Source of the DNA: Candidatus Yanofskybacteria bacterium RIFCSPHIGHO2_01_FULL_41_26 | GTDB taxonomy: Bacteria; Patescibacteriota; Minisyncoccia; 2-02-FULL-40-12; GWA2-44-9 | DNA length: 64,000 bases | Direction of reading: 5' to 3' | Assembly: GCA_001794055.1 (NCBI GenBank) | Contig: MGJB01000006.1 | Span: 26,168 to 90,167 of the forward strand | Shown here: positions 1 through 64,000 of the stretch, piece by piece | How the letters are laid out: every line of letters starts with the position of its first letter | Position numbering within the stretch: the first letter of the stretch is position 1 | The notes under the pieces: generated by a model | The model's database searches: none | What the model was told of the DNA's origin: nothing | What the model saw: the letters and a program-made list of their open reading frames with translations, nothing else | Position numbers and translations under genes: made by a program

Positions 1-130
1 AGGAGTTAACATTGAAAATCACGGATTGGCCGACAGTATCAGCAGCCGACACACCGGAGAAAACAAAAAAGAACACCGTCAATGCCACAACCACAAAAAT
101 CTTGGATCTTAAAAGATTCATTATATACAT
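1..130 (-). CDS. Partial CDS (N-terminus only, runs off the window start). The predicted N-terminus MYIMNLLRSKIFVVVALTVFFFVFSGVSAADTVGQ... looks like a signal peptide or TM anchor, so a secreted or membrane protein.
   Basis: Reverse-complement reading frame is open from ATG (130 or 121) to the window edge. A hydrophobic stretch follows basic residues, which is signal-peptide-like. No similarity call is possible. Confidence 0.3.
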   Translation of the reverse strand, partial: MYIMNLLRSKIFVVVALTVFFFVFSGVSAADTVGQSVIFNVNS

Positions 131-154
131 TATATACAATTGTGAGGCAAAACA

Positions 155-1123
155 CTAACGAATTTTTTTTCTTTTCTGAACGATAATGTCTTTATTGTGC
201 TTAGACACGTCTTCGATCGTAAGACCCTGCCAGTTGAGCAGTTCCACGTTATAATCTCTGGCCGATTCTAAAACAGAAATTCCCTTTTTCAATATTTGGA
301 CAAAATCTTTGTTTGTTTTTCTTTTTTCAAGGTCTTTTGCAAGCGAGTTCGTAAAAGAAATGAAAGCATTCATATCTTTCGGAAAACAGTATCCTCCGGC
401 TCCGCAATAATTACCATGTGCAACGTTCAACCAAGATGGGCCGATCCTCAAGTCAGCCCCAATAAGTTCCTTGATTTTATCATAATTAACTTCCGTTTTA
501 TCTTTTAATGTCAAAGCGTGCGATACATCTGCGAGAATATTTCCGTAAATTACTTTGAGGAATCCGAAAACATTGCTTGCGTATTTACCCATTTCGGCTT
601 CAGTGGAATTGACAGATTTTTTGGAATAATCCGATGTCCAAGGACGGATAAAATTTTTACAGGGAAGTAAATTCAAAACCTCTACTGCATCTTGTGAAGA
701 CTTAGCGGTAGTTCCTATTATCTGTCGATCAGGGGATAAGAAATCTTCCCAGGCCTGCGACTCGGTTAAGAATTCGGGATTGAAAATAAATCTTTTTTTG
801 GGATATTTATTTTGCAAATGTTGAACTGTCCCCGGGGTCACGGTAGATTTAATGACAACAATCTTTCCGTCTTTGATGGTCGCTACAGCATTTTGAACAA
901 TGGAGACATTACAACTGCCATCGCTGTTGGGCGGAGTCGGTACAGCAACAAAAACAATCTCGGCACTGTTGACATCGTCAAAATATCCCTTTTTTGGATC
1001 AGCATCATAACAAAAAAGATCCTTACCTCTTTTGTAACCGTTAATCTCTTCAAACCATTTCCGTATCGGTTCTCCCACCATTCCAATACCGATAATGCCA
1101 ATTTTGAGTGAAGAATTTTTCAT
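155..1123 (-). CDS. Nucleotide-sugar dehydrogenase of the UDP-glucose/GDP-mannose dehydrogenase family. It is unusually short (322 aa).
   Basis: N-terminal Rossmann motif GIIGIGMVG. Catalytic-cysteine motif GGYCFPKD, matching the family GG(S/Y)CFPKD. Only about 85 aa follow the catalytic Cys, so the C-terminal UDP-binding domain looks truncated. Confidence 0.75.
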   Translation of the reverse strand: MKNSSLKIGIIGIGMVGEPIRKWFEEINGYKRGKDLFCYDADPKKGYFDDVNSAEIVFVAVPTPPNSDGSCNVSIVQNAVATIKDGKIVVIKSTVTPGTVQHLQNKYPKKRFIFNPEFLTESQAWEDFLSPDRQIIGTTAKSSQDAVEVLNLLPCKNFIRPWTSDYSKKSVNSTEAEMGKYASNVFGFLKVIYGNILADVSHALTLKDKTEVNYDKIKELIGADLRIGPSWLNVAHGNYCGAGGYCFPKDMNAFISFTNSLAKDLEKRKTNKDFVQILKKGISVLESARDYNVELLNWQGLTIEDVSKHNKDIIVQKRKKIR

Positions 1124-1145
1124 AATGTAAAAACAATATCAATTC

Positions 1146-1173
1146 TTGATTTTTATTGCAAATTTAGTATAAT
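1146..1173 (+). promoter_or_regulatory. Sigma-70-like promoter: TTGATT, 16-nt spacer, TATAAT. It would drive the sugar-transferase gene.
   Basis: Seen in sequence: ttgatt tttattgcaaatttag tataat, about 20 nt upstream of the ATG at 1194. It sits in the divergent intergenic region. Confidence 0.45.
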
Positions 1174-1193
1174 TTACGTCAGATAATTAACTT

Positions 1194-2507
1194 ATGAAAA
1201 AATTCCTAATCTTCCTCTCGGATGCCGCAATTCTTTACGTTTCCTTGGTTCTGACCCTTTTCATCAGATACCCGGATAATTTTCAGGGACAATATTGGAT
1301 ACACATATATCCGTTCTCTTTGATTTTTATTTTATGGCTTTTGGTTTTTTATATTGCAAATCTATATGAACCAAAATTGCTTAGAAACAATATTCACTTT
1401 TATTCGGCTCTTTTCCAAACAATTACCATAACCGCTGTAATTTCCGTATTGTTCTTCTATGTAATTCCGCTTTATGGAATCACGCCAAAAACTAATTTGT
1501 TGATTTTCCTGGCTATTTTCACCGGACTGGAATTTACAAATCGTTCTCTTTCTAACAACATTTTACAAAAAGGTTTCAAAAAATCTGTGCTGATTGTGGG
1601 AACTAACAATCAGTCTCTTGAACTTGATGTGTTTATAAAAGAGAATCCCCAACTTGGTTACGAAATTAAATCTGTGCTAGATACTTTTTCAGACAAACTC
1701 AAAAACATGAACCAAATAATTTACGAGGAAAAAATAGACACGATTGTTTTAAGTCCGGAAGCATATCAAGCTCCTGAAATAATAGACATTTTTTATAAGT
1801 CTCTTGAACAGAAAGTCAGTTTTATGAATCTTGCTTTTTTTTATGAACGATTGACGGGCATGGTTCCCCTGGGAGCGATCAACCAAATTTGGTTCCTGGA
1901 AAACTTAAATGAGGGAAATAAAAGGGCGTACGAAATAGTTAAACGCGGAAGCGATTTGGTGTTTGCTATTATTCTCGGCGTGTTGAGTCTTTTATTTTAT
2001 CCGCTTATTATCTTCTTGATAAAAACAACTTCACGGGGACCGATCTTTTATAAGCAGAACAGGGTGGGCCAAGCGGGTAAGATTTTCAAAATAATCAAAT
2101 TCAGAACAATGAATCAAGATGCTGAAAAGAATACCGGCGCTGTTTGGGCTTCAAATGACGATCCCAGAATAACCAAAATAGGAAGATTTATGCGCAAGGC
2201 AAGAATAGATGAATTGCCTCAATTGTGGAATATCCTGAAAGGACAGATGGCGTTCATAGGACCAAGAGCGGAAAGACCAGAGTTTAACGAACAATTAAAA
2301 ACAGTCCCCTTCTATGAAGAAAGATATCTGATAAAACCGGGCCTTTCCGGCTGGGCTCAAATAAACTTCCGATATGGTTCATCGATTACCGATGCAGCTG
2401 AAAAATTAAAATATGATTTATATTACATCAAAAACAGATCTTTGATCTTAGACCTAGGGATAGCACTGAAAACCATCCGAATCATGTTCCAGAGGTCGGG
2501 AAAATAA
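1194..2507 (+). CDS. Undecaprenyl/polyprenyl-phosphate sugar phosphotransferase of the bacterial sugar transferase (WbaP/PglC/EpsB-like) family. This is the initiating enzyme of glycan assembly.
   Basis: N-terminal TM helices. C-terminal conserved core GPIFYKQNRVG...KIFKIIKFRTM...DELPQLWNILKGQMAFIGPRAERPEF is typical of the PF02397 family. Confidence 0.85.
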   Translation: MKKFLIFLSDAAILYVSLVLTLFIRYPDNFQGQYWIHIYPFSLIFILWLLVFYIANLYEPKLLRNNIHFYSALFQTITITAVISVLFFYVIPLYGITPKTNLLIFLAIFTGLEFTNRSLSNNILQKGFKKSVLIVGTNNQSLELDVFIKENPQLGYEIKSVLDTFSDKLKNMNQIIYEEKIDTIVLSPEAYQAPEIIDIFYKSLEQKVSFMNLAFFYERLTGMVPLGAINQIWFLENLNEGNKRAYEIVKRGSDLVFAIILGVLSLLFYPLIIFLIKTTSRGPIFYKQNRVGQAGKIFKIIKFRTMNQDAEKNTGAVWASNDDPRITKIGRFMRKARIDELPQLWNILKGQMAFIGPRAERPEFNEQLKTVPFYEERYLIKPGLSGWAQINFRYGSSITDAAEKLKYDLYYIKNRSLILDLGIALKTIRIMFQRSGK

Positions 2508-2521
2508 AATAACCAAGTTGT

Positions 2522-2549
2522 TTGACAAAATTTAAAAAAACTGTAATAT
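2522..2549 (+). promoter_or_regulatory. Sigma-70-like promoter: TTGACA, 16-nt spacer, TAATAT. A GGGAG Shine-Dalgarno follows before the ATG at 2589.
   Basis: Seen in sequence: ttgaca aaatttaaaaaaactg taatat. SD aagggag lies 8 nt before the ATG. Confidence 0.45.
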
Positions 2550-2588
2550 AAGAATATTATCTCTCGGGCACCCCAAGGGAGACCAAGA

Positions 2589-3158
2589 ATGGTTCGTTTA
2601 AAATTATTCGCAATCTTCATTGTTTTATACTGTTTTGCAAACATAATAGTTGATCTTAAATTATACAGTTGTGTGGGTCCAGCAGTTGTCGTTTCAGATG
2701 TTTATGCCAACAAAATCAAGGTGGCAAGAGATTTATTTATAAAGCCAATAAATTTCCCTGAACCAAAATACCGTATAAAAATTACGCAATGCTACAACGC
2801 TTGGGCGAGTTACCAAGACAACACAATCGTCATATCCGAACCCGTTATAAAAAATTTCTCGACGAAAGAATTAGCCGGCATACTAGGACATGAATTGGCT
2901 CATATTCAAGCAGATAAACAAAAAGTAAGCGTAGCAGATCAAATTGATAATCACTGGAAAATAGATGTCATGGGAGCAGAATTAACAAGCAAGGAGGTTA
3001 TGATAAAAAAGTTAAATAGAATGTTGGAAGAGAATGACAATCTTTTTAAAACCAACGGGTTTTTGATGTATTATTTTCCACTTTCTTATCTAGAACATAC
3101 GCTATCCAGAGATGATTTTATGTTCAGAATAAAAAAGGTAAATGATCATTTTAAATAA
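2589..3158 (+). CDS. Hypothetical protein with an N-terminal hydrophobic segment and an HExxH motif. Possibly a small Zn-metallopeptidase-like protein.
   Basis: N-terminus MVRLKLFAIFIVLYCFANIIV looks like a signal peptide or TM segment. Motif GILGHELAHIQ contains HExxH. No further family assignment is possible by eye. Confidence 0.3.
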   Translation: MVRLKLFAIFIVLYCFANIIVDLKLYSCVGPAVVVSDVYANKIKVARDLFIKPINFPEPKYRIKITQCYNAWASYQDNTIVISEPVIKNFSTKELAGILGHELAHIQADKQKVSVADQIDNHWKIDVMGAELTSKEVMIKKLNRMLEENDNLFKTNGFLMYYFPLSYLEHTLSRDDFMFRIKKVNDHFK

Positions 3159-3162
3159 TTTG

Positions 3163-3192
3163 GTGCCGTGAAACGGCATTTTTTATTTTTTG
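3163..3192 (+). terminator. Rho-independent terminator: hairpin tgccg-tgaaa-cggca followed by a TTTTTTATTTTTT tract.
   Basis: Perfect 5-bp GC-rich stem plus T-tract, immediately after the stop at 3158. It overlaps the annotated ORF start at 3190. This argues that the real start of the next gene is the downstream ATG at 3250. Confidence 0.55.
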
Positions 3193-3249
3193 CGCAAGTT
3201 ATCAACAAAAAATATTTCAGAAAAAGATTTTTTGCTCTATGATAAAAAT

Positions 3250-3792
3250 ATGTTGCCTACAAAAATATTTTTTACCAAAGGTTCCGGAACGCACAAAGAA
3301 TATCTCGCTTCATTTGAACTTGCTTTGCGCGCCGCCGGGATTGCTCAATATAATTTAGTTCCCGTATCAAGTATTTATCCGCCCAATGTTAAAAAAGTAA
3401 CCAGGGACGAAGGAATTAAATTGCTTCCGCCAGGTTCGGTTGTACATGCCGTCATTGCTCGCAATGCAACTAATGAACCCAACCGTTTAATTTCGGCCTC
3501 AATAGGTGTTGCCATACCCCAGGATTTTAACCAGTATGGCTATCTATCTGAACATCATCCGTTCGGAGAAACCGATGAAAAAGCCGGCGATTATGCAGAA
3601 GATCTGGCCGCACAAATGCTGGCAACCACCCTAGGAATAGAATTTGACCCAAACACCGCCTGGGATGAAAGAGAACAACTGTTTAAGGCCTCGGAGCAGA
3701 TATTCAAGACAACAAATTATACTCAATCGGCCATCGGCAACAAAGACGGCTTATGGACAACCGTGGTTGCCGCGGCAATATTAATAGAGTAA
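3250..3792 (+). CDS. pdaD: Pyruvoyl-dependent arginine decarboxylase (PdaD family).
   Basis: Motifs [39 protein letters not shown] and [11 protein letters not shown] align with PdaD (VAGSSEG...SVAIPKD). The conserved Ser-Ser region is where the pyruvoyl group is generated. The ORF track gives 3190..3792. The shorter start at 3250 is preferred because the upstream terminator overlaps 3190. Confidence 0.65.
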
Positions 3793-3805
3793 TAGAAATT
3801 AGAAA

Positions 3806-4537
3806 TTAATCCGCCAGCTGGCAGATTAGAAATTTAAGCTTCCAAGGAAGCTTGATTGACTCCCATATTATCTTGGATGACATCTTGGACTGCCCCTCTC
3901 TGCGCTCACTGAACACAATAGGATGTTCCATAAATTTTGAGCTAACCTTAAAAAGCCTGTATTTTAATTCCACCAAAAAAGCATATCCGCTTGAATTTAT
4001 CTTATCCAAGTTTATTTTTTTCAATGCATCCGCACGGTAAGCATTAAAACCGGATGTGGCATCTGTCACAGGAAGACCTAGGATAATTTTTACATATAGA
4101 TTGGCGGCTCTACTTAAAATTCTTCTGAAAAAATTCCAATTTTTTACTCCCCCGCCTTTTACATATCGAGACCCGATTACAACATCAAAGTTATCAAGTC
4201 TTTCTAATAGTGCGGGTATCTCTTTATAATCATGGGAGAAATCCGCATCCATTGTCACTATTTGATTGTAATTTTTTTCTAAAATCCACCTAAACCCCGC
4301 TAGGCTTGAACGGCCATAACTAAAATTACTATCTCTTTCCAAAAGAAACAGCTTCTTAAAATTAACGGTCATAGATTTAATTAATTCTCGTGTACCGTCA
4401 GAAGAATTATCATCCACAACCAAAACGGAAACATCCGGCAATAAATTAAAAATCGCCGGAACAAGATTTTTCAAGTTCTCTCTCTCGTTAAGGGTTGGTA
4501 TTAAAATTATACTTTTGAAATAAATACTCATACACAA
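3806..4537 (-). CDS. GT2 glycosyltransferase, dolichyl/polyprenyl-phosphate hexose synthase-like (DPM1/ArnC-like).
   Basis: N-terminus ILIPTLNERENLKNLVPAIFNLLPDVSVLVVDDNSSDGTRE, with the DDxSxDGT motif of polyprenol-P sugar synthases. Size about 240 aa. The start is uncertain (M1 or M3). It overlaps the upstream GT-C gene by about 44-50 nt. Confidence 0.8.
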   Translation of the reverse strand: MCMSIYFKSIILIPTLNERENLKNLVPAIFNLLPDVSVLVVDDNSSDGTRELIKSMTVNFKKLFLLERDSNFSYGRSSLAGFRWILEKNYNQIVTMDADFSHDYKEIPALLERLDNFDVVIGSRYVKGGGVKNWNFFRRILSRAANLYVKIILGLPVTDATSGFNAYRADALKKINLDKINSSGYAFLVELKYRLFKVSSKFMEHPIVFSERREGQSKMSSKIIWESIKLPWKLKFLICQLAD

Positions 4538-5636
4538 ACAAAATCACTCCTAAATATAATGGTATTAAATAAACATAAATATTCGACCAATAATTATGGC
4601 CAAAGTAATTCCAGATTGGCAGAAACACAAAGAATGAGTCGATGAAGATTAAAACCATAAACCATTTATATTTTAAAAGATAGCCGACTGAAGCCAGGGC
4701 AAAAAGAGTTGTCATAGGTAGTAAATATTTTGAAAAAGAAAATGTTAAACTGCCCACAATCAAAAAGTTAAGTATTATCGCCAGTATCATTTCCTTCCTC
4801 AACTTTAAGTTTTTATTCCACAGCAGAGAAAAAGCACCGATCACAATGACAAACGGTGATATCATTATTTTACGGAAATGCAAAAGCAAATTAGCGCCAA
4901 CCCTTAAATAACCCTTGATCCCGACGGTAAAGCTTTCTACAAGAGGGGGCGGATTGCCCGTATCAAAATTGCCCTGATAAGAATTTATCGCCGCATTATT
5001 AACCAAGTGTCCTGTTTGGTAATAACTGACACCAAGGTATAGTCCCCCAATGATAAAAGCGACTAAAATCCAGATTAATTTACCAAGGTTCAGCCTTGAT
5101 TCAAGGTTGAACCTTGGAATAAAATCTTTAAAAAACAATGGAAACAAAGTTAACGCAAACGGCTTTACAATTCCCCCTATCGCCCAAGAAATTGGAGTCC
5201 AAGTTTTTTCGTTAGCACTTGCCCAAATGATTAAAAGAACAAAAAACAAAAGCGCTGCTTCCTGAAATCCCCGCATCATGGTTGAGTAAGGATAAGGCAT
5301 CAGCAAAAATAGAATCAGGAAATAAATGCCCGCTTGAGAACTCTGATAAAACTTTTTGCCGACGAAATAGGCCAGCGGAACAGAGAATAGAGAAAATATT
5401 GCTGACATAATAATAATTGAGTTATGGGAATGAGTCAGCCAAAAAACAGGGACAGAAAAAAAAGAAAGTCCTTGAAAACCATAAAACGATTTGAAGTTCA
5501 AATGGCCCCACGCCAACGATTCAGCAAATCCTTCATATTTGACTCCGTCATCCATCATAACCGGAGTCGCCGACAGAAAATAATACAACATTACAGCCAA
5601 GGCAATACCTATCAATAAATACTCTCGTTTAGTCAT
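4488..5636 (-). CDS. Polytopic membrane protein, putative GT-C fold glycosyltransferase (ArnT/PMT-like, using a polyprenol-P sugar donor).
   Basis: At least 10 predicted TM helices. An acidic DD motif sits in the first extracytoplasmic loop (VMMDDGVKYEG), as in GT-C enzymes. It is adjacent to and overlaps the DPM1-like GT2. That is the classical synthase/transferase pairing. Confidence 0.5.
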   Translation of the reverse strand: MTKREYLLIGIALAVMLYYFLSATPVMMDDGVKYEGFAESLAWGHLNFKSFYGFQGLSFFSVPVFWLTHSHNSIIIMSAIFSLFSVPLAYFVGKKFYQSSQAGIYFLILFLLMPYPYSTMMRGFQEAALLFFVLLIIWASANEKTWTPISWAIGGIVKPFALTLFPLFFKDFIPRFNLESRLNLGKLIWILVAFIIGGLYLGVSYYQTGHLVNNAAINSYQGNFDTGNPPPLVESFTVGIKGYLRVGANLLLHFRKIMISPFVIVIGAFSLLWNKNLKLRKEMILAIILNFLIVGSLTFSFSKYLLPMTTLFALASVGYLLKYKWFMVLIFIDSFFVFLPIWNYFGHNYWSNIYVYLIPLYLGVILFVYEYLFQKYNFNTNP

Positions 5637-6957
5637 TTTTAATATTTAGTTTTTTCATAAGGTAAGTAAAAGAAATTAAATGGGAAACTGTAAACCAGAT
5701 AGTTACCATCGCTACCGAACCCCAAAGGCCATAGTTTTTAATAAACCAAAGCCCTAAAGGAATCCCCGCCCCCAATACGACAAGATTAATGAAAATAGAA
5801 ACCTTAACGCTATTAATTGTCCGCCACATCGGACCTAAACCCACTCCGATGCCATACAAAGCACCATACACAATCAAACCAGCAACATAGGGCACACTGG
5901 GCAAAAAGTTTTCTCCATAAAGAATCTTGAAAGCAATCGGAGAAACAATAACAGCTCCAACCGTTAACAGTACCGACAGACCAAGACCACACAAAGAAAC
6001 TTTTTTGAAATTTTCAGCTAATTTTTCCCCATTTTCAATTTGCAATTTAGGAAATTCAACATTTAAAAGTATCGATATCGGGCCAAGCAAACTTAAGGCA
6101 AGATTAACATATCCGAAAGCTAATCTAAAAAAAGAAACTTCGGAGACGGTAACATATATACCAGTAAGAATAACCGGCAAAGCCATGAATAAGTTGCCCA
6201 TATTTCTGTCCAAAGCCACCCAAAAAGTAAATCCGAAATATTTTTTAACACTAACGTTTTTTGCATTAACGATGAGCCGGCGTAAATCTGGAAAAACAGG
6301 ATCTCTCATCCTCAAACTCCGGAACAATAATGCCGAAGAAATAAATATTATCAAGGCCCCAACTAAGTGTCCGCTAACCGCTCCAAAAACTCCAAAACCG
6401 ACAATAATCAAAACCAAAGACAAGCCGGACCTCAACGACTGGTCAGTAACTATCAAACCCGTAAGAGACTTGATCCTGCCGGTAACTTGAAAAGCAGAAT
6501 ATGCAAGGGTAAAAAAGAATGACGACAGAACTACTGCAACAACAATAATGGCCGCATAAATACCAATAACCGAATTACCATATAACTTACTGGCGATACT
6601 CGGCAGAAAAAAACTAAAAACCAAAATAAGCAAAGTGGCCATTGAAGTTATCTTAAACATAAAACCAAGAATACTTTCCACTTCAATCTTATCTTTTTGT
6701 GCATAGGCCCTACCCAGCATGCTTGAAACTGCTTCCTGGATTCCCATACCGATTACCAAAGAAGTTATAGCTGCCAATCCAAAAGCAAGCGAATAAATAC
6801 CTAAAAGCTCCGGCTGTAAAAGCCGGGCAATAACTATTCCAACAACAGCCTGGATAATCGTCCCGCTAAAACTTCCGGTCTGGAGAGTGACAACATTCCT
6901 AATGAACCAATGTTGACGATAATAAAAAAATTTATCTTTCAATCCTGAAAAAACCAT
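5629..6957 (-). CDS. Polysaccharide biosynthesis protein / oligosaccharide flippase (Wzx-like, MOP superfamily).
   Basis: 442 aa with about 12-14 TM helices. The N-terminal region has the R/K-rich start and SFSGTIIQAVVGIVIARLL helix typical of the polysacc_synt family. Confidence 0.6.
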   Translation of the reverse strand: MVFSGLKDKFFYYRQHWFIRNVVTLQTGSFSGTIIQAVVGIVIARLLQPELLGIYSLAFGLAAITSLVIGMGIQEAVSSMLGRAYAQKDKIEVESILGFMFKITSMATLLILVFSFFLPSIASKLYGNSVIGIYAAIIVVAVVLSSFFFTLAYSAFQVTGRIKSLTGLIVTDQSLRSGLSLVLIIVGFGVFGAVSGHLVGALIIFISSALLFRSLRMRDPVFPDLRRLIVNAKNVSVKKYFGFTFWVALDRNMGNLFMALPVILTGIYVTVSEVSFFRLAFGYVNLALSLLGPISILLNVEFPKLQIENGEKLAENFKKVSLCGLGLSVLLTVGAVIVSPIAFKILYGENFLPSVPYVAGLIVYGALYGIGVGLGPMWRTINSVKVSIFINLVVLGAGIPLGLWFIKNYGLWGSVAMVTIWFTVSHLISFTYLMKKLNIKND

Positions 6958-7061
6958 TAAAAAATACTAACATTTTTTAGACACTATTTCAATTAACCTA
7001 ACCGCCAAGTACATTGAACTAAAACAAGATTTAGCCTATAATCAAAACACCGATTAAAAAT

Positions 7062-8837
7062 ATGGCGATCAACGTCTCTAAAATCACAAAAGCTACCAAA
7101 TTGCTGCTTTTTGCGTTTCGCAATTACAAAAAGCAATTTTTGGTAATGACAATATTGGGGACGATAAGCGGTTTTTTTGAGAGTATTGGTATTGCCGCCG
7201 TTATTCCCCTTTTCTATCTCATGACAAATACCGGACAGTCCGGCACAGATATTATTTCGCGCACGATACAAAATTTTTTTTCTATCAGCCACATACCCCT
7301 TAATCCACCCGCTATTTTGATTTTTATTTTGCTTCTTTTTTGCGCAAAAGCGGTTGTTTATGTTATAGCCAGATATGTAAACACAAAAGTTACGGGCCAC
7401 TACGAAGAAGACGCGAGAAAAGATCTCTTTAGCCGAACGATGCACGCTTCGTGGAGTTTTATTCTCAACCAAAAAGGCGGCCAATTAGAAAGTATCATTC
7501 TGTACGACATTGAAAAGGCAACTTCAATATTGGGCTTAATCACCGGATTAATACTTACGTTCACCACTTTTTTAACATACGCTTTTGTGGCCTTTAGTAT
7601 TTCAGCCAAAACCACGCTTGCGATAATGGCCATCGGCATTATTCTTTTTTTCATTTATAAACCAATTTTTTACGGGATCAGAAAATTATTCCAAGAAGTC
7701 TCAAGACTGCAAAAAGAATCAAACCACCATGTGGGCGAAAGTATAGCCGGCGCTAAAACCATCAAATCGGCAGCGGTTGAGAAGATAGTGATTAACAAGG
7801 CTTCGGATTATTTTGACCGGCTTCGTAGAGCTAAATTAAGCGCCGCAATTTATAAACAATCCACAGTAAGCCTAATTGAGCCATTGGGATTTGCGGTCAT
7901 TGCTTTTTTGTTTATTACAACTTACCATTCCCCATCATTTAACATCGCCCCATTCGCAGTTATCATGTATTTGATCCAACGAATGTTTAATTATTTTAAA
8001 ACGGCTCAAAATCAAATCCATTCAATTAATGAGGCTGTCCCCTACTTAGGGACGATGTTAAATTATCGTAAAAATGTTGTTGGCAGCAGAGAGATCTGGA
8101 ACGGCGATAAACACTTCTCCCTTAACAAAGAGATCGAATTCAGAAATATTGTATTTGGTTATGTTAAAAATCGGAACGTCCTTTCAAGTTTAAATTTCAC
8201 CATTAAGAAAGGCTGTATTACGGGAATTATCGGAATATCCGGCGCCGGAAAAACAACGATTACCGATCTCCTCCTCAGATTATTCCGCCCTATAGATGGT
8301 AAAATTTTTGTTGACGGTATTGACTTGGAAGATATAGACATTAACGACTGGCGTAAAAATATTGGTTATGTGTCACAGGATATTTTCCTTATGAATGAAT
8401 CCATAGAAAACAATATCCGTTTTTATAATGATAAAATGTCCCAAGCCGACATTATCACAGCGGCAAAAGCCGCGAATATTTACGAGACAGTTCAGTTGTT
8501 TCCGGAAAAATTTAAAACGATCGCCGGCGAAAGAGGGGTTAAGTTATCTGGCGGTCAACGTCAAAGAATCGCTCTGGCCAGAGCGTTGGCCCGCAATCCC
8601 AAGTTGCTTATTTTAGATGAGGCCACCAGTTCCATTGATAATGAATCCGAACAATTGATACAAGAGTCTATACAAAATTTAAAAGGCCGAACAACTATTA
8701 TAATCATCGCCCATCGCTCTTCGTCGGTTATGCAGGCTGATAACTTACTCGTGCTGAAAAACGGACAAATTGTTGAACAAGGAAAACCTTCAGACCTTCT
8801 TAACAACGAAACTTCGTATTTTGCTAAAATTAATTAA
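7062..8837 (+). CDS. ABC transporter, fused permease/ATPase (MsbA/lipid-A-type exporter family).
   Basis: N-terminal 6-TM domain. Walker A GISGAGKTT, ABC signature LSGGQRQRIALARAL, Walker B LLILDEATSSID, H-loop IIIAHR. Confidence 0.85.
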   Translation: MAINVSKITKATKLLLFAFRNYKKQFLVMTILGTISGFFESIGIAAVIPLFYLMTNTGQSGTDIISRTIQNFFSISHIPLNPPAILIFILLLFCAKAVVYVIARYVNTKVTGHYEEDARKDLFSRTMHASWSFILNQKGGQLESIILYDIEKATSILGLITGLILTFTTFLTYAFVAFSISAKTTLAIMAIGIILFFIYKPIFYGIRKLFQEVSRLQKESNHHVGESIAGAKTIKSAAVEKIVINKASDYFDRLRRAKLSAAIYKQSTVSLIEPLGFAVIAFLFITTYHSPSFNIAPFAVIMYLIQRMFNYFKTAQNQIHSINEAVPYLGTMLNYRKNVVGSREIWNGDKHFSLNKEIEFRNIVFGYVKNRNVLSSLNFTIKKGCITGIIGISGAGKTTITDLLLRLFRPIDGKIFVDGIDLEDIDINDWRKNIGYVSQDIFLMNESIENNIRFYNDKMSQADIITAAKAANIYETVQLFPEKFKTIAGERGVKLSGGQRQRIALARALARNPKLLILDEATSSIDNESEQLIQESIQNLKGRTTIIIIAHRSSSVMQADNLLVLKNGQIVEQGKPSDLLNNETSYFAKIN

Positions 8838-10213
8838 ATATTCCTGATTTGGGTCAGATAATTATTAAACCTACGATTTCGAAAGTCCTTAAACTGACCG
8901 GCCTTAAAAAACGCGAGAATTTCTTTAATTCCACTCTGAAGAGAAATCGGGTTATCAAAACCAAGTATTTTTTTAATTTTAGAAAAAGACACTTTGTAAT
9001 CTCTCCTGTCTTTAACAAAATCCGCCTCTTCAATTTTTGAATTTTTAACAAGTTTATTTATTACTTTAGCAATCTGACATATTGTAAAGTTATGGCCGGT
9101 AAAGCCAACATTAAAAATCTGGCCTGAAACTTTTTTTAACGGCGCATCCACTGCCAGCACACAAGCCTCTGCCGCATCATTAACATGTAAAAGCGGCCGC
9201 CATTGCGACCCACCATTGACCATTATTTTATTTTTAAAATAAGCGCTGGCTGTCATCGTGTTGACTACAAGATCAAAACGCATCCGCGGAGACAGCCCAT
9301 AAAGGGTCCCAAATCGTAAAATTACCGGATGGAAATAACTGTTTGCATTTGATAGTAAAAATTTTTCGGAAGAAACTTTTGTTTTGGCATATAAAGATAA
9401 AGGCCTTACCTTGCTCTTTTCGGTCAAGAGTTCGGAACTAGCCCCATAAACACTACAAGAAGATGCAAAAACAAGCCTGGGTACCTGATAGTGACGGCAG
9501 ATCTCAATTAAAGACTTGGTTGAAAAGTGGTTAGTTTCCATTGTATAAACAGGATTAACCGAAGAAGCAGGATCGCCCACCACGCCTGCAAGATGTATAA
9601 CACAATCAACTGACTTAATGCCTTTAATCAATTCCCCTATATTTCTTATGTCGCCCTTTATTAATTTAAAATTTCTTTTTTTTTGTAAATCCATTATTCC
9701 ACGACTGCCAAATGATAAATTATCTAAAACAGTAACCCGATAACCCTTATTCAAGAGCTTGCGAGACAAAATTGACCCAACATAGCCGGCGCCTCCTGTA
9801 ATAAGAACCGACTTGGGAAGAACAGGGTCTTTAATTTTCTCATTAACATAAAGACCGATTAAAACACCCTCTTTATTTAAAATTGGCACTCTTTTTATGT
9901 GACCTTTGAGATAGCCCCTATTTTTAAAAGAAAGATTTATTAGTTCCTCTTTGTTTGTGTCAACACTGGCTGATATAAAATTAGCATTCATAATAGTTGC
10001 AACCGAAGAATCCGGGTCAAAGCCGTCCAAGATTGCTTGTTTTATGTCGCCAATAGTTAAAATCCCCCGCAAGTGATTCTTTTTGTCACAAACAAGACAA
10101 ATCTCAACTTTTTTTCGGTAAAGATCATGAATTGCCTCTTGGAGAGTCGTGGAAGGACTGTAAACATACTTTTTAAATTCTTTTTGTATCATAGAATGTC
10201 TTGATAGTTTCAA
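8834..10213 (-). CDS. CBS-pair domain fused to a GalE-like NAD-dependent epimerase/dehydratase (extended SDR).
   Basis: The N-terminal ~125 aa contain a tandem CBS-like region (HLRGILTIGDIKQAIL ... VPILNKEGVLIGLYVNEKI). Then comes Rossmann motif LITGGAGYVGSIL, and YAKTKVSSE (YxxxK). The 3' end overlaps the ABC gene stop by 4 nt in a convergent arrangement. Confidence 0.7.
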   Translation of the reverse strand: MKLSRHSMIQKEFKKYVYSPSTTLQEAIHDLYRKKVEICLVCDKKNHLRGILTIGDIKQAILDGFDPDSSVATIMNANFISASVDTNKEELINLSFKNRGYLKGHIKRVPILNKEGVLIGLYVNEKIKDPVLPKSVLITGGAGYVGSILSRKLLNKGYRVTVLDNLSFGSRGIMDLQKKRNFKLIKGDIRNIGELIKGIKSVDCVIHLAGVVGDPASSVNPVYTMETNHFSTKSLIEICRHYQVPRLVFASSCSVYGASSELLTEKSKVRPLSLYAKTKVSSEKFLLSNANSYFHPVILRFGTLYGLSPRMRFDLVVNTMTASAYFKNKIMVNGGSQWRPLLHVNDAAEACVLAVDAPLKKVSGQIFNVGFTGHNFTICQIAKVINKLVKNSKIEEADFVKDRRDYKVSFSKIKKILGFDNPISLQSGIKEILAFFKAGQFKDFRNRRFNNYLTQIRNI

Positions 10214-11306
10214 CGATTAAGTCGATCTCTTTTTTAGATATGTGGGAAAAAAGTGGTAACGATAGGACATTATTAGCGACATTATTAGTATTTACAAGCT
10301 GCTTTTTATTTACATAAAATTTATTGTAAGTTTTCTGTAAATGCAATGGCGGATAAAAATATTTTTTTGCGATAATGCCATTTGTTATAAGATGGTCATG
10401 AAGTTGATCACGGTTATAGCCGGTTTTCGACGGATTTATGTAAAGAGAGAAATCTTTAAATGTGCTCTTGCTGTTTTTATGAATGGCCTGAAATTCAATA
10501 TTTTTATCTATCCGTGAAAGTTTATTTTTAAAGTAATTTACAGCAGCCAGACGATCCTTGAGATTCTTATCAATATTTTTTAACGACTCCAGACCTATAA
10601 TGGCATGGAATTCCGACATTCTCGCATTTAAGCCATTGAATTTCGTATTATATGATCCGTCATCGCCATAATTGCGGCCAATCCGGCAAAATTCAGCCAG
10701 AGCTTTATTGTTGGTGGCGATAAGCCCTCCTTCAGCTGCAGTCAAGACTTTTGTCGGACTCAAACTGAAGACTTCGGCGTCCCCAAATACACCCACTTTT
10801 TTACCTTTGAGTTCCGAACCAAAAGCATGGGCAGCATCAAAAATAAGTCTTAAATTGTGTTTATTGCAAATTTTTCTTAGGGCGGCAACATTGCAAGAAT
10901 TGCCAAAAATTTGAGTAGCCAATATGGCACCGGTCTTCGGGGTTATCATCTTTTTAATCGAAATCGGATCTATCTCATAGGTATCTTTTTTTATATCGGC
11001 AAAAACTGGCTTTAAATTATTCCACAACACAGCATGACCAGAAGCAGAAAATGTAAAGCTTGGCAAAACAACTTCGCCCCTGACAGCTAATCCTTTCAGA
11101 ACCAGCATCAAGCCGGAAGTGCAGGAAGAAACTGCTATGCAATACTTGACCCCCAGATACTTGGAAGCATTATCTTCAAATAATTTAACGTATTTACCGT
11201 TTGTAAGAATCCCGCTTTCAATAACCTCCTTGAATCTGGGGGCATATTTTTTGTATTTTGATAATGTTGGTTTTGTTATTGGTATCATGTTTATTAAAAA
11301 TAGCAT
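10173..11306 (-). CDS. PLP-dependent sugar aminotransferase of the DegT/DnrJ/EryC1/StrS family (LegC/PseC-like).
   Basis: The family lysine motif is present: FSLSPTKVLTAAEGG. GxxG PLP region CIAVSSCTSGL. Confidence 0.85.
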   Translation of the reverse strand: MLFLINMIPITKPTLSKYKKYAPRFKEVIESGILTNGKYVKLFEDNASKYLGVKYCIAVSSCTSGLMLVLKGLAVRGEVVLPSFTFSASGHAVLWNNLKPVFADIKKDTYEIDPISIKKMITPKTGAILATQIFGNSCNVAALRKICNKHNLRLIFDAAHAFGSELKGKKVGVFGDAEVFSLSPTKVLTAAEGGLIATNNKALAEFCRIGRNYGDDGSYNTKFNGLNARMSEFHAIIGLESLKNIDKNLKDRLAAVNYFKNKLSRIDKNIEFQAIHKNSKSTFKDFSLYINPSKTGYNRDQLHDHLITNGIIAKKYFYPPLHLQKTYNKFYVNKKQLVNTNNVANNVLSLPLFSHISKKEIDLIVETIKTFYDTKRI

Positions 11307-11313
11307 TAGGCGA

Positions 11314-11721
11314 CTAATGCTGTTTAATTTTCCTTAGAACTTTAACGGGGCAACCAACGGCTATTACGTTATCCGAAATATTGGAGTTAACAAAACTATG
11401 AGCGCCAACAACAGAGTTGGTACCTATCGTAACTCCCGGCATGATCGTGCTGTGCGAGCCAATTCTGCAGTTTCGCTTTAGTATAACCCGGCCCTTTTTG
11501 TGGTCAATGGTGGATAAGGAATAAATCGAACAATGAGATCCTATCTCAACATTATTTCCAATCGTAACACCGTGTTTCGCATTTATGTAAGTAAAAGCAC
11601 CTATGTCTGTTTCCTGACCAAGCTTAAGGTTTTCCGGATGCTGAACCATCCAATTCCACTTGGTTAATTCGCCATGTTTTATCTTCGGCTTTTTCCAGTT
11701 TTTAAATCTCTTTTGAGCCAT
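11314..11721 (-). CDS. Sugar N-acetyltransferase with left-handed beta-helix (hexapeptide-repeat) fold (PglD/LegH/WbbJ-like).
   Basis: Tandem hexapeptide repeats: GNNVEIGSHCSIY, IGSHSTIMPGVTIGTNSVVGAHSFV. 135 aa. Confidence 0.8.
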   Translation of the reverse strand: MAQKRFKNWKKPKIKHGELTKWNWMVQHPENLKLGQETDIGAFTYINAKHGVTIGNNVEIGSHCSIYSLSTIDHKKGRVILKRNCRIGSHSTIMPGVTIGTNSVVGAHSFVNSNISDNVIAVGCPVKVLRKIKQH

Positions 11722-12873
11722 TTAGTAGGTTATCTTCTTTGTTAATAATCTATCGTCAATATTAATATTTTCTAGAATTTTAGCAACCCTTGGTCCAGTT
11801 TTTCCATCACCCCAAGGATTTTTTATTTTAGCTAATTTTGCCAGATATTTTTTATCGTTAAGCGACTTATTTATGGCTCGAAATATTTCATTTTTATCAT
11901 GTCCAACATTTATTACATTTTCCCCACACTGTCTTCCCGCTTGACGAGTGCCAATATTTACAACAGGCGTTTTAAAGGACGGGGATTCAATCATTGCGCC
12001 GCTTGAATTTCCTATCCAAACGACAGCCTCCCTCTCAATAGCCAAAAAATATTTATGATCAAAACTGGGATATATATGAAACAGTGGGTTTGATCTTTCT
12101 TTATTTATAGCCCAAATTATTTGGCTTCCACCCTCATCAGGGTGAGGATAAATAACAACTACTGGCAGATTGAATTTTTTTACAGCCTCGATTGTTGTGC
12201 TCATCTGCTCGCCGGCCCGATCAACTTCTTCGCTTACCGGGTGCTGGATCAATAAGATAAATTTTCCATTCGAATCAATGGCCAATTTTTTAAAAACTTC
12301 TTTTCTGGAAGGAAGTTTTTCGTTAAGCATAACGTCGATAGCCGGAGCACCGACAACGTGAATTCGCCAATTCTCTTCACCCATCTTTTTTATCCTTTCT
12401 GCTGCCTCTTTGGTAGCCGGAAAATGAATATGGGATAATTTAGTAATCGCATGCCTTGCCATATCATCAACAGTCCCACTTTTATCACCGCCATGGGTAT
12501 GAGCCATCGGAATTCTTAAATAAGTACAAGCCAATGCTGTTGCTAAGGTTTCAGGCCTATCGCCTTGAATCAAAACCAAATCAGGCCTATCCTTTCGAAA
12601 CTTGACTGTCAATTCTTTTATAAAATCAGCCACAAACTGAACGGTATCAGAATTGCTACCCATCCCAAAAATCGCTTGTATCGGCTCGGTTTTTGGAAAT
12701 TCGGAAGTAACGTATTTAGCTGTTTTTCCTAATTCCGGCATAAGATGCACACCGGTTGTGTATATCTTCAATTTTAAAAACTCGCTTTTTTTGATGGCTT
12801 TTAAAACAGGCGTTATCAATCCGAAATCAGCCCTAGTTCCAGAAATGTATGCAATTTTTTTAATTTTCCTCAT
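11722..12873 (-). CDS. UDP-N-acetylglucosamine 2-epimerase, hydrolysing type (NeuC/LegG-like).
   Basis: N-terminus IAYISGTRADFGLITPVLKAI. Motif HTHGGDKSGTVDDMARHAITKLSHIHFP (HxHGGE/D-type). Size 383 aa. Confidence 0.8.
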   Translation of the reverse strand: MRKIKKIAYISGTRADFGLITPVLKAIKKSEFLKLKIYTTGVHLMPELGKTAKYVTSEFPKTEPIQAIFGMGSNSDTVQFVADFIKELTVKFRKDRPDLVLIQGDRPETLATALACTYLRIPMAHTHGGDKSGTVDDMARHAITKLSHIHFPATKEAAERIKKMGEENWRIHVVGAPAIDVMLNEKLPSRKEVFKKLAIDSNGKFILLIQHPVSEEVDRAGEQMSTTIEAVKKFNLPVVVIYPHPDEGGSQIIWAINKERSNPLFHIYPSFDHKYFLAIEREAVVWIGNSSGAMIESPSFKTPVVNIGTRQAGRQCGENVINVGHDKNEIFRAINKSLNDKKYLAKLAKIKNPWGDGKTGPRVAKILENINIDDRLLTKKITY

Positions 12874-13919
12874 TAAATTAAATTTCTATTCAACAATGTC
12901 CCTCTTTTTATATATTTTTTAGCCCTCTTCCCAAGTACTTTATCAAAATATTTAGGAGCTAATCCATTGGCTGGTCTTTTGATATCCAGATTGTTCCGGG
13001 TAAATCTTTCGCCTTTTTTGATATCTCGAACAGCAACAATGCTTCTTCTTATCACCAATAACTTTTTCTCCGATTCTGTCGGTTTCTTAATAGCAGAACC
13101 AAGAATGATATTTACAGCTCGTACTTCATCAACCATCTTCTTAAAATCTATTCGATTAGACGAAGTCCTATGATCCGGTCCGGGAAGATTATTATCCAAA
13201 GTTAAGTGTTTCTCAATAACACAGGCCCCTAAAGAAGTGGCCATTACAGCAACCTGCGAACCGTTAGTATGATCTGAATACCCGACCAAAACATTTAGCT
13301 CCTTCATCATGGTTTGCATCGCCCTTAAATTAATTTCTTCAGAAGGACAGGGGTAGTTTGTTGTACAATGCAAAACGATTATTTTATCACCACCGGCTTT
13401 TTTTATTGTTTTAACAGCTTCTTTAACCTCTGCCATTGTTGCCATACCCGTTCCCAAAATCATCGGTTTTCCCAATTTGGCCGCATAGGTAAGAAGGGGC
13501 AAACTCGTCAGGTCTCCTGAACCGAACTTGAACGCCGGAACACTAAAATCTTTAAGCAGATCAACAGAAGCAAAACTTCCATGAGGAGTCGAAAGAAAAA
13601 TTATCCCCATTTTTTTGCAGTGAGCAATAACTTGCGGATACCAACTCTCATCAAATTCCAACTTCCTTAACATTTCTATCTGACTTTCAACTTTACCAAG
13701 ATTTTTCTTTTGATATTCAACCATCTCTCCGGATTCGGTTACCACCTGCTCTGCCCGAAAAGTCTGAAATTTAACCGCATCAGCCCCGGCACTTGCCGCC
13801 GCATCAACGAGTTTCAAGGCCAAATCCAGTTTCCCGTTGTGATTAACTCCGGCTTCGGCAATAATAAAAACAGGTTCATTGTATCCAATTCTGCGGTTTT
13901 GTATTAAAATATTTTTCAT
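12873..13919 (-). CDS. Nonulosonic acid synthase (NeuB family; N-acetylneuraminate/legionaminate/pseudaminate synthase) with C-terminal SAF domain.
   Basis: N-terminal signature IIAEAGVNHNGKLDLALKLVDAAASAGADAVKFQTF. 348 aa. The C-terminal ~60 aa are antifreeze-like/SAF. The start overlaps the upstream gene stop by 1 nt. Confidence 0.9.
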   Translation of the reverse strand: MKNILIQNRRIGYNEPVFIIAEAGVNHNGKLDLALKLVDAAASAGADAVKFQTFRAEQVVTESGEMVEYQKKNLGKVESQIEMLRKLEFDESWYPQVIAHCKKMGIIFLSTPHGSFASVDLLKDFSVPAFKFGSGDLTSLPLLTYAAKLGKPMILGTGMATMAEVKEAVKTIKKAGGDKIIVLHCTTNYPCPSEEINLRAMQTMMKELNVLVGYSDHTNGSQVAVMATSLGACVIEKHLTLDNNLPGPDHRTSSNRIDFKKMVDEVRAVNIILGSAIKKPTESEKKLLVIRRSIVAVRDIKKGERFTRNNLDIKRPANGLAPKYFDKVLGKRAKKYIKRGTLLNRNLI

Positions 13920-14611
13920 TGCGAACGTAAAATGGCTTCAGCCAATTTAAAATCAATGAGTTCATCTATGTCCACAGATCTTTCGCGTGGCATTAGAAAA
14001 ATTTCCGAATTATCGTCAATTATCTTGTCATTTTTCATAAGTATTTCTCTTTTTACAACATAAACAGCGCCGTTTATTTTATAAAGTTTCGGTAATTCTT
14101 GACTTCTTTTTTTTGTTCCAGAACCTCTCAAAAAAAGAACTGCTTTTCCATCTTTGAGTTTATACATCCATTCGGGCCTTTCACTTATTTCGCAAACCCC
14201 GATACACGAACCTGCTTTTGTTTTAAACATCTTTTCTATGGCACCATCGATGTCATCAACCGAAACAAGAGGACTGGTGGGCTGAATAAGGACTATCAAA
14301 TCCGCATCAAAACCATTTGAGGAGAAATATGCAACAGCGTGCTGAAGAACATGTTCCGGCCGAGCGGTATCAGTGGCAAGTTCGGCCGGACGGATAAATG
14401 GAACTTCGGCACCATACTTTTCACTAATCTTAGCAATTATTGGATCATCGGTAGACACAATAATCCTGTCAATATAATCTGACAATAACGCGGCTTTTAT
14501 AGCATAACTAATCATCGGCTTGCCATTGAGCTTCTTTATGTTTTTTCTTGGTAATCTTTTAGACCCACCTCTTGCTGGTACAATGGCTAATATTTTTTTA
14601 TTTTTATACAT
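13916..14611 (-). CDS. CMP-nonulosonic acid synthetase (acylneuraminate cytidylyltransferase family, NeuA/LegF-like).
   Basis: N-terminus ILAIVPARGGSKRLPRKNIKKLNGKPMISY matches the CMP-NeuAc synthetase P-loop-like motif. 231 aa. Confidence 0.85.
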   Translation of the reverse strand: MYKNKKILAIVPARGGSKRLPRKNIKKLNGKPMISYAIKAALLSDYIDRIIVSTDDPIIAKISEKYGAEVPFIRPAELATDTARPEHVLQHAVAYFSSNGFDADLIVLIQPTSPLVSVDDIDGAIEKMFKTKAGSCIGVCEISERPEWMYKLKDGKAVLFLRGSGTKKRSQELPKLYKINGAVYVVKREILMKNDKIIDDNSEIFLMPRERSVDIDELIDFKLAEAILRSQ

Positions 14612-14617
14612 AAAATT

Positions 14618-15871
14618 TTATTTTACCTGATGTCTTAGCTTCAATTTTCCTTTTTCTTTTTTCCACAAATGAGGCGAACGAAATTTGTCAGCTAACTCCA
14701 TAAAATATTTCTTATTCATCAAAGATCGTTTAAACATCTTGGAGGCTTTGGGAAATTCTTTTTTTGTAATGCTTAAATACTCCCACAACTCATCAGCAAA
14801 TCTTTCTGGAAATTCTCCGTCAAATCTTTTTATCAGAGAGACTCCTTCTTCACGGGTTATTTCACCCGAACGAACTTCTTGGGAAGCATCATATGTCGCC
14901 CGGCCGATACCGAATTTGATAAAGGTGGTGTAATAATGAAGATCGTCGACCTTATCGTCAATACTATTATATTTGCTGTAGGTACCGGGTGTTCTTTCCG
15001 GCGAGGCCTGAAAATTGCCATTCTCAACTGCATAATAATATGTTTCTTGAGGGTGCCACTTGATATAATAACCTAGATAGTGAACCTCAACCTTGTTTTT
15101 TAATATATCCTTCGGATTGGCCGGAAGATAAGCATTAAGATCATTTTTACTCACTCCATATTTTTTTATCAGGTCAGAAAAAGAAGTTCCGCCAAGGTAG
15201 ATCTTCGACTTATCTTTGGCAGTAAAATAAGACCAATCACGTTTTGCTTTTTCATTATCAGCAATTGGATTGCCATATTCAGCCTCGTTTTCTCCATACA
15301 ATACCAGGGGTATTTTATATAAAACGGCTAATTTTGGCGCCAAAGCTTTCTGGCCAATAATAAACGGCTGGAAGGGATGGAAGAGATTTTCTGTAGCCAA
15401 ACGTGTAAGCAAACGATGCACTCTTCCGTTTGGAGTAAATAAAATATTATCCAAACCTGAACATATCCACGCCTGAAAATTTTTCCAGCCCCAAGAAGTA
15501 TAAACATGAGGTGCCCAAGTTACCGTAAGAGGATGCATCCCGTATTTATATTTCAGTAAATGTGAAGCATAAAAACTATCTTTCCCCCCCGAACCAGGAA
15601 TAATACAGTCGTAAGAACCGTCATTTTTTCTAAAACGATTCAACAGCCTTAGTAGTTCTTTCTCCCGTTTTGTCCAATCAATTGTTTTCTTTTTATCCAT
15701 CACGCGACAAGCATCACAAATCCCGTTTTTATCAAAATTTATAGTTTCTTTTTTGCTTTCTTTGGTATGAGAATATTCTACTACCGAATTCGGGCGTTGA
15801 TTTGAAATAACACATCTTTTGCAAAATCTAACTTCGGATGGCAAGCCAAATAAGGTTTTTGTTTTTTTCAT
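14618..15871 (-). CDS. N-acetyl sugar amidotransferase (WbpG/PseA-like PP-loop ATP-pyrophosphatase).
   Basis: PP-loop SGGKDS within IIPGSGGKDSFYASHLL. N-terminal CxxC pairs (CKRC...CDAC). It sits directly upstream of HisH/HisF-like genes, which is the classical triad. Confidence 0.75.
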   Translation of the reverse strand: MKKTKTLFGLPSEVRFCKRCVISNQRPNSVVEYSHTKESKKETINFDKNGICDACRVMDKKKTIDWTKREKELLRLLNRFRKNDGSYDCIIPGSGGKDSFYASHLLKYKYGMHPLTVTWAPHVYTSWGWKNFQAWICSGLDNILFTPNGRVHRLLTRLATENLFHPFQPFIIGQKALAPKLAVLYKIPLVLYGENEAEYGNPIADNEKAKRDWSYFTAKDKSKIYLGGTSFSDLIKKYGVSKNDLNAYLPANPKDILKNKVEVHYLGYYIKWHPQETYYYAVENGNFQASPERTPGTYSKYNSIDDKVDDLHYYTTFIKFGIGRATYDASQEVRSGEITREEGVSLIKRFDGEFPERFADELWEYLSITKKEFPKASKMFKRSLMNKKYFMELADKFRSPHLWKKEKGKLKLRHQVK

Positions 15872-16524
15872 AAGGCTTTAACTAAATTAACAAAGTTTTT
15901 TATTATTCGGAGTCCGACTTGGCCGCTTTTTTCAGGATGGAATTGAAAACCATATACATTTCCCTTCTGAACAGTAGAGCAAAATTGATATCCTCCATAG
16001 ATAGTAGTTGTTAAAATCGCTTTTTTATCAATTGGCTCAAGTATATATGAGTGGACAAAATATACATAAGGATCTTTCCCGATAGAGTTGAGAATATCTC
16101 CTTCAGGTTTTGTGCTATTTGAGAGTGTTATTTTGTTCCATCCGATATGAGGTATTTTGATTCCCATTTTAAGCCCTGGGAACTTTACCACTTTCCCAGA
16201 AATTATATCAAGGCCCCTAAATTCGCCAAACTCATATCCCTTTGACAACAGAAGCTGCGCCCCAAGACAAATTCCCAAAATTGGCTTTCCTTTTTCGGCA
16301 AATTTTTTAATTTCCCCTTCTAGCCCACGTGCCTTTATGCCTTCCATTCCCGCTTCAAAAGAACCTACGCCCGGTAAAACTAAAGCATCTAATCGATTTA
16401 TTTCTTCAGTGTTTTCAACGATTACCACATCGTCAATGAATTCTCTTAATGCTTTGCGCAGGCTATAAAGATTGCCTACCCCATAATCAACAATGCCGAT
16501 TTTTTTATTATTAGACCCTGACAT
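15868..16524 (-). CDS. hisH: Glutamine amidotransferase, imidazole glycerol phosphate synthase HisH-like subunit. It is a paralog used in sugar acetamidino formation.
   Basis: IGIVDYGVGNLYSLRKAL, with catalytic-triad context (GICLGAQLL, HSY...FHPEKS). There are no other his genes nearby. Confidence 0.85.
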   Translation of the reverse strand: MSGSNNKKIGIVDYGVGNLYSLRKALREFIDDVVIVENTEEINRLDALVLPGVGSFEAGMEGIKARGLEGEIKKFAEKGKPILGICLGAQLLLSKGYEFGEFRGLDIISGKVVKFPGLKMGIKIPHIGWNKITLSNSTKPEGDILNSIGKDPYVYFVHSYILEPIDKKAILTTTIYGGYQFCSTVQKGNVYGFQFHPEKSGQVGLRIIKNFVNLVKAL

Positions 16525-17269
16525 TGATTTTTTTCTTAAATAAATATTCTTTTAAATTTTTTATTTTAAAATCTCCGTAGTGGAATGAGGTGGCAATGGC
16601 AACAGCATCGATTTTGGTTTTTTTTATTACTTTAACAACAGATTCCTTTGTCCCCGCCCCACCATGAACTACAAGGGGTACTTTACAAAATTTAGAAACC
16701 TCACTAATCAATTCCGTATCATATCCTTTTCGCGAACCGTCTCTGTCAATCGAAGTTATAACCACCTCGCCTACACCTAAAACAAGAGCTTTCCTTATCC
16801 ACTCAACCGCATTAATGCCTGTATGTTCCCGGCCGCCATCAGTATATGCTTCCCAAGTCCCATCATTTCTGTGTTTTGCTTCTACCGAAAGAACAATGCA
16901 CTGGGAACCGAATTTTTTTACCGCTTCGTTCAGAAACTTGGGTTTTTTTATTCCATAAGTATTTATGGCGACCTTGTCGGCTCCAGCTCGAAGAGCATTA
17001 TTTATATCATTAACAGAACGTATGCCTCCGCCAACTGTTATGGGAATGAAAATTTCTTCTGATACTGACCGCAGAAGATCAAAATCAAAATTTCTCTGGT
17101 ATAAACTGGCAACAATATCCATGCATAAAAGTTCATCGGCGCCATCTTTATAATATTTAAATGCAAGCTCTTTAGGATTTCCGACAACCCTAAGCCCTTC
17201 AGTAAAAATACCTTTCACAACATTAGTGCCCTTAATATCAAGACGGGGAATTATTCTTATATTTTCCAT
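16511..17269 (-). CDS. hisF: Imidazole glycerol phosphate synthase cyclase HisF-like subunit ((beta/alpha)8 barrel). Paralog partnered with the WbpG-like amidotransferase.
   Basis: IPRLDIKGTNVVKG...ADELLCMDIVAS...PITVGGGIRS...VVHGGAGT, typical of HisF. Confidence 0.85.
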   Translation of the reverse strand: MENIRIIPRLDIKGTNVVKGIFTEGLRVVGNPKELAFKYYKDGADELLCMDIVASLYQRNFDFDLLRSVSEEIFIPITVGGGIRSVNDINNALRAGADKVAINTYGIKKPKFLNEAVKKFGSQCIVLSVEAKHRNDGTWEAYTDGGREHTGINAVEWIRKALVLGVGEVVITSIDRDGSRKGYDTELISEVSKFCKVPLVVHGGAGTKESVVKVIKKTKIDAVAIATSFHYGDFKIKNLKEYLFKKKINVRV

Positions 17270-17418
17270 TGTCTCAGTTTTTGAAATTCATTTTCTTTTT
17301 CATAATTTATAACATTAATCAACACTTCAGTCCAGAATTAAAATATTATACCTGCCGGTATAAAAATAAATCCCCACATTGACGTGAGGATGATCTTAAA
17401 TTAAACTTTTCTCAAGGT

Positions 17419-18981
17419 TCAGGATTTTATCAATGACAGATTGGATCGGCGAGAAGCGCCTTCCCATCGCACATCTGAAAATTTCGGCTCGCCATGAAGC
17501 TCTCGCCATGTTTTTTCATATTCTTTTATTCGCTTAATATCTCGATTTACCATTAATTCTCTGAGGCCGAGCAGCTCAACAGCGGTGAAGTTTTCGCAAA
17601 TGACAGCCGTCATCTTTGTGGCATCTCCTAGATCTGTTAAAAACGCATCCAGGTCGCCGTCATATTGAGCCAGAATTTTATCTTTATATTTGTTGAACCA
17701 TTCTGTGCCCGGATATGGAGTAGCAAAAAAGGGCATAACCTCAATACCGAGCCGTTCCCAAGCCTGAACACAATCAATCAAGCTGTCAAAAAAGTCATCC
17801 GGAAAGCCCATCATTTGATTAGGAATTGGCCGTATCCCTGCTTCCAGGGTTATTTTCAGAGATCTCTCGTTAGTTTCTGGAGTAGAACCTTTGCCTACAT
17901 TTTTAAGAACTCGTTTGGAAAAAGATTCGTAGCCATAAACTAATTGGCAACAGCCGGCATTATGCATCTGTTTAAGAATTTGTGGATTAGCCAGCGCTGC
18001 ATGACTGGTTCCACCCCAGTGTATTCCATGACATTTTTTCGGGTCATGAGACACGCCATCGCGTACACATTGAGGCTGTAAACCCTCTTTGATCCACAGA
18101 TCGCATAAAGCTGGCAGCCAGGTATTCTTTGAAGCAGAATTCATTGCCAGAAGGTTTTCATCATAGAAAATAATGAAATCAACTCCAAATCTGTCTCTCA
18201 TGTGTTTGACCATATCTACCAGATAACGAGGACTGTGCATTCTATTAATACGGTCGTGAGTAAAAACAACATCAGCTTTATCATTTCTTTGATCTTCATA
18301 CTGAAGGTCTCCTGCCAATCCAAGATGAAAACAGAAACGGCATATAAACGGACAACCGAAACTTCCATTTACATCCATGCGTCTTTTGGCGGTGAAACTT
18401 TCTTCGCTATAAAGGAGCGCACTGTTTTTGAAATATATTTCCATAGGCAGCATATCCCATGTCGGATATGGTAATTGATCAATGTCTTGAACAAGAGGCC
18501 GCGGCGGATTTAAATGTAATTGTCCCCTCTCATCCTTCCAGATAATTCCAAGCGTAGATGACCAATCGGTTTTTTTATCGTCTATTTTTTGCATTATTTC
18601 CGGCAGAGTTAAGAATGCTTCTCCAACAACTCCAATATCGATCTCCGGCAAGAGTTCCATCAAGTCTCGAGGCATACTGGTTAAAAGTCCGCCTCCGACC
18701 ATGCGAAGCGATCGAGGAGAATATTGTTTGGCATACCGGAGGGCTTTTTTTACCCAGCTGTATGTAGTTGTTATGCCACCAAGCCCGATAATATCCCAAT
18801 CATCGGCCTTCAAAATCGCACAAATGGTTTTATCATCAGGCCTCCAAGCGTTGGCATCAAATAATTGGACATGATGCCCCTCTTTATCAGCAATCGCCGC
18901 CAACTGGGCAATTCCGTAAGGAATATGTTTTGGGTTGTCTTCTTGGCGTACAACGGGGTTAATGAGCAGAATTTTGGCCAT
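17419..18981 (-). CDS. Cobalamin-binding (class B) radical SAM protein, copy 1.
   Basis: N-terminal B12-binding Rossmann-like domain (KILLINPV...IIGLGGITT...MVGGGLLTS). Radical SAM cluster motif CPFICRFC (CxxxCxxC). The ORF track start at 18999 is a TTG. The in-frame ATG at 18981 is preceded by GGAGAAAGAG and abuts the upstream gene stop, so it is preferred. Confidence 0.75.
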   Translation of the reverse strand: MAKILLINPVVRQEDNPKHIPYGIAQLAAIADKEGHHVQLFDANAWRPDDKTICAILKADDWDIIGLGGITTTYSWVKKALRYAKQYSPRSLRMVGGGLLTSMPRDLMELLPEIDIGVVGEAFLTLPEIMQKIDDKKTDWSSTLGIIWKDERGQLHLNPPRPLVQDIDQLPYPTWDMLPMEIYFKNSALLYSEESFTAKRRMDVNGSFGCPFICRFCFHLGLAGDLQYEDQRNDKADVVFTHDRINRMHSPRYLVDMVKHMRDRFGVDFIIFYDENLLAMNSASKNTWLPALCDLWIKEGLQPQCVRDGVSHDPKKCHGIHWGGTSHAALANPQILKQMHNAGCCQLVYGYESFSKRVLKNVGKGSTPETNERSLKITLEAGIRPIPNQMMGFPDDFFDSLIDCVQAWERLGIEVMPFFATPYPGTEWFNKYKDKILAQYDGDLDAFLTDLGDATKMTAVICENFTAVELLGLRELMVNRDIKRIKEYEKTWRELHGEPKFSDVRWEGASRRSNLSLIKS

Positions 18982-18982
18982 A

Positions 18983-20050
18983 TTATTCTCTTTCTCCAAC
19001 CCTTGATCCTACTAACTCTTGATTATTTCTCTGACTGAATTTAGATAAGAATTCAGTCAGAGGGACGAAATGAACCAGTTCATCAAAAAGTATGCCGCCT
19101 TCAGTGCAATTGTATGTAATGCAACCAGCATCTTTGGCTAAATCCAGAAAAATATTCCGATACCAAAGATATGCCGGATCGGTATACCATGTCTCATTCA
19201 AGTAGGGATTATAAACCTGTGTAAAAGCCTCTGGCGTTCTATCTCCAAAAAGAGCAACAAGATCTCGGTAGTATTGAGTATTGAGAAGCGGAGTACCAGG
19301 CGCATAGCTTAAATCCATACCAACCAACGCAACATGTTTTCGTTTTAGTATTGCATGCGCAAAAATCCAAGCAGCAGTTCCAACATTGCCGCCGGTAAGC
19401 ATACAAGGTATGTGATTATTCTCAAAAAGCTCCCTGGAAAGACTCTCCGATTTGTCATAATCTTCATAAATAGGATTCCACCAATACAGTTCCATTCCCG
19501 ATTCCACGCATCTTTCCGTAACAGAAATATCGACACTGGTAGATATTATCAACTTGATCTTGGGACCATATCGGTTTACAAGCTCGATAGTTTCACGATT
19601 ATAGCGAATCTGATCTTGGTGATGACCAGGATCAAGATCTTGGCGAAGAAAATAATCATCTTCTAATCCCTTGTCCATTTTAGTATCGCCAAACAATCTT
19701 ACCATGCGGTGGCTTCTACCAAATGCGCCAGGATCAAGCGTAATAACAAAATGAGGAATAAGACCCTTTCTTAAACAATGCCCTAAAGACCCGTCGGCGA
19801 CAATAATATCACCAGAAAATCCTGAAGCCAAAATCTTAGCCACAGGATTTTTTCTATGCAAACTTGGTCCTCCAACAACTACAATAGCGGCTCCTTTCGG
19901 CTCCAAATGTTCTATAACAGACAAATCATCCACCGTTTTACTAAAATATTTTCGATTTTTAGCGGCATTATCCAGACCAAGCCGGCCGGTTTTTATAGCT
20001 GTCGCTTCGCTCATATAACAAGCAAGTTTATCTGCCAAATTAGATATCAT
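18983..20050 (-). CDS. DUF115/MptE-like (Maf-type) Rossmann-fold protein, putative nonulosonic-acid glycosyltransferase.
   Basis: Region GAAIVVVGGPSLHRK...DIIVADGSLGHCLRKGLIPHFVITLDPG resembles the DUF115 core of motility-accessory-factor glycosyltransferases. It is adjacent to the nonulosonic-acid module. The ORF track start at 20104 is a TTG without SD. The ATG at 20050 follows GGAGAGG and is preferred. Confidence 0.45.
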   Translation of the reverse strand: MISNLADKLACYMSEATAIKTGRLGLDNAAKNRKYFSKTVDDLSVIEHLEPKGAAIVVVGGPSLHRKNPVAKILASGFSGDIIVADGSLGHCLRKGLIPHFVITLDPGAFGRSHRMVRLFGDTKMDKGLEDDYFLRQDLDPGHHQDQIRYNRETIELVNRYGPKIKLIISTSVDISVTERCVESGMELYWWNPIYEDYDKSESLSRELFENNHIPCMLTGGNVGTAAWIFAHAILKRKHVALVGMDLSYAPGTPLLNTQYYRDLVALFGDRTPEAFTQVYNPYLNETWYTDPAYLWYRNIFLDLAKDAGCITYNCTEGGILFDELVHFVPLTEFLSKFSQRNNQELVGSRVGERE

Positions 20051-20336
20051 CTTTAGTTCCTCTCCAAGTAAAATCTTTCTTAACAAACGTGATGCTGCCA
20101 CCAAGTTTTTTTAAAGCCGCGGCTTCAAATTCTTCTCCCAATGAAACCGGCTTTTCTTCTTTTGGCGCATCTGTATCTTTTAATCCCGGAATCTTATAGT
20201 TCCCCTTTAAAATTTTGTCCATTGTCCAGTTCCTTTTTAAATTGTCAAAAATCTAAGCTGTCTGTCACCATACAACAAAAACCATCGTTTTTCAAGACAG
20301 GTTGTAAAAACATCTTTTTTGTGAAAGAATTTGGGA

Positions 20337-22112
20337 ATGTATTTTAATTCTCCGGATAATCTTCCAGAATCAGAAAAAAAATATGAATATCTGCATTCGA
20401 AAGAAAGAATAGAACACTTGCGTCGTATTATTAACGGCCGGCCCGTGGCCATTTTGGCCGCTGGCCCCTCAATCAGTGAATTAGAAGCAAGAATCGAAGA
20501 ACTATCTCAAACCGATATTTGTTATTTTGGGATGAATTTCTTTTTTGTTCAAGAAGATAATATTTTAAAAAAGATAAATAAGCGTTTTTCCGTGTTAACT
20601 ACGGGAGCCAATAAGGGTTTGCTCCATGTTTACGGCGGGGCCAGCCTTTTTGATAGGATCACTGATTTTTTGAATAGAAATGATGATAATTTGTTAATTT
20701 CCAGTTTCTACGGAAACCAGCTTAATCTGCTTGGTCCCCACTTTAACCTGCAGGAATTTTTAGATAAATATAACAATAAACTCTTTTTCCCCAGCTATAG
20801 TACCAATAGAACTGTTCCGGACAACAATCGTCCCATGCATTTCTTCGCGAGTAATTCTCTCGCCGGACTAATATATATGGCCATAATCGGCAAGGCCTCT
20901 AAAATTGTTCTGTTCGGATCAGACGGCTACACCCTTGAAAAAAATCCTGAAAAAACGTATTACCGTTCCAAAGAATATCTCTCTAACAAATATGAGTATG
21001 AGAGAAATAATCAACAGAAACTAGTGGAACCGCTTATTAACGACGCTAACAAGCTCTTCAACCCTATTGTTCCCCTTTCTTTGCGAAATATCTACAAAAC
21101 CTACCCCATTAAACCTGTTCCAATTTTAAATTGTTCCGAAGTTAGTTATTATACTCCTTTTCCAAAGACCTCATACAACGACACTTTTGCCTTCTTGTTG
21201 GGTAAAAAGAATATTGAAGAAATTGTTGATCTCCGCATCCCAACAGCCTCAATCATCATTCCGTCTTCCGACGACACAAATGAATTGCGGACCACTCTGG
21301 AAAGTATTGCAAAACAATCATATTCAAATTATGAGACAGTCGTTATCAAAAGGAGTCCAAATTTTTTGGATACTATGGAAAACGCCCTATCCTTGACCAA
21401 AGGAAAATATATTTTCTATTGCCATTCGGGCTACGGCTACCGAGACCAAGATTGGTTAAATTCCTGCATAGCAATATTGGAAAATAGGCCCCGGATTTCT
21501 TTAGTATGCGGCATACCCGAAAACCAGCTTACTGACCCTCCCTGGCCGGAAAAAAAGTTCCTCTATTACTGGCTCAAGAAAAAGATTTTCTTCCCTCCAA
21601 ACACAATTTGCGTACGAAAAAAAGTACTCGAAAAATGCCTGCTCCCCCAGGAAGATAATGCAAAAACCGACACTGAATTGGAAAGTTGGCTAAACTTTAA
21701 TCTGCGCTTTAATATTAACGGCTATCTGCCTACTTTTATTTCGACGGTTTCCGATAATAATCGGAATGACTTCATCGACGGTAATTCGCTAGATATTTTC
21801 AGAAAAAAAATTGCATTCTACAGAAAAGGCCTCATTCTTAAAAAAACCTGTCATCATTTCAGAGACGGTGACGACAACATTTTACCTGGAAAATTCTATT
21901 TGAGCATGTTTTTACTATATAAACCAGCTAAAATAATTGAAACCAAATTACTCTGTCCTTTATATCCTCGTTTAAACATTATTAAGCGAATCGCCAGAAA
22001 TACTGTCAAGCAAATAGTCCTACGGATATTAAGTTTAACTTCGTCTTCCATTGAGCGAAAAGCTGTCAATTTGTATCGATCCCTAAAGAAAAAAAGGTTG
22101 CGCGAAAAATAA
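20337..22112 (+). CDS. Two-domain protein: N-terminal DUF115/Maf-like domain plus C-terminal GT2-like glycosyltransferase domain.
   Basis: The N-terminus GRPVAILAAGPSISELEARIE...GANKGLLHVYGGAS parallels the neighbouring DUF115 protein. The C-terminal half has a GT2 signature: ASIIIPSSDDTNELRTTLESIAKQSYSNYETVVI...GKYIFYCHSG. The ORF track begins at a TTG at 20331. The first ATG is at 20337. Confidence 0.5.
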   Translation: MYFNSPDNLPESEKKYEYLHSKERIEHLRRIINGRPVAILAAGPSISELEARIEELSQTDICYFGMNFFFVQEDNILKKINKRFSVLTTGANKGLLHVYGGASLFDRITDFLNRNDDNLLISSFYGNQLNLLGPHFNLQEFLDKYNNKLFFPSYSTNRTVPDNNRPMHFFASNSLAGLIYMAIIGKASKIVLFGSDGYTLEKNPEKTYYRSKEYLSNKYEYERNNQQKLVEPLINDANKLFNPIVPLSLRNIYKTYPIKPVPILNCSEVSYYTPFPKTSYNDTFAFLLGKKNIEEIVDLRIPTASIIIPSSDDTNELRTTLESIAKQSYSNYETVVIKRSPNFLDTMENALSLTKGKYIFYCHSGYGYRDQDWLNSCIAILENRPRISLVCGIPENQLTDPPWPEKKFLYYWLKKKIFFPPNTICVRKKVLEKCLLPQEDNAKTDTELESWLNFNLRFNINGYLPTFISTVSDNNRNDFIDGNSLDIFRKKIAFYRKGLILKKTCHHFRDGDDNILPGKFYLSMFLLYKPAKIIETKLLCPLYPRLNIIKRIARNTVKQIVLRILSLTSSSIERKAVNLYRSLKKKRLREK

Positions 22113-22147
22113 AAAATTGGTAATTGTTATTAATAGGTCATTTCGAC

Positions 22148-23152
22148 ATGATTATATCTCGAACACCATTCCGAATATCTTTTTTTGGTGGAGGCACCGA
22201 TTACCCTGCTTGGTATAAAAAGAACGGCGGGGCCGTTCTTTCAACAACAATCAACAAGTATTGTTATTTAAGTTGTAGAAATTTGCCTCCGTTTTTTAAA
22301 CATACATACCGTGTTGTTTATTCGCGTCAAGAATTAGTAAATAAAATTAAAGACATAGATCATCCCTCTGTCAGACATGCATTAAATTTTCTGAATATAG
22401 ACGGCGGGGTTGAGATACATCACCAAGCCGATCTTCCGGCAAGATCCGGACTTGGTTCAAGTTCATCTTTTACCGTTGGTCTAGTAAATGCTCTAAGCGG
22501 TCTTAAGGGTGAAGTCAAGAACAAAAGACAACTGGCCCTTGACGCAATAAATATTGAACAGAATTTGATAAAAGAAAATGTCGGTTCCCAAGATCAAACA
22601 GCAGCGGCTTTTGGAGGTTTTAATAAAATAAGTTTTGGAGGAATCCAGGAAATATCAATACAACCAATAATTATAAATTCAAACCGTATTGAATCGTTCC
22701 AAAATCACCTGATGTTATTTTTCACCGGTCTTTCAAGAAATGCTTCTAAGATAGCTAGGGAACAGATTAAAAACATTGAAAATAAAGATAAGGAATTAAA
22801 AATAATGCATGAACTTGTCCATGAAGCGACGAACATTCTTACAAACAACAGAGCAGATCTGGCTGAATTCGGTAAATTAATGGGGCAGGGCTGGAAAATA
22901 AAAAAATCCTTGTCATCCAAAATAACAAACCCGTATTTAGATAATATACACGACGTGGGAATGAGAGCAGGAGCATTGGGATGTAAATTGCTTGGCGCCG
23001 GGGGCGGTGGATTTATATTATTTTTTGCAAAACCGGAAGATCAAGAAAAAATTAAAAAGAAACTAAAAAACCTATTATACGTCCCCTTCCGATTCGATCA
23101 TCTTGGCAGTCAAATAATTTACTACGCTCAAGACAACAATGAAACTTATTAA
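22148..23152 (+). CDS. GHMP-family sugar kinase, D-glycero-D-manno-heptose 7-phosphate kinase (HddA)-like.
   Basis: MIISRTPFRISFFGGGTDYP N-terminus, as in HddA. GHMP motif PARSGLGSSSSFTVGLVNAL. The ORF track start at 22124 is a TTG. The ATG at 22148 matches the family N-terminus. Confidence 0.75.
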   Translation: MIISRTPFRISFFGGGTDYPAWYKKNGGAVLSTTINKYCYLSCRNLPPFFKHTYRVVYSRQELVNKIKDIDHPSVRHALNFLNIDGGVEIHHQADLPARSGLGSSSSFTVGLVNALSGLKGEVKNKRQLALDAINIEQNLIKENVGSQDQTAAAFGGFNKISFGGIQEISIQPIIINSNRIESFQNHLMLFFTGLSRNASKIAREQIKNIENKDKELKIMHELVHEATNILTNNRADLAEFGKLMGQGWKIKKSLSSKITNPYLDNIHDVGMRAGALGCKLLGAGGGGFILFFAKPEDQEKIKKKLKNLLYVPFRFDHLGSQIIYYAQDNNETY

Positions 23153-23174
23153 GTAGTTCTCAATTAAAAAATAT

Positions 23175-23203
23175 TTGACAATACAATTTTTTTTATTTAA
23201 AGT
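23175..23203 (+). promoter_or_regulatory. Candidate sigma-70 promoter: TTGACA, 17-nt spacer, TAAAGT. GGAG SD lies 5 nt before the ATG at 23239.
   Basis: Seen in sequence: ttgaca atacaattttttttatt taaagt. The -10 box is weak. Confidence 0.3.
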
Positions 23204-23238
23204 ATTTCTTATTCTTTAACAATTGCAGTGGAGTAACA

Positions 23239-25122
23239 ATGAGGTCCTCTGATCTGGGAATGATAGCAAATATTTCTCATGCTTTTCGTCCAAATATAAC
23301 CTTAGAAATGTTTCGAAGAATGTGCCTAATCAGATATTTCGAGTTAAATGTAAAGAAAGCATATGACCAAGGATTGATGCCAAAGGCTCCAATTTATCTT
23401 TCTATTGGGCAGGAGACAATTTTTGCAGCCTTATCCATGATTTTTGAAAAAACAGCTTTATTCGGCCAACACAGAGGACATGGCATTTACCTAGCATTCG
23501 GAGGCAATCCAGTAAAACTCATTGACGAGTTACTTGGCCGACCTACCGGTTGTGCCAAAGGCATGGGAGGTTCAGCATCTATTCACTGCCCTGAAATAGA
23601 GATGATCGGTCACGACGGATTGATGGGAACACAAGTTGCTGACGCCGTTGGCAGTACATTGCCTTATAAAGAGACGGCTATTACTTTTATGGGCGATGCT
23701 AGCGCTGAAGAGGGATTTGTTCTTGGGCCAATCGGTTATGCGTTTACCAAACAACTTCCGGTTCTTTTTGTTGTTTGTGATAATGGACTGTCTATTTTAA
23801 CAAAAACAGAAGTTCGCCGAAGCTGGACCATGGCAAGACATGCTCACTTTGGCATGCCATCAATTGATATTACCGACGATCCATGGCTGATAATGCACTA
23901 TGCCAAAGAGTTAAGTAATCCCCTACCCGCTTTAATGAATATTAGAGTTTGCCGAGAACTTTGGCATGCTGGAACAGGAAAAGACAGTGAACCAGAATGG
24001 AATCGATTTAAAATGGTAAGAGAAGAGATGAGACAATTAGACCTTGGCGTATCGGTTGAAACCATAGAAAACGAAATAAAAAGGTGGATAGACAACTTAT
24101 GGGATAAAAAACTTCAAGAACCAACTCCTTGTATATTATCCCCCAGAAAAGTATTTACCATCATTGATCCGAATTACAAATATGAAAGAAACCCGATTCC
24201 TCCACCCAGCAGAATGAAAGTAAAAGAGGTGATTAAGACTTTTACTCGTGATACTTTAAAACGTGGCGGTAAAGCAATGGGCCAATGCCTAACTGCTGTA
24301 GGTTGGGTAGGCGGAACAGTGCCGGAAATGACGGAACAGGAAGGATTGATTGAATTGTCGATGGATGATACATCTGGTTCGGGAATCGCCGTTGGCTGTT
24401 CCAGAAAAGTACCGACTATTTACATAGTCCGCTATCAAGGATTCCAGTGGTTCAACGGCGCATTCATTGCTAACCTTGCCGCAAAATCAAAAGAAATGTG
24501 GGGCATTTCCCGCAGATTATTTGTCCGTTCCATCGCCATGGAGGGCGGTATCGGACCCGTAGCATCTAACAGTCATCACGGAATGTTCACAAGGATACCT
24601 GGTCTCACGGTTGTTGCTCCGATGACACCCGGAGAATACCTACAAATTGTTGAGTATTTTAATAGCCACGATGATCCGATGTATGTAAGCGAGCACAGAA
24701 AAAGTTTTGACATTGATTGTGAGATGCCGGATGTTATAAATCATCCTTCTCACATCACCTTATTTCCAATATCCGCAGCAAGATTAAACACCGCAGAAGC
24801 GGCAAATATTCTTCTGAAAGAAGGGATAATTTGCAACATAATTCATGTTCTTTGGCTTAAACCATTTATTATCAGCAGTGAAATACTGACATCTTTAGAA
24901 AATTCTTACTACGGGGGCGTGGTCCTTGATACCGATTACGAAAACGGAGCCGCAAAATGCATTGCCTGCGATATTATGCAATTTACAAAAAAGAGGGTCC
25001 GTGTTCTCGGTCTTGAAGAAAGAACTGCCGGATTTGCCCCGCACCTTGACAACCTACCGCCATCTACAGAAAAAATATGTGAATGTATACGAAAAATAGT
25101 TGATGGCAAGCAAGAAAAATAA
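23239..25122 (+). CDS. Thiamine-diphosphate-dependent enzyme, a fused 2-oxoacid dehydrogenase E1 alpha plus beta (transketolase-like) polypeptide.
   Basis: N-terminal half has the TPP motif GDASAEEGFVLG...VLFVVCDNG (GDG-X25-NN type). C-terminal half (from about aa 330) has a transketolase pyrimidine-binding/E1-beta-like region (GGIGPVASNSHHGMF...). The fusion is 627 aa. Confidence 0.7.
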   Translation: MRSSDLGMIANISHAFRPNITLEMFRRMCLIRYFELNVKKAYDQGLMPKAPIYLSIGQETIFAALSMIFEKTALFGQHRGHGIYLAFGGNPVKLIDELLGRPTGCAKGMGGSASIHCPEIEMIGHDGLMGTQVADAVGSTLPYKETAITFMGDASAEEGFVLGPIGYAFTKQLPVLFVVCDNGLSILTKTEVRRSWTMARHAHFGMPSIDITDDPWLIMHYAKELSNPLPALMNIRVCRELWHAGTGKDSEPEWNRFKMVREEMRQLDLGVSVETIENEIKRWIDNLWDKKLQEPTPCILSPRKVFTIIDPNYKYERNPIPPPSRMKVKEVIKTFTRDTLKRGGKAMGQCLTAVGWVGGTVPEMTEQEGLIELSMDDTSGSGIAVGCSRKVPTIYIVRYQGFQWFNGAFIANLAAKSKEMWGISRRLFVRSIAMEGGIGPVASNSHHGMFTRIPGLTVVAPMTPGEYLQIVEYFNSHDDPMYVSEHRKSFDIDCEMPDVINHPSHITLFPISAARLNTAEAANILLKEGIICNIIHVLWLKPFIISSEILTSLENSYYGGVVLDTDYENGAAKCIACDIMQFTKKRVRVLGLEERTAGFAPHLDNLPPSTEKICECIRKIVDGKQEK

Positions 25123-25156
25123 CCGTCTTCAGTGACGGTTTTAATTTGCTTTTTTC
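25121..25156 (+). terminator. Rho-independent terminator: aaccgtc-ttcagt-gacggtt hairpin followed by a T-rich tract (ttaatttgcttttttcc).
   Basis: 7-bp stem directly at the stop of the TPP enzyme gene. T-tract downstream. Confidence 0.5.
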
Positions 25157-25172
25157 CTTTATTTCGTATAAT
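25146..25172 (+). promoter_or_regulatory. Candidate promoter TTGCTT, 15-nt spacer, TATAAT. It ends only about 8 nt before the ATG at 25181, so the transcript may be leaderless.
   Basis: Seen in sequence: ttgctt ttttcctttatttcg tataat ttttaaca ATG. No SD is present. Confidence 0.3.
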
Positions 25173-25180
25173 TTTTAACA

Positions 25181-25729
25181 ATGATCAAACAAAAAAAACA
25201 ACTGCGAGCAGTCGTAATAACCGCGGAAGGTTTTGAGGATGAAGAGGTAATTTATCCTGTTATACGCCTGAAAGAAGAAGGATTTATTGTTGATATCGCA
25301 ACCAGGGACGCAAAGTTGGTTCTTGGACGCTTGAATTTTCCGCTTGAACTGATTATCCGTTATTATGGGACGCTCGTTAATGCTAAAAAACTTGAGGCCA
25401 AAAATTATGATTTGGTTTTAATCCCGGGCGGATTTGAAGCCCCGGACAGAGTGAGACAAATTCCGGAAATTTTAGAATTCGTCCGCCGGATGAATAGACA
25501 AAAAAAGATCGTCTCTGCTTTCTGCCATGGTCCTTGGGTTTTAATTTCGGCAGGAATAATTAAAGGAAAAAAAATTACGGGCTATATCGGAATTAAAGAT
25601 GATATTAATAATGCCGGTGCCATATATACCGACCAGCCGGCCGTTATTGACGGCAACATCATAACAGCAAGACATCCGCGCGATGTTACCGATCTGATGA
25701 AAGCTATTTTTTCTAAATTTAAGAAATAA
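25181..25729 (+). CDS. DJ-1/PfpI family protein (class I glutamine amidotransferase-like fold).
   Basis: Nucleophile elbow AFCHGPWVL. 182 aa. Shares the architecture typical of PfpI/DJ-1. Confidence 0.8.
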   Translation: MIKQKKQLRAVVITAEGFEDEEVIYPVIRLKEEGFIVDIATRDAKLVLGRLNFPLELIIRYYGTLVNAKKLEAKNYDLVLIPGGFEAPDRVRQIPEILEFVRRMNRQKKIVSAFCHGPWVLISAGIIKGKKITGYIGIKDDINNAGAIYTDQPAVIDGNIITARHPRDVTDLMKAIFSKFKK

Positions 25730-25734
25730 TCAGT

Positions 25735-26469
25735 ATGCTGAAAAAAATCAAACTATCTTTTGCGGACAAGAAATCTCTTGCAATGAAATCAATTGAAATA
25801 GCTCCAATAAACATTGACTTGTCAAAAATGATAGTTAATAAACCTTGGGGATATGAGTACCTTCTTACAAATACTCCGCTGGTGGAGGTTTGGCATCTAT
25901 CACTTGATTACTTGAAATCAACTTCAACACATTGTCATCCTAACAAAAAAACAGCCCTTGTCGTGTTAGAGGGCAAGGCCCTTTTCTCGACCCTAAATAA
26001 ATCCGTTAAACTCTCCCCGATGGATGCGATAATAATAGATGCTGGTGTTTTTCATTCAACTAAGTGTATCTCAAAAGAGGGTCTTAAATTACTTGAAGTT
26101 GAGACACCCCCGATGAAACATGACTTAATCCGGCTTAAGGATAGATATGGCAGAACTAACGCTGGATATGAAGGCAAAGAAAAGATGCAATTAATAAATA
26201 ACTCTTATGTTAAATTCAAAAGCGAGGAACCTCACGTGGTAAAAAACTTCTGTAATAATTACCTTTGTTTGTCCTTTATACAAAATGACAACGACCTAAG
26301 AATTTTATTGTCCCAAAAGCCAGAGTTGGCAGTAATCTTAAACGGATTCATCAAATCAGCGGATAATAATATCTTATACCGTCTCGGTGATGTCATAAAA
26401 ACCAACACGCTCAAAAACAATAAAATAAAATTTAATAATGTCTCGCTCCTCTCAATTTCAAAAGCCTAA
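25735..26469 (+). CDS. Cupin-domain protein (function unknown; possible sugar ketoisomerase/epimerase-type cupin).
   Basis: Double-stranded beta-helix-like central region with His residues (WGYEYLL...THCHPNKKTALVVLEGKA...AGVFHSTKC). 244 aa. No close family assignment is possible by eye. Confidence 0.4.
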   Translation: MLKKIKLSFADKKSLAMKSIEIAPINIDLSKMIVNKPWGYEYLLTNTPLVEVWHLSLDYLKSTSTHCHPNKKTALVVLEGKALFSTLNKSVKLSPMDAIIIDAGVFHSTKCISKEGLKLLEVETPPMKHDLIRLKDRYGRTNAGYEGKEKMQLINNSYVKFKSEEPHVVKNFCNNYLCLSFIQNDNDLRILLSQKPELAVILNGFIKSADNNILYRLGDVIKTNTLKNNKIKFNNVSLLSISKA

Positions 26470-27103
26470 CAAAAAAGTAATAATTTTCGATTTTGACGGT
26501 GTTCTGGCTGACTCGTTTGACCATTTTTACTCTCTAAACAGGGACGGAATGAAACATGTTGGTCTTTCTTTTACGAAAGAACAATATCGAAATCTGTTTA
26601 TCGGCAATGTCCATCAAGGATTTAAAAATTTTATAAACGATGACCAAAAATATCTAACTTTTTCAGAATTCAGAAACGAAAATTATGACCGAAACTACTA
26701 CAACAAGGAGGGGGGCGTTAAACTGTTTCCGGAAGCACTGACATTTCTGAAAAAAATAGGCGAAAAATACATTCTAACAGTTGCTTCGTCCAGCCACAAA
26801 AACAATATCAAAAATTTATTGGAAAAAAACAAGGTATTAGACATATTTGGGTTAATAATTGCAAACACGACTACAACAAAAGCGGGAATGCTAAATGAAA
26901 TAATGAAAAAATTCAATGCTAAGCCGTCAGAAGTATTGATGATAACCGATACCATTGGTGATATTCTAATAGCAAAAAAGTCCGGTCTTAAAACTATAGC
27001 CGCTACTTGGGGTTTTCATTCTTCAAAATTGTTAAGGTCAGCCAAACCCGATTGCCTTGCCAGTAATTTTAAAATGCTGTATAAACAACTCAAAGCTTTT
27101 TGA
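26438..27103 (+). CDS. HAD-superfamily hydrolase (phosphatase, subfamily IA-like).
   Basis: Motif I VIIFDFDGVLADS. Motif IV ITDTIGDILIAKKSG. It overlaps the previous ORF by 32 nt. Confidence 0.75.
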   Translation: MSRSSQFQKPNKKVIIFDFDGVLADSFDHFYSLNRDGMKHVGLSFTKEQYRNLFIGNVHQGFKNFINDDQKYLTFSEFRNENYDRNYYNKEGGVKLFPEALTFLKKIGEKYILTVASSSHKNNIKNLLEKNKVLDIFGLIIANTTTTKAGMLNEIMKKFNAKPSEVLMITDTIGDILIAKKSGLKTIAATWGFHSSKLLRSAKPDCLASNFKMLYKQLKAF

Positions 27104-27119
27104 AAAATAGGAGAACACC

Positions 27120-28313
27120 TTGACCAGTTACAAGTTCCCCTTGGTCACAGACACAATTACCGCAGAAGACAATATTGCTAGAGCTAATTGGCTAATGACC
27201 AACCCCCGATTAACTATGGGGTCTTTGGTTAAAGCATACGAAAACAAATGGTCTCGGTGGGTGGGCAGAAAATATTCTGTTGCCTGCAATTCCGGATCAT
27301 CCGCAAATTTACTTATGTATGACGCCCTACTTCAGTCAGGAAAGCTGCAAAACAAAAAGATCATCGTTCCAAGCTCCGCCTGGGTTACCACCATAGCTCC
27401 AGCCATTCAGCTCGGGTTTGAACCAATTATGTGTGACGCAGATGAATCTAGTTTTGGATTGGACATTGATCATTTAGAAGAATTGCTACTTAAACATAAA
27501 CCTGGAACCGTGATGCTTGTTCAAGTTTTGGGTGTTCCAGCTAATATGGACAAAATAATGCAACTCAAAGAAGATTATGACTTCTTCCTGCTTGAAGACG
27601 CTTGCGCCGCAATGGGTTCATCATATCGCGGCCGTAAAATAGGCACCTTTGGCGACATGTCCAGTATATCAACCTACTTTGGTCACCAATTCTCAACCGT
27701 TGAAGGCGGCATGGTTTCAACCGATGACAAGGAGCTGTATACAATCGCTTTTATGTTGCGCAGTCACGGCTGGATCAACGGGCTTGACCCAGAAACAAGA
27801 GCTCAATATTTAAATAAGCATAGCATCAAAGACATTGGAACCGGATTCGTTTTTCCTTATGCAGGATATAATTTTCGGCTTACTGACGACCATGCTTTTA
27901 TTGGTTTGAGACAATTAGACAGAATGGAATGGCTTATTAGACAAAGATATGGCAACCACCTGCTTTATCAAAAACTGTTAACGGGCCTCTTTGGCTTCCA
28001 AATGTTTGATAAGGATACGACTGTTTGCAGTATTCACTTTTGTGCATTAGCCGAAAGTGAAGATGAAAGAAATTTCATTACTTCGGAACTTCAGGAAAAT
28101 AGCATAGAAACTAGGCCGTTTACTTCAGGCAATCAAGGCCTACAGCCATATTGGTTCAAAAAATATCCCAAATTTAATGGCCAAACGGCTACTCGATTAT
28201 ATGAATGCGGATTCTTTTTACCAAACTATCCGACATTAACTAATTCTGATATTGAACATATTTGTTCGGTAGCGATAAAAGCCGCGCTGGAACACCGTAA
28301 AGGAGACAGATAG
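27120..28313 (+). CDS. DegT-family PLP/PMP-dependent enzyme with His in place of the Schiff-base Lys, i.e. a ColD/E1-like nucleotide-sugar 3-dehydratase.
   Basis: Family fold with SGSSANLL. The active-site segment reads ISTYFGHQFSTVEGG, where canonical aminotransferases have SF..K..T. The K-to-H switch is the hallmark of GDP-4-keto-6-deoxymannose 3-dehydratase (ColD) and of the CDP-sugar E1 dehydrase. TTG start with AGGAG SD. Confidence 0.65.
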   Translation: MTSYKFPLVTDTITAEDNIARANWLMTNPRLTMGSLVKAYENKWSRWVGRKYSVACNSGSSANLLMYDALLQSGKLQNKKIIVPSSAWVTTIAPAIQLGFEPIMCDADESSFGLDIDHLEELLLKHKPGTVMLVQVLGVPANMDKIMQLKEDYDFFLLEDACAAMGSSYRGRKIGTFGDMSSISTYFGHQFSTVEGGMVSTDDKELYTIAFMLRSHGWINGLDPETRAQYLNKHSIKDIGTGFVFPYAGYNFRLTDDHAFIGLRQLDRMEWLIRQRYGNHLLYQKLLTGLFGFQMFDKDTTVCSIHFCALAESEDERNFITSELQENSIETRPFTSGNQGLQPYWFKKYPKFNGQTATRLYECGFFLPNYPTLTNSDIEHICSVAIKAALEHRKGDR

Positions 28314-29248
28314 TGCCCAAAATCCTTGTAACCGGCGGAGCAGGATATATCGGTTCAGTTTTGGTGCCGATGCTTTTGCGAGCCGGACACGAAGTTTTCG
28401 TGCTGGACAATTTTATGTACGGCCAAACATCTCTTCTGGATTGTTGTCATAATTCCTTTTTTAGGGTTGCGAAAGGAGATGTCAGGAATGAGGATCTATT
28501 GCGACATTTGGCAAGACAGTCGGATATAATTATCCACCTTGCTTGTATTGTCGGCGCACCGGCATGCGACAAAGACCCTGTTACCGCCACAAGCATAAAC
28601 CTAGACTCTGTCAGAAGCTTATTAAGGTGTAGAACCTCAAATCAGCCAATAATTTACCCGAATACAAATAGCGGCTATGGAATAGGTCAAGATGGTATTT
28701 ATTGTACCGAAGAAACTCCATTGAACCCCGTTTCGTTGTACGGCCGACTAAAGGTTGCCGCGGAAAAAGAAATACTTAGTCAAGGAAATTCAATAACTCT
28801 GCGCTTGGCCACCGTCTTTGGCACAAGCCCCAGAATGCGTCTTGATCTTTTGGTTAATGATTTTGTTTACCGGGCCGTTAACGACCGTTTCGTTGTTCTT
28901 TTTGAAAGCCACTTCAAGAGAAACTACATCCACGTCCGGGACGTTGCCAGAGCGTTTATGCATTGCATGAACAATTTTGGCACAATGAGAGACCAGACAT
29001 ATAACGTCGGTTTAAGCGATGCCAATTTGTCTAAAAGAGAATTATGCCTAGAGATTCAGAAACAATTGCCGGGTTTTTATTTTCACGAAGCTCCAATCGG
29101 TCAGGATCCTGATAAACGCAACTATATTGTCAGCAATAAAAAAATAGAAAAAACCGGATTCAAACCGGAAATATCATTACGGGAAGGCATAGCCGAATTG
29201 ATAAAAGGTTTCCAAATCATAAGAAACAATCGCTTTGCGAATATTTAA
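28313..29248 (+). CDS. NAD(P)-dependent epimerase/reductase (extended SDR), putative 4-reductase partner of the 3-dehydratase.
   Basis: [19 protein letters not shown] Rossmann motif, YGRLKVAAE (YxxxK). GTG start overlapping the upstream stop, with AAGGAG SD. Confidence 0.75.
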   Translation: MPKILVTGGAGYIGSVLVPMLLRAGHEVFVLDNFMYGQTSLLDCCHNSFFRVAKGDVRNEDLLRHLARQSDIIIHLACIVGAPACDKDPVTATSINLDSVRSLLRCRTSNQPIIYPNTNSGYGIGQDGIYCTEETPLNPVSLYGRLKVAAEKEILSQGNSITLRLATVFGTSPRMRLDLLVNDFVYRAVNDRFVVLFESHFKRNYIHVRDVARAFMHCMNNFGTMRDQTYNVGLSDANLSKRELCLEIQKQLPGFYFHEAPIGQDPDKRNYIVSNKKIEKTGFKPEISLREGIAELIKGFQIIRNNRFANI

Positions 29249-29276
29249 AAAGAACTCCGAATGAGTTCTTTTTTAT
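29247..29276. terminator. Bidirectional rho-independent terminator between convergent genes: aaaagaactc-cgaat-gagttctttt.
   Basis: 7-10 bp stem flanked by an A-run upstream and a T-run downstream, so it is symmetric. It lies exactly between the stop at 29248 (+) and the stop at 29276 (-). Confidence 0.55.
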
Positions 29277-30643
29277 TATGCAAGAGGATTTATGTCATCG
29301 AACGGAAATGTATTTCTGTTAAGCTCAGATGCGGATAGTCCGGCTTCTTTAATAAACGCGACCAGTTCAAGATAATTATTTACTATTTGTTCATTAGTCA
29401 AGGTTTTTCCCCAAGAAGCGTTTTCGTGATATTGAAAAGTTAACCTGGGTTTTTTATTATCGAGATTATGGATGTGCATTGTATTTTCCCAATCCGTCTC
29501 GATATTTCTTATTCCGAATTTATCAGGGTTGCGAAACACCTCTGTTCCGGGTCTGATAGTAAATAACGAAAGATATATCAAGTCGGGTTGTGTTTCTTTT
29601 ATGAAATTCAGTGTTAACTCAACTATATTGTCTGGCTCGCCAGGAAGACCCATTATTAGATAAATCCTAGCTTCAATGCCATTTGCTTTCAACATTGCAA
29701 TCGTATCTTTGGCTTTCTGAACACTGATCCTTTTGTTTATTAGATTAAGCGATGGTTGCCAGACGCTTTCTACCCCAAGACCGAGGGATATACAACCTGA
29801 TTGAAAGGCTAATCCAGCCAGTTCAGGTGTAATTCCGTCAACACGACACTGGCCACGCCAGAAAATATCTGCCCTTCCGATGGCTTCCAGTTCGGCAATA
29901 GCGCTGGAACGTTTTAATGGCAAAGCAATCTCATCAACTAAAGCTACGCCCTGTATTCCATATTCACGCTTTAAATATTCAATTTCATTCTCGATAAGTT
30001 CCGGAAGGCGAAAACGTATCCCTGGCGTCCCTTCTCTGGCTGTCCGCAAAGCACAAAAATGACAATTATACGGACAGCCTCGGCTGAAAATAACATTCGT
30101 GGAAACAAGGTCATTAAAACCAGGCTTGCTTTTTAAAGTCATCATTTTTCTTCGGGCTGTAGTACTTTTGGGCAGGAATTTTCTGTTTGGATGGCAATAC
30201 TCATTTATATCTATGACGCCCTGTTGCCTATAAATTTGTTGAAGTTTATTACAAGCCAGATCATTAACGGCCGCTATTATCGTTAACTCACCCTCTCCTA
30301 ATATGAGTGAGTCAAATATTCGAAGTGATTCTTGAGGAAATTCAACAGCATGAGGTCCGCCGGCAATGTGAACCGCTCTGGGATATTGCCGGCGCAGCAT
30401 TGCAACAATGGCTTTCTGTTCATTTATATCAAGTGTATAGATTGAATGAAGATAAACATCGCATTCCGGAATATGATAAAGGGCAAATTCTCTTTTTATT
30501 CCCCTTAGATCAGGAAGACAAAGCTCTACTCTGCTTCCAAAATATTCTTCCAAAATCGTAAGTATCTGTAGATGAGTAAAAGGATCCCCTCGGAACGGAT
30601 CATTGAGATAGTGGCTACTTGGTAAGATAAAACCTATCTTCAC
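29276..30643 (-). CDS. Cobalamin-binding (class B) radical SAM protein, copy 2.
   Basis: N-terminal B12-binding domain (KIGFILPS...HIAGGPHAV). Radical SAM motif CPYNCHFC. GTG start preceded by GAGAGGGGA. Confidence 0.75.
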   Translation of the reverse strand: MKIGFILPSSHYLNDPFRGDPFTHLQILTILEEYFGSRVELCLPDLRGIKREFALYHIPECDVYLHSIYTLDINEQKAIVAMLRRQYPRAVHIAGGPHAVEFPQESLRIFDSLILGEGELTIIAAVNDLACNKLQQIYRQQGVIDINEYCHPNRKFLPKSTTARRKMMTLKSKPGFNDLVSTNVIFSRGCPYNCHFCALRTAREGTPGIRFRLPELIENEIEYLKREYGIQGVALVDEIALPLKRSSAIAELEAIGRADIFWRGQCRVDGITPELAGLAFQSGCISLGLGVESVWQPSLNLINKRISVQKAKDTIAMLKANGIEARIYLIMGLPGEPDNIVELTLNFIKETQPDLIYLSLFTIRPGTEVFRNPDKFGIRNIETDWENTMHIHNLDNKKPRLTFQYHENASWGKTLTNEQIVNNYLELVAFIKEAGLSASELNRNTFPFDDINPLA

Positions 30644-30786
30644 CAGAGAATCCCCTCTCGATAATTTTTAAAAAACTGCCTCATTATGCGTCTTAATTCA
30701 ATAGTTGTAAACCTCAAAATTAAGTTGACAAATTAATCGAAGTTCATTACCGTATCTGAAAGTTCATTCAAAAAACAGGAGATAGC

Positions 30787-31368
30787 ATGAACTCGGTAAA
30801 ATCTTGGATTAAGATCGGCAACAAATCAGTTTTAGCCGAAGGTCGCAGCGGAAAAAGATTGATTAGCCAATTGTTCAAAAATCCAGCGAGCGGCCAACTC
30901 ATCGATTACACTCTTTTTGACGCCGATTTTATTTCTGTCATAATTTTCCCTTTGACAACAAACGGGGAGGTAATCGCCGTCCGACAATTCCGTATGGGAA
31001 TAGATAGGGTATCACTCGAATTACCGGGGGGTAATAAAAAAGTTGAAGATAAAAATTTTATCGAGACAGCCGAAAGAGAGCTGAGGGAAGAAACCGGATA
31101 CAAAGCAGGTCAAATAATTCCGTTAGCAGACAAATTGTGGATAGATCCATCATCATGTACACCCTACCTCTATTCATTCCTGGCTCTGGAATGCAAAAGA
31201 ACAGAAAAGACAGAAGAAGATGCTAACGAAATTATAGAAACAGTGACTATGCCGCAATCAAAGTGGATAGACATGATATCTGGAGGTAAAATATCCGATA
31301 TGAAAACAATCGCCATAACTCTGCTTGCTATTTCTCACTTATCAGATAAACTAATAATCAGTACCTAA
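30787..31368 (+). CDS. Nudix hydrolase.
   Basis: Nudix box GGNKKVEDKNFIETAERELREETGY (Gx5Ex7REuxEExGu). 193 aa. AGGAG SD. Confidence 0.8.
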   Translation: MNSVKSWIKIGNKSVLAEGRSGKRLISQLFKNPASGQLIDYTLFDADFISVIIFPLTTNGEVIAVRQFRMGIDRVSLELPGGNKKVEDKNFIETAERELREETGYKAGQIIPLADKLWIDPSSCTPYLYSFLALECKRTEKTEEDANEIIETVTMPQSKWIDMISGGKISDMKTIAITLLAISHLSDKLIIST

Positions 31369-31385
31369 GAATAAGGAGAGATTAG

Positions 31386-32135
31386 GTGGAAGATAGCTTC
31401 ATTCTGACCAGAGAACAAATCCTGTTTTATAGAAAGAACGGATACTTAGTGGTGCCCCATGTCCTCACTTGCGAACAATGCGATAAGATGAATCAAATCT
31501 TTGAACAGTACGCCAAAGATCACGGTGATAAAGAATTCAAAGGCATAATGAATCTCGACAGAGAAGATCATCGAATAAGAGACCTTTTGCGCTATTATAA
31601 AATTGTTTTAATCCTTGACGCTCTTCAGGATGGCGAGGTTGTAGGTCTTCAATCAATGTTTTTATTTAAAAAAGGCGGAACTGATTATGCTCCGCAGGCC
31701 TGGAACCCACATCAAGATAACGCTTACCCTAGAGCTCCCCACGGTATGTATCTAACCGGCAACATTCCTTTTGCCGACCAAGATAGAGAAAACGGGTGTA
31801 TGTATATTTATCCGGGTTCACACATGGAAAGCCTTCTTCCTGCTGATTTCTTCAAAAGCTTCCACGAAGAACCAGGCAAGAATCCTGGACACGATGTTTC
31901 AAGAAGCCTGCCGTTAGACTATCCGAGAGTTGATTTGCCGATGAAAAAGGGCTCCGTGTTGATTCTTCACGGAAATGTAGTTCATGGTTCATATCCCAAT
32001 AGATCACAGAGAGATAGGCCAATGCTCTTGATACCTTTTGGGACCAAAGGTATAACCCAACAGCCAAATTTTATCCCCGGCAAAACCGCTAAGCGTGAAG
32101 AATTCAGCTTAAGACCCTTAAGCTATAAACTTTGA
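31386..32135 (+). CDS. Fe(II)/2-oxoglutarate-dependent dioxygenase of the phytanoyl-CoA dioxygenase (PhyH) family.
   Basis: Facial-triad candidates HQD (WNPHQDNAY) and a distal His (HGNVVHGSYPNRS). Conserved N-terminal YxxNGY (YRKNGYLVV). 249 aa. Confidence 0.65.
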   Translation: MEDSFILTREQILFYRKNGYLVVPHVLTCEQCDKMNQIFEQYAKDHGDKEFKGIMNLDREDHRIRDLLRYYKIVLILDALQDGEVVGLQSMFLFKKGGTDYAPQAWNPHQDNAYPRAPHGMYLTGNIPFADQDRENGCMYIYPGSHMESLLPADFFKSFHEEPGKNPGHDVSRSLPLDYPRVDLPMKKGSVLILHGNVVHGSYPNRSQRDRPMLLIPFGTKGITQQPNFIPGKTAKREEFSLRPLSYKL

Positions 32136-32161
32136 TAAACCCTGTAAAGTGATACAACATG

Positions 32162-32190
32162 ACCGCCCACCCAAAGGCGGTTTTTTAATT
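32162..32190 (+). terminator. Rho-independent terminator: accgcc-cacccaaa-ggcggt followed by TTTTTT.
   Basis: 6-bp GC-rich stem plus T-tract, 27 nt after the stop at 32135. Confidence 0.5.
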
Positions 32191-32269
32191 TGAAAAACTG
32201 GACAAAGAATATATTTTACGATATCGTATTTCAATTCAGTATCTTAAAAATTAATGGAGGGAGGGTCTT

Positions 32270-34153
32270 GTGACTGAACCGATTCAGCTCGGGACAAATC
32301 CGGCAATTCAAAAAATTGCCAACAAAATACGACGGGTCCTTCCTTCAGGTTGCAAACGCGTCTTACTTGTCGAGCCACCTAATGTGCCCGAGGAAGATTG
32401 GGATCCCGATGTAGCCACAAACAACAGATATCCAGTTTATGACCCCAAGGGTCTGGCAGTTTTATCATCTTGCATACAATTAAGAGGCTATGAAACGGAT
32501 GTCATGGATCTCAATTTCATGATCCAAGATAGTTTTAAAAATAATCCGAATGGTTTTGAATATCGAAATTGGGAAAACTGGTTAAGACAAAAATTAGGAG
32601 AGTTTAAGCCTCATGTAGTCGGCCTTACTTGTATGTTCACCATATATCATCGTTCTATGACAAGGATTGCCCAATTGATCAAAGAATATAACCCGCAAAT
32701 AATCATCATCGCTGGTGGCGTTCACTCTACTATGGCCTCATCTGATGTTAAATCGGCTCCCGGCCAATTAGTTCTTGAGGACTGTAAAGAAATTGATTTT
32801 GTCGGCCTTTATGAAGGCAATGACAGTTTCCCGGATTTTCTTGACATGGCAAACAACAAACTGGAACCAGAAAACCTCACTCAAATTGCCACATTAGTAG
32901 ATAATAATTATGTAGCCATTACAAGAAGAACGGAACCAAGAACGGAAACACTGAATGCTTTGCCGAATTATCATGACTTGCCAATTGAAAGATATAGCTC
33001 CCTTGGAAGAATCGGCACTTTTTATTGGTTATTTAAGCCGGATACTCGAGCAGCTACCATCCTAGTAAATAGAGGTTGTCGCGCTCATTGCAGATTTTGT
33101 TCAGTAGAGAAGTTCAACGGCAAGGGTGTCGTGTTAAAACGGGACATAGAGATGATTGGTGATGAATTGGAATTCTTAAGAGATAAGTATGGAATTAATC
33201 ATGTAATGATTCTCGACGATGACCTTCTTAATGGAGAGGAGCGGACTGTTGCTCTTTTTGAAGATTGGCAAAAAAGAAAATTAGGCATTACTTGGGATGC
33301 ATCTAATGCGGTGATCGCATCGGCGCTAACTCCAGAAATAGCTCACGCAGCAGCCGAATCAGGATGTATCGCTTTAAGTTTCGGCATTGAATCCGGCAAT
33401 CCTCAAGTGCTTAAAAATATACCCAAACCAAGCGGAGTGCCTCATTATCTCCGGGCCGGTGAAATAATGAAAAAACACCCTCAAATATTCACTAAAGGAT
33501 TGTTAATGGTCGGTTTCCCGCCTGAACCTGAAAGAAATTTTCCCGGCGAATCAATAAGAATGATCTGGGACACCATAAATCTTGCAAAACAAATGGATCT
33601 GGACTGGTATACTATCCAACCCCTTAACCTTATTCCGGGCGTTGAGATGACCAACCATGCCCTAGTCCGAGGAGAGATAACAAAACAAGAATTAATAGAT
33701 GGATCAGAAAGACCGGTAGTAGGTTCGACCGGCAAACAAGACCGGCGAAGCAAAGAAGAGAAGACAAAAGCCTTGCCCTTTATAAGTCATCTTCATGATG
33801 AGAATTTAGACAGAATTCCCCTAAGAAAAGAACTTATCGATATATGGTTCGTAATGGATTATATGGTCAATTATGAGAAACTCTGGAATCTGGAACTTCC
33901 GATCAAAATACAAATGCTCCACAAGCTGTTCGTCAACATGTGTGACAGGACCCATAAAGAGAATGCTTTGGGTAATTTATTCTTTGCTCTTTTAGAGTAC
34001 CGACTTGGACACAAAAAGATGGCAAATGACAGATTAAGATTAGCTAGAGAATTTTCAGCGACTAACGACTATTGGAGGAAAAGGTTTCCAGTATTAGGAT
34101 TAGACGGACTTGTCGAGAAACTACAGCACATGATAGATCAATTACGGGACTAG
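32270..34153 (+). CDS. Cobalamin-binding (class B) radical SAM protein, copy 3, with a long C-terminal extension.
   Basis: B12-binding N-terminus (RVLLVEPP...IIIIAGGVHST). Radical SAM motif GCRAHCRFC. GTG start preceded by GGAGGGAGGG SD. 627 aa. Confidence 0.75.
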   Translation: MTEPIQLGTNPAIQKIANKIRRVLPSGCKRVLLVEPPNVPEEDWDPDVATNNRYPVYDPKGLAVLSSCIQLRGYETDVMDLNFMIQDSFKNNPNGFEYRNWENWLRQKLGEFKPHVVGLTCMFTIYHRSMTRIAQLIKEYNPQIIIIAGGVHSTMASSDVKSAPGQLVLEDCKEIDFVGLYEGNDSFPDFLDMANNKLEPENLTQIATLVDNNYVAITRRTEPRTETLNALPNYHDLPIERYSSLGRIGTFYWLFKPDTRAATILVNRGCRAHCRFCSVEKFNGKGVVLKRDIEMIGDELEFLRDKYGINHVMILDDDLLNGEERTVALFEDWQKRKLGITWDASNAVIASALTPEIAHAAAESGCIALSFGIESGNPQVLKNIPKPSGVPHYLRAGEIMKKHPQIFTKGLLMVGFPPEPERNFPGESIRMIWDTINLAKQMDLDWYTIQPLNLIPGVEMTNHALVRGEITKQELIDGSERPVVGSTGKQDRRSKEEKTKALPFISHLHDENLDRIPLRKELIDIWFVMDYMVNYEKLWNLELPIKIQMLHKLFVNMCDRTHKENALGNLFFALLEYRLGHKKMANDRLRLAREFSATNDYWRKRFPVLGLDGLVEKLQHMIDQLRD

Positions 34154-34168
34154 ACAGTCCCTTTTTAA
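34146..34168 (+). terminator. Hairpin gggact-agac-agtccc plus TTTTT, overlapping the stop codon.
   Basis: 6-bp stem. The stop codon TAG lies inside the stem-loop. T-tract follows. Confidence 0.45.
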
Positions 34169-34211
34169 TTACTTATAATATCACAAAGCTTTTTAACAAT
34201 GAGGTTGCTCG

Positions 34212-35597
34212 GTGTTGCAAAACGTTGATCCGAACATATTGAAAACAACTAACGCCTTTATGTATACCGAATATCCCCATAAAAGCTTCTGGTCAACTGA
34301 CCTAAGGAGCGACGATTATCACTCGGCATTATTAAAACTGCTTACAGAAGAACCAGATGCTCCACTTTTGTTATATGTTCACATTCTCTACTGTACCCAG
34401 CTTTGTTGGTTCTGCACATGTCATATAGGAGAAATAACCAAAAGTCTGGACAAAAGACAGAATTATCTTGAGATGCTTTATCTAGAAATTAGTCTGTTAA
34501 AAAAAATTATTACTGGACACTCATTGACTCCAAATTTTACGGAAATACACTTAGGTGGTGGCTCTCCAAGCGATCTTGACACGCCTGACTTTGATCGACT
34601 GATAGAAAACTTGGAATCGATGGTAAATATTAGAAATTTGAGCGAATTTTCCATTGAAATAGACCCGAGACACACAACCAGAAAAATGCTTCTGTATTAT
34701 CATAACAAAGGGATAAACAGAATTTCAATAGGCATACAGGACTTCGATCCACAAGTCCAAGCGGCCATTAACCGAGTTCAGTCGATTGAACTAGTAGAAA
34801 ACCTGATGAGTGATGAAACAATCGCTCTTTTTCCAAACGGAGTAAACTTTGACATTATCTGCGGTTTGCCCCATCAAACGACAGATACCATAGCAAGAAC
34901 AATGAATGAATGCGTGCGACTTTCACCGGACAGGATATGCTTAAATTATCTCCACCTAGCTCCTGAGTTTGCAAAACATCAGAACTTGATGTTTGACGGG
35001 AAATACGGCAGACCCAATCATTTGCCCGACTATTACGAAAGGAAAAAACTTTTTGCCGCAGCCCTTGAAATCTTAACCAAAAACGGCTATGTGCGAACTG
35101 GATACGACCATTTTGCCAAATCGACTGATTCTGTGGCGAGAGCAATGTCAGAGGGCAAAATGCATTGGAACTCGTTAGGAGTAACTTCGGGAAGATATAA
35201 TAATGTAATAGGGGTCGGCGTTCACAGTTATAGCACCATTGGAAACAGCTACTTCCAAAACCACTATGATATTCCATCATACAAACACTCGCTTGAACTG
35301 AATACTTTGCCGATATTCCGTGGACACCGGCTGAACAGAGATGACCTGATACGCCGAGACGTAATTCAAACTTTACGCAATTTCTTTTCTGTGGATTTTG
35401 CGAACATTGAAACTAAATACGGAATTATTTTTGAAACCTACTTCAAAACCGAAATAGATACCTTGGACGATTATGTCAAAGACGGACTTGTCAAAATTAG
35501 AGACAGATCAATCGTCATAACGGAAAAAGGATATCAATTTGCCAACACGGTATGCTATGTTTTCGACGCATACAAAAGCCCAAGACCCAAGTTTTAA
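34212..35597 (+). CDS. HemN-like radical SAM protein (coproporphyrinogen-III-oxidase family; HemW / class C radical-SAM-methyltransferase-like).
   Basis: Motif LYVHILYCTQLCWFCTC (CxxxCxxC in a HemN-type context). About 460 aa with a HemN-like C-terminal region. GTG start. Confidence 0.6.
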   Translation: MLQNVDPNILKTTNAFMYTEYPHKSFWSTDLRSDDYHSALLKLLTEEPDAPLLLYVHILYCTQLCWFCTCHIGEITKSLDKRQNYLEMLYLEISLLKKIITGHSLTPNFTEIHLGGGSPSDLDTPDFDRLIENLESMVNIRNLSEFSIEIDPRHTTRKMLLYYHNKGINRISIGIQDFDPQVQAAINRVQSIELVENLMSDETIALFPNGVNFDIICGLPHQTTDTIARTMNECVRLSPDRICLNYLHLAPEFAKHQNLMFDGKYGRPNHLPDYYERKKLFAAALEILTKNGYVRTGYDHFAKSTDSVARAMSEGKMHWNSLGVTSGRYNNVIGVGVHSYSTIGNSYFQNHYDIPSYKHSLELNTLPIFRGHRLNRDDLIRRDVIQTLRNFFSVDFANIETKYGIIFETYFKTEIDTLDDYVKDGLVKIRDRSIVITEKGYQFANTVCYVFDAYKSPRPKF

Positions 35598-35612
35598 AAC
35601 TTGGGTTTTTAC
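35586..35612 (+). terminator. Rho-independent terminator: cccaagtt-ttaa-aacttggg plus TTTTT.
   Basis: 8-bp stem containing the stop codon, followed by a T-tract. Confidence 0.5.
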
Positions 35613-35677
35613 TTGACATAAGCATCAATGTTCTTTAATATTCCGCCAAGTTCGTTGAAATTATACGGGAGGTAGTA

Positions 35678-36484
35678 ATGGATTTAGAGCTTAAGGGGCG
35701 TATAGCTCTGGTCACAGGAAGTTCCAATGGCTTAGGAAAAGCCATTGCCCTTGCCTTGGCGCAAGAAGGAGCCGATGTAATAATTAACGGGCGCAACAGA
35801 GAAACCCTTAACAACACGGCTCTTGAGATTGGAATGAAATCAAATACTAATATCCACAACTGTCATGTTGATGCCACCGACCCGGAGGGTATAAAACAAT
35901 TTTTTAGAATCAATAACTTTTGGCTTAAGAGATTGGATATATTGGTAAACAATGTCGGCAACTTGGAAAAATTTGGAAATTTTTCCAATCTTGAAGATAG
36001 AGATTGGATGAGAAGTTATGAATTAACATTTATGAGTATGGTGCGCTTCACCAGAGAAGCTCTTCCATTGTTGAAGAAATCCCCCGGAGCATCTATCCTA
36101 AACATTGGGAGCTTGGTATCACATCAACCCGGAAAATTCAATCATCATTATGTGGCAGCTAAAGCAGCAATGCTGGCAGTAAGTAAGCAAATGGCCAACG
36201 AATTCGGTGCTTTTGGAATAAGGGTAAACGTTGTTTGTCCAAGTACCATTAAAGATGGCGGTTGGATAAGAAATGTTCAAGATAGAGCAAAGCGGATGAA
36301 TGTTTCCCCACAAGAAGCAGAACAGGCAATGGAAGATGATGCCAAAGCAAGGTCTCCTCTTGGAATAATTGGCCACGCAGACGATGTATCTGGTTTAATT
36401 GTTTTTTTGGCATCGGACAAGGCAAAATTTCTAACCGGCCATTGTTATAATGTAGATGGCGGGATAACCCGCTCTGCAATTTAG
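35678..36484 (+). CDS. Classical SDR oxidoreductase (3-oxoacyl-ACP-reductase-like).
   Basis: TGSSNGLGKAIALAL (TGxxxGxG). NNVG motif. YVAAKAAM (YxxxK). Confidence 0.8.
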   Translation: MDLELKGRIALVTGSSNGLGKAIALALAQEGADVIINGRNRETLNNTALEIGMKSNTNIHNCHVDATDPEGIKQFFRINNFWLKRLDILVNNVGNLEKFGNFSNLEDRDWMRSYELTFMSMVRFTREALPLLKKSPGASILNIGSLVSHQPGKFNHHYVAAKAAMLAVSKQMANEFGAFGIRVNVVCPSTIKDGGWIRNVQDRAKRMNVSPQEAEQAMEDDAKARSPLGIIGHADDVSGLIVFLASDKAKFLTGHCYNVDGGITRSAI

Positions 36485-36498
36485 GGAAAAGGGAAACA

Positions 36499-37482
36499 AT
36501 GAACAAAAGAACGGCGCTTATCACTGGCATTTTTGGATCTGGAGCAAGTTATCTGGCTGAATACATTGTCGCTAATCATCCCAACGTAGAACTTCATGGC
36601 ACTTTTCGTTCGTGTAGTTCCCGCTCTCAAAAAAATATTCAAAGCATTAGAAATAAATTATTTCTTCATAATTGCAACCTGGATGACTATTCCGCCACAT
36701 ACCGATTAATTGCTGGACTAAAACCTGACCTTGTTTTTCACATTGCCTCCTATGCCGACGTAAGGAAATCTTGGGACAAAGCGATCTTTACCCTGCGAAA
36801 TAATATCATCAGTACAGCAAATCTGTTGGAAGCAATCCGATTGGCCAATATACATCCCCGGGTCCAAATGTGCAGTACGCCTGAAGTATATGGTCAAGTA
36901 GATCCCAAAAATATCCCAATTGATGAAAGCTGTCCAATTAATCCAAACAACCCCTATGCCGTATCCAAATTCGCACAAGAATCGCTTGGATATTCTTATT
37001 TCAAAGGCTACGGTCTGCCGATGATTATTACTCGCATGTCCACCTACATCAATCCGAGGCGGGCAGATCTTTTTGCCACCGCATTCGCGATGCAAGTGGC
37101 GCGCATAGAAGCCGGCTTGCAGAAAGAATTGCGACACGGCAATCTTGATTCTACTAGGACCATCCTTGATCCTAGAGACTGCGCCAGCGCCTATTGGGCC
37201 GCCATCGATAAAGGCGAACCCGGCGAGGTCTACAATATTGGCGGGGCCACAATAGTAACGGTGGGGGAATTTCTGGAAATTCTAAAAGTGAAAGCCCTAT
37301 GTTCAGTTCCTTCCAGAGTAGACGAAAATTTGTTTCGGCCGGTAGATGTTACTCTGCAAGTGATAAATACCGAAAAGTTTTTCAAACAAACCAGATGGCA
37401 GCCAAGATTTAGCTTCGAAGAAAGCGTAGAACATCTTCTAAATCACTGCCGGCAGGAAGTCAGGAAAGAACTGCCGAGATGA
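36499..37482 (+). CDS. Extended-SDR nucleotide-sugar dehydratase/reductase, GDP-mannose 4,6-dehydratase-like (Gmd/Rmd-like).
   Basis: ALITGIFGSGASYLAEYIV parallels the Gmd motif [26 protein letters not shown] (YxxxK). 327 aa. Confidence 0.6.
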   Translation: MNKRTALITGIFGSGASYLAEYIVANHPNVELHGTFRSCSSRSQKNIQSIRNKLFLHNCNLDDYSATYRLIAGLKPDLVFHIASYADVRKSWDKAIFTLRNNIISTANLLEAIRLANIHPRVQMCSTPEVYGQVDPKNIPIDESCPINPNNPYAVSKFAQESLGYSYFKGYGLPMIITRMSTYINPRRADLFATAFAMQVARIEAGLQKELRHGNLDSTRTILDPRDCASAYWAAIDKGEPGEVYNIGGATIVTVGEFLEILKVKALCSVPSRVDENLFRPVDVTLQVINTEKFFKQTRWQPRFSFEESVEHLLNHCRQEVRKELPR

Positions 37483-38432
37483 GGACAAAGAGAGTATTAA
37501 TTTGCGGAGCAAGCGGATTTATAGGACGAAATTTGTTTGAACACTTTGATTCCAATGGTTATGAAACTTACGGAACTTACTTAAAAAGTAGGCCGCAAGT
37601 TTTCAATCCCAAAATTATCCCGGTTGATTTAAGGGATAAATATAAGGCGCTCCAAATAATGCAAGGCATGGATATAGTAATTAATGCTGCAGCCATGACC
37701 GCGGGCATAGGAGTATATTCGGAAGAAACAAACGCTAAAGAATTTGTGGAAACAAATAACAGGATCAACGCAAATCTGGTGGAATCAGCTCATGTCAACA
37801 GGGTCGGACATTTTGTTTTTTTAAGCTGTACCATAATGTATCCCTCAAGCATTGTTCCTCTTAAAGAAAACGAGTCTGATGTGGACAGGGTGCATCCGAA
37901 ATATTCTGTTTTAGCTGAAATTAAAATTTTGGGAGAAGAGGGCTGCCAATACTTTGCCGGTATGGGCTCAACTAAATATACGACCGTAAGACACACAAAT
38001 GTTTACGGCCCGTATGATAAATTTGACCTTAAACACGGCCATGTATTATCTGCCACGATCGAAAAGGTTATGACTTCGCAAAACAACGAAATCATCGTCT
38101 GGGGCAGTGGACAGGAATCAAGAGATTTTCTATATATCAACGATCTGATCGAATTCATTAGGAGAGCTGTTAATCTCCAAGCAAACAATTTTGAGATATT
38201 TAATGTCGGCTCCGGAAAAACATACTCCATCAACGAATTGGTTGGGGTTATAATTTCACATTCCGGAAAAGAACTTAAAGTCATCCACGATCTCACAAAA
38301 CCTTCCATTGAAACATATATGAATATAGATGCCGGCAAAGCAAAACGTCTTATTGGCTGGCAAGCAAAAACAAACTTGAATGAAGGCATAAGAAAAACGA
38401 TTGAATGGTACAAAAAAAATCATCCGCATTAA
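37479..38432 (+). CDS. NAD-dependent epimerase/dehydratase (extended SDR).
   Basis: VLICGASGFIGRNLFEHF Rossmann motif. 317 aa. The start overlaps the upstream stop (ATGA). Confidence 0.7.
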   Translation: MRTKRVLICGASGFIGRNLFEHFDSNGYETYGTYLKSRPQVFNPKIIPVDLRDKYKALQIMQGMDIVINAAAMTAGIGVYSEETNAKEFVETNNRINANLVESAHVNRVGHFVFLSCTIMYPSSIVPLKENESDVDRVHPKYSVLAEIKILGEEGCQYFAGMGSTKYTTVRHTNVYGPYDKFDLKHGHVLSATIEKVMTSQNNEIIVWGSGQESRDFLYINDLIEFIRRAVNLQANNFEIFNVGSGKTYSINELVGVIISHSGKELKVIHDLTKPSIETYMNIDAGKAKRLIGWQAKTNLNEGIRKTIEWYKKNHPH

Positions 38433-38448
38433 AAATGCGGATTTTCTT
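38422..38448 (+). terminator. Rho-independent terminator: atccgcat-taaaa-atgcggat plus TTTTCTTT.
   Basis: 8-bp stem that includes the stop codon, followed by a T-tract. Confidence 0.5.
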
Positions 38449-38513
38449 TGACAAACTAGTATTTTTACGATATAAATCCCTCAAAGTACATTGATAATTT
38501 GAGGGGAAAATAA

Positions 38514-40658
38514 ATGTCGCCAAAAATAATACCCCTTTCAGTTGTGGCTGAGAGTCCCCCACCAATGACCGTTACCCGCCCCAATAGAAAAATAAAAATA
38601 GGCCCCGTCCAGCTTAACAACAGTTTTTCAGAACAATCATATTTCCCAACTTCTGTTGGTATGCTTCAAGCATATGGACAGAAGCATTTAACCCATGCTG
38701 ATTTTTTTGAATTTCTACTTATTATAAAAGATTTCATGCCTATATCAGAAGCCGTGGATAGACTACGCGATGCCCATATTTTAGCCCTCAGTTTGTATGT
38801 TTGGAATTTTGAAAACTCTATAGCCATTGCCAAAGAGTTTAAGAAACGTTATCCGAAAAGATTAGTAGTTGTCGGTGGACCCCACGTCCCTGACAGCAAG
38901 AAACAATTTGTCAGAATAAAGAAAACTGACCCGCAATCCGATGAGCTAAAAAGAAAAAGGATGGGAATGACTGAAAAATTCCACAGAGATCATCCAGAGA
39001 TTGACATAGCTGTTCATGGTGAAGGCGAAAGAATTTTTAAAATGATATTGGAGCAGTTCCCCAACAATCTCGCCGATAAAAGCCAAATCCAGTCGATTAG
39101 CTACATAGATACTGAGGGCAACTTCCACCATAATCCAAAGCTTGAGAGGATGCATGATCTGTCCGAAGTTCCATCACCATACCTTACCGGCGTGTTTGAT
39201 CCGCTTATGGCCGCATACCCCGATCAGAAATGGATTGCCATGTGGGAAACTGACCGCGGCTGTCCTTATCAATGCACCTACTGCGATTGGGGTGGTGCTA
39301 TTGAGGATAAAATTAGCCTCTTCGCCATGGATCGTATTATTAAAGAAGCCTGGTGGTTTGCGAATAATAGGGTGCCGTATGTCTTTATTGCTAACGCCAA
39401 CTTTGGTCTTCCAAAACAGGATGTACAAATTGCAAAAATCTTGGCCGAAGTCAAAAAAGCCACTGGATACCCCGAAGGCGTATCCGTTCAGAATGCAAAA
39501 AATCCTAAGCCACACACATTAGAAGCCCTGGAAATTCTCCAAGAAGCTGGACTGAACAAAGCAACCGTAATGTCAATTCAGTCAAAAAACAAAGATACCC
39601 TCGGAGCAGTTCGCCGACAAAATATGAAGCCTGAAGAATATCAGTCAATTCAAAAAAGGTTAAGAGCTCAAGGTGTAAATACAATGACTGATTATATTCT
39701 TGGCATGCCCATGGAAACGTACGAAAGCGTATTACAAGGTGTTTCTAATATCATTGATGACGGACAACATGATAGAATTCAGTTTAACAATCTTTCCATA
39801 CTACCCAATGCAGAAATGGGCGATCCGGAATACCAAGAAGAGTACGGGATGGAAATGATTAGGACACCAATTACGAACATCCACGGCAAGAAAAATGCAT
39901 CCATCAGCGGTATTGAAGAATATCAAGAATTGGTTATTGCAACTAATACCATGCCCCGAGAGGCATGGGTCAAGACTCGTTCATTTTGCTATTTGGTGGG
40001 ATTGATCTACTTTAATAAGCTTCTTCAGATACCCATTATGATCTTACATGAAATTTATGAGATCCCTTACCGCATAATATTTGAGGCTTTTATGGAAAGT
40101 CCGGGACAGTCAGATAAATTCCCAGTTTTTAAAGAAATTCTAGACTTCTTTCAGGAATTTTCTCGGGGCATTCAAAATGGCACAAACGAGGAGTTCTTCC
40201 ACTCAAAGGAGTGTCTGGACATTCTGTGGCCGCCAGACGAATATGCATTTATAAAAGTATGCAAAGATGGCAAGATCAGACAATTTTACGAAGAAGCTGA
40301 GAAAATGATGTTGGATCTTCTCAAGCCTGACCAAACCCCTGAACCCCTTCTTGATGCCGTAAAACTTAACAGCTTACTAATTAAGTTGCCTTTTCAAACC
40401 ACCGATTTGGAAATAAATTTATCTTACAACGTTTGGGAAGTTTACAAGGCCGCCCGCATAGAGCAAAAATTAGAACTTCAACGAGGAATCTACAACTATC
40501 ACGTTGACAGGACAACTAAGTCAATGTCCTCACACATAAATGCAAGGTGGGATTCGTGGGAAGAGTGGTATGAAAAGATGGTCTGGTGGTGCAATCGAGG
40601 GGGTGCTTATCTTTACGGAAACATCAATCCGCATCAAGAAATAGTCGGACATCATTAA
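38514..40658 (+). CDS. Cobalamin-binding (class B) radical SAM protein, copy 4 (714 aa, long C-terminal extension).
   Basis: B12-binding N-terminus (ILALSLYVWN...RLVVVGGPHVP). Radical SAM motif GCPYQCTYCDWGG. GAGGGG SD. Confidence 0.75.
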   Translation: MSPKIIPLSVVAESPPPMTVTRPNRKIKIGPVQLNNSFSEQSYFPTSVGMLQAYGQKHLTHADFFEFLLIIKDFMPISEAVDRLRDAHILALSLYVWNFENSIAIAKEFKKRYPKRLVVVGGPHVPDSKKQFVRIKKTDPQSDELKRKRMGMTEKFHRDHPEIDIAVHGEGERIFKMILEQFPNNLADKSQIQSISYIDTEGNFHHNPKLERMHDLSEVPSPYLTGVFDPLMAAYPDQKWIAMWETDRGCPYQCTYCDWGGAIEDKISLFAMDRIIKEAWWFANNRVPYVFIANANFGLPKQDVQIAKILAEVKKATGYPEGVSVQNAKNPKPHTLEALEILQEAGLNKATVMSIQSKNKDTLGAVRRQNMKPEEYQSIQKRLRAQGVNTMTDYILGMPMETYESVLQGVSNIIDDGQHDRIQFNNLSILPNAEMGDPEYQEEYGMEMIRTPITNIHGKKNASISGIEEYQELVIATNTMPREAWVKTRSFCYLVGLIYFNKLLQIPIMILHEIYEIPYRIIFEAFMESPGQSDKFPVFKEILDFFQEFSRGIQNGTNEEFFHSKECLDILWPPDEYAFIKVCKDGKIRQFYEEAEKMMLDLLKPDQTPEPLLDAVKLNSLLIKLPFQTTDLEINLSYNVWEVYKAARIEQKLELQRGIYNYHVDRTTKSMSSHINARWDSWEEWYEKMVWWCNRGGAYLYGNINPHQEIVGHH

Positions 40659-40663
40659 TGTTT

Positions 40664-40689
40664 AACGGACTTGTAAAAGTCCGTTTTTT
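40664..40689 (+). terminator. Rho-independent terminator: aacggac-ttgtaaa-gtccgtt plus TTTTTT.
   Basis: 7-bp stem 6 nt after the stop, followed by a T-tract. Confidence 0.5.
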
Positions 40690-40722
40690 GTTATTTAATA
40701 AACCCAGTTATTTAACATCGGG

Positions 40723-41721
40723 GTGTGCATGCCTGAAAACAGTAATTTTTTTAGAGGAAAGAGTGTTCTTGTCGCCGGTGGTACTGGTCTTATAGGAATA
40801 CCTTTGGTAAAAATTCTTCTCGAGCAAGGAGCGAGCGTTAGGATTGTCTCTTTGGATAGTCCTTCTCGAGCACATCCTCAAGCAGAATTCATGCCTCTTG
40901 ACCTTACCATACTAGATAACTGCTCAAGAGCCTGTCTGGGAATGGATTACGTTTTTAATTTGCTATGCATTAAGGGCTCACCTAAGACAATGGTCACCAA
41001 GCCTGCCAGTGTGTTTTATCCGATGCTGACATTTAATACTCAACTAATGGAAGCGGCTTGGCGGTGCAAGGTTAACGGGTTTTTGTTTACCAGCTCAATT
41101 GGAGTTTACGAGCCAGCAGAAGTACTCCGCGAGAATGATGTTTGGCAAACATTCCCTTCTCCCAATGATCGTTTTGCTGGTTGGGTGAAAAGAATGGGAG
41201 AACTGCAAGCAGAGGCTTACAGAATAGAGCACGGCTGGAATAATATAAACATTGTCAGACCATCCAATGTTTATGGACCCTATGACAATTTTGATTCAAA
41301 TAGCGCCATGGTCGTCCCATCATTAATCAAAAGAATGACAAGAGGAGAAAATCCTTTTGTGGTTTGGGGAAACGGAACTGCAAAGAGAGATTTTATCCAC
41401 GCAGAAGATGTGGCCAGAGGGATGATTTTGGTGACAGAAAAAAATCCAGGTGTTCCGGTAAATCTAGGCTCCGGAATCGGCACTTCAATAAAAAAATTAG
41501 TCGAAATAATCAGATCAAATTCACCGATCAAGCCAAACATCGTCTGGGACGATTCTATGCCCAGTGGAGATAAAAAGAGAATCTTAGACATATCTCGGGC
41601 AACAAATCTTGGTTTTAGACCGCAAATCAATCTTGAAGATGGAATACGAGATACATATAAATGGTATTCAGTAAATAGGGATAGGGTCGGAAATCGTTAT
41701 GACGTTTTTAATAAGAGTTAA
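40723..41721 (+). CDS. NAD-dependent epimerase/dehydratase (GDP-L-fucose-synthase-like extended SDR).
   Basis: VLVAGGTGLIGIPLVKILL. PSNVYGPYDNF, like the PANLYGPxDNF of Fcl-type enzymes. The likely true start is the ATG at 40729. Confidence 0.7.
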   Translation: MCMPENSNFFRGKSVLVAGGTGLIGIPLVKILLEQGASVRIVSLDSPSRAHPQAEFMPLDLTILDNCSRACLGMDYVFNLLCIKGSPKTMVTKPASVFYPMLTFNTQLMEAAWRCKVNGFLFTSSIGVYEPAEVLRENDVWQTFPSPNDRFAGWVKRMGELQAEAYRIEHGWNNINIVRPSNVYGPYDNFDSNSAMVVPSLIKRMTRGENPFVVWGNGTAKRDFIHAEDVARGMILVTEKNPGVPVNLGSGIGTSIKKLVEIIRSNSPIKPNIVWDDSMPSGDKKRILDISRATNLGFRPQINLEDGIRDTYKWYSVNRDRVGNRYDVFNKS

Positions 41722-41745
41722 ACCGCTTAAAGCGGTTTTTGTTTG
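41721..41745 (+). terminator. Rho-independent terminator: aaccgct-taa-agcggtt plus TTTTTGTTTGTTTT.
   Basis: 7-bp stem at the stop codon, followed by a T-tract. Confidence 0.5.
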
Positions 41746-41790
41746 TTTTCTCCTTTAAATAAAAAAGGGGATGTGCTATGGTATTGAAAC

Positions 41791-42678
41791 ATGAATAATC
41801 CCAAAGTAAGTATCGTCATTCCAACATATGGACGAGCGGAATATATCAAGAACTTGATAAAATCCGTGAGGATGTCGACACCAGAAGAGTCCTACGAATT
41901 TGTAGTGGTTTCTTCAGATTTGCCAGAATCAGAAAAAGTAAAGTGGCTCTCACAGCAAAGCGATGTTAATTTAATCTTAGCCGACACCAGAAAAGAATGG
42001 CAGCTAAGGAAAAGAAGTCCGATCTACTACACAAACATCGGGATCAAAAGGGCTAAATACGAATGGATATTCCTGGTAAACGATGACATACGCTTTGATG
42101 AAAACTGGTACAAAGAACTTCAAAGCTTGCTTGCTGATCCCAAAAATTCAAATGTCGGAATGATAATAGTATTGACACACTTGGGCAAGGTTAAATATGG
42201 TCCCCGGCTCATAAAAATAGGAAAAACAAGGAAAAATGGCAAAGACTGGAAAGATCTGTATTTGTCGGACTTTAGTATTATATCAAAAAGCGTTATGGAA
42301 CAGATTGGCTATTTTGATGAAAAATTGAAATGGCACGGTTGCGGTGCTGACAATTCGCTTGCGGTTGAGTTTTTAACGGACAAAGATACGGTCATATCGG
42401 AAAAGATAAAAATAGACCACCTTATCGCCAATGAAGGCAGGGATACGAATGTTACGGACGAATTTACAGACTTTAATTACCTGCTCAATAAATGGAATAA
42501 TTGGTGCAAAATGAATGGTTGCGAATATGTATGGAATGTAAAAATTAAACCTTACACTTTATACAACAGAATTATTAATTGGACCGAGGGCTCTATCAGA
42601 AAACAATTAAAGACGATAAGATTTTATAAAAAATATATCTTGAAAAACAGAACATCAAAAAACAAAACCCAAGTTTAG
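41791..42678 (+). CDS. GT2 family glycosyltransferase.
   Basis: VSIVIPTYGRAEYIKNLIKSV. DxD-like FLVNDDIRF. Confidence 0.7.
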   Translation: MNNPKVSIVIPTYGRAEYIKNLIKSVRMSTPEESYEFVVVSSDLPESEKVKWLSQQSDVNLILADTRKEWQLRKRSPIYYTNIGIKRAKYEWIFLVNDDIRFDENWYKELQSLLADPKNSNVGMIIVLTHLGKVKYGPRLIKIGKTRKNGKDWKDLYLSDFSIISKSVMEQIGYFDEKLKWHGCGADNSLAVEFLTDKDTVISEKIKIDHLIANEGRDTNVTDEFTDFNYLLNKWNNWCKMNGCEYVWNVKIKPYTLYNRIINWTEGSIRKQLKTIRFYKKYILKNRTSKNKTQV

Positions 42679-43403
42679 TTATTTTTAGGAATATATATGA
42701 ACAGTCCTTGTCCGAATAGGCCCGGCCAAAGACGATTAAGGAGATGAATCCCCTCATAGGTACATAGTTTGTAATTTTTTATTCCCATTTCATTTAGCCA
42801 CCATCTCATATCTTTAGCCGTCCAAAACCTCAAATGCTCTGATGGACGTAAGCGCCACTGTAAAGGAAATCTGCCGAACAATAAACGCAGGCGATGGAAC
42901 AAAAATCCGGTATTGGGTACGGAGAAAAACACTCCTTTTTTTGCCTTATCGAGAGCCCATTCAAGCATCTCTTCAGAATTAGGAATGTGCTCTAAAATTT
43001 CAAACATAAAAATATAATCAACAGACGGAATGTCTTTTAGCGTCTCCTGCTTGGAAATATCCACCCGCATCGCCTGAATTCCGTTTTCTTCGGCCATCTT
43101 CAATGCTTCTTCTGATATATCGGCTACTGTCATTTTGGCCAGAGATTTGGTGTTGTTAATATAAAGCAAAACTCTCCCATTTCCGCCTCCGAGATCAAGG
43201 ACGGAAGTGTTTTTTTCTAAATATCGTATGGCAAGATCGGCTCTCTTTTTCTGAAAACTGTTAAGAGGAGTTTGTGCAGTTAATTTACGATGTCGCCAAT
43301 AATCATCATAATCCGTCCCTCGCCATTGAAGTTTTGGATAATGAAAAAGCGAAACAATAAACTGCTTATAAGGATATAATTTTTCTTTTAGATTTTTAAT
43401 CAT
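42675..43403 (-). CDS. Class I SAM-dependent methyltransferase.
   Basis: Motif I VLDLGGGNGRVL. Acidic residue after beta-2 (ADISEE). Confidence 0.7.
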   Translation of the reverse strand: MIKNLKEKLYPYKQFIVSLFHYPKLQWRGTDYDDYWRHRKLTAQTPLNSFQKKRADLAIRYLEKNTSVLDLGGGNGRVLLYINNTKSLAKMTVADISEEALKMAEENGIQAMRVDISKQETLKDIPSVDYIFMFEILEHIPNSEEMLEWALDKAKKGVFFSVPNTGFLFHRLRLLFGRFPLQWRLRPSEHLRFWTAKDMRWWLNEMGIKNYKLCTYEGIHLLNRLWPGLFGQGLFIYIPKNN

Positions 43404-44350
43404 TTATATGCGATAACAAGAGATATTTCTTTTCTGAATGGATTTAAAAATTTTGTATAGATCCTGTTTTTTACTTCAAGGCCGAATTTGTGATCATATC
43501 GCTTTTCCGGCAAGTATTCATCAACAAATAGTTGAACACGAATAGACAATAAAGATATTATTTTTTTTATTAAAACCGCTAAAAATCCTCCTCCATTTGT
43601 TTTGTTAAGATAAAAATAGTCCATTCTAGAGAATCCCGCTCCTTTTAAGAATTCCTGCCAATCCTTCAGCCGGTATTCCCTTTCGCCATTCATTCTTCTA
43701 GTCAATTTTTGACCCAACGGTAACCCAAATCGCTTTTTATAATCCTCTCCATACTCGGTATCCAGCAATTCATCCAAGTCCTGTTTTTCATAATGATCAG
43801 GTCTGGCTTTATCAAAACAAAAAACAAAACCGTCCTTTTTTAAAATTCTCCGACATTCTTTTAGGGTAATCGCGAGATCATTAGAGTGGTGCAAAGAGAA
43901 AAAATCAAAAATAAAATCAACTGATTCATCAGGCAATTCTATCTCGTCAAAACTTCCCACAACCCCGATGACTTTGTCGGTCTGGCCATTAAAAATATAT
44001 CCTGATATTTTGGGCATCAAAGTTTCCACTATCGGACGGCAGACCTCAACCCCATAGACTTTTTCAACGTTTTTTCTTCCCGCCAGGATCGAACTAAAGG
44101 TTCCGGGCCCAGAACCAACCTCAAGCCCAACTCCAGAAATCTTTCTTTTCAAAAACTTACTCTCAACAAAATCAAACATATTTTCTATATCTTTTACCGT
44201 AACATCCGGAACCACCCCGTCAAACGTAAGCTCTCTGATAATCTGCAGGGGCTCCTTGTCTTTAAGTTTTAGGGCATAGTTGGTCCTATAATTATCATCG
44301 GCCTCTTTTTGTAGCTCCGATTTTATGCGCCAATATAATTTTTCCATCAC
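43400..44350 (-). CDS. Class I SAM-dependent methyltransferase.
   Basis: Motif I GLEVGSGPGTFSSILAG. Motif post-I VYGVEVC. It overlaps its neighbour by 4 nt, so the two are translationally coupled. Confidence 0.7.
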   Translation of the reverse strand: MMEKLYWRIKSELQKEADDNYRTNYALKLKDKEPLQIIRELTFDGVVPDVTVKDIENMFDFVESKFLKRKISGVGLEVGSGPGTFSSILAGRKNVEKVYGVEVCRPIVETLMPKISGYIFNGQTDKVIGVVGSFDEIELPDESVDFIFDFFSLHHSNDLAITLKECRRILKKDGFVFCFDKARPDHYEKQDLDELLDTEYGEDYKKRFGLPLGQKLTRRMNGEREYRLKDWQEFLKGAGFSRMDYFYLNKTNGGGFLAVLIKKIISLLSIRVQLFVDEYLPEKRYDHKFGLEVKNRIYTKFLNPFRKEISLVIAYK

Positions 44351-44408
44351 ATTATTCTACCTCTTTTTTGTCAATAAAAAAAGGGCTTTTCGCCCCTGTA
44401 AAAAACTT

Positions 44409-45554
44409 CTACAGCCTGCCTTCAGCAATAGCAATGAGCTTATCGGCAACTACCTTAGTAGCTTTTTCAGTCGGTGCTTGCCAATTTACAAGTAATTGTT
44501 TTTGAATAGCCGGATCAAGCGCTTTTTCTATCTCCGGACCAACTTGGTCAGCCGACCAGGCGACTAGAGATTGTCCGGTTCGGATATCGGGCAAATATGG
44601 TCTTGTCTGGCCCAATTCTTTCTCGAACCATCTTTGTGCCAATGGCCCGCAAAGATGAACCACCGGCGGCCCGCCCATCATCACATTCTTGATATCTTCG
44701 GTGCAGGTAACGGACAAGATCACATCAGAGGCAAGGCACAAATCTTCAGCTCGCATATTTCTCATGTCGTCGTTATCTTGAACAATAATAGTATCGGGTA
44801 CGCATATTTCCAACATTTTCCTTAATTCCTCTACATAGCCGGCACTTACGGTTTGGTTGAGCTTGGGGTGAATTCTTGGAACAAGCCGAATATTACCCGC
44901 TTTTTCCAATGATTCTAACTCGGAAAGATAGCTTAAACCATGAAACAACATGCATACATCCTCCGAAATTACGTCGAGCATACCTTGCGACCACCAAAGG
45001 ATAACAATATCTTCTTCCGGAAGCCGGCATAATGTTTCACGAGCTTTTAGTCTAATTTCTTTTTTTTGGGGAATATAATCTAGGACACTGTCAAATGCGG
45101 GCTGGCCGACAATTACTATTCCTCGCGGATCAAGTTTAGGACGAAGCCTCCTTATCGCTTGAGCATGACCTTCGTTTATTGCAAACCAATAAAGGCGATT
45201 ATCATAAGGCACGACCCGCCATTTTGAAAAACCATGATTAAATAAGCCATCCGAACCCATCACGACCAAAGCATTGCCAACCGTATCCAAAAGAACCCGC
45301 TCTTCCAGTTTTGAGGCACTGGCGCATGTATTTATAAAAACCAAATCCGCAGAATCGAGAAGTTCTTTTGTTAATTCTGAATTTACATCTGTTCGAAAGA
45401 ATATTCCGGCCTTTTTAAGAACATCGGCTCCGTTTCCTTCGGGATCAGCCAGCATATCAACCGCATGACCCCGAGCGACAAGATCTTGTCTTACCGGCAA
45501 CTGATAGGTAGCCCCACCAATATCGCCACTGACAAAAACAAACTTTTTTGTCAA
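44409..45554 (-). CDS. Hypothetical protein, possibly a GT-B/epimerase-like Rossmann fold. It is conspicuously G+C-richer than its neighbours.
   Basis: 381 aa. Alternating beta-alpha pattern (FVFVSGDIGG..., IVIVGQPAFD...). No recognisable signature. Codon usage is rich in GCC/CGG/CTG-type codons, unlike the surrounding AT-rich genes. Confidence 0.3.
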   Translation of the reverse strand: MTKKFVFVSGDIGGATYQLPVRQDLVARGHAVDMLADPEGNGADVLKKAGIFFRTDVNSELTKELLDSADLVFINTCASASKLEERVLLDTVGNALVVMGSDGLFNHGFSKWRVVPYDNRLYWFAINEGHAQAIRRLRPKLDPRGIVIVGQPAFDSVLDYIPQKKEIRLKARETLCRLPEEDIVILWWSQGMLDVISEDVCMLFHGLSYLSELESLEKAGNIRLVPRIHPKLNQTVSAGYVEELRKMLEICVPDTIIVQDNDDMRNMRAEDLCLASDVILSVTCTEDIKNVMMGGPPVVHLCGPLAQRWFEKELGQTRPYLPDIRTGQSLVAWSADQVGPEIEKALDPAIQKQLLVNWQAPTEKATKVVADKLIAIAEGRL

Positions 45555-45620
45555 TTCTCGTCCCCAGATAGATTGTTAAACAACCCTATGATTATAAATT
45601 AATTTAAACAATCGGTCAAG

Positions 45621-45647
45621 AAAACAAAAAGACCCTACGAGGGGTCT
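45621..45647 (-). terminator. Candidate rho-independent terminator for the minus-strand gmhA gene. Hairpin agaccc-ctcgta-gggtct with a T-rich tract on the minus strand.
   Basis: 6-bp stem immediately 3' of the stop at 45650 (minus strand). The plus-strand A-run aaaacaaaaa gives a T-tract when read on the minus strand. Confidence 0.4.
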
Positions 45648-45649
45648 GA

Positions 45650-46246
45650 TTATAAATCTCTTTCTATCTGATCGCACAATAAATGAATTATCGTCTGGTG
45701 GGCTTCTTGAATACGAGCAGTATCTGAATGAGGGACAATTACGGGTACATCGACAAGACGTAATAGATTTTTAGTTTTCTCGCTAAACAAACCGATGGTG
45801 ATAGCTCCTTGTTTACGAGCAAACAGAAAACCATTTTCTATGTTTTTAGAATGATCTTCGCTGACATCACTCGTAGTTAAACCAACAACCACATCTCCGG
45901 ACCGACATAATGCTTCAATTTGTCTTGAGAAAACAGAACTGAAACCGGAATCATTGCTTTGGGCAGTGATAATTGATGTATCTGTGGTCAATGCGATTGC
46001 GGCAATAGCTCGTCTTTTCTTCCTAAATTGACAAACTAATTCAGCTACGAAATGTTGGGCTTGAGCGGCAGAACCGCCATTGCCGAATATCAGTATTTTG
46101 CTCCCTTTTCTCGCTGTCAACGACAAAATTTCAGCCGCCTCCAAAATTGAAGAATGGAGTATCTGATCGGCCTGCAGGCTTTGAACTAGAAGAACTGACT
46201 CGTCGAACCACCTCACTATCTCCGATAGATTATCTTGTCGGGTCAT
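45650..46246 (-). CDS. gmhA: Sedoheptulose-7-phosphate isomerase (GmhA; SIS-domain phosphoheptose isomerase).
   Basis: ILIFGNGGSAAQAQHFVAEL...DVVVGLTTS. 198 aa. SIS fold. Confidence 0.8.
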   Translation of the reverse strand: MTRQDNLSEIVRWFDESVLLVQSLQADQILHSSILEAAEILSLTARKGSKILIFGNGGSAAQAQHFVAELVCQFRKKRRAIAAIALTTDTSIITAQSNDSGFSSVFSRQIEALCRSGDVVVGLTTSDVSEDHSKNIENGFLFARKQGAITIGLFSEKTKNLLRLVDVPVIVPHSDTARIQEAHQTIIHLLCDQIERDL

Positions 46247-47220
46247 TAGAAATCCTTTATTCTTCGCAATTTTTTCATCGTTTCTTCTTCTGACGGATGC
46301 ACTTTTTTCAGGCCATTGCCCTGCACCACTTCCAGGCGACGTATCTCATCAACTAAATGCTTGAACTCAGCCGGCTCTAGGCTTGCCTTATGATCACTGC
46401 CCGGCATATTCCGATCAAGAGTAATATGTCTTTCAACCATACACGCTCCCTTAGCCACAGCGCAAAGAGACGGCAAGGTGTTGTTCTCGTGTCCACTGTA
46501 ACCAATAGGCACCCCAGGGAACATAATCTTAAGAGTTTTTATCATATTCAGATTAATTTCATCATCCTTGCAGGGATAATTGGCTACACAATGAAGAATA
46601 ACAAGATCCTCGCGACCCAAAATATCAACGGCTTTGGCGATCTGTTCCATGCTACTTCCGCCAGTGGAAAGTATGACCAGCTTGCCATTATATCTCACCC
46701 GCTTAAGAAGGTCACTGTGTGTTAAACACGCCGAAGCAATCTTGTGGCATGGCACGTTAAAACCATTAATGAAGTGGGCGCTCAAGCCGTCCCAGCTTGA
46801 AGCAAACCACATAATGCCCTTTTCCTGGCAGTATTGGTCTATGATGTCGTATTCTTTCATATTAAATTCAAGAGCATACTTAAGATCGCCATTAGTGGTG
46901 TTGGTTATATCCTCACGCAACCTTTGAACCGCGGAATCATCGGGGAAAACTTCCCACTCAACGCCCTCAATATTCATTCTTGCAAAAGCTTTATGAATAA
47001 TACTAGGGTCAACTTTTCGGAACTTGTTCAGCTCTTCCTTGGAATACACAACATTTACGGTTCTTTTTTGAAATTTTACGGCGTCACAGCCGGCCGCAAT
47101 AGCCGCATCAATCAACTTTTTAGTAATCTCCAAACTGCCATTATGGTTAATTCCGATTTCAGCAACCATAAAACATGGATAACCAGGACCAATTAATTTA
47201 TTTCCTATCCTGACAACCAT
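46246..47220 (-). CDS. Second NeuB-family synthase (nonulosonic/ulosonic acid synthase paralog) with SAF domain.
   Basis: FMVAEIGINHNGSLEITKKLIDAAIAAGCDAVKFQKRT. 324 aa. C-terminal SAF-like tail. Clearly paralogous to the gene at 12873-13919. Confidence 0.8.
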   Translation of the reverse strand: MVVRIGNKLIGPGYPCFMVAEIGINHNGSLEITKKLIDAAIAAGCDAVKFQKRTVNVVYSKEELNKFRKVDPSIIHKAFARMNIEGVEWEVFPDDSAVQRLREDITNTTNGDLKYALEFNMKEYDIIDQYCQEKGIMWFASSWDGLSAHFINGFNVPCHKIASACLTHSDLLKRVRYNGKLVILSTGGSSMEQIAKAVDILGREDLVILHCVANYPCKDDEINLNMIKTLKIMFPGVPIGYSGHENNTLPSLCAVAKGACMVERHITLDRNMPGSDHKASLEPAEFKHLVDEIRRLEVVQGNGLKKVHPSEEETMKKLRRIKDF

Positions 47221-47324
47221 TTAATCCTCGGATTTGATGTAAATGAACTTGACAAGAACAATAAGATAAAAAAGCCGGCCTATCAATATTGACTTAGTAA
47301 ATTAATATGGTATTAATTGAGACT

Positions 47325-48164
47325 CTATGTGACGGTCAATCCGCCGTCTATAATAATATTTTGACCGGTAATATAAGAGGATGAGTCTGACGCCAAAAAA
47401 ATAATTGCGCCAGTCAAGTCGGTTGGATGCCCCATTCTTTTAAGTAAGATCTTTTTATAAAGCCGTTCCAAAACTGGATTCTTGGAAGTAATAGAATTAT
47501 AAGTTTTTCCTTCTAAATTAGGAATGGCCCCCGGAGAAACGGCATTGACTCTTACTTCTGGGCTTAAAAAAGAAGCGGAATATTTTGTAAATTGTAACAA
47601 ACCAGCTTTAGCCATACTGTACCCCGGCGGATTAAATTTATCAGTCCCCTCATAAAGGTCTGGGCCTGGAACAACTACTCCGTACATTGAACAAACATTA
47701 ATTATGGAACCAGCACCCCTCTTTTTCATTGGATAGCCTAATATTTGAGTAGCATGAATCGCCCAATATATCCCCGATTCAAAAGATGCCTTAAGCTGAT
47801 CATGGGTCGCATTCTCAAGCTTGCCGCTTGGATCATTAAAACCAGTTTTCAAACTGAAGTCGAAAGCATTATTAATCAGAACATCAATTTTTTTGACTTT
47901 TTTTAATATTTTTTTATACGATGTTTCGGTATTTTTATGGTCATACAAGTCAACCTCGCACCAATCTAGTTTACTTTTTCCGTATTTTTTCCCTAATTCT
48001 TTTTTAAAATCTAAACCTGTGCCAGGCCTGTCTATAACTATTAATCTGTCGGCTCCTTGGTCTAATACTGCCTTAGAAAAATATTTGCCAAAAAAGCCGG
48101 CGCCGCCAGTTAATAAAACCGTTTTCCCTTTTAAGCTAAACGGGGCAAGTTTATTTTTTTTCAT
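47325..48164 (-). CDS. SDR family oxidoreductase.
   Basis: VLLTGGAGFFGKYFSKAVL. YSMAKAGL (YxxxK). Confidence 0.75.
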   Translation of the reverse strand: MKKNKLAPFSLKGKTVLLTGGAGFFGKYFSKAVLDQGADRLIVIDRPGTGLDFKKELGKKYGKSKLDWCEVDLYDHKNTETSYKKILKKVKKIDVLINNAFDFSLKTGFNDPSGKLENATHDQLKASFESGIYWAIHATQILGYPMKKRGAGSIINVCSMYGVVVPGPDLYEGTDKFNPPGYSMAKAGLLQFTKYSASFLSPEVRVNAVSPGAIPNLEGKTYNSITSKNPVLERLYKKILLKRMGHPTDLTGAIIFLASDSSSYITGQNIIIDGGLTVT

Positions 48165-48738
48165 ATTTGTTATAAATATTTTCGTAATCCTCCCCTCTTG
48201 TTTTCATAATAACATCACACACTTCTCTTACCGCATGATCTCCACCCCTCTTTGTCGTTACATAATCAGCAATTTTTTTGCATTGTTCTGCGCCATCAGC
48301 AACGGTAAGAGCCAAGCCGGCATCTTCTAAACAGTCAAGATCGTTCAGGTCATCTCCCATAAAAGCAGCCTCGCTGGCTTTAAGTTTTTCGCGCTTAATC
48401 AAATTCCTAAATATTGGTAGTTTTTCATTACCGACCAAACACTCAATTTTTAGCTTCTCGCAGCGTTTCATTACAATAGGATTAGGCTCCATAGAGATCA
48501 CTGCTAGCTTGATACCAATCCTTTTTAATTGATTAGTTCCCAAACTATCTCGCCGGCTGCAAATAATACTCTCTCGACCATCTTGGTCAATTATAACTTT
48601 CGCATCAGTAAAAATACCATCAAAATCGAAGGCCATAAGTTTTATATTTTTTATTTTTTTAGCAAGTTCGGCTGAAATTTTCACGTAATTAAAGTAGCAT
48701 AATAATCGGTTTCTGTCTACATAAAAAAGCGCCAACAA
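48151..48738 (-). CDS. HAD-IIIA phosphatase, KdsC-like (3-deoxy-ulosonate-phosphate phosphatase family), copy 1.
   Basis: LMAFDFDGIFTDAKV (DxDGxxTDG motif of the KdsC/YrbI family). GDDLNDLDCLEDAG motif. Confidence 0.7.
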   Translation of the reverse strand: MLALFYVDRNRLLCYFNYVKISAELAKKIKNIKLMAFDFDGIFTDAKVIIDQDGRESIICSRRDSLGTNQLKRIGIKLAVISMEPNPIVMKRCEKLKIECLVGNEKLPIFRNLIKREKLKASEAAFMGDDLNDLDCLEDAGLALTVADGAEQCKKIADYVTTKRGGDHAVREVCDVIMKTRGEDYENIYNKYEKK

Positions 48739-48750
48739 ATTAAGCCGACG

Positions 48751-49362
48751 CTATATATTATCCCTATACTTAAAATAAAGAAATACTATCGAAACTAAAA
48801 TTAGGGTATTCATGGAGGAGATTATTTTAAGCGGCAAATTGCCAAAGGCAAAGTAAAAAGTCACCCAGAAAAATGCCCCCACTAGATAAGCCAGGAAAAG
48901 CTTGATATCCAGAACACTGACATTCTTCTCTTTGTATATCTCCAGCGGTTGCATTGCAAAAGGTATCATACGAAGAAAAGCCAGAGCCATAAAAAAACCC
49001 GTCTTGGCTGGAATTAACACCAGTACGGGCGTCATCAGAAAAAATATCGGAATTAACAATTTCTCAATCCTACTGAAACCCTTAAATTTATATAAGCCCA
49101 CAAGTATTGGCACATGCATTGCAGTCAACAAAACACTCGTAATTGGCATGATTATGCTTCCTATAAAATATCCGTAGACACCGTTTAATAAAAAGAATGC
49201 TGGTGTTGAAGAAAATTTTAGTATGGAAACAGATTGGCCAGATTTATTTGACCAGATCAGTTTATTTTGAGACCACAATCCGCATGCTTGCCACAAGGTA
49301 AAAATTAGGGTCGCTATAGAACTTAAGGTAAGAATATTCCAGCCTAAATTTTCCAGTTCCAT
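48751..49362 (-). CDS. Hypothetical integral membrane protein (about 6 TM).
   Basis: Multiple hydrophobic helices. No recognisable motif. Confidence 0.4.
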   Translation of the reverse strand: MELENLGWNILTLSSIATLIFTLWQACGLWSQNKLIWSNKSGQSVSILKFSSTPAFFLLNGVYGYFIGSIIMPITSVLLTAMHVPILVGLYKFKGFSRIEKLLIPIFFLMTPVLVLIPAKTGFFMALAFLRMIPFAMQPLEIYKEKNVSVLDIKLFLAYLVGAFFWVTFYFAFGNLPLKIISSMNTLILVSIVFLYFKYRDNI

Positions 49363-49364
49363 TT

Positions 49365-50114
49365 CTATAGTTTCCTCGCCTGCTCTAGGATCTTGACTGA
49401 TTCGATCTTGCGCTTTTCAGTTTCTCCCTCACTAAGCATGTTTCCGTCCAAGAACGAGAGTACCTCGGTCCGTTGTCGCGCTAATCCAACTGGCGACTCG
49501 TCAGAAGTATTAAGATATAGAGGGACATATCCAATTGGCGGAACCTCGATCTGCCTAGCTCCGCGTAAATAACCTTCGAAGTCAAAAACGCTGGCATTGG
49601 TAATATTTCCCACTGTTTCTATCTCTCTAAGACGATAATTAATTCTTCGCCTAACGGTTTCTAGGTCACAATAGAAATAAATGCATCGAAAATCTACTTC
49701 TACCGATAGTTCGGGCATCGACCAGCCGGCCTGTTCTGCTTCTTCTTTTTCAATAGATTGTAAATAAAAACTCGCGCTTTTGATCATTTCCACGAAAGGC
49801 CTCTGGTGCGCTTCCCGAGTCAGCATTACCATCTCCGTGAAAATGGCGAACGGTCTTTCAACAATCAATTTGGACTTTATTTCAAATCTAGTTGCCTCAT
49901 TCTTGAAAACATGACTGCTTTTTGTTATTTCAGTATCGCTCTTATCGCCCCATAGACGCTTGCGAATATCATCCATGGCTACCATTGAAGCTTCTTTATA
50001 CTCCGGTAAGCCCATTACCCAATTCCTGAAAAATGATTTTCCGCTGAAAACCAAGCCCGAGAAAACGGCAACAAGGATTCGACGCTGGTGGCTAACGACC
50101 ACTTGATCCTCCAT
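49365..50114 (-). CDS. Hypothetical P-loop NTPase/kinase.
   Basis: Walker A-like GLVFSGKS near the N-terminus. Otherwise unassigned. Confidence 0.35.
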   Translation of the reverse strand: MEDQVVVSHQRRILVAVFSGLVFSGKSFFRNWVMGLPEYKEASMVAMDDIRKRLWGDKSDTEITKSSHVFKNEATRFEIKSKLIVERPFAIFTEMVMLTREAHQRPFVEMIKSASFYLQSIEKEEAEQAGWSMPELSVEVDFRCIYFYCDLETVRRRINYRLREIETVGNITNASVFDFEGYLRGARQIEVPPIGYVPLYLNTSDESPVGLARQRTEVLSFLDGNMLSEGETEKRKIESVKILEQARKL

Positions 50115-50215
50115 TTAAGATTTTCAAAGAATTATCATGGTTATAACAATAATTATTTCGCTTGTCAAATCATATTTCTTGTGTTATTTTTCTTGTGTTA
50201 ACTACTCCCCCAATT

Positions 50216-50737
50216 ATGAACTCGGCCAGCAAGAATCTGCTCAAAAAGTTAAAAAAACTTAAGCTCATAGCTTTTGATTTTGATGGTATCTTTACTGATG
50301 GCAAGGTTATTACTAACCAAGACGGAATTGAACGTATACTCTACAGTTCAAAAGATGACCAGGGTATTAAAAATCTAAAAAAACAAGGACTCAGATTGGT
50401 CGTAATTTCAAAAGAACCCAATTCAATAGTTGCCATAAAATGTAAAAAAACAGGCATTGAATATGCCCACAATATTTTGGATAAATTAAGTTTATTTAAA
50501 AAAATACTGCACAAGTATGGAATAAAACCCTCTGAAGCCGCTTTTATGGGAGATGACTTCAACGACTTAGAATGCATGAGATATGCTGGTGTTTCGTTTA
50601 CTGTTGTCGATGCTTATCCGGCTTGCCTTGACGTAGCTGACTATACGACCAAAAGCAGCGGTAACCATACTATAAGTGAAATAGTTGATCTGATTATTGG
50701 CGCCAAACAAAAAGCTCACAGTAAAGTGAGCTCATAA
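50216..50737 (+). CDS. HAD-IIIA phosphatase, KdsC-like, copy 2.
   Basis: LIAFDFDGIFTDGKV. GDDFNDLECMRYAG. The ORF track start at 50162 is a TTG. The ATG at 50216 is in frame and more plausible. Confidence 0.7.
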   Translation: MNSASKNLLKKLKKLKLIAFDFDGIFTDGKVITNQDGIERILYSSKDDQGIKNLKKQGLRLVVISKEPNSIVAIKCKKTGIEYAHNILDKLSLFKKILHKYGIKPSEAAFMGDDFNDLECMRYAGVSFTVVDAYPACLDVADYTTKSSGNHTISEIVDLIIGAKQKAHSKVSS

Positions 50738-50743
50738 TAGACC

Positions 50744-51307
50744 TTAGCGAAGGCTCTTGGCCTCAAGTATTAAGTCGCAGACCTCCCTAACGGCCCGATC
50801 ACCGCCATCTCGCTTTGTAATATGCAGAGAAACTAATTTTGCTTCTGGTAAGGCATCGGCAACCGTAGCAGGAAAGCCAACTGCCCTAAGAACAGGCAGA
50901 TCGCTTATATCATCTCCCATATAACAAACCTCATCGAGACTTATGTCCGGATGTTTTTCATTTAGCCAACTTTGCAGCCCTGCAAGTTTATCACTTACCT
51001 TTACACAGGGAATACCTAGTTTGAAACAACGGGCATCTACATATCCGCTGCGCTGTTTGGTAACAACAACGACATGAATGCCGGCTTCTTTCATTAAATC
51101 AATTCCCTGACCGTCCCGATGGTTAAATCTTGCAATCTCAATTACATGCTGAAACTTACGGTCATTATGCTTCATCGCATGTTCAAGATCCATAATTACT
51201 CCGGTGTCTAAATGAAGCGGGGCCATAATACCATCGCAATCAAGAGCAAGAACTTTTATGTTTCGGAGTTTATCGAGTAATTTTTTGTCCATGCATGACT
51301 CCTTCAA
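50744..51307 (-). CDS. HAD-IIIA phosphatase, KdsC-like, copy 3 (divergent).
   Basis: VLALDCDGIMAP...VVVVTKQRSG...GDDISDLPVLRAVG. Confidence 0.65.
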   Translation of the reverse strand: MKESCMDKKLLDKLRNIKVLALDCDGIMAPLHLDTGVIMDLEHAMKHNDRKFQHVIEIARFNHRDGQGIDLMKEAGIHVVVVTKQRSGYVDARCFKLGIPCVKVSDKLAGLQSWLNEKHPDISLDEVCYMGDDISDLPVLRAVGFPATVADALPEAKLVSLHITKRDGGDRAVREVCDLILEAKSLR

Positions 51308-51419
51308 TTAATTTGGTAAGGTTCAATTTATCCGCAAGATATATCACTAATATTGTGTTTAGTCAACTTTGTGATAGTATGTCCGTAAGCACATTTAAAA
51401 ATATGAGGGAGGACTAGTA

Positions 51420-53144
51420 GTGTCAAAAATAATAACCCTGACTAAGGCCGACAAAAACGGAGATCCGTGCAACACTGTCCACCCAGCCGACATTATCAAA
51501 GACATAAAACCTAAAGACATTGAAGGAGTAAATTTACTTTTTATCAACATGCCTCTTCGGGAAACGGCCGTTCCCAACACTACCCCTGAAGGACCACTAT
51601 TGATGGCGACTAACCTTAGAGACAATTACGGCGTCAACGCTACGATAGTAGACCTCAACGCTTACAGAATAAAAGATGAGACTGCAAACCAAAGAAACTT
51701 GCCCAACGGTAGGCACAAGACCCAGCAAGAGGCTTGTGACTTAATTGAAAAACACACCAAAATCCATGGGGAACCTGATGTTGTAGCTTTGTCGGGAATG
51801 ATCACAACTTTGAGCTGGCAAGAGACCATCTCTCAATTCATAAGACGGTCATTACCAAATTCTTTCCTTGTCTCCGGCGGCGGATTAGCAACTGATCTGA
51901 AAACGGGTCTTTTTAATTACATCCCTGAACTTGATGCCATAGCCCATTCGGAAGGTGACGATGTAATAGTAAAAATTTGCCACGACGCAAAGATTATAAG
52001 ACAAAATGGATTTAACAGCGCTTTAAATTCCAGAAAACTTGATCCGTATTATCTTGGACATATTAATAATCGACACCGTCTGATGTACGCCGGCTACAGA
52101 CCTCGCAGTCTAGATGCTATTCCCTTTGCAGATTTGGAATTCCTGCGGGAAGATGTTAATGGATTCAGAGTGCTTGATTATTATTTGGGCAACGCCGTTT
52201 GGGGCATGTCTGCCAATAACAGTTCGGCAGCGCCATTTACAATGACTATAAGCACGACATCGGTCTCCAGCCGAGGATGTCCGTTTGCCTGTAATTATTG
52301 CGACAGACAAGCTCAGGGCGAGAGAAATTGGGGTATTAGGTCAGCAGAACATATTTACGCAGAAATGATCCATCATTTTATGAAATACCATATTGATTTT
52401 AAAGGTTTTCCGGACGATAACTTCGCTGTCGCAATTCCCAGGATCGAAGAACTTGTACCACTACTCGGGCCTTTGGGGATATCATGGGGAACTCACACGA
52501 GAATGGATGAAGGGGCAGATCCTCGAAGAATCAAGCCCATGGCTCAAGCAGGATGTATTTATATTGGCTTTGGACCCGAGAGTGCAAACGCCAAAGACTT
52601 GGTAGCGATTAATAAGGGCGGTCACACACTTTCGAATGGATTCGAAGAGTGTAAAGTGTTTGGCAAAACATATAACTTTCCTAAATCCATGACGATTGCA
52701 ACAAGAAACTGCCTGGAATTTGGAATTCATGCAAACTGTACCTACATTATGGGAATTCCCGGACAAACATTAGAAAGTTTAAAAGATACGGTGGGTTTTA
52801 TGGCGTGGCAAGAAGAAGAGTATGCAAAATATGGGATCCCGGCTGAAGCAGTAAACAAGCGAATGTTTACCTTAACAGCTTATCCCACAGAACTGATGAA
52901 AGTACCTATAGTACAAGATAAATTACGCAAGGTTTTCGGAATCAATTTTGATCCTGAAACTCATATGCCAATTTGCGACGATAATTTTCATAAATACTGT
53001 CGAGAATTAGATGACGCAACAAAGATAATGCATGATCCGCTAACCGGTGAGCCGTTAAATTACAGTGATATTCCCATAGATCAATTTCTTCAGGCTAGGG
53101 AACATATCGACTCCGGCCAGACATTAAAGATATTGGATATGTAA
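51420..53144 (+). CDS. Cobalamin-binding (class B) radical SAM protein, copy 5.
   Basis: B12-binding-like N-terminal domain (LLFINMPL...VVALSGMITT...VSGGGLAT). Radical SAM motif GCPFACNYCDRQ. GTG start 6 nt after GAGGGAGG SD. Candidate promoter TTGTGT/TAGTAT upstream. Confidence 0.7.
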   Translation: MSKIITLTKADKNGDPCNTVHPADIIKDIKPKDIEGVNLLFINMPLRETAVPNTTPEGPLLMATNLRDNYGVNATIVDLNAYRIKDETANQRNLPNGRHKTQQEACDLIEKHTKIHGEPDVVALSGMITTLSWQETISQFIRRSLPNSFLVSGGGLATDLKTGLFNYIPELDAIAHSEGDDVIVKICHDAKIIRQNGFNSALNSRKLDPYYLGHINNRHRLMYAGYRPRSLDAIPFADLEFLREDVNGFRVLDYYLGNAVWGMSANNSSAAPFTMTISTTSVSSRGCPFACNYCDRQAQGERNWGIRSAEHIYAEMIHHFMKYHIDFKGFPDDNFAVAIPRIEELVPLLGPLGISWGTHTRMDEGADPRRIKPMAQAGCIYIGFGPESANAKDLVAINKGGHTLSNGFEECKVFGKTYNFPKSMTIATRNCLEFGIHANCTYIMGIPGQTLESLKDTVGFMAWQEEEYAKYGIPAEAVNKRMFTLTAYPTELMKVPIVQDKLRKVFGINFDPETHMPICDDNFHKYCRELDDATKIMHDPLTGEPLNYSDIPIDQFLQAREHIDSGQTLKILDM

Positions 53145-53170
53145 CCGATTCGAAAGAATCGGTTTTTTGT
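53143..53170 (+). terminator. Rho-independent terminator: aaccgattc-gaaa-gaatcggtt plus TTTTTTG.
   Basis: 9-bp stem overlapping the stop codon, followed by a T-tract. Confidence 0.55.
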
Positions 53171-53208
53171 GTATTGAAAAAAACGGGATTTACTGTATTA
53201 TTACAAGA

Positions 53209-53931
53209 ATGAAAATTATAGGCATAATCCCCGCCCGGGGAGGTTCAGAAAGAGTTCCTAATAAAAATTTAAAAAACTTCTGCGGAAAACCGCTAGTTGC
53301 CTGGACAATTTTAGGCGCCAAAAAATCCAAACATTTGGACAGGGTAATTGTTTCAACCGACAGTCCAGCAATCGCTAAAATAGCTAAAAAACATGGAGCC
53401 GAAGCGCCGTTTCTAAGGCCTGCAGAATTTGCCACATCAACTATTGGTGTTGAACCGACTCTCAAACATACCTATGAGTGGCTACTGAAAAACGAGGCCT
53501 ACAAAACTGATGCTTTAGTGCTTTTGATGCCTACCAGTCCCCTGCGCCAAACATTTCATATAGATGACGCAATTGAAATTTTCAAAAATAAAAAAGCTGA
53601 CTCGGTTGTTGGGGTTAACGAGACTCCGGCTAACCACACTCCTTACTGGACATTAATTAGATCGCGCAAAGGCAAGGTTGTTCTCTGGGGAGGAATACCG
53701 CTAAAAAATATAATCACCCGCCGGCAGGACTTCCCACAGAAATGTTACGCAAGAAACGACCTTGTTTATGTATTAAAACCTAAAAACCTTTTTGAAAAAA
53801 AGCCCAATCTTTACGGCAAAAAAGTTGAACTTTATATAACCGCTGATCCGGTACTTTATGAAGCTGACATAAACACGCCAGATGAGTGGGAAGACGCAGA
53901 AATAAAATTCAAAAGATTACAAAAAAAATAA
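53209..53931 (+). CDS. Second CMP-ulosonic acid synthetase (acylneuraminate cytidylyltransferase family).
   Basis: MKIIGIIPARGGSERVPNKNLKNFCGKPLVAWTI. The ORF track start is 53167. The ATG at 53209 fits the family N-terminus. Confidence 0.8.
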   Translation: MKIIGIIPARGGSERVPNKNLKNFCGKPLVAWTILGAKKSKHLDRVIVSTDSPAIAKIAKKHGAEAPFLRPAEFATSTIGVEPTLKHTYEWLLKNEAYKTDALVLLMPTSPLRQTFHIDDAIEIFKNKKADSVVGVNETPANHTPYWTLIRSRKGKVVLWGGIPLKNIITRRQDFPQKCYARNDLVYVLKPKNLFEKKPNLYGKKVELYITADPVLYEADINTPDEWEDAEIKFKRLQKK

Positions 53932-53941
53932 ATAAACAATC

Positions 53942-54631
53942 ATGAATCCAAATTTTTCTATTGTAATACCGGCCCATAACGAGGCGGAAAACCTGAAGAT
54001 ATTACTGCCAAACCTGATAAAATCCCTTGGCCCCTTGGGTCCCATGTGGGAAATTGTGATGATAGACAACGCCTCAACCGATGACACGATAAAAGTTATA
54101 ACCAGTTTTTCTGAATACGGCAGAGCCATAAAAATTGTTCAAGAACCGACTCTTGGTTATGGACGAGCCGTATTGAAAGGGCTCCAAGAATCATCGGGAA
54201 ACATAGTCGGAATAATAAGAGCCGACAATCAAGAAAAACCGGAAGATTTAGTCTCAATGTTCCGGTTATTTGTTCAAAATAAATGGGATTTCGGTAAAGC
54301 AATAAGAAAATCGAGAAAAGATGATGGATTAAAAAGAATGTTAATAAGCTTATTTTTTAATACCAGCTTCAGAATTCTTTTCGGCTTAAAAGTAAAAGAC
54401 ATAAATGCTACGCCGAAAATATTCACAAGAAAATTGATGAATGAGTTGAAACTAGAATCAAAGGACTGGTTTATTGACGCTGAAATCGTCATCAAAGCGG
54501 TACGAGCCGAAGCTAAAATAGGAGAGGTTGAAATTGAATACTTGCCCAGATTAAAGGGTAAGTCTTCGGTAAGATTCAGGCACATAATACAATTTATAAA
54601 AAATATGCTAATATGGCGTTTGTTGAAATAA
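53942..54631 (+). CDS. GT2 glycosyltransferase (polyprenol-phosphate sugar synthase-like).
   Basis: FSIVIPAHNEAENLKILLP...WEIVMIDNASTDDT. Confidence 0.75.
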   Translation: MNPNFSIVIPAHNEAENLKILLPNLIKSLGPLGPMWEIVMIDNASTDDTIKVITSFSEYGRAIKIVQEPTLGYGRAVLKGLQESSGNIVGIIRADNQEKPEDLVSMFRLFVQNKWDFGKAIRKSRKDDGLKRMLISLFFNTSFRILFGLKVKDINATPKIFTRKLMNELKLESKDWFIDAEIVIKAVRAEAKIGEVEIEYLPRLKGKSSVRFRHIIQFIKNMLIWRLLK

Positions 54632-54632
54632 C

Positions 54633-55640
54633 TTGGGAATAATTATTAAGATGGTAAACTGGAAAAAAACTAAAGTATTTGTAACTGGATCGAACGGTTT
54701 TTTGGGCAGTCATTTGGTAAAAAAGCTGATCGGTCTTGGGGCAAATCCATTATTGCTAATATACAAAGACCACCCCGGATCTATTTTTAATCAAGAAAAA
54801 CTTGATAAAAAAACTCAGATAATCAAGGGTGACGTCAGGGATCTTGTGCTTATCAAGCATATTCTCAATAAAAACAAGATAGATATAATTTTTCATCTAG
54901 CAGCTCAGCCGATAGTTGATCAAGCCCTCGATGATCCTATTGAAACATTTCAAACAAATATCCACGGAACCGTAAACATTCTCCAAGCTACATTAGTCAA
55001 CCGCGGGGTCAAAAAAATAATCGTTGCATCGTCGGATAAAGCTTACGGCCACAACGACAAACTACCTTACCGAGAAGATACTTCTCCTCTTCGCGGCATT
55101 TATCCTTACGAGGTTTCAAAAACATGCGCTGACCTTATCGCCCAAAGCTATCATAAAACTTTCGGCTTGCCTGTATGTATAACAAGGGCTTCTAATTTAT
55201 ACGGCCCCGGAGACCTTCATTTTAACAGAATAGTGCCAATGACCATTAAACAACTCCACGCTGGTCTTCCTCCCACAATAAGAGACCGGTCAGATTCAGT
55301 CAGGGACTATTTATATATAGAAGACGCCGCAGACGCATACATTAAGCTTGCCGAGAAGATGAATAAATCAATTTTCGGCCATGCTTTCAATTTCTCAACC
55401 AATAAACAGCTCTCTGCGGAAAAAGTCATATGCACCATCTCAAAAGCCATGAATAAGACAGAAATAGAGCCCATCACAATAAAAACGAGAGGTTGTGAAA
55501 TATATAAACAATATGCCTCATTCGATAAGGCCTTGAGGATAATGGGCTGGAAACCAAAACATTCTTTTAAAGAAGGTGCGGCGAAAACAATTCCATGGTA
55601 TGTCGATCATCTCAATAATAAAAAAAATCAAAATATTTGA
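54633..55640 (+). CDS. Extended SDR, CDP-glucose 4,6-dehydratase-like.
   Basis: VFVTGSNGFLGSHLV parallels DdhB-type VLLTGHTGFKGSWL. YEVSKTCAD (YxxxK). 335 aa. Confidence 0.6.
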   Translation: MGIIIKMVNWKKTKVFVTGSNGFLGSHLVKKLIGLGANPLLLIYKDHPGSIFNQEKLDKKTQIIKGDVRDLVLIKHILNKNKIDIIFHLAAQPIVDQALDDPIETFQTNIHGTVNILQATLVNRGVKKIIVASSDKAYGHNDKLPYREDTSPLRGIYPYEVSKTCADLIAQSYHKTFGLPVCITRASNLYGPGDLHFNRIVPMTIKQLHAGLPPTIRDRSDSVRDYLYIEDAADAYIKLAEKMNKSIFGHAFNFSTNKQLSAEKVICTISKAMNKTEIEPITIKTRGCEIYKQYASFDKALRIMGWKPKHSFKEGAAKTIPWYVDHLNNKKNQNI

Positions 55641-56556
55641 TCTCGGAACCTTTCAAAAAATACTTATCACCGGAGGGACAGGGTTTTTGGGAAGCGCAAT
55701 AACCCGCCTTTTATCTGACAACGGTTATAAACTTTTTGTGTTAAAGAGGACCGGTTCAGATACTTACAGGATTAATGATCTTATCAAGGAAGGGCGTGTA
55801 AACCTTATCGATATTGACAACGAAGACCTGTTTGAAGTTTTTAAATTCCAAAAATTCGATATTGTTATTCATGCGGCCACATCTTATGGAAGAAATGACC
55901 AGACCCATGAAGAGATAGCGAAGGTAAATATTGAATTGCCGGCAAAACTTCTTGAGTTTGCAATAGCAAACAAGTCAAAATTATTTATAAACACGGATAC
56001 TTTTTTTGAACTTACCGGCGATGATAACCAAAGAGATCTAGAATACATCAAAACAAAAAAGGGGTTTTTAAAACTGGCAGAAAACACGGCTAAAAATATA
56101 ACCAAATTCGCCAACCTGCGGCTTGAACATGTTTACGGTCCGGACGATAACCCAACAAAATTTGTTCCCTTCCTAATAAGAAAGCTCTGCCACGGAAACA
56201 CCGTAGATTTCAACCCCGGGGAACATAAACGGGATTTTATTTATTTAGAGGACGTGGCCAATGCATTTCTGCAGACAATTAAAAATCTAAAAAAACTCGG
56301 CCCATGGGAGGAATTTGGAATCGGCACGGAAGAGATCCATACAATTAAAGACCTCGGGGAAGAGATAAGAAATCACCTAACCAGATCCGGCGCCATCAAT
56401 TGGGGGGCTAAGCCCTACTCGATCGGAGAAAATATGCACTCAAAGGGCGCCGACACTTCGAACAACCAAAAGATTGGCTGGGGATGCACATATTCATTTG
56501 ACAAAGGTGTAAAAAAAACCGTAGAATCATATTTAAAATCTTATGAAAAAAAATAA
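55600..56556 (+). CDS. NAD-dependent epimerase/dehydratase (extended SDR).
   Basis: ILITGGTGFLGSAITRLL Rossmann motif. The ORF track begins at 55576. Either start overlaps the upstream gene by about 40-65 nt. Confidence 0.65.
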   Translation: MSIISIIKKIKIFDLGTFQKILITGGTGFLGSAITRLLSDNGYKLFVLKRTGSDTYRINDLIKEGRVNLIDIDNEDLFEVFKFQKFDIVIHAATSYGRNDQTHEEIAKVNIELPAKLLEFAIANKSKLFINTDTFFELTGDDNQRDLEYIKTKKGFLKLAENTAKNITKFANLRLEHVYGPDDNPTKFVPFLIRKLCHGNTVDFNPGEHKRDFIYLEDVANAFLQTIKNLKKLGPWEEFGIGTEEIHTIKDLGEEIRNHLTRSGAINWGAKPYSIGENMHSKGADTSNNQKIGWGCTYSFDKGVKKTVESYLKSYEKK

Positions 56557-57748
56557 ACAATTGAGAATCCCTTATGCAATGGCAGTCTTCGGCAAAGAGG
56601 AGATTAGGGCCGTAAACAGCGTTCTCAAAACGCCTCAAATAGTGGCCGGCAAAAAGGCGGAGGAATTTGAAGCAAAAATCGCGGGTTTATTCGGCAAAAA
56701 AAACGGAATATTTGTAAACTCAGGTTCTTCAGCTAATTTACTTGCTCTTGAGGCTTTAAATTTGCCCAAAAATTCTGAAGTGATCACGCCTGTTTTAACT
56801 TTTGGAACAACCGTTGCCCCGATAGTCAAAATGGGGCTCGTTCCAGCGTTTATTGACATCGATATGCGCAAATTTACCATAAAAGAAAAAGATATCGAAA
56901 AACTAATAGGGCCAAAAACAAAAGCTCTGATGATACCCTCATTATTCGGCAATATCCCCGATCTTCCGTTAATAAGAAGAATTGCCAAAAAACACGATTT
57001 GTTTTTTATAGAAGATTCATGCGACACCCTTGGAGCGACCATTGGTGGTAAAAAAACGGGAACTTTTTCGGACATTTCAACAACAAGTTTTTATGCAGCT
57101 CATGTTATTACAGCCGCCGGTGAAGGAGGCATGATCTGTGTAAATAACGATGAATGGAACCAGCGGATTAGAATGTTAAGCGGGTGGGGACGCTTTTCTT
57201 CTCTCAATGAGACCGAGAATATAGACAAGAGAGTAAACAAGAAGTTTTTTGGTTTTGAATATGATTCAAAATTTACATTTACAGAAATAGGATACAACCT
57301 GCGAACCACGGACATAAGCGCGGCTTTTGGTCTGGAACAGCTAAAAAAACTTGATAAAAACTCTTCAATAAGAAGAAGTAATTTTTTGACAATCAAAAAA
57401 TTTCTCTCTGATTACGATGAGTTCTTCTCATTACCGGAACAAAGAAGAGATGTAGAGACCAACTGGTTAGCATTTCCGATAACAATCAGGCCAGGAGCCC
57501 CATTCACGCGAAATGAAATAGTTAAACACCTTGAATACAACGACATCCAAACAAGACCAGTATTCACCGGAAACATTCTCAAACAACCCGGGTTTAAAAA
57601 AATAAAGCATGTCGCTCTCAAAGAGGGATACCCCAATGCTGATTTTATAATGATAAACTCGTTTGTAATAGGATGCCATCATGGACTCCACAAGAAACAT
57701 CTAACCAAACTATTCGATGTTTTTGAAAAATTCTTATCGACTGTATAG
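56543..57748 (+). CDS. Second DegT-family enzyme with a His-for-Lys active site, i.e. a ColD/E1-like sugar 3-dehydratase paralog.
   Basis: Aminotransferase-fold motifs (NSGSSANLL). Active-site segment TSFYAAHVITAAGEGG has His at the position of the PLP lysine. 401 aa. Confidence 0.6.
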   Translation: MKKNKQLRIPYAMAVFGKEEIRAVNSVLKTPQIVAGKKAEEFEAKIAGLFGKKNGIFVNSGSSANLLALEALNLPKNSEVITPVLTFGTTVAPIVKMGLVPAFIDIDMRKFTIKEKDIEKLIGPKTKALMIPSLFGNIPDLPLIRRIAKKHDLFFIEDSCDTLGATIGGKKTGTFSDISTTSFYAAHVITAAGEGGMICVNNDEWNQRIRMLSGWGRFSSLNETENIDKRVNKKFFGFEYDSKFTFTEIGYNLRTTDISAAFGLEQLKKLDKNSSIRRSNFLTIKKFLSDYDEFFSLPEQRRDVETNWLAFPITIRPGAPFTRNEIVKHLEYNDIQTRPVFTGNILKQPGFKKIKHVALKEGYPNADFIMINSFVIGCHHGLHKKHLTKLFDVFEKFLSTV

Positions 57749-60104
57749 TTTCATATCGTCTCGCAAATATATTCTGCTCGTTATTTTGTCGGCGGTTATT
57801 ATTTTTTTTCCGGCTCTCTCCGGACGGAATGTAATATTAAATAAGGATATAATATTCCTCTATTTGCCAGGTCTTCAATTTATATATGACCAGGGATTGA
57901 CGCTACATCCTTACTTGTGGTATTCGGAAATTGTCGGCGGCATACCGATATTTGCCACGCAATTCGGCATTTCTTTCCACCCTATTTATAAAATATTGAT
58001 CTATCTCTTGGGGCCAATTTCGGCATTTAATTGGACAACTTTTATCAATTTAATCGCGGGGATTGTTTCTGCTTATTGGTTTGGCAAAATGGCCTTAAAA
58101 ACAAACTTAGGCGCCGCTATATTTGCCTCCATATTTTCATTTAGCCAGATGAATATGGAACAAATATATTTTCCATCCGTATCTCCATTTTTTTATGTGC
58201 TACCGCTGACTTTCGGCTTTGTTTATAAAATAAATCAAGGCAAAAAATGGTATTCGGTATTTTTGATACTGCTCTGGGCATCAGCTTGGCTTATAGGACA
58301 TCCGCAATTTGCGTTTTATACCGCATCAGCATCTTTGCTGTTCGCTTTATTTCTAGATCTTAGTCGACTATCTTTTTCTATCAAAAAGCCTAATCTAACC
58401 ACAACTGCTTTTCTTGTAGCCGGATTAACGGCAGGAATTTTAATCGCCTCACCGTGGATATTAAGGTCAACCTTTCTCGTTGAATTATCATCCCGTGCTG
58501 AAATAAAAACACTTGACAAGCTTCTTCTAGGCGCAATAAACCCGTTGACGCTTGTTCGTTTTATTTACCCTTCTTTTTTAATTCCTGTTTTTAACATAAC
58601 TTGCTGCGGAGGAGGAGTGCTTTACGTGGGAACCGCCGCTTTGGTTCTGGCATTTTCTTCATTCTTTATGTCGGCAACCAAAATCATAAAATTCTTTAGA
58701 ATTGTCTTTGTTTCATTTTTTATAATCGCTTTACAGATACCGCCTCTAATAAACATTGTCTTCCATTTACCCGTTATAAAATATTTCCTCTACCCATTCA
58801 GGACTATTTTTATATCTAATTTTGCCTTGGCTATGCTTGTAGCCTATGCCCTTGAAACTATTTACGAAAATGGGCTATCACAAAAAGTGCGCAAAACATT
58901 CCATATTGGTTTTATATTTTTAGCATTATCCGGCTTAATAATGCTTTCTATTGGATTTTTACTCCCATATTTTGAAAATATTTTTATAAAAACGGCTAGT
59001 TTCTATCTAACTTCTAATCCGGCCACTGAAACAACTCCCGATCAATATTTCAAGGTTATAGATTCAGTATTTCAAAAAATCCTGTACCAATTTTCTTTCA
59101 CCAACCGCGGTTACTTGGTATCGCTGATATTTCTTTTCGCCCCAAGTGCTCTGTATTTGGTCTCGATATTAAAACGATGGGACAACAAAAAATTAGCAGC
59201 ATATTTGGCTTTTCTTATTATCACCGGGCCAGCTATTGTGTGGCTGCCTTATTACAGATATACCGCAACTGATATTATTAAAAAGATTCCCGATACGGCA
59301 AACTATATTAAATCTGTTAAGGACGGACAAAAATTTAGAGTCCTTAGAATGACCAGACCTCAAGGCGACTATGAAAGATCCGGATTTCACTTGGGAGATA
59401 CCGAGGCTCTTTACGATCTTTACATGGAAAGCGCCATCTCTAATTCCAACATATTTTATGGCTTAGATTCCATAAACGGATATGAAAACTTTATGAGCCG
59501 AAGACACATGATAACCCTGCCCTTTTTAGATGATTTCCCGGCGAATAAGAAAAAACTGCCGGATTTATTAGCAATCATGAACGTTAAATATCTTCTTAGT
59601 TCTTATGATCTGACTGCCCCATTTGAAAAAGTTTACACAAAAAACTTAAAGTATCAAACAAAAATTTATATATATGAAAATAAAAACTTTTTGCCCAGGA
59701 TATACTTCCCTAATAAAATTAAATTTACTCAAACCGAATCAGAAAAAGATCTTTTCAATGAATTACTATCGATAAAAAACAATGCCAGAGAAGCTATAAT
59801 TGAATGTACAAACAAGTGTGAGCCAGGCTTTTATGACCCAAACGATAAGATTGACATTGTTGTTTCAAAAAACGGTTATTATAAAATAAAAACAACTTCG
59901 AAAAATCAAAACTGGCTGATTGTAAGCGAATCATATTACCCGGGCTGGGAAGCAAAAATTGATAACATTCCCACTAGAATACATAGAGCTAATTTTTTAT
60001 TCGGAGCAATTTTGCTGACAAAGGGAGAGCATATAATTGAATACGAATATAATCCGACTAGAATCTTCGACAAGAATACTTTAAAATTGCTTTACAAACG
60101 ATAA
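57717..60104 (+). CDS. Large polytopic membrane protein, YfhO-like / GT-C-like putative glycosyltransferase.
   Basis: 795 aa. More than 12 N-terminal TM helices, then a C-terminal soluble domain. Size and topology resemble YfhO-family proteins that glycosylate wall polymers. Confidence 0.4.
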   Translation: MFLKNSYRLYSFISSRKYILLVILSAVIIFFPALSGRNVILNKDIIFLYLPGLQFIYDQGLTLHPYLWYSEIVGGIPIFATQFGISFHPIYKILIYLLGPISAFNWTTFINLIAGIVSAYWFGKMALKTNLGAAIFASIFSFSQMNMEQIYFPSVSPFFYVLPLTFGFVYKINQGKKWYSVFLILLWASAWLIGHPQFAFYTASASLLFALFLDLSRLSFSIKKPNLTTTAFLVAGLTAGILIASPWILRSTFLVELSSRAEIKTLDKLLLGAINPLTLVRFIYPSFLIPVFNITCCGGGVLYVGTAALVLAFSSFFMSATKIIKFFRIVFVSFFIIALQIPPLINIVFHLPVIKYFLYPFRTIFISNFALAMLVAYALETIYENGLSQKVRKTFHIGFIFLALSGLIMLSIGFLLPYFENIFIKTASFYLTSNPATETTPDQYFKVIDSVFQKILYQFSFTNRGYLVSLIFLFAPSALYLVSILKRWDNKKLAAYLAFLIITGPAIVWLPYYRYTATDIIKKIPDTANYIKSVKDGQKFRVLRMTRPQGDYERSGFHLGDTEALYDLYMESAISNSNIFYGLDSINGYENFMSRRHMITLPFLDDFPANKKKLPDLLAIMNVKYLLSSYDLTAPFEKVYTKNLKYQTKIYIYENKNFLPRIYFPNKIKFTQTESEKDLFNELLSIKNNAREAIIECTNKCEPGFYDPNDKIDIVVSKNGYYKIKTTSKNQNWLIVSESYYPGWEAKIDNIPTRIHRANFLFGAILLTKGEHIIEYEYNPTRIFDKNTLKLLYKR

Positions 60105-61460
60105 CAAAATATTTGCGATCCTTTCTCCCGCTTTCCCGTCTATTTTATATAGATGCTGTTTAACTATTTCGTCTCTCCCGCTTTGATCCAAGGTTGGATT
60201 TTTCAAGTACGCGTTTATTGCCATTATCCATTCTTCTTTGCTTTTTACAACTTTAGTTCCTCCACACCTTACAAGATTATACAAACAATCTTCCCGATTG
60301 TAACGCTTAACGCTCCTTATATACGGTTTTTTTTCAAAACCATCGAAACTAACCATAATCTGGGGCTTATTGAATACGGATGAGTCCAACCCAAGTGAGG
60401 TGGCTACATACATTACAATATCAGAATAATAAATTGAGTTTCTTAAATGTTCACTGTCTTGCGGTCTAAATTCAATATTTTTTCTATCTCCGGCTTTGGT
60501 CATATGTCCAGGATTATCAATGATAAACGAGGGGTCGCCAGCAAACTTAGACAAATCCGCAGGATGTTGGGGATGGTTTCGGACAAGAAATTGTACATTT
60601 TCTGGCAAAGAACCGTTTTCTAGCGCCTCTTTTAATATCTGGCAAAGTTGCCAATCGGTATTCGACAAAACAGCGCCCGCAGGAGCAAATAATATTAGTT
60701 TTTTACTCGGATCAGCGCCTATCCTTGCAAAAAAATGCTCGCGAGTTTCTGTGGGTCCTGATAACCAAACATCAAATTGAGGCAAACCCGCTACAAAGAT
60801 ATCATCCGCCTGATAATCATGAATTTCTATAAGCTCATTTTTAACAGTCGGACTATTTACTATTATTTTATCCGGCATTAAACGCAATATGCCCTTAGTG
60901 GTTGTATTATCCCAAGACCTTACCATTGTTATCAAGGGGGTTTTTCTCGATCTTGCTTCTTTCATAAACCAGATGTCTATTTCACCAAAAGAATCGGCCG
61001 CAAAAACAAAATCAGGATTAAATTTATCAAAATAAGGTTTAAGCGCCCTTCGTTCAGAGAAAAAAAGGTCAAATACTCTGTAGATGGGGTGGAAAATTAA
61101 AATACTGCTAAGGACATAAGAAACCAAACCAACCCACTTATAATTAAGATATCCGGCAATGTTTTTGTTATTTTCGTATCTTTCTAATCGCTGATCCTTA
61201 ATGTATTGGCTGTTTTCCAACAAAAAAGAAAGCCTGTATAATTTTTTATTCCAAGGCCTCCTGATGAATTGATCCATATCCAAACCCTCAAAAGCAACTC
61301 TGGGTCCTCCATAAAACTGTTGAAAAAAGTTAACCTTATCAGGCGGACAAAAAATTACAATATTAAGCCCTTCCTCTTTCTTCAAGATCTTGAGAACGTC
61401 CGTATTGAATAAGTTGCGGGAAATAAAAGTATTGTAAGCCGAAATAATTATAGTTTTCAT
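60081..61460 (-). CDS. Putative CDP-glycerol glycerophosphotransferase / capsule-synthesis GT-B-like protein (TagF/KpsS-like).
   Basis: 459 aa soluble Rossmann-rich protein. His-containing HPQHP segment. It sits between the YfhO-like and GT4 genes. The assignment is tentative. Confidence 0.3.
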   Translation of the reverse strand: MKTIIISAYNTFISRNLFNTDVLKILKKEEGLNIVIFCPPDKVNFFQQFYGGPRVAFEGLDMDQFIRRPWNKKLYRLSFLLENSQYIKDQRLERYENNKNIAGYLNYKWVGLVSYVLSSILIFHPIYRVFDLFFSERRALKPYFDKFNPDFVFAADSFGEIDIWFMKEARSRKTPLITMVRSWDNTTTKGILRLMPDKIIVNSPTVKNELIEIHDYQADDIFVAGLPQFDVWLSGPTETREHFFARIGADPSKKLILFAPAGAVLSNTDWQLCQILKEALENGSLPENVQFLVRNHPQHPADLSKFAGDPSFIIDNPGHMTKAGDRKNIEFRPQDSEHLRNSIYYSDIVMYVATSLGLDSSVFNKPQIMVSFDGFEKKPYIRSVKRYNREDCLYNLVRCGGTKVVKSKEEWIMAINAYLKNPTLDQSGRDEIVKQHLYKIDGKAGERIANILLSFVKQF

Positions 61461-62521
61461 AATAATGCTTTGTAAGCATCCAAGTATTTTGGGATGACGC
61501 CCGATAGATCATTCCATCTGGCCCATTCATAACTTTCCTGACTCATTTTTGCAAACCTGACTGAATCGGAAAGAATAGAAATAATAGCATCGGCGGTTCC
61601 CTGAATATTATTTTGAGATACGAGAATTCCGTTATATCCGTCCCAAACCGCATCTTCGATGCCATTGCCCCTAGTGCCGATAACCGGCAATCCGGCCGCT
61701 GCCGCCTCCAGAAATACCAGGCCATAGCCCTCAAAATGATGGCTGTTGTTTACCGATGTTAATACAAAAACGTCGGCTCGGGAATATAGGTCGTTTAATT
61801 GTTCGTCGGGAATATTCTCCAAAAACTCTACACTAGTCTCTACGCCGTGATCTTTTGCGATTTTTGCCAATGAAGCGAAGTAGTTTGAATCCTTCCGATC
61901 ACCTACAATTTTGTATTTTAAATTTGGTTGTTGTTTTTTTGCCAAAGCAAAAGCGGGAATGGAAATATGATATCCTTTGCGAAATTTCAGCGCGCCCACG
62001 CTTAGAATAAAATTCTCGGACGATTCTTGTCTGGTTTTGTGGAAATTTTGAAAATTAATGCCGGGATTTATCACAAACACATTTCTCAATTCTACTCTTT
62101 TAAGGAGCTCACCTCTCGTGAAATTGCTGATAGCGATAACGGCTTCGGCGGATTTGAAAGCCGTCCCGGAAAGCCATCGTGTTTTTGGGTTATAGAGAGG
62201 CGCCACAGAATATGTCCCCAGAGCTGTTATCATTAATTTTTTATTCAAAAACATATTGGCAAGCCAAGCGATTATTCCATAAGGATACACATCAAAAGCG
62301 TGGACAATGTCACAATCCTTAAAATATTTTCTAACCTTAATAGCCGATAAAAACATCCCCGCTCCCCGTTTTAATACCGGTATTCCATCAAAACCGTCAT
62401 CCCTTTCTTTTAAAATAACCGCTTCGTGTCCGGATTTTTTTATTCCCATTACCAAATCGGAGGCATATCTGCCCCAGCCAGCCTTAGGATCCATATCGTG
62501 AGTTAGATATCCAATTTTCAT
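61457..62521 (-). CDS. GT4 family (GT-B, retaining) glycosyltransferase.
   Basis: C-terminal signature HFEGYGLVFLEAAAAGLPVIGT (EX7E-type motif). Confidence 0.8.
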   Translation of the reverse strand: MKIGYLTHDMDPKAGWGRYASDLVMGIKKSGHEAVILKERDDGFDGIPVLKRGAGMFLSAIKVRKYFKDCDIVHAFDVYPYGIIAWLANMFLNKKLMITALGTYSVAPLYNPKTRWLSGTAFKSAEAVIAISNFTRGELLKRVELRNVFVINPGINFQNFHKTRQESSENFILSVGALKFRKGYHISIPAFALAKKQQPNLKYKIVGDRKDSNYFASLAKIAKDHGVETSVEFLENIPDEQLNDLYSRADVFVLTSVNNSHHFEGYGLVFLEAAAAGLPVIGTRGNGIEDAVWDGYNGILVSQNNIQGTADAIISILSDSVRFAKMSQESYEWARWNDLSGVIPKYLDAYKALL

Positions 62522-62625
62522 ATGTTTAGAGGAGTAGTATTATTATCTTAAAAAAATGACATTTTTTCAAGTCCGATTAGGCCTTGTAAAAATTGAATTT
62601 TTTAACTAGAATTACCTCTGTAATT

Positions 62626-63636
62626 ATGACAAAAACACCTAACCTCAAAATAGCCCTCATTACCGGCCTTACCGGTCAAGACGGCTCGTACCTTGCCGAA
62701 ATTCTTTTGAAAAAAGGTTACGTTGTTCATGGCATCATCAGGCGAGCTTCGACCTTTAACACAGCGAGAATAAATCACCTCTATCAAGATCCCCACAACA
62801 GAAACAGAAAACTTTTCCTGCACTACGGAGATCTTGCTGACGCCGGCACCATCAGAAAAATAATTTACAAGGTCAAACCGGACGAAATTTATAATTTAGG
62901 CGCGCAAAGCCATGTTAAGGTTTCGTTTGAAATTCCTGAATATACGATGGACATCACTGGCAACGGTGCCTTGAGAATTCTTGAAGCAATAAGGGATTTT
63001 CAAAACGAAACCAAGAAAAAAGTAAAATTCTATCAAGCCTCATCTTCTGAAATGTTCGGTTCAGCTCCCCCGCCCCAAAATGAAAATACTCCACTTGTAC
63101 CCCAAAGCCCTTATGGTGCGGCGAAAGTCTTCGCCTGCAATATGACAAAACTTTACCGCGAGGCATATGGGATATTTGCTGTTAACGGAATACTTTTTAA
63201 CCACGAATCCGAGCGTCGAGGTGAAACGTTTGTCACCAGAAAAATCACCAGAGGAATCGCCAGAATAAAAGCCGGCCTGGACAAAAAGTTATATCTCGGC
63301 AACTTAGACGCCAAAAGAGATTGGGGCTATGCTCCGGAATATATGGAAGCCGCCTGGCTGATGATGCAGAAGCCAAAACCGAATGACTATGTAATCGGCA
63401 CCGGTGAAACACATACCGTAAGAGAGTTCGTTGAACTGGCTTTCAAAGAAGCAGGGTTGAGCAATTGGAAAAAATATGTTGAAACTGATCCGCGATATTA
63501 TCGCCCCGCCGAAGTAAATATTCTTATCGCCGATACAAGAAAAGCAAAGAAAATATTAAAATGGCACCCCAAAACCAAATTCAAAAACTTAGTAAAAATA
63601 ATGGTCTGGAACGACATCAATGAACTTAAAAAATAA
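62626..63636 (+). CDS. gmd: GDP-mannose 4,6-dehydratase.
   Basis: [28 protein letters not shown] is a near-consensus Gmd N-terminus. YGAAKVFAC (YxxxK). [16 protein letters not shown]. The ORF track begins at a TTG at 62593. The ATG at 62626 is preferred. Confidence 0.9.
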
Positions 63637-64000
63637 AAAAATATTAGTCACTGGAGGGGCTGGGTTTCTCGGTTCTTTCGTCGTGCAGAAATTACTGAAA
63701 AGAGGCGTACCGAAGAAAAACATCTTTATCCCTCGCTCTAAAGACCTTGATTTGCGTAAATTGGAAAATTGCGTGAAAACAGTCAGGAACCAAGATATCG
63801 TTATTCATCTTGCAGCGATAGTCGGTGGAATTGGATACAATCAAAAAATTCCCGGCCAGATGTTCTATGATAATTTAATAATGGGGACACAACTTATGGA
63901 AGCAGCCAGACAAGGTGGGGTAGAAAAATTCATTGCAATCGGCACAATATGCGCTTATCCCAAATATACAAAGGTTCCCTTTGTAGAATCCGCGCTCTGG
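63620..64000 (+). CDS. fcl: GDP-L-fucose synthase (GDP-4-keto-6-deoxymannose 3,5-epimerase/4-reductase), partial; it runs off the window end.
   Basis: Translation [22 protein letters not shown]...[64 protein letters not shown] aligns with Fcl (HLAAKVGGI...SSCIYPK...P..ES.L). The start overlaps the gmd stop. Confidence 0.8.

Follow-up and report, generated by a model that had tools for sequence, protein, structure and literature searches.

The fused E1 gene at 23239–25122

The window analysed here is a 64-kb (64,000 nt) stretch from Candidatus Yanofskybacteria, a CPR bacterium, and at positions 23239–25122 (+ strand) it carries an intact ORF of 627 aa that begins with ATG and follows a Shine–Dalgarno GGAG located ~6 nt 5' of that start. 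In the encoded protein, a ThDP domain resembling E1-alpha and a half resembling E1-beta form a single chain, an arrangement that a preliminary description had read from the E1-alpha motif and the E1-beta/transketolase-like C-terminal half, and that the domain, profile and structure searches reported below bear out. The ORF is not a product of chance, because an identical protein has been predicted on 20 public contigs and full-length homologs share 46–81% identity. Scans for promoters and terminators around the gene returned nothing above shuffled expectation. The gene and the parts of its product are as follows (T1 is the E1 clade introduced in the next section):

23239–25122 (+): fused E1-alpha/E1-beta-like ThDP enzyme, T1 clade (Pfam, NCBIfam, PDB sequence matches, model, fold search)
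23239–24123 (+): E1-alpha-like PP (diphosphate-binding) domain, residues 1–295 (E1_dh, human PDH E1-alpha match)
23692–23784 (+): ThDP/Mg2+ motif GDASAEEGFVLGPIGYAFTKQLPVLFVVCDN, a variant GDA-x27-DN of the canonical GDG...NN (translation, T1 invariant columns)
24124–24216 (+): alpha–beta fusion linker, residues ~296–326 (low model confidence; split point in orthologs)
24217–24738 (+): E1-beta-like Pyr domain, residues 327–500, with H446 in 'SHHG' invariant (profile against 1W85_B, invariant columns)
24367–24369 (+): Asp377, at the cofactor-activating Glu position (alignment, translation)
24739–25119 (+): Transketolase_C-like C-terminal domain, residues 501–627 (PF02780 on homologs, 1W85_B alignment, model)

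Pfam places E1_dh on residues 53–215 (E=1.8e-13), and Transket_pyr matches residues 382–489 below threshold; among homologs, PF02780 is matched on many, and PF02779 is matched as well. Human PDH E1-alpha matches residues 22–189 at 1e-13 in the PDB sequence search, while a profile of residues 325–627 finds PDH E1-beta 1W85_B (E=7e-17, with the alignment reaching residue 280) and human E1-beta (1e-12). The AlphaFold model (pLDDT 84, pTM 0.85) shows the three-domain transketolase/E1 fold, and its confidence drops to pLDDT 55 at residues 301–310 of the fusion linker. Most T1 orthologs are separate alpha/beta gene pairs rather than fusions, as called by a frame-continuity test, and in these the alpha stop and the beta start fall at the linker point (overlaps of 3–37 nt or gaps of 12–45 nt); the fused state is a lineage-specific feature and not a defining trait of the T1 E1. 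Two N-terminally extended relatives (P0319 and P0329) carry no recognisable additional domain.

At the cofactor site, G152, D153, D181 and N182 are invariant among T1 E1s, and the second clade (T2) retains NN. Throughout T1, the residues that bind Mg (D153, N182) and the catalytic histidines (H243, H446) are unchanged (the invariant H243 corresponds to human E1-alpha His263 by manual register of motifs), and mean column identity across phyla is 62%. In the Pyr domain, 'SMDDTSGSGIAVG' aligns gap-free to 'PLAESGIGGLAIG', which places Asp377 on Glu59 of the G. stearothermophilus E1-beta; this column holds Asp in T1 (at least 90% of the clade) and Glu in T2. Judged from this alignment, the T1 E1 lacks the Pyr-domain Glu that activates ThDP via N1' and has Asp instead, and such a substitution for a near-universal activating residue could entail altered or weak catalysis. 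Of the features that define the alphaKADH2 superfamily, the protein has the PP domain (E1_dh with the ThDP/Mg2+ motif, here as GDA-x27-DN) as well as the E1-beta-homologous Pyr and Transketolase_C domains.

The usual partners of such an E1 are missing from its surroundings, as the preliminary description had also remarked. Neither tblastn with E. coli AceF and Lpd as queries across the 64-kb window nor Pfam over essentially all window ORFs of ≥100 aa found an E2 or E3, and among 90 related loci neither turned up close to a T1 locus or a stereotyped T2 one (E2 occurs in three of the 90, L068, L076 and L083, all as distant matches). Equivalog scores put the fused E1 far outside housekeeping PDH: 97.2 bits against a cutoff of 393.85 for TIGR03182 (E1-alpha), and 27.7 bits against 321 for NF006667 (E1-beta). 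No NCBIfam or Pfam TK/DXS model matched the window protein at E≤1e-3, and the YerE-type TPP_enzyme_N/M/C architecture is absent, Pfam giving E1_dh and Transket_pyr only.

Sugar-cluster neighbours and two E1 clades

The 90 related loci include two E1 clades, T1 and T2, both situated in GDP-heptose-type clusters. T1, to which the window belongs, occurs in CPR, DPANN, SAR11, Elusimicrobia and Omnitrophota, and the PDH-like T2 in cyanobacteria, planctomycetes, proteobacteria, acidobacteria and Nitrospirota. Gene-content counts refer to 17 related T1 and 45 T2 loci, or to 20 T1 loci once shorter loci and the window are counted. The neighbours of the E1 gene in the window are:

22124–23152 (+): HddA-like GHMP kinase, D-glycero-D-manno-heptose-7-P kinase type (NF049969 6.5e-45; PDB 3K85, 4USK and 4N3O at 1e-34 to 1e-42)
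25181–25729 (+): PfpI/DJ-1-family protein with Cys-His nucleophile elbow 'FCHGP' (TIGR01382 146.6 bits, above cutoff; PH1704 8e-32)
25735–26469 (+): 3-His cupin, 244 aa, with H66, H68, H107 and a conserved 'ETPPMKHDLxRLxDxYGR' (Pfam Cupin_2, invariant residues)
26438–27103 (+): HAD-IA phosphatase, phosphoglycolate-phosphatase-like (HAD_2 4.6e-25; NF009695 71.6 bits)
27120–28313 (+): ColD-type PMP-dependent sugar 3-dehydratase, DegT family (ColD 2GMS 4.5e-47)
28313–29248 (+): Cj1427-like NAD-dependent sugar-nucleotide C4-dehydrogenase (PDB 6VO6 1.3e-117)
30787–31368 (+): NUDIX protein (Pfam; homologs in 8 loci, recurrent with T1)
31386–32135 (+): PhyH-family Fe/2OG dioxygenase (Pfam; 8/17 T1, 0/45 T2 loci)
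32270–34153 (+): B12-binding radical SAM enzyme (Pfam, NCBIfam; 7/17 T1 loci)
34212–35597 (+): HemN-like radical SAM enzyme (TIGR00538 348.7 bits; 5/17 T1 loci)
36499–37482 (+): divergent GDP-mannose/heptose 4,6-dehydratase-like SDR (PF16363 1.4e-59; TIGR01472 131.6 bits, below cutoff; 10/17 T1 loci)
37479–38432 (+): GDP-fucose-synthase-like epimerase/reductase (NF047922 148.6 bits; 12/17 T1 loci)
40723–41721 (+): GDP-fucose-synthase-like reductase (NF047922 144 bits; PDB GDP-fucose synthases 1e-30 to 1e-33; 11/17 T1 loci, 44–63% identity)
45650–46246 (−): GmhA-like SIS isomerase, a possible start of the heptose pathway (SIS_2 1.3e-16)

This order agrees with the preliminary description, which had placed the gene between a heptose-type GHMP kinase and a group of DJ-1, cupin and HAD genes, upstream of a 3-dehydratase module, and the model and structure matches support its assignments of the kinase and of a downstream 3-dehydratase. 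Specifically, 'STYFGHQFSTVEGG' compared with ColD 'SFYSHHIATMEGG' sets His189 on ColD His188, replacing the PLP-binding Lys of aminotransferases, and the same His is found in 54 of the 59 DegTs that adjoin E1 genes. The proposed co-occurrence with sugar genes likewise extends to relatives, as a sugar-nucleotide cluster surrounds the T1 E1 in 20/20 loci. No more than 12 kb separates the E1 gene from the Cj1427-like, ColD-type and GMD-like genes, and related loci keep this context. Cj1427-like homologs occur in 10/17 T1 loci (46–77% identity) and 30/45 T2 loci (53–65%), and the HddA-like kinase, the same ortholog in both, in 13/17 and 32/45, respectively. Most T1 loci contain an SDR that generates 4-keto-sugars (Cj1427-like, GMD-like or, in L007, where the T1 unit comes without a GHMP kinase, a PglF-like 4,6-dehydratase), and in the compact T1 loci L006 and L016 no gene within 10 kb is an evident source of a 4-keto sugar. 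A ColD-type gene is present in just 7/17 T1 loci, and an HpaI-like aldolase in L003 alone among related loci.

The sugar context of the E1 is that of GDP-heptose and not of nonulosonic acid/Maf. A link to the nearby nonulosonic-acid/Maf genes was considered and rejected, NeuB and Maf being present in 0/17 related T1 loci. GmhA-like homologs adjoin HddA in many T2 loci, and SIS/GmhA genes occur in 4/17 T1 loci. The 64-kb window has the HddA-like kinase and the GmhA-like SIS protein and yielded no HddC-like nucleotidyltransferase or GmhB-type phosphatase; GmhA, HddA, GmhB and HddC are all together in L023 and widely across other related loci, and T2 loci hold the complete pathway.

Across phyla, T2 adjoins the ColD-type dehydratase, a pairing that by analogy follows the logic of yersiniose. 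T1 and T2 are found together in three loci (L001, L008 and L009), most T1 loci being without T2, and in L008 the dehydratase is interleaved with T2, not T1. From their co-occurrence it follows that T1 and T2 do different, non-redundant jobs, and therefore that T1 is not simply the acetyl-branching enzyme. The earlier suggestion of a two-carbon branch on a sugar accordingly survives in part: an E1 fusion free of E2/E3, far from housekeeping PDH and in a sugar context with a ColD-type 3-dehydratase and a heptose-type kinase, speaks for it, and it is qualified by the facts that the 3-dehydratase-coupled clade is T2 and that T1 and T2 share three loci.

The cupin always, and DJ-1 and HAD usually, accompany T1; the preliminary description had left the roles of these obligate partners unexplained. 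The cupin gene is present in 17/17 T1 loci and 0/45 T2 loci (20/20 T1 with the window and shorter loci added), the PfpI/DJ-1 gene in 15/17 and 0/45, and the HAD-IA phosphatase in at least 12/20 T1 loci. P0052 and P0055 carry cupin–E1-alpha fusions, L007 a fusion of E1-beta with DJ-1, and P0061 one of a B12-binding radical SAM enzyme with E1-alpha; as Rosetta-stone evidence, these link the partner proteins to the reaction of the E1. The cupin model (pLDDT 88) has among its Foldseek neighbours the bicupins BacB and AerE (alpha-keto-acid-handling), several 3-His dioxygenases and KdgF, and its sequence weakly resembles type II PMI (PF01050 1e-3; TIGR01479 C-terminus 1.4e-5; motif 'D.YGR'). Two other assignments of the cupin were set aside: an RmlC/Cj1430-type epimerase is unsupported (no PDB sequence match, and Foldseek returns generic metal cupins, not RmlC), and a PMI-like isomerase feeding the kinase is weakened by the absent catalytic Glu, the kinase-free L007 and the canonical GmhA of many loci, the window included.

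Comparison with characterised systems

The proposal that E1 alpha/beta proteins form a class of sugar C2-branching enzymes in antibiotic pathways is accepted in the literature (PMC12247030, PMC4753412). AviB1/AviB2 (avilamycin), AlmDI/DII (aldgamycin), the paulomycin E1 pair and KbDH-alpha/beta (kibdelomycin) are, like the window protein, E1 alpha/beta without E2/E3 in a deoxysugar cluster beside NDP-keto-sugar enzymes, a likeness drawn from described architecture and context (PMC12247030, PMC4753412), and in both settings downstream reductases, methylases and hydroxylases could tailor the branch. However, those enzymes are split pairs of actinomycete secondary metabolism that act on dTDP/NDP-deoxyhexoses, whereas the window E1 is fused, lies in a CPR surface-glycan island among GDP-heptose enzymes, is extremely divergent (Asp for Glu, GDA...DN) and has cupin, PfpI and HAD proteins as obligate partners. 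The LPS/LOS branching enzymes YerE, ErwE, MMAR_2332 and MyGE share the same logic, in which a 3-deoxy-4-keto NDP-sugar made by a 3-dehydratase receives, through a ThDP enzyme, an acyl unit derived from an alpha-keto acid before a reductase acts, with donors that can be tailor-made keto acids (PMC9306805); yet they are acetolactate-synthase-like (TPP_enzyme_N/M/C) and use CDP-hexose acceptors, and the window has the unrelated E1_dh plus Transket_pyr architecture and GDP-heptoses.

With the Campylobacter jejuni GDP-heptose pathway (GmhA, HddA, GmhB, HddC, Cj1427, the HS:5 C3-dehydratase, cupin epimerases and C4-reductases; PMC10680097) the window has in common close relatives of HddA and Cj1427, a ColD-type C3-dehydratase, a 4,6-dehydratase-like SDR and GDP-fucose-synthase-like reductases. 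Unlike the window, the C. jejuni pathways have no ThDP enzyme, PfpI or radical SAM protein, and their cupins are RmlC-like epimerases rather than a 3-His metal cupin; HddC and GmhB homologs, in turn, are absent from the window. The alpha2beta2 E1s of PDH, BCKDH and acetoin dehydrogenase resemble the window E1 in domain content, in the ThDP/Mg motif and in the catalytic histidines and are its best sequence matches, but it differs in its fusion, its Asp for Glu, its lack of E2/E3, its sub-cutoff scores and its sugar cluster. Transketolase and DXP synthase, finally, have the same single-chain PP-Pyr-C fold and are the top full-length Foldseek matches (TM ~0.62–0.66), at just 12–14% identity.

Proposed function, alternatives and implications

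Most likely, the E1 forges a C–C bond on a keto-sugar, giving an unusual surface sugar. More specifically, and with confidence that is about even, we propose an E2/E3-independent ThDP carboligase of the alphaKADH2 superfamily that adds a carbon branch to a GDP-linked keto-heptose (an NDP-4-keto sugar). The architecture, fold, cofactor motif, lack of E2/E3 in the window, neighbour identities, conserved linkage and fusions are observations, whereas the donor, the acceptor, the site of branching and the tasks of the partners are inferred, as follows. The E1 would decarboxylate a 2-oxo acid (by default guess, pyruvate) to a ThDP-bound acyl-carbanion, which would add to the carbonyl of the GDP-linked keto-heptose; the adjacent Cj1427-like C4-dehydrogenase would provide that acceptor, either alone or together with the ColD-type 3-dehydratase or the GMD-like 4,6-dehydratase. 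A C-branched heptose carrying an acyl or hydroxyalkyl group would result, and the reductases, B12-radical-SAM methylases and PhyH hydroxylase of the cluster would then tailor it. The E1, 3-His cupin, PfpI/DJ-1 protein and HAD-IA phosphatase would make up a portable unit, in which the latter three probably either deliver an unusual donor or act on the alpha-hydroxy-ketone once it is formed. Related steps have precedents: Cj1427 and a C3-dehydratase are known experimentally to give GDP-3-deoxy-4-keto-heptose (PMC10680097), a 3-deoxy-4-keto NDP-sugar is the kind of acceptor that YerE-type branching enzymes use (PMC9306805), and KbDH-alpha/beta adds a pyruvate-derived C2 unit to cyclic ketones in vitro (PMC12247030). 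Literature searches on flagellin glycosylation with thiamine, GHMP kinase with PDH E1, and heptose with thiamine found nothing relevant. The proposal is favoured by the intact architecture and cofactor site, the missing E2/E3, the sub-cutoff PDH scores, the sugar-nucleotide clusters of all T1 loci, the fusions and the position of the sister clade T2 beside a ColD-type dehydratase; against it weigh the loci shared with T2, the ColD-type gene in just 7/17 T1 loci, the lack of an evident 4-keto source in L006 and L016, the Asp at the activating position and the missing HddC- and GmhB-type genes of the window.

An unlikely alternative is that the T1 E1 is not the primary brancher and instead processes a side chain or donor: it would (a) cleave or decarboxylate a special 2-oxo acid or acyloin that the cupin, PfpI and HAD proteins either produce or use up, yielding an aldehyde or acyl unit, or (b) extend or trim a side chain (e.g., by carboligation to a sugar aldehyde), and the acyl group might be handed to the PfpI cysteine. 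The non-redundancy of T1 and T2 in their three shared loci, the obligate and in places physically fused cupin/PfpI/HAD partners, and the cupin's structural neighbours (BacB, AerE, 3-His dioxygenases and KdgF) are consistent with it, as are the functionalised alpha-keto acids that dedicated cluster enzymes tailor for YerE-type glycan branchers (PMC9306805) and the cleavage of acyloins and diketones by the alphaKADH2 member Ao:DCPIP OR (PMC12247030). Yet no aldolase or recognisable keto-acid-forming enzyme is conserved with T1 (the HpaI-like gene being confined to L003), the T2 with which it would cooperate is missing from most T1 loci, and the PfpI/cupin chemistry is speculative. Improbable, in turn, is a DXS/transketolase-like enzyme for de novo synthesis of a ketose phosphate, which the PMI-like cupin would turn into an aldose, the HddA-like kinase would phosphorylate at C1 and the HAD would relieve of its distal phosphate, as in GDP-heptose and lincosamide-octose routes. 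Its single-chain PP-Pyr-C architecture, the weak PMI likeness and 'D.YGR' motif of the cupin, the kinase–E1–DJ1–cupin–HAD order, the cupin–E1alpha fusions and the scarcity of SIS/GmhA in T1 loci would fit such a route, but the sequence matches 2-oxo-acid E1s and not TK/DXS, the cupin has K/T in place of the Glu that serves cupin-type sugar isomerases as metal ligand/catalytic base, L007 pairs its T1 unit with a PglF-like enzyme and no kinase, the kinase is orthologous to that of T2 loci where canonical GmhA is present, and the window itself has a GmhA-like SIS protein.

That the protein is a catalytically crippled or non-enzymatic scaffold, with a structural or regulatory part to play, is suggested by Asp377 at the E1-beta Glu59 position, by GDA...DN and by strong divergence from active E1s; we consider this very improbable, since Asp is still a carboxylate and is conserved in its clade, D153, N182, H243 and H446 are invariant, and the protein is strongly conserved across phyla. 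That it is simply the housekeeping E1 of a dehydrogenase complex for pyruvate, acetoin or branched-chain 2-oxo acids, in a glycan island by chance, has in its favour that PDH and BCKDH E1 subunits lead its HMM and PDB matches, but the scores (97 versus 394 and 28 versus 321 bits), the lack of nearby E2/E3 and the embedding of every homolog in a sugar cluster leave it a negligible chance. To our knowledge, moreover, CPR bacteria generally lack complexes of the TCA cycle and those that depend on lipoate.

A further reading, which we advance only tentatively, is that the T1 unit is an unrecognised, portable, Asp-activated multi-enzyme ThDP system that changes the sugar skeleton in a way unlike a simple acetyl branch (for instance by lengthening the chain, processing an acyloin or installing a branch drawn from an unusual donor) and gives rise to undescribed surface sugars in CPR, DPANN and SAR11. 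As far as we know, C-branched sugars of surface glycans have so far been credited to YerE-type enzymes, and E1-type branchers are known from actinomycete antibiotic pathways only. These data indicate that E1-type ThDP enzymes are conserved in the GDP-heptose modification clusters of many phyla, with T1 and its own accessory proteins in ecologically dominant groups that are uncultured or hard to study (CPR, DPANN and SAR11). GDP-4-keto-heptose and GDP-3-deoxy-4-keto-heptose are already obtainable enzymatically. If this is confirmed, the E1-type enzymes would provide new ketone-accepting carboligases of biocatalytic interest and a natural test of Asp replacing the “universal” ThDP-activating Glu, and microbial surfaces would be predicted to bear a large family of heptoses, branched or extended, that awaits exploration.

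The fused E1-like protein of the window

The E1-like protein is encoded by an uninterrupted ORF of 627 codons (23239-25122, +) with an ATG start, preceded by a GGAG Shine-Dalgarno sequence. Because the identical protein has been called on 20 public contigs and full-length homologs share 46-81% identity with it, the ORF is real. The E1-alpha TPP motif quoted in the preliminary description was found at 23692-23784 (GDASAEEGFVLGPIGYAFTKQLPVLFVVCDN), and the proposed architecture of an E1-alpha followed by an E1-beta/transketolase-like half was recovered by Pfam for its first part (E1_dh, residues 53-215, 1.8e-13), with Transket_pyr matching residues 382-489 only below threshold. By sequence, the closest solved structures are human PDH E1-alpha (1e-13) and BCKDH E1-alpha, and a profile of the C-terminal half matched PDH E1-beta of G. 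stearothermophilus (7e-17) and human (1e-12). The AlphaFold model (23 homologs) is confident (pLDDT 84, pTM 0.85) and comprises two alpha/beta domains and a C-terminal domain, with a low-confidence linker at about residues 296-326; its full-length Foldseek matches are transketolases and 2-oxoglutarate/2-oxoadipate E1s, which are single-chain enzymes of the same three-domain plan.

Within T1, the divergent E1 clade of the window protein, G152, D153, D181 and N182 (the GDA...DN motif) are invariant, as are H243 and H446, which in a manual motif register correspond to human E1-alpha His263 and the catalytic His of the beta chain, respectively. A gap-free alignment ("SMDDTSGSGIAVG" vs "PLAESGIGGLAIG") sets G. 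stearothermophilus E1-beta Glu59 against Asp377. This column of the ThDP-activating Glu holds Asp in T1 and Glu in T2, the PDH-like E1 clade of similar sugar clusters, which also retains the canonical TPxxE, QHSQ and GD...NN motifs. If the alignment is correct, the Asp of T1 would be unusual for a ThDP enzyme.

GDP-heptose genes around E1

The E1 gene and its neighbors are as follows ("run" marks genes in a co-directional run with E1):

20331-22112, +, Maf/GT2-like protein, 593 aa (run)
22124-23152, +, HddA-like GHMP kinase (NF049969) (run)
23239-25122, +, E1 (run)
25181-25729, +, PfpI/DJ-1 protein (run)
25735-26469, +, cupin (run)
26438-27103, +, HAD-IA phosphatase (run)
27120-28313, +, DegT (run)
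28313-29248, +, SDR (run)
45650-46246, -, GmhA-like SIS gene

The kinase had been called heptose-type, and its family assignment and best PDB relatives, three D-glycero-D-manno-heptose-phosphate kinases (1e-34 to 1e-42), agree. The 3-dehydratase expected downstream of E1 is likewise present: DegT, whose best relatives are ColD (4.5e-47) and the RfbH/E1 dehydrase, carries His189 at the position of ColD His188, where aminotransferases have their PLP lysine, and is therefore a PMP-dependent 3-dehydratase. The SDR is Cj1427-like and matched PDB 6VO6 at 1.3e-117. Farther downstream lie a NUDIX protein (30787-31368; conserved in eight T1 loci), a PhyH dioxygenase, B12-radical SAM enzymes, a HemN-like radical SAM enzyme, a GMD-like dehydratase and two GDP-fucose-synthase-like reductases. 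Raushel and co-workers obtained GDP-4-keto-heptose with Cj1427 and alpha-ketoglutarate, and GDP-3-deoxy-4-keto-heptose when the HS:5 ColD-like C3-dehydratase was added to Cj1427 (PMC10680097); in the window, homologs of both enzymes adjoin E1. With HddA-like, ColD-like, Cj1427-like, GMD-like, reductase and GmhA-like genes as neighbors, the surroundings of E1 thus all point to GDP-heptose chemistry. Despite its HddA-like, GmhA-like and Cj1427-like genes, the window lacks an HddC-like or RfaE-II-like nucleotidyltransferase as well as a GmhB-type phosphatase, and the gene that activates the heptose-1-phosphate may be located in another part of the genome.

The same 64-kb glycan island encodes five B12-binding radical SAM enzymes (17419-18999, -; 29276-30643, -; 32270-34153, +; 38514-40658, +; 51420-53144, +), one of them similar to the KedN5-family C-methyltransferases (244 bits, below cutoff), and the HemN-like enzyme (34212-35597, +), a set suggestive of sugars that are extensively C-methylated or rearranged. 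There are also two nonulosonic/ulosonic acid gene sets. That at 8834-17269 (-) is legionaminic-type (LegB-like with a CBS domain, LegC-like, hexapeptide transferase, 2-epimerase, NeuB and CMP-transferase) and is accompanied by WbuX/HisH/HisF amidotransferase genes; that at 45650-54631 contains a further NeuB (46246-47220), SIS, three KdsC-like HADs and a second CTP_transf_3 (53167-53931). Two Maf/MptE-like proteins (18983-20104, -; 20331-22112, +) belong to a family of flagellin nonulosonic-acid glycosyltransferases. CPR bacteria are not known for flagella, and the target could be a pilin or surface protein. A small GT2 (229 aa, 53942-54631), a YfhO-family membrane protein (795 aa, 57717-60104) and a CDP-glycerol glycerophosphotransferase-like protein (60081-61460) form a group reminiscent of Gram-positive teichoic-acid synthesis and glycosylation machinery, and a pyruvoyl-dependent arginine decarboxylase gene (PvlArgDC, 1.2e-60; 3190-3792, +) sits amid glycosyltransferase and flippase genes.

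Two E1 clades and their gene partners

We assembled 90 related loci by looking up exact proteins and scanning species-representative genomes, and mapped homologs of all window proteins onto them. The E1 genes form two clades, T1 and T2, and always lie within sugar clusters. T1 proteins share at least 43% identity with the window protein and come from CPR (Yanofsky-, Sungii-, Lipton- and Saccharibacteria), DPANN (Nano- and Pacearchaeota), Omnitrophota, Elusimicrobia, Terriglobia and SAR11 Pelagibacteraceae. A 244-aa cupin is their constant companion, found in 17/17 loci longer than 12 kb and in 20/20 when shorter loci are included; DJ-1 occurs in 15/17 and HAD-IA in at least 12/20. The longer loci also contain the kinase (13/17), GDP-fucose-synthase-like reductases (11-12/17), Cj1427-like SDR and GMD-like genes (10/17 each), PhyH (8/17), and ColD-like and B12-radical SAM genes (7/17 each). 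As neither NeuB nor Maf/MptE-like genes occur in any of these 17 loci, we rule out a tie between E1 and the adjoining legionaminic-acid/Maf genes and consider E1 part of the heptose module.

T2 proteins share 25-36% identity with the window protein. They are PDH-like, with alpha scores of 247-294 bits and beta scores of 247-318 bits, and come from cyanobacteria, Planctomycetota, Alpha-, Beta- and Gammaproteobacteria, Acidobacteriota, Nitrospirota and others. Their layout is stereotyped (GmhA, HddA, SDR, E1, ColD-type DegT, then reductases): among 45 loci longer than 12 kb, 32 contain the kinase, 31 the ColD-like gene and 30 the Cj1427-like SDR; cupin and DJ-1 are each absent from all 45. Loci with HddC-type nucleotidyltransferases number 34, and those with GmhB-type phosphatases 17. 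The dehydratase His is present in 54 of the 59 DegT homologs adjoining E1 genes. The cassette, with alpha/beta or fused E1, is widespread in cyanobacteria, Planctomycetota, Proteobacteria, Acidobacteriota, Nitrospirota and Poribacteria, as in L022, L023, L029, L041, L043, L045, L046, L048, L049, L060 and L072 (E1 at about 10001-11900 in each). T2 hosts that can be cultivated include Skermanella aerolata KACC 11604 (L072), Niveispirillum lacus (L061) and Microcoleus or Floridaenema (L049, L023).

T1 partners are themselves sometimes fused to E1. Three proteins (P0052, P0055 and P0193) are cupin-E1alpha fusions, and in locus L007 (6118-9893) a B12-radical-SAM-E1alpha protein (779 aa) stands beside an E1beta-DJ-1/PfpI protein (487 aa), followed by cupin and HAD, with an adjoining 748-aa PglF-like 4,6-dehydratase and no GHMP kinase. 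Such independent fusions link the partners to E1 and predict well-defined contact surfaces close to the active site. Fusion of alpha to beta is lineage-specific: T1 is fused in six distinct loci (the window, L001, L003, L005, L009 and L010) and split in 14, with alpha and beta genes overlapping by 3-37 nt or 12-45 nt apart, and T2 is fused in six cases and split in 43. The T1 clade is small; when 1.84 billion representative proteins were searched exhaustively with a profile, only 336 scored E<=1e-30, in which full-length fused T1 makes up two 50%-identity clusters and most T1 matches are alpha or beta chains of about 300 aa. The split unit (E1 alpha/beta, cupin, DJ-1) occurs with Cj1427-like and GMD-like genes in Pacearchaeota (L017), Nanoarchaeota (L015) and Pelagibacteraceae/SAR11 single-cell genomes (L018-L020), and its presence in both DPANN archaea and SAR11 implies horizontal spread between domains. 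In L003 (6845-9079), the T1 E1 is immediately preceded by an HpcH/HpaI-like aldolase fragment, a sulfotransferase and an APS-kinase/cytidylyltransferase-like gene, an arrangement not conserved in the other loci that hints at a keto-acid donor or sulfated sugar in this lineage.

The window cupin matches a protein of a groundwater Candidatus Yanofskybacteria MAG at 100% identity, which assigns the window to a CPR (Patescibacteria) bacterium. Its invariant features are PWG.E, H66-x-H68, H107 and "ETPPMKHDLxRLxDxYGR", with K/T where cupin sugar isomerases carry the Glu ligand/catalytic base. By sequence it found no relative in the PDB; in structure, its model (confident, pLDDT 88) is similar to metal cupins and bicupins of a generic kind (quercetinase, cysteine dioxygenase, oxalate decarboxylase, BacB, AerE, KdgF, archaeal PMI), and an RmlC-type sugar epimerase is not supported, since the structural neighbors are not of that type. 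The DJ-1 protein scores 146.6 bits with the PfpI model, above the cutoff of 139, is nearest PH1704/PfpI and keeps the "FCHGP" nucleophile elbow; the HAD is phosphoglycolate-phosphatase-like, not GmhB-like.

Candidate reactions

The literature distinguishes three ThDP classes of sugar-branching enzymes, in which an acyl anion equivalent is added to an NDP-keto-sugar (PMC9306805, PMC12247030, PMC4753412): YerE-like decarboxylase-family enzymes, which act on 3,6-dideoxy-4-keto sugars of LPS/LOS with pyruvate or tailor-made alpha-keto acids (PMC9306805); the alphaKADH2 class (E1 alpha/beta), which adds pyruvate-derived C2 units in antibiotics, as shown in vitro for KbDH-alpha/beta, and for which about 120 clusters have been mined (PMC12247030); and transketolases, proposed as the third (PMC9306805, PMC12247030, PMC4753412). 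Given these precedents, the adjoining keto-heptose enzymes, the lack of E2/E3 and the constant sugar-cluster setting, E1 would be a ThDP carboligase that needs no E2 and has an NDP-keto sugar as its substrate, a general reading to which we give an even chance. In its specific version, addition of C2 from pyruvate at C4, we place only about half that trust. The original proposal of C2-branch transfer to a sugar finds partial support: E1 lies without E2/E3 near a 3-dehydratase in a sugar cluster, but simple acetyl branching fits T2 better. Specifically, a T1 and a T2-type pair occur together in L001, L008 and L009, and so are not redundant; in L008 the ColD-type gene is interleaved with the T2 pair and not with T1. 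Acetyl transfer onto 3-deoxy-4-keto-heptose is better assigned to T2, and the T1 reaction, in view of the accompanying cupin, PfpI and HAD and the changed active site, is probably related but distinct (another donor, another position or further acyloin processing). No T2 pair is present in the window, where T1 could perform the branching. The L007 arrangement, with its 4,6-dehydratase and no kinase, favors the carboligase reading, as it suggests a portable T1 unit that is usually accompanied by an enzyme generating a 4-keto sugar.

Among the alternatives to a carboligase, processing of the donor or side chain seems unlikely, though the least so. We consider improbable a DXS/transketolase-like synthase making ketose phosphate de novo, with a PMI-like cupin feeding the kinase, as the L007 unit occurs without a kinase, the cupin lacks the catalytic Glu and many loci have canonical GmhA genes. 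A crippled scaffold we regard as very improbable. Least credible is a housekeeping E1. Against curated PDH models the protein scores 97 bits for E1-alpha (threshold 394) and 28 for E1-beta (threshold 321), and Pfam annotation, covering nearly all ORFs of 100 aa or more, shows the entire 64 kb to be devoted to glycan biosynthesis. Searches by tblastn with AceF and Lpd of E. coli confirmed, for the 64-kb window, the reported absence of E2/E3 partners nearby; in the 90 related loci they found no Lpd, and E2 homologs in only three (L068, L076 and L083), all among the most distant matches. Within the sequence searched, neither of the two findings that the preliminary description named as refuting emerged, and the window protein is not a housekeeping E1.

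While the enzyme class and its chemical logic are already known, the literature searched held no description of E1-type ThDP enzymes in GDP-heptose or cell-surface glycan clusters, of fused forms, or of the T1 unit with cupin, PfpI and HAD, and the review section on the alphaKADH2 class mentions neither heptose nor fusions (PMC12247030). Substrates for the decisive assay are already enzymatically accessible, and from the T2 cassette one would predict that C-branched 3-deoxy-heptoses occur in numerous bacteria that can be cultivated, e.g., Skermanella aerolata, Niveispirillum lacus and Microcoleus.

Follow-up and report, generated by a model that had tools for sequence, protein, structure and literature searches.

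The analysed window, a stretch of 64 kb, originates from Candidatus Yanofskybacteria (CPR), a tiny groundwater bacterium. Domain annotation of the window ORFs revealed that the entire 64 kb is a glycan locus, with a Bac_transf priming transferase, a Wzx-like flippase, an ABC exporter, GT2 and GT4 transferases, YfhO, two NeuB/cytidylyltransferase sets and GMD. In a preliminary description, an island of ten genes had been delimited at 29276-41721. The coordinates given for these genes matched the ORF calls exactly, and their stated domains were confirmed; as described, the interval contains no glycosyltransferase or aminotransferase recognisable by Pfam and is flanked by sugar genes. The gene content of the island was thereby confirmed but not its extent, since the unit begins near 22124. 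The upstream extension contributes a sugar kinase, a thiamine-dependent E1-like enzyme and a ColD-type 3-dehydratase.

Three genes of the interval encode B12-binding radical SAM enzymes, in agreement with the preliminary description, each with a single CxxxCxxC motif and a B12 domain, which in the third is recognised through homology to TokK. The first of them, rS1 (29276-30643, minus strand, 455 aa), displays Pfam B12-binding and Radical_SAM domains, the former at 32.8 bits against a cutoff of 32.1, and the motif CPYNCHFC at residue 190. Its top NCBIfam match was PhpK (98 bits, cutoff 600) and its top PDB match AprD4 (E 1.2e-10). Orthologs with 52-62% identity were found in Magnetospirillum, Elusimicrobia and others. 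The second enzyme, rS2 (32270-34153, plus strand, 627 aa), carries the same Pfam domains (B12-binding, 44.1 bits), a C-terminal helical domain and the motif CRAHCRFC at residue 270. As modelled, it folds like a cobalamin radical SAM enzyme, the closest structures to its AlphaFold prediction (pLDDT 87.7) being all of this type, namely TsrM, MgmA, OxsB and CysS. Both rS1 and rS2 scored far under every curated NCBIfam family cutoff.

The third enzyme, rS3 (38514-40658, plus strand, 714 aa; CPYQCTYC at residue 250), was placed in the TokK/ThnK/CysS/KedN5 clade of cobalamin radical SAM enzymes by PDB and NCBIfam searches. It aligned with TokK (PDB 7kdx) with an E value of 2e-84 over residues 39-526 to 18-479, a region that includes the TokK cobalamin domain, and with CysS with E 2e-47 (PDB sequence search). 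Pfam gave Radical_SAM and a sub-threshold B12-binding match (25.9 bits, cutoff 32.1), and the NCBIfam KedN5 score of 243.7 bits was under the 700 cutoff. TokK and CysS are cobalamin-dependent sp3 C-methylases, and rS3 is a close, genuine relative of both; it is predicted to be an sp3 C-methylase. The C-methylation proposed for the island is thus backed by homology for rS3 but not for the other three of the four radical SAM enzymes. B12-radical-SAM enzymes also perform chemistry other than methylation, and rS1 and rS2, which are distant from characterised enzymes, could catalyse a dehydration, rearrangement or cyclisation instead. Two further B12-radical-SAM genes lie beyond the interval (17419-18999, minus strand; 51420-53144, plus strand), and the five B12 enzymes of the window share pairwise identities of merely 19-27%.

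The fourth radical SAM enzyme, gHemN (34212-35597, plus strand; Pfam Radical_SAM and HemN_C), has its single CxxxCxxC motif at residue 61. Its assignment to the HemN family held: it passed the NCBIfam hemN equivalog TIGR00538 with 348.7 bits (cutoff 324.95), matched 1OLT with E 2e-74 and aligned over the full length with E. coli HemN at 36% identity. It is not close to the class C methyltransferases that the preliminary description had mentioned for this family, as the match to NocN, a member of that class, covered the core only (59.9 bits). gHemN falls in a monophyletic clade with a mean identity of 31% to 60 diverse canonical HemNs. It retains the HemN iron-sulfur and first-SAM residues but has substitutions at F310, Q311 and I329, and in the clade F310, Q311, Y313 and I329, kept in 56-57 of the 60 canonical sequences, are replaced. 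According to published mutagenesis, these four residues are reportedly needed for HemN activity. gHemN therefore represents a distinct glycan-associated HemN clade with a remodelled pocket and, because of this, its GenBank name ('oxygen-independent coproporphyrinogen III oxidase') is probably mistaken. A natural HemN-PhyH fusion protein (P0200) was also found, whose C-terminal half and the PhyH protein of the window share 39% identity (E 7e-48).

This PhyH-family Fe(II)/2-oxoglutarate dioxygenase (31386-32135, plus strand; Pfam PhyH, 94 bits) shows the iron-binding residues HQD...HGNVVHG, which are kept in the fusion protein, and its PDB relatives include PHYHD1, SnoK/SnoN and KanJ. The Nudix hydrolase (30787-31368, plus strand; Pfam NUDIX) resembles the nucleoside-diphosphate-X pyrophosphatases NudE and NudK, with sub-cutoff NCBIfam scores of 51 and 32 bits, respectively, and contains the Nudix-box core RELREETGY. 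The remaining genes of the interval, all on the plus strand, encode SDRs: a classical oxidoreductase (35678-36484; Pfam adh_short), an extended GDP-mannose-4,6-dehydratase-like protein (36499-37482; Pfam GDP_Man_Dehyd 202.7 bits; NCBIfam gmd 131.6, cutoff 415) and two extended GDP-fucose-synthase-like proteins. One of the latter, of the epimerase/reductase type (37479-38432; NCBIfam GDPFucSynFcl 148.6 bits, cutoff 500), had homologs in 34 of 48 HemN-anchored loci. The other (40723-41721; GDPFucSynFcl 144 bits, sub-cutoff) is a conserved partner of rS3, with which it was paired in 10 loci; its orthologs beside rS3 share 50-63% identity.

The upstream genes are also encoded on the plus strand. 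The GHMP-family sugar kinase (22124-23152; Pfam GHMP_kinases_N/C) is nearest to the heptose-7-phosphate kinase HddA and fucokinase (NCBIfam HddA 154 bits, under the 600 cutoff), and is a conserved module partner: homologs with 36-61% identity were found within 10 kb of rS2 in 31 of 80 genomes. It is followed by a fused alpha/beta E1-type thiamine-diphosphate enzyme, pyruvate-dehydrogenase-like (23239-25122; Pfam E1_dh and Transket_pyr; NCBIfam PDH E1 alpha/beta matches, all sub-cutoff), with homologs as split alpha and beta subunits in 17 of 48 HemN-anchored loci and also in L039 and L083. Formation of two-carbon sugar branches by a PDH-like E1 together with a non-haem-iron enzyme has been published, the E1 precedents being AviB1/AviB2 and Pau11/Pau12 (PMC4425429). 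By analogy, the E1-type enzyme is a candidate two-carbon branch donor. A DJ-1/PfpI family protein (25181-25729; Pfam 147.9 bits; NCBIfam TIGR01382 146.6 bits, over the 139 cutoff) typically adjoins the cupin protein (25735-26469; Pfam Cupin_2 31.9 bits, weak MannoseP_isomer match), this adjacency being observed in 12 loci. The cupin, a possible sugar isomerase or epimerase, had homologs in 22 of 80 rS2 loci. A HAD-family phosphatase (26438-27103; Pfam HAD_2 89 bits; NCBIfam matches all sub-cutoff) precedes a protein of DegT fold (27120-28313), whose best PDB matches were ColD (2gms, E 4.5e-47) and CDP-6-deoxy-4-hexulose 3-dehydrase (3bcx). In this protein a His is aligned with the first His of ColD ('YFGHQFSTVEGG' vs 'FYSHHIATMEGG'). 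We take this column to be the position of the aminotransferase catalytic Lys, occupied in ColD by His188. The protein was accordingly classified as a ColD/E1-type PMP-dependent sugar 3-dehydratase, and an aminotransferase assignment was rejected. Finally, a GalE/RmlB-like extended SDR, SDR0 (28313-29248; Pfam Epimerase), is the commonest rS2 neighbour, with homologs of 52-77% identity in 36 of 80 loci.

The six hairpin and T-tract sites previously described all exist; one scan recovered five of them and a second one all six. Each is a perfect stem (dG -8 to -12.4 kcal/mol) with a T-rich tail and is regarded as a putative terminator. All are located on the plus strand: 3' of PhyH (32161-32182, -10.9 kcal/mol), overlapping the rS2 stop codon (34146-34161, -8.0), with the gHemN stop codon within the loop (35584-35607, -12.4), 3' of the three-SDR unit (38422-38442, -10.3), 3' of rS3 (40664-40685, -11.8) and 3' of the last SDR (41720-41738, -8.8). 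In addition, a bidirectional hairpin carrying a T-tract on each strand (29248-29272, dG -9.4 kcal/mol) separates the convergent SDR0 and rS1 genes, and promoter-like sites follow the rS2 and gHemN hairpins (34151-34179 and 35613-35641). Of the proposed organisation in monocistronic cassettes the hairpins stood, but the Nudix-PhyH pair and the SDR trio (35678-38432) lack internal ones. Hairpins end 7/10 island genes versus 14/49 other genes of the window; none of the six radical SAM genes in the window lacks one. The total of 23 terminator-like sites between 27 and 45 kb did not exceed that of shuffled sequences (17.2 +/- 4.4); the signal therefore lies in hairpin placement and not in number. 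Hairpin density is mainly a trait of the genome rather than of the module.

The recurrence of the gene set was evaluated with two anchors: rS2, with more than 449 homologs (80 genome loci, neighbours within 10 kb), and the HemN-like gene (80 metagenome contigs, counts taken from 48 loci of at least 8 kb). Both retrieved the same set, in CPR, DPANN archaea, Elusimicrobia, Nitrospira, Nitrospinae, anammox bacteria, Acidobacteria, SAR11 single-cell genomes and cultured Magnetospirillum sp. UT-4. This uncharacterised set is present in more than 10 microbial phyla, which led us to reject the idea of a CPR-specific oddity. In the 80 rS2 loci, the neighbours were homologs of SDR0 (36), GHMP (31), DJ-1 (23), the cupin (22), HemN-like (21), PhyH (20), rS3 (17) and rS1 (16) genes. 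The 48 HemN-anchored loci contained rS2-family (42), PhyH (26), rS3 (25), rS1 (21) and E1 (17) genes. At least four of the five radical/oxygenase genes occurred in 26 of 160 loci, and all five in 4. The commonest adjacencies among the 160 loci were HemN-rS2 (28), HemN-PhyH (21) and PhyH-rS2 (16). rS2 is thus the anchor of a conserved module, and rS2, the HemN-like enzyme and PhyH are its core trio. Loci L083 (Nitrospinae), L039 (Magnetospirillum sp. UT-4) and L084 exemplify the module, with RmlC, DegT, Nudix, GHMP and GT41 genes as neighbours across this group (Nudix in L039). The nucleotide-sugar and glycan context claimed for the window was likewise found in every related locus examined.

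The best reading of the gene set appears to be radical tailoring of a branched deoxysugar. We consider it reasonably likely that the module (about 22124-41721) tailors an activated deoxysugar for a cell-surface glycan, the interval being its radical-chemistry half. This sugar would probably be GDP-linked; the carrier is only putative because the kinase has no recognisable nucleotidyltransferase next to it in the window, L039, L083 or L084. What the module acts on, how its steps are ordered, which reaction each enzyme performs and that the product reaches the cell surface are inferred from the genes present. The GHMP kinase would generate the sugar phosphate and the GMD-like SDR a 4-keto-6-deoxy intermediate, from which the ColD-type PMP enzyme would remove the 3-hydroxyl. 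A two-carbon branch could then be transferred from pyruvate to the keto sugar by the E1-type enzyme, with participation of an Fe/2OG oxygenase after the AviB1/AviB2/AviO2 precedent. ColD-type and E1 genes are present in a minority of loci only; therefore the dehydration and branching steps are not universal. Subsequently, rS3 would add one or possibly several methyl groups to an unactivated sp3 carbon, and its partner SDR would reduce the keto group. Two more radical steps and one hydroxylation of the same intermediate could be performed by rS2, the HemN-like enzyme and PhyH; for the HemN-like enzyme an oxidation or decarboxylation initiated by HemN-type H-abstraction seems likeliest, methyl transfer being the alternative. 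The remaining SDRs and the cupin may set the stereochemistry, and the Nudix hydrolase may trim or proof-read the nucleotide-sugar pool. An O2-dependent dioxygenase beside O2-sensitive radical SAM enzymes fits this pathway awkwardly. The sugar radical tailoring suggested in the preliminary description is therefore supported in part, by the glycan setting and the kinship of rS3 to methylases, but not as methylation by the other three enzymes.

Alternatively, the radical enzymes might modify a non-carbohydrate substituent (an acyl, hydroxy-acid or amino-acid side group) made separately and later joined to an amino or deoxy sugar, or a finished lipid-linked glycan. The nearest characterised relatives of rS3 alkylate non-sugars, the substrate being a carbapenam for TokK and a carrier-bound methoxybenzoate for CysS, according to the PDB descriptions and PMC12846815. 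In related loci there are also genes for an HMGL-like aldolase, a class I/II aminotransferase, an aldo-keto reductase and an enolase-superfamily protein, which could indicate a non-sugar acid as substrate, and the lack of a recognisable nucleotidyltransferase near the kinase would agree with this reading. However, the steadiest neighbours are nucleotide-sugar-type SDRs, the sugar-type GHMP kinase and DegT-family enzymes, while neither the conserved gene set nor the Pfam matches in 22124-41721 include a carrier protein, ligase or acyltransferase, which makes this option rather unlikely. It is improbable, too, that PhyH and one radical SAM enzyme are aerobic and anaerobic alternatives for a single step, with fewer reactions than genes. 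Such pairs have precedents in HemF/HemN and AcsF/BchE, the dioxygenase is tightly linked, and once fused, to O2-sensitive enzymes, and the module occurs in anaerobes (anammox, delta-proteobacteria) as well as aerobes (Nitrospira, SAR11). Against this, many loci, some of them from aerobes, keep the HemN-like gene and rS2 without PhyH, a covalent fusion is more typical of successive steps, and we know of no case in which PhyH and HemN act as oxygen alternatives.

The destination of the product could also differ. To our knowledge, the characterised sugar-acting B12-radical-SAM enzymes, GenK, Fom3 and AprD4, all belong to antibiotic pathways, which would favour, over a surface glycan, a diffusible secondary metabolite that is glycosylated or derived from a sugar and resembles aminoglycosides or orthosomycins. 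The same is true for the E1-type sugar-branching enzymes AviB1/B2 and Pau11/12 (PMC4425429). Nevertheless, this seems quite improbable for a module flanked by a priming phosphoglycosyl transferase, a Wzx-like flippase, an ABC exporter, YfhO and nonulosonic-acid genes, accompanied in related loci by Wzx, PMT_2, GT2, GT4 and GT41 genes, devoid of the aglycone, resistance and regulator genes typical for antibiotic clusters, and hosted by genome-reduced CPR, DPANN and SAR11, among others. That gHemN is an ordinary coproporphyrinogen dehydrogenase or HemW-type haem chaperone, simply located in a glycan locus, would agree with its TIGR00538 score, its end-to-end HemN alignment and its GenBank name. 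It is hardly credible given the separate monophyletic clade with four replaced residues, the B12-radical-SAM neighbours in 42 of 48 clade loci, the sugar character of all loci inspected, the clade member fused to PhyH and the lack of any other haem gene in the window (Pfam).

No published account of such a sugar-tailoring pathway was found in the literature searched, in line with the earlier claim, and a 2026 review on B12-radical-SAM enzymes nowhere mentions sugar, glycan or polysaccharide. The module is widespread and laterally shared. CPR bacteria are not expected to synthesise their own cobalamin, and the presence of five B12 enzymes in the window therefore implies cobalamin scavenging. 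The product of the module would probably be a heavily carbon-alkylated cell-surface sugar.

The genes predicted in the interval 29276-41721, here called the island, coincided exactly in their coordinates with those of the preliminary description, and on HMM comparison all of its domain assignments were borne out by Pfam. Three genes encode B12-type radical SAM enzymes, referred to as rS1 (29276-30643, minus strand, 455 aa), rS2 (32270-34153, 627 aa) and rS3 (38514-40658, 714 aa). B12-binding and Radical_SAM domains were found in rS1 and rS2, and a Radical_SAM domain with a sub-threshold B12-binding match in rS3. The island further contains a Nudix gene (30787-31368, Pfam NUDIX), a PhyH dioxygenase gene (31386-32135; PF05721, 94.2 bits vs a cutoff of 22), a HemN-like radical SAM gene (34212-35597, Radical_SAM and HemN_C) and four SDR genes. 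As had been claimed, Pfam detected no glycosyltransferase or aminotransferase inside it. A single CxxxCxxC motif per radical SAM protein was found by sequence scan. The iron-binding residues HQD and HGNVVHG are visible in PhyH, and its PDB relatives include the sugar-acting SnoK/SnoN and KanJ. Sequences identical to the island proteins are deposited for two Candidatus Yanofskybacteria (CPR/Patescibacteria) metagenome-assembled genomes (OGM98935-OGM98943 and OGN21031-OGN21038). An assembly chimera can be dismissed, since the proteins recur on many independent contigs, the longest of 262 kb.

According to Pfam, the entire 64-kb window is a glycan locus, with genes for a priming phosphoglycosyl transferase, a Wzx-like flippase, an ABC exporter, GT2, GT4 and YfhO proteins, a true GDP-mannose dehydratase (GMD, 62593-63636) and a second NeuB/cytidylyltransferase set. 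Neither a cobalamin or SAM riboswitch nor any other Rfam match was found in the window. With glycan genes present both here and in the related loci, the central idea of radical sugar tailoring in a nucleotide-sugar/glycan setting stands.

A complete legionaminic/pseudaminic-type nonulosonic-acid operon is present in this CPR genome at 8834-17269 (minus strand), encoding a CBS-SDR dehydratase, a DegT aminotransferase, a hexapeptide acetyltransferase, a NeuC-like epimerase, NeuB, a cytidylyltransferase and a 417-aa protein without a Pfam hit. Its HisH/HisF-like amidotransferase pair suggests an acetamidino substituent. An MptE-like protein (18983-20104, minus strand), weakly matching the flagellin-modification protein PseD, may be a Maf-type nonulosonic-acid transferase. 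Its gene overlaps by 17 bases the start of the adjoining B12-radical-SAM gene, one of two more B12-binding radical SAM genes located outside the island (17419-18999, minus strand, and 51420-53144, plus strand). Each carries a CxxxCxxC motif and its own terminator hairpin; the former adjoins the nonulosonic-acid operon and the MptE/Maf-like gene, and the latter lies directly upstream of a CMP-sugar-type cytidylyltransferase. The second NeuB-family synthase is accompanied by a SIS isomerase, an SDR, several KdsC-like HAD phosphatases, an AAA_33 kinase-like protein and a second cytidylyltransferase (45650-50114, minus strand, 50162-51307 and 53167-53931), and the whole resembles a KDN/Kdo-like pathway to an ulosonic acid. 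An M48-type peptidase is encoded inside the glycan locus, as is a pyruvoyl-dependent arginine decarboxylase (2589-3792, plus strand), with the priming transferase on one side and a GT2 gene on the other. At 57717-61460 a YfhO-family GT-C membrane protein and a CDP-glycerol glycerophosphotransferase-like gene were found, and PMT_2 proteins occur in related loci; these genes hint at glycan transfer outside the membrane onto a teichoic-acid-like polymer or protein.

The radical SAM core of rS1, rS2 and rS3 scored above the Pfam cutoff. For the B12-binding family PF02310 (cutoff 32.1 bits), rS1 reached 32.8 bits, rS2 44.1 and rS3 25.9, the last below the cutoff. Despite this value, the N-terminus of rS3 aligns with the cobalamin domain of TokK (PDB 7kdx), the whole match covering residues 39-526 against 18-479 (E 2e-84, 287 bits), and CysS was matched with E 2e-47 and 165 bits. 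TokK and CysS are cobalamin-dependent methylases of sp3 carbons, sequential in the characterised cases; TokK and ThnK carry out carbapenem C6 alkylation, and CysS belongs to cystobactamid. The best NCBIfam family of rS3 was KedN5 (NF033712), with 243.7 bits vs a cutoff of 700. With TokK and CysS, rS3 shares its cobalamin domain, its radical SAM core and a portion of the C-terminal domain. Unlike TokK, ThnK, CysS and KedN5, however, rS3 bears a non-aligning C-terminal extension of about 190 residues and is surrounded by nucleotide-sugar SDRs, not by beta-lactam or NRPS genes.

rS1 and rS2 scored far under all curated NCBIfam cutoffs (best 98 and 117 bits), and their PDB sequence relatives are exclusively remote. 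The best for rS1 was AprD4 (E 1.2e-10), a remote match of the core only. An AlphaFold model of rS2 built with 16 homologs (pLDDT 87.7, pTM 0.89) gave TsrM, MgmA, OxsB, AprD4 and CysS as best structural matches, all of them cobalamin radical SAM enzymes or their kin. Class B membership of the three enzymes is thus supported at the fold level, with predicted cobalamin binding; AprD4 exemplifies that a cobalamin-type domain can exist without cobalamin. For rS3 alone, homology supports a predicted methyltransferase chemistry. Pairwise identity among the five B12 enzymes of the window was just 19-27%, which indicates five different subfamilies and not recent duplicates. The island has a logic in common with GenK/GenD1, Fom3 and AprD4/AprD3, namely a B12-type radical SAM enzyme modifying an unactivated carbon of a carbohydrate or nucleotide-activated intermediate, but those enzymes belong to antibiotic pathways (gentamicin, fosfomycin and apramycin, respectively), unlike the island. 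The resemblance to GenK, GenD1 and Fom3 is one that we presume. A phosphonate or P-methylation function was also considered, as rS1 and rS2 have P-methyltransferases as their best NCBIfam matches and PhyH has a weak one to methylphosphonate hydroxylase. With scores far under cutoff, and no PEP mutase in the scanned ORFs of the window, it was rejected.

One genome per species was scanned with an rS2 alignment, which yielded 80 loci. They span CPR, DPANN archaea, Elusimicrobia, Terriglobia, Nitrospira, Brocadia, delta-proteobacteria, Omnitrophota, Verrucomicrobia and relatives and SAR11 single-cell genomes, as well as the cultured Magnetospirillum sp. UT-4 and a Jiella sp. Homologs of the window genes were counted up to 10 kb from rS2: the upstream SDR was present in 36 of the 80 loci, the GHMP kinase in 31, DJ-1 in 23, the cupin in 22, the HemN-like gene in 21, PhyH in 20, rS3 in 17 and rS1 in 16. 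In the reciprocal test, the clade of the HemN-like protein served as anchor in metagenome contigs, and 48 loci of at least 8 kb were counted. An rS2-family gene occurred in 42 of them, PhyH in 26, rS3 in 25, rS1 in 21 and the E1 enzyme in 17. At least four of rS1, rS2, rS3, the HemN-like gene and PhyH were found in 26/160 loci, and all five in 4/160. The commonest adjacencies in the 160 loci were HemN-rS2 (28), HemN-PhyH (21), PhyH-rS2 (16), DJ-1-cupin (12) and rS3-SDR (10). Gene order was shuffled and gene content kept, even between close CPR relatives. The earlier impression of a CPR curiosity did not survive this neighbourhood comparison, which placed the gene set in many phyla.

Pfam neighbourhoods revealed the same gene set beside glycosyltransferases in L083 (Nitrospinae) and L084, and a third locus of the HemN-like clade (L081/L082) is again a glycan locus, without B12 enzymes. 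In Magnetospirillum sp. UT-4 (L039, NZ_CACVCG010000046.1), RmlC, DegT and Nudix genes on the opposite strand are followed by GHMP, HMGL-like, E1 alpha, E1 beta, SDR, SDR, rS1, rS2, HemN-like and rS3 genes, and then by those for an AKR, an aminotransferase, a radical-SAM-sulfotransferase fusion and GT41. The block rS1-rS2-HemN-like-rS3 is situated at about 63.3-70.0 kb of this contig. Next to the module (locus 17190-19373), the fusion joins a radical SAM domain to a sulfotransferase domain, and the GT41-family glycosyltransferase comes after it; the HMGL-like aldolase gene is placed between the kinase and E1 genes. A 1160-codon ORF in this locus was rejected as a HemN-rS3 fusion, being a high-G+C artefact with the genes in different frames. 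Four SAR11-labelled Pelagibacteraceae single-cell genomes (L038, L043, L071 and L076) contain rS2, HemN-like, PhyH and a relative of rS3, contamination being conceivable. SAR11 is generally regarded as lacking B12-dependent enzymes, and these genes were unexpected there. The kinase/SDR/DJ-1/rS2/cupin core is present in the anammox bacterium Candidatus Brocadia (L018 and L032). The S-layer O-glycan of its relative Kuenenia contains an unidentified 174-Da residue, read as a dimethylated deoxyhexose (PMC5088730); a link between this residue and the Brocadia core is possible, as a lead and not as evidence. Nitrogenase-paralog clusters of Elusimicrobia are likewise rich in B12 and HemN_C radical SAM genes (10.1101/765248). 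They were rejected as the same system, since the window has no Nif-like gene and the neighbours are sugar genes.

Because of the co-occurrence in related loci, the unit was found to start at the GHMP kinase (22124) and not at 29276, where the island had been delimited. For the flanking DegT-family gene (27120-28313, plus strand), at first sight an aminotransferase, the best PDB matches were ColD (2gms) and the CDP-hexulose 3-dehydrase E1, and ColD and E1 dehydrases made up the top six. In the alignment with ColD (2gms) a His occupies the column of ColD's first His, which we take to be the catalytic position filled by Lys in DegT aminotransferases and by His188 in ColD. Based on these matches and on the His at the Lys position, the product is predicted to be a PMP-dependent sugar 3-dehydratase, not an aminotransferase. 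Its score against NCBIfam RfbH (192 bits, cutoff 423) does not make it an equivalog. Automatic annotation would name this gene an aminotransferase. The SDRs are similar to GDP-mannose dehydratase and GDP-fucose synthase, and the GHMP kinase to the heptose kinase HddA and to fucokinase; each of these scores is under its NCBIfam equivalog cutoff. No nucleotidyltransferase was recognised beside the GHMP kinase. Only 12 bases upstream of this kinase there is a 593-aa ORF (20331-22112, plus strand), for which the family search gave a weak Pfam GT2 match at residues 307-339 and none in PDB or NCBIfam; it could encode the missing nucleotidyltransferase or a novel glycosyltransferase.

As in the colitose/3,6-dideoxyhexose pathways (GMD, ColD or E1, ColC), the module has a GMD-like SDR, a ColD-like dehydratase and GDP-fucose-synthase-like SDRs, but it goes beyond colitose synthesis: its radical SAM, E1 and dioxygenase steps have no colitose counterpart, and the scores are under equivalog cutoffs. 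The combination of E1 alpha/beta with a non-haem-iron oxygenase resembles, by enzyme type, avilamycin AviB1/AviB2-AviO2 and paulomycin Pau11/Pau12, with which yersiniose (YerE) can be grouped as a precedent of two-carbon-branched sugars. The PDH-like AviB1/AviB2 (with the non-haem-iron AviO2) and Pau11/Pau12 add two-carbon branches to 4-keto sugars (PMC4425429). The two enzyme types co-occur in L083 and in many HemN-like-anchored loci, in a 4-keto-deoxysugar context. The E1 alpha and beta parts of the window enzyme are fused and lie in a surface-glycan locus of uncultivated bacteria, whereas the Avi and Pau genes belong to actinomycete antibiotic clusters. The ColD-type and E1 genes were found in a minority of loci only.

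The six hairpins with T-tracts reported earlier were all found, plus a bidirectional one between 29248 and 29276. They display perfect stems (dG -8 to -12.4 kcal/mol) and T-rich tails. An origin as copies of a repeat element was rejected, the seven stems being unrelated in sequence. A gene-end hairpin follows 7 of the 10 island genes vs 14 of the 49 other window genes, and 6 of the 6 radical SAM genes of the window. Promoter-like sites were detected after the rS2 hairpin (34151-34179) and after the HemN-like hairpin (35613-35641). The proposed organisation in monocistronic cassettes held in part: the hairpins are real, but none occurs inside NUDIX-PhyH or within the three SDRs at 35678-38432. 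In related low-G+C loci, which are not independent of each other, a hairpin plus T follows 43/195 radical SAM genes and 32/294 others; in high-G+C loci it is nearly absent. These counts indicate that dense terminators characterise mainly this genome and those related to it, and there is weak evidence for a modest excess of such predicted terminators after radical SAM genes.

The HemN-like protein aligns end to end with E. coli HemN (PDB 1OLT, residues 22-445; 36% identity, E 2e-74). The suggested kinship with class C methylases was not sustained, as HemN gave 254 bits and the class C enzyme NocN (9p2u) 59.9 bits, over the core only. Scores against ChuW/HutW (124 bits) and HemW (108 bits) were both under cutoff, and by sequence comparison the protein is neither HemW-like nor a class C-like short form. 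It shares at least 50% identity with more than 118 database clusters. When 60 diverse canonical HemNs from a representative-library search were included in a neighbour-joining tree, this clade was monophyletic; mean identity is 55% within it and 31% to canonical HemNs (maximum 38%). The cluster and first-SAM residues (Y56, H58, C62, C66, C69, C71, GGG, E145, Q172, R184 and D209) are invariant in 118 clade members and the window protein. Positions 310, 311, 313 and 329 presumably form, according to published mutagenesis, the second-SAM/substrate site needed for HemN activity. There, F310, Q311, Y313 and I329 are kept in 56-57 of the 60 canonical HemNs (F310 in 57, Q or M at 311 in 57, I329 in 57), while the clade has A/S310, L311 (44/46), V313 and a variable residue 329; the window protein has S, L and Y at 310, 311 and 329. 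In summary, CxxxCxxCxC, the first-SAM residues and the HemN_C domain are common to both, but the HemN-like protein differs from HemN in its separate clade, its glycan loci and one known PhyH fusion. This natural HemN-PhyH fusion in a single polypeptide (P0200, from a metagenome contig of 2394 bases) has a C-terminal half 39% identical to the window PhyH, whose iron-binding residues it keeps. It couples an oxygen-sensitive catalyst to an oxygen-requiring one.

The most likely pathway, which we infer in all its steps, would start from an activated 4-keto-6-deoxy sugar, probably GDP-linked, to be 3-deoxygenated by the ColD-type enzyme. The E1 enzyme would then add a two-carbon branch with the help of the oxygenase, and the branched sugar would be C-methylated by rS3 and reduced by its partner SDR. 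Two radical steps and one hydroxylation would be contributed by the rS2/HemN-like/PhyH trio. For the HemN-like step, a HemN-type hydrogen abstraction followed by oxidation or decarboxylation is favoured, methyl transfer being the alternative. The remaining SDRs and the cupin would fix the stereochemistry, and the Nudix enzyme would hydrolyse nucleotide-sugar by-products or free the sugar phosphate. The product is tentatively proposed to be a previously unknown, multiply C-alkylated and C-branched deoxysugar that may be surface-displayed in more than 10 phyla.

It is rather unlikely that the radical enzymes instead modify a substituent that is not a sugar, or the glycan once completed. What TokK and CysS act on, together with the aldolase, aminotransferase, AKR and enolase genes of related loci, speaks for this reading; the nucleotide-sugar SDRs around rS3 point to a sugar. 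A secondary metabolite as product, in place of a surface glycan, would agree with the antibiotic pathways of the enzymes compared here, and is very improbable for a module set among flippase, exporter and glycosyltransferase genes. Improbable too, if a little less so, is that PhyH and a radical SAM enzyme are the aerobic and anaerobic alternatives for one step. That the HemN-like gene encodes a real haem enzyme is hardly conceivable. Its product just passes the NCBIfam hemN equivalog TIGR00538 (348.7 vs 324.95). No haem gene was found by Pfam among the ORFs of the 64-kb window, and the neighbours in the 48 HemN-like-anchored loci are sugar and radical SAM genes, not a haem context. For this clade, "oxygen-independent coproporphyrinogen III oxidase", the name in public records, is probably a misnomer. 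More than 100 protein clusters (at least 50% identity) are so named, which inflates the apparent haem capacity of genome-reduced organisms.

Almost all characterised cobalamin-dependent radical SAM enzymes belong to antibiotic, cofactor, pigment, lipid or RiPP pathways. What would be new here is that nucleotide-sugar tailoring, itself known, has recruited a new HemN clade along with three cobalamin radical SAM enzymes unrelated to one another. Full-text literature searches on radical SAM, B12 and HemN enzymes in sugar, glycan or CPR contexts turned up no description of the module, and a 2026 review of B12-radical-SAM enzymes never mentions sugar, glycan or polysaccharide. If the proposal is true, the HemN-like protein would give the first demonstrated case of a HemN-family enzyme with a carbohydrate substrate, and three mutually unrelated cobalamin radical SAM enzymes would operate in a single glycan pathway of primary metabolism. 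The presence of the module in the cultured Magnetospirillum sp. UT-4 makes it experimentally accessible. A conserved surface-glycan pathway with three B12 enzymes and a HemN-family enzyme would extend radical enzymology to a new class of substrates. That a single CPR glycan locus encodes five B12 enzymes implies an investment of scavenged cobalamin in the cell surface by these episymbionts. The phyla displaying the C-alkylated deoxysugar would include CPR bacteria, DPANN archaea, SAR11, Nitrospira and anammox bacteria, and such a pathway would point to an unrecognised sugar in environmentally dominant, poorly cultured lineages.
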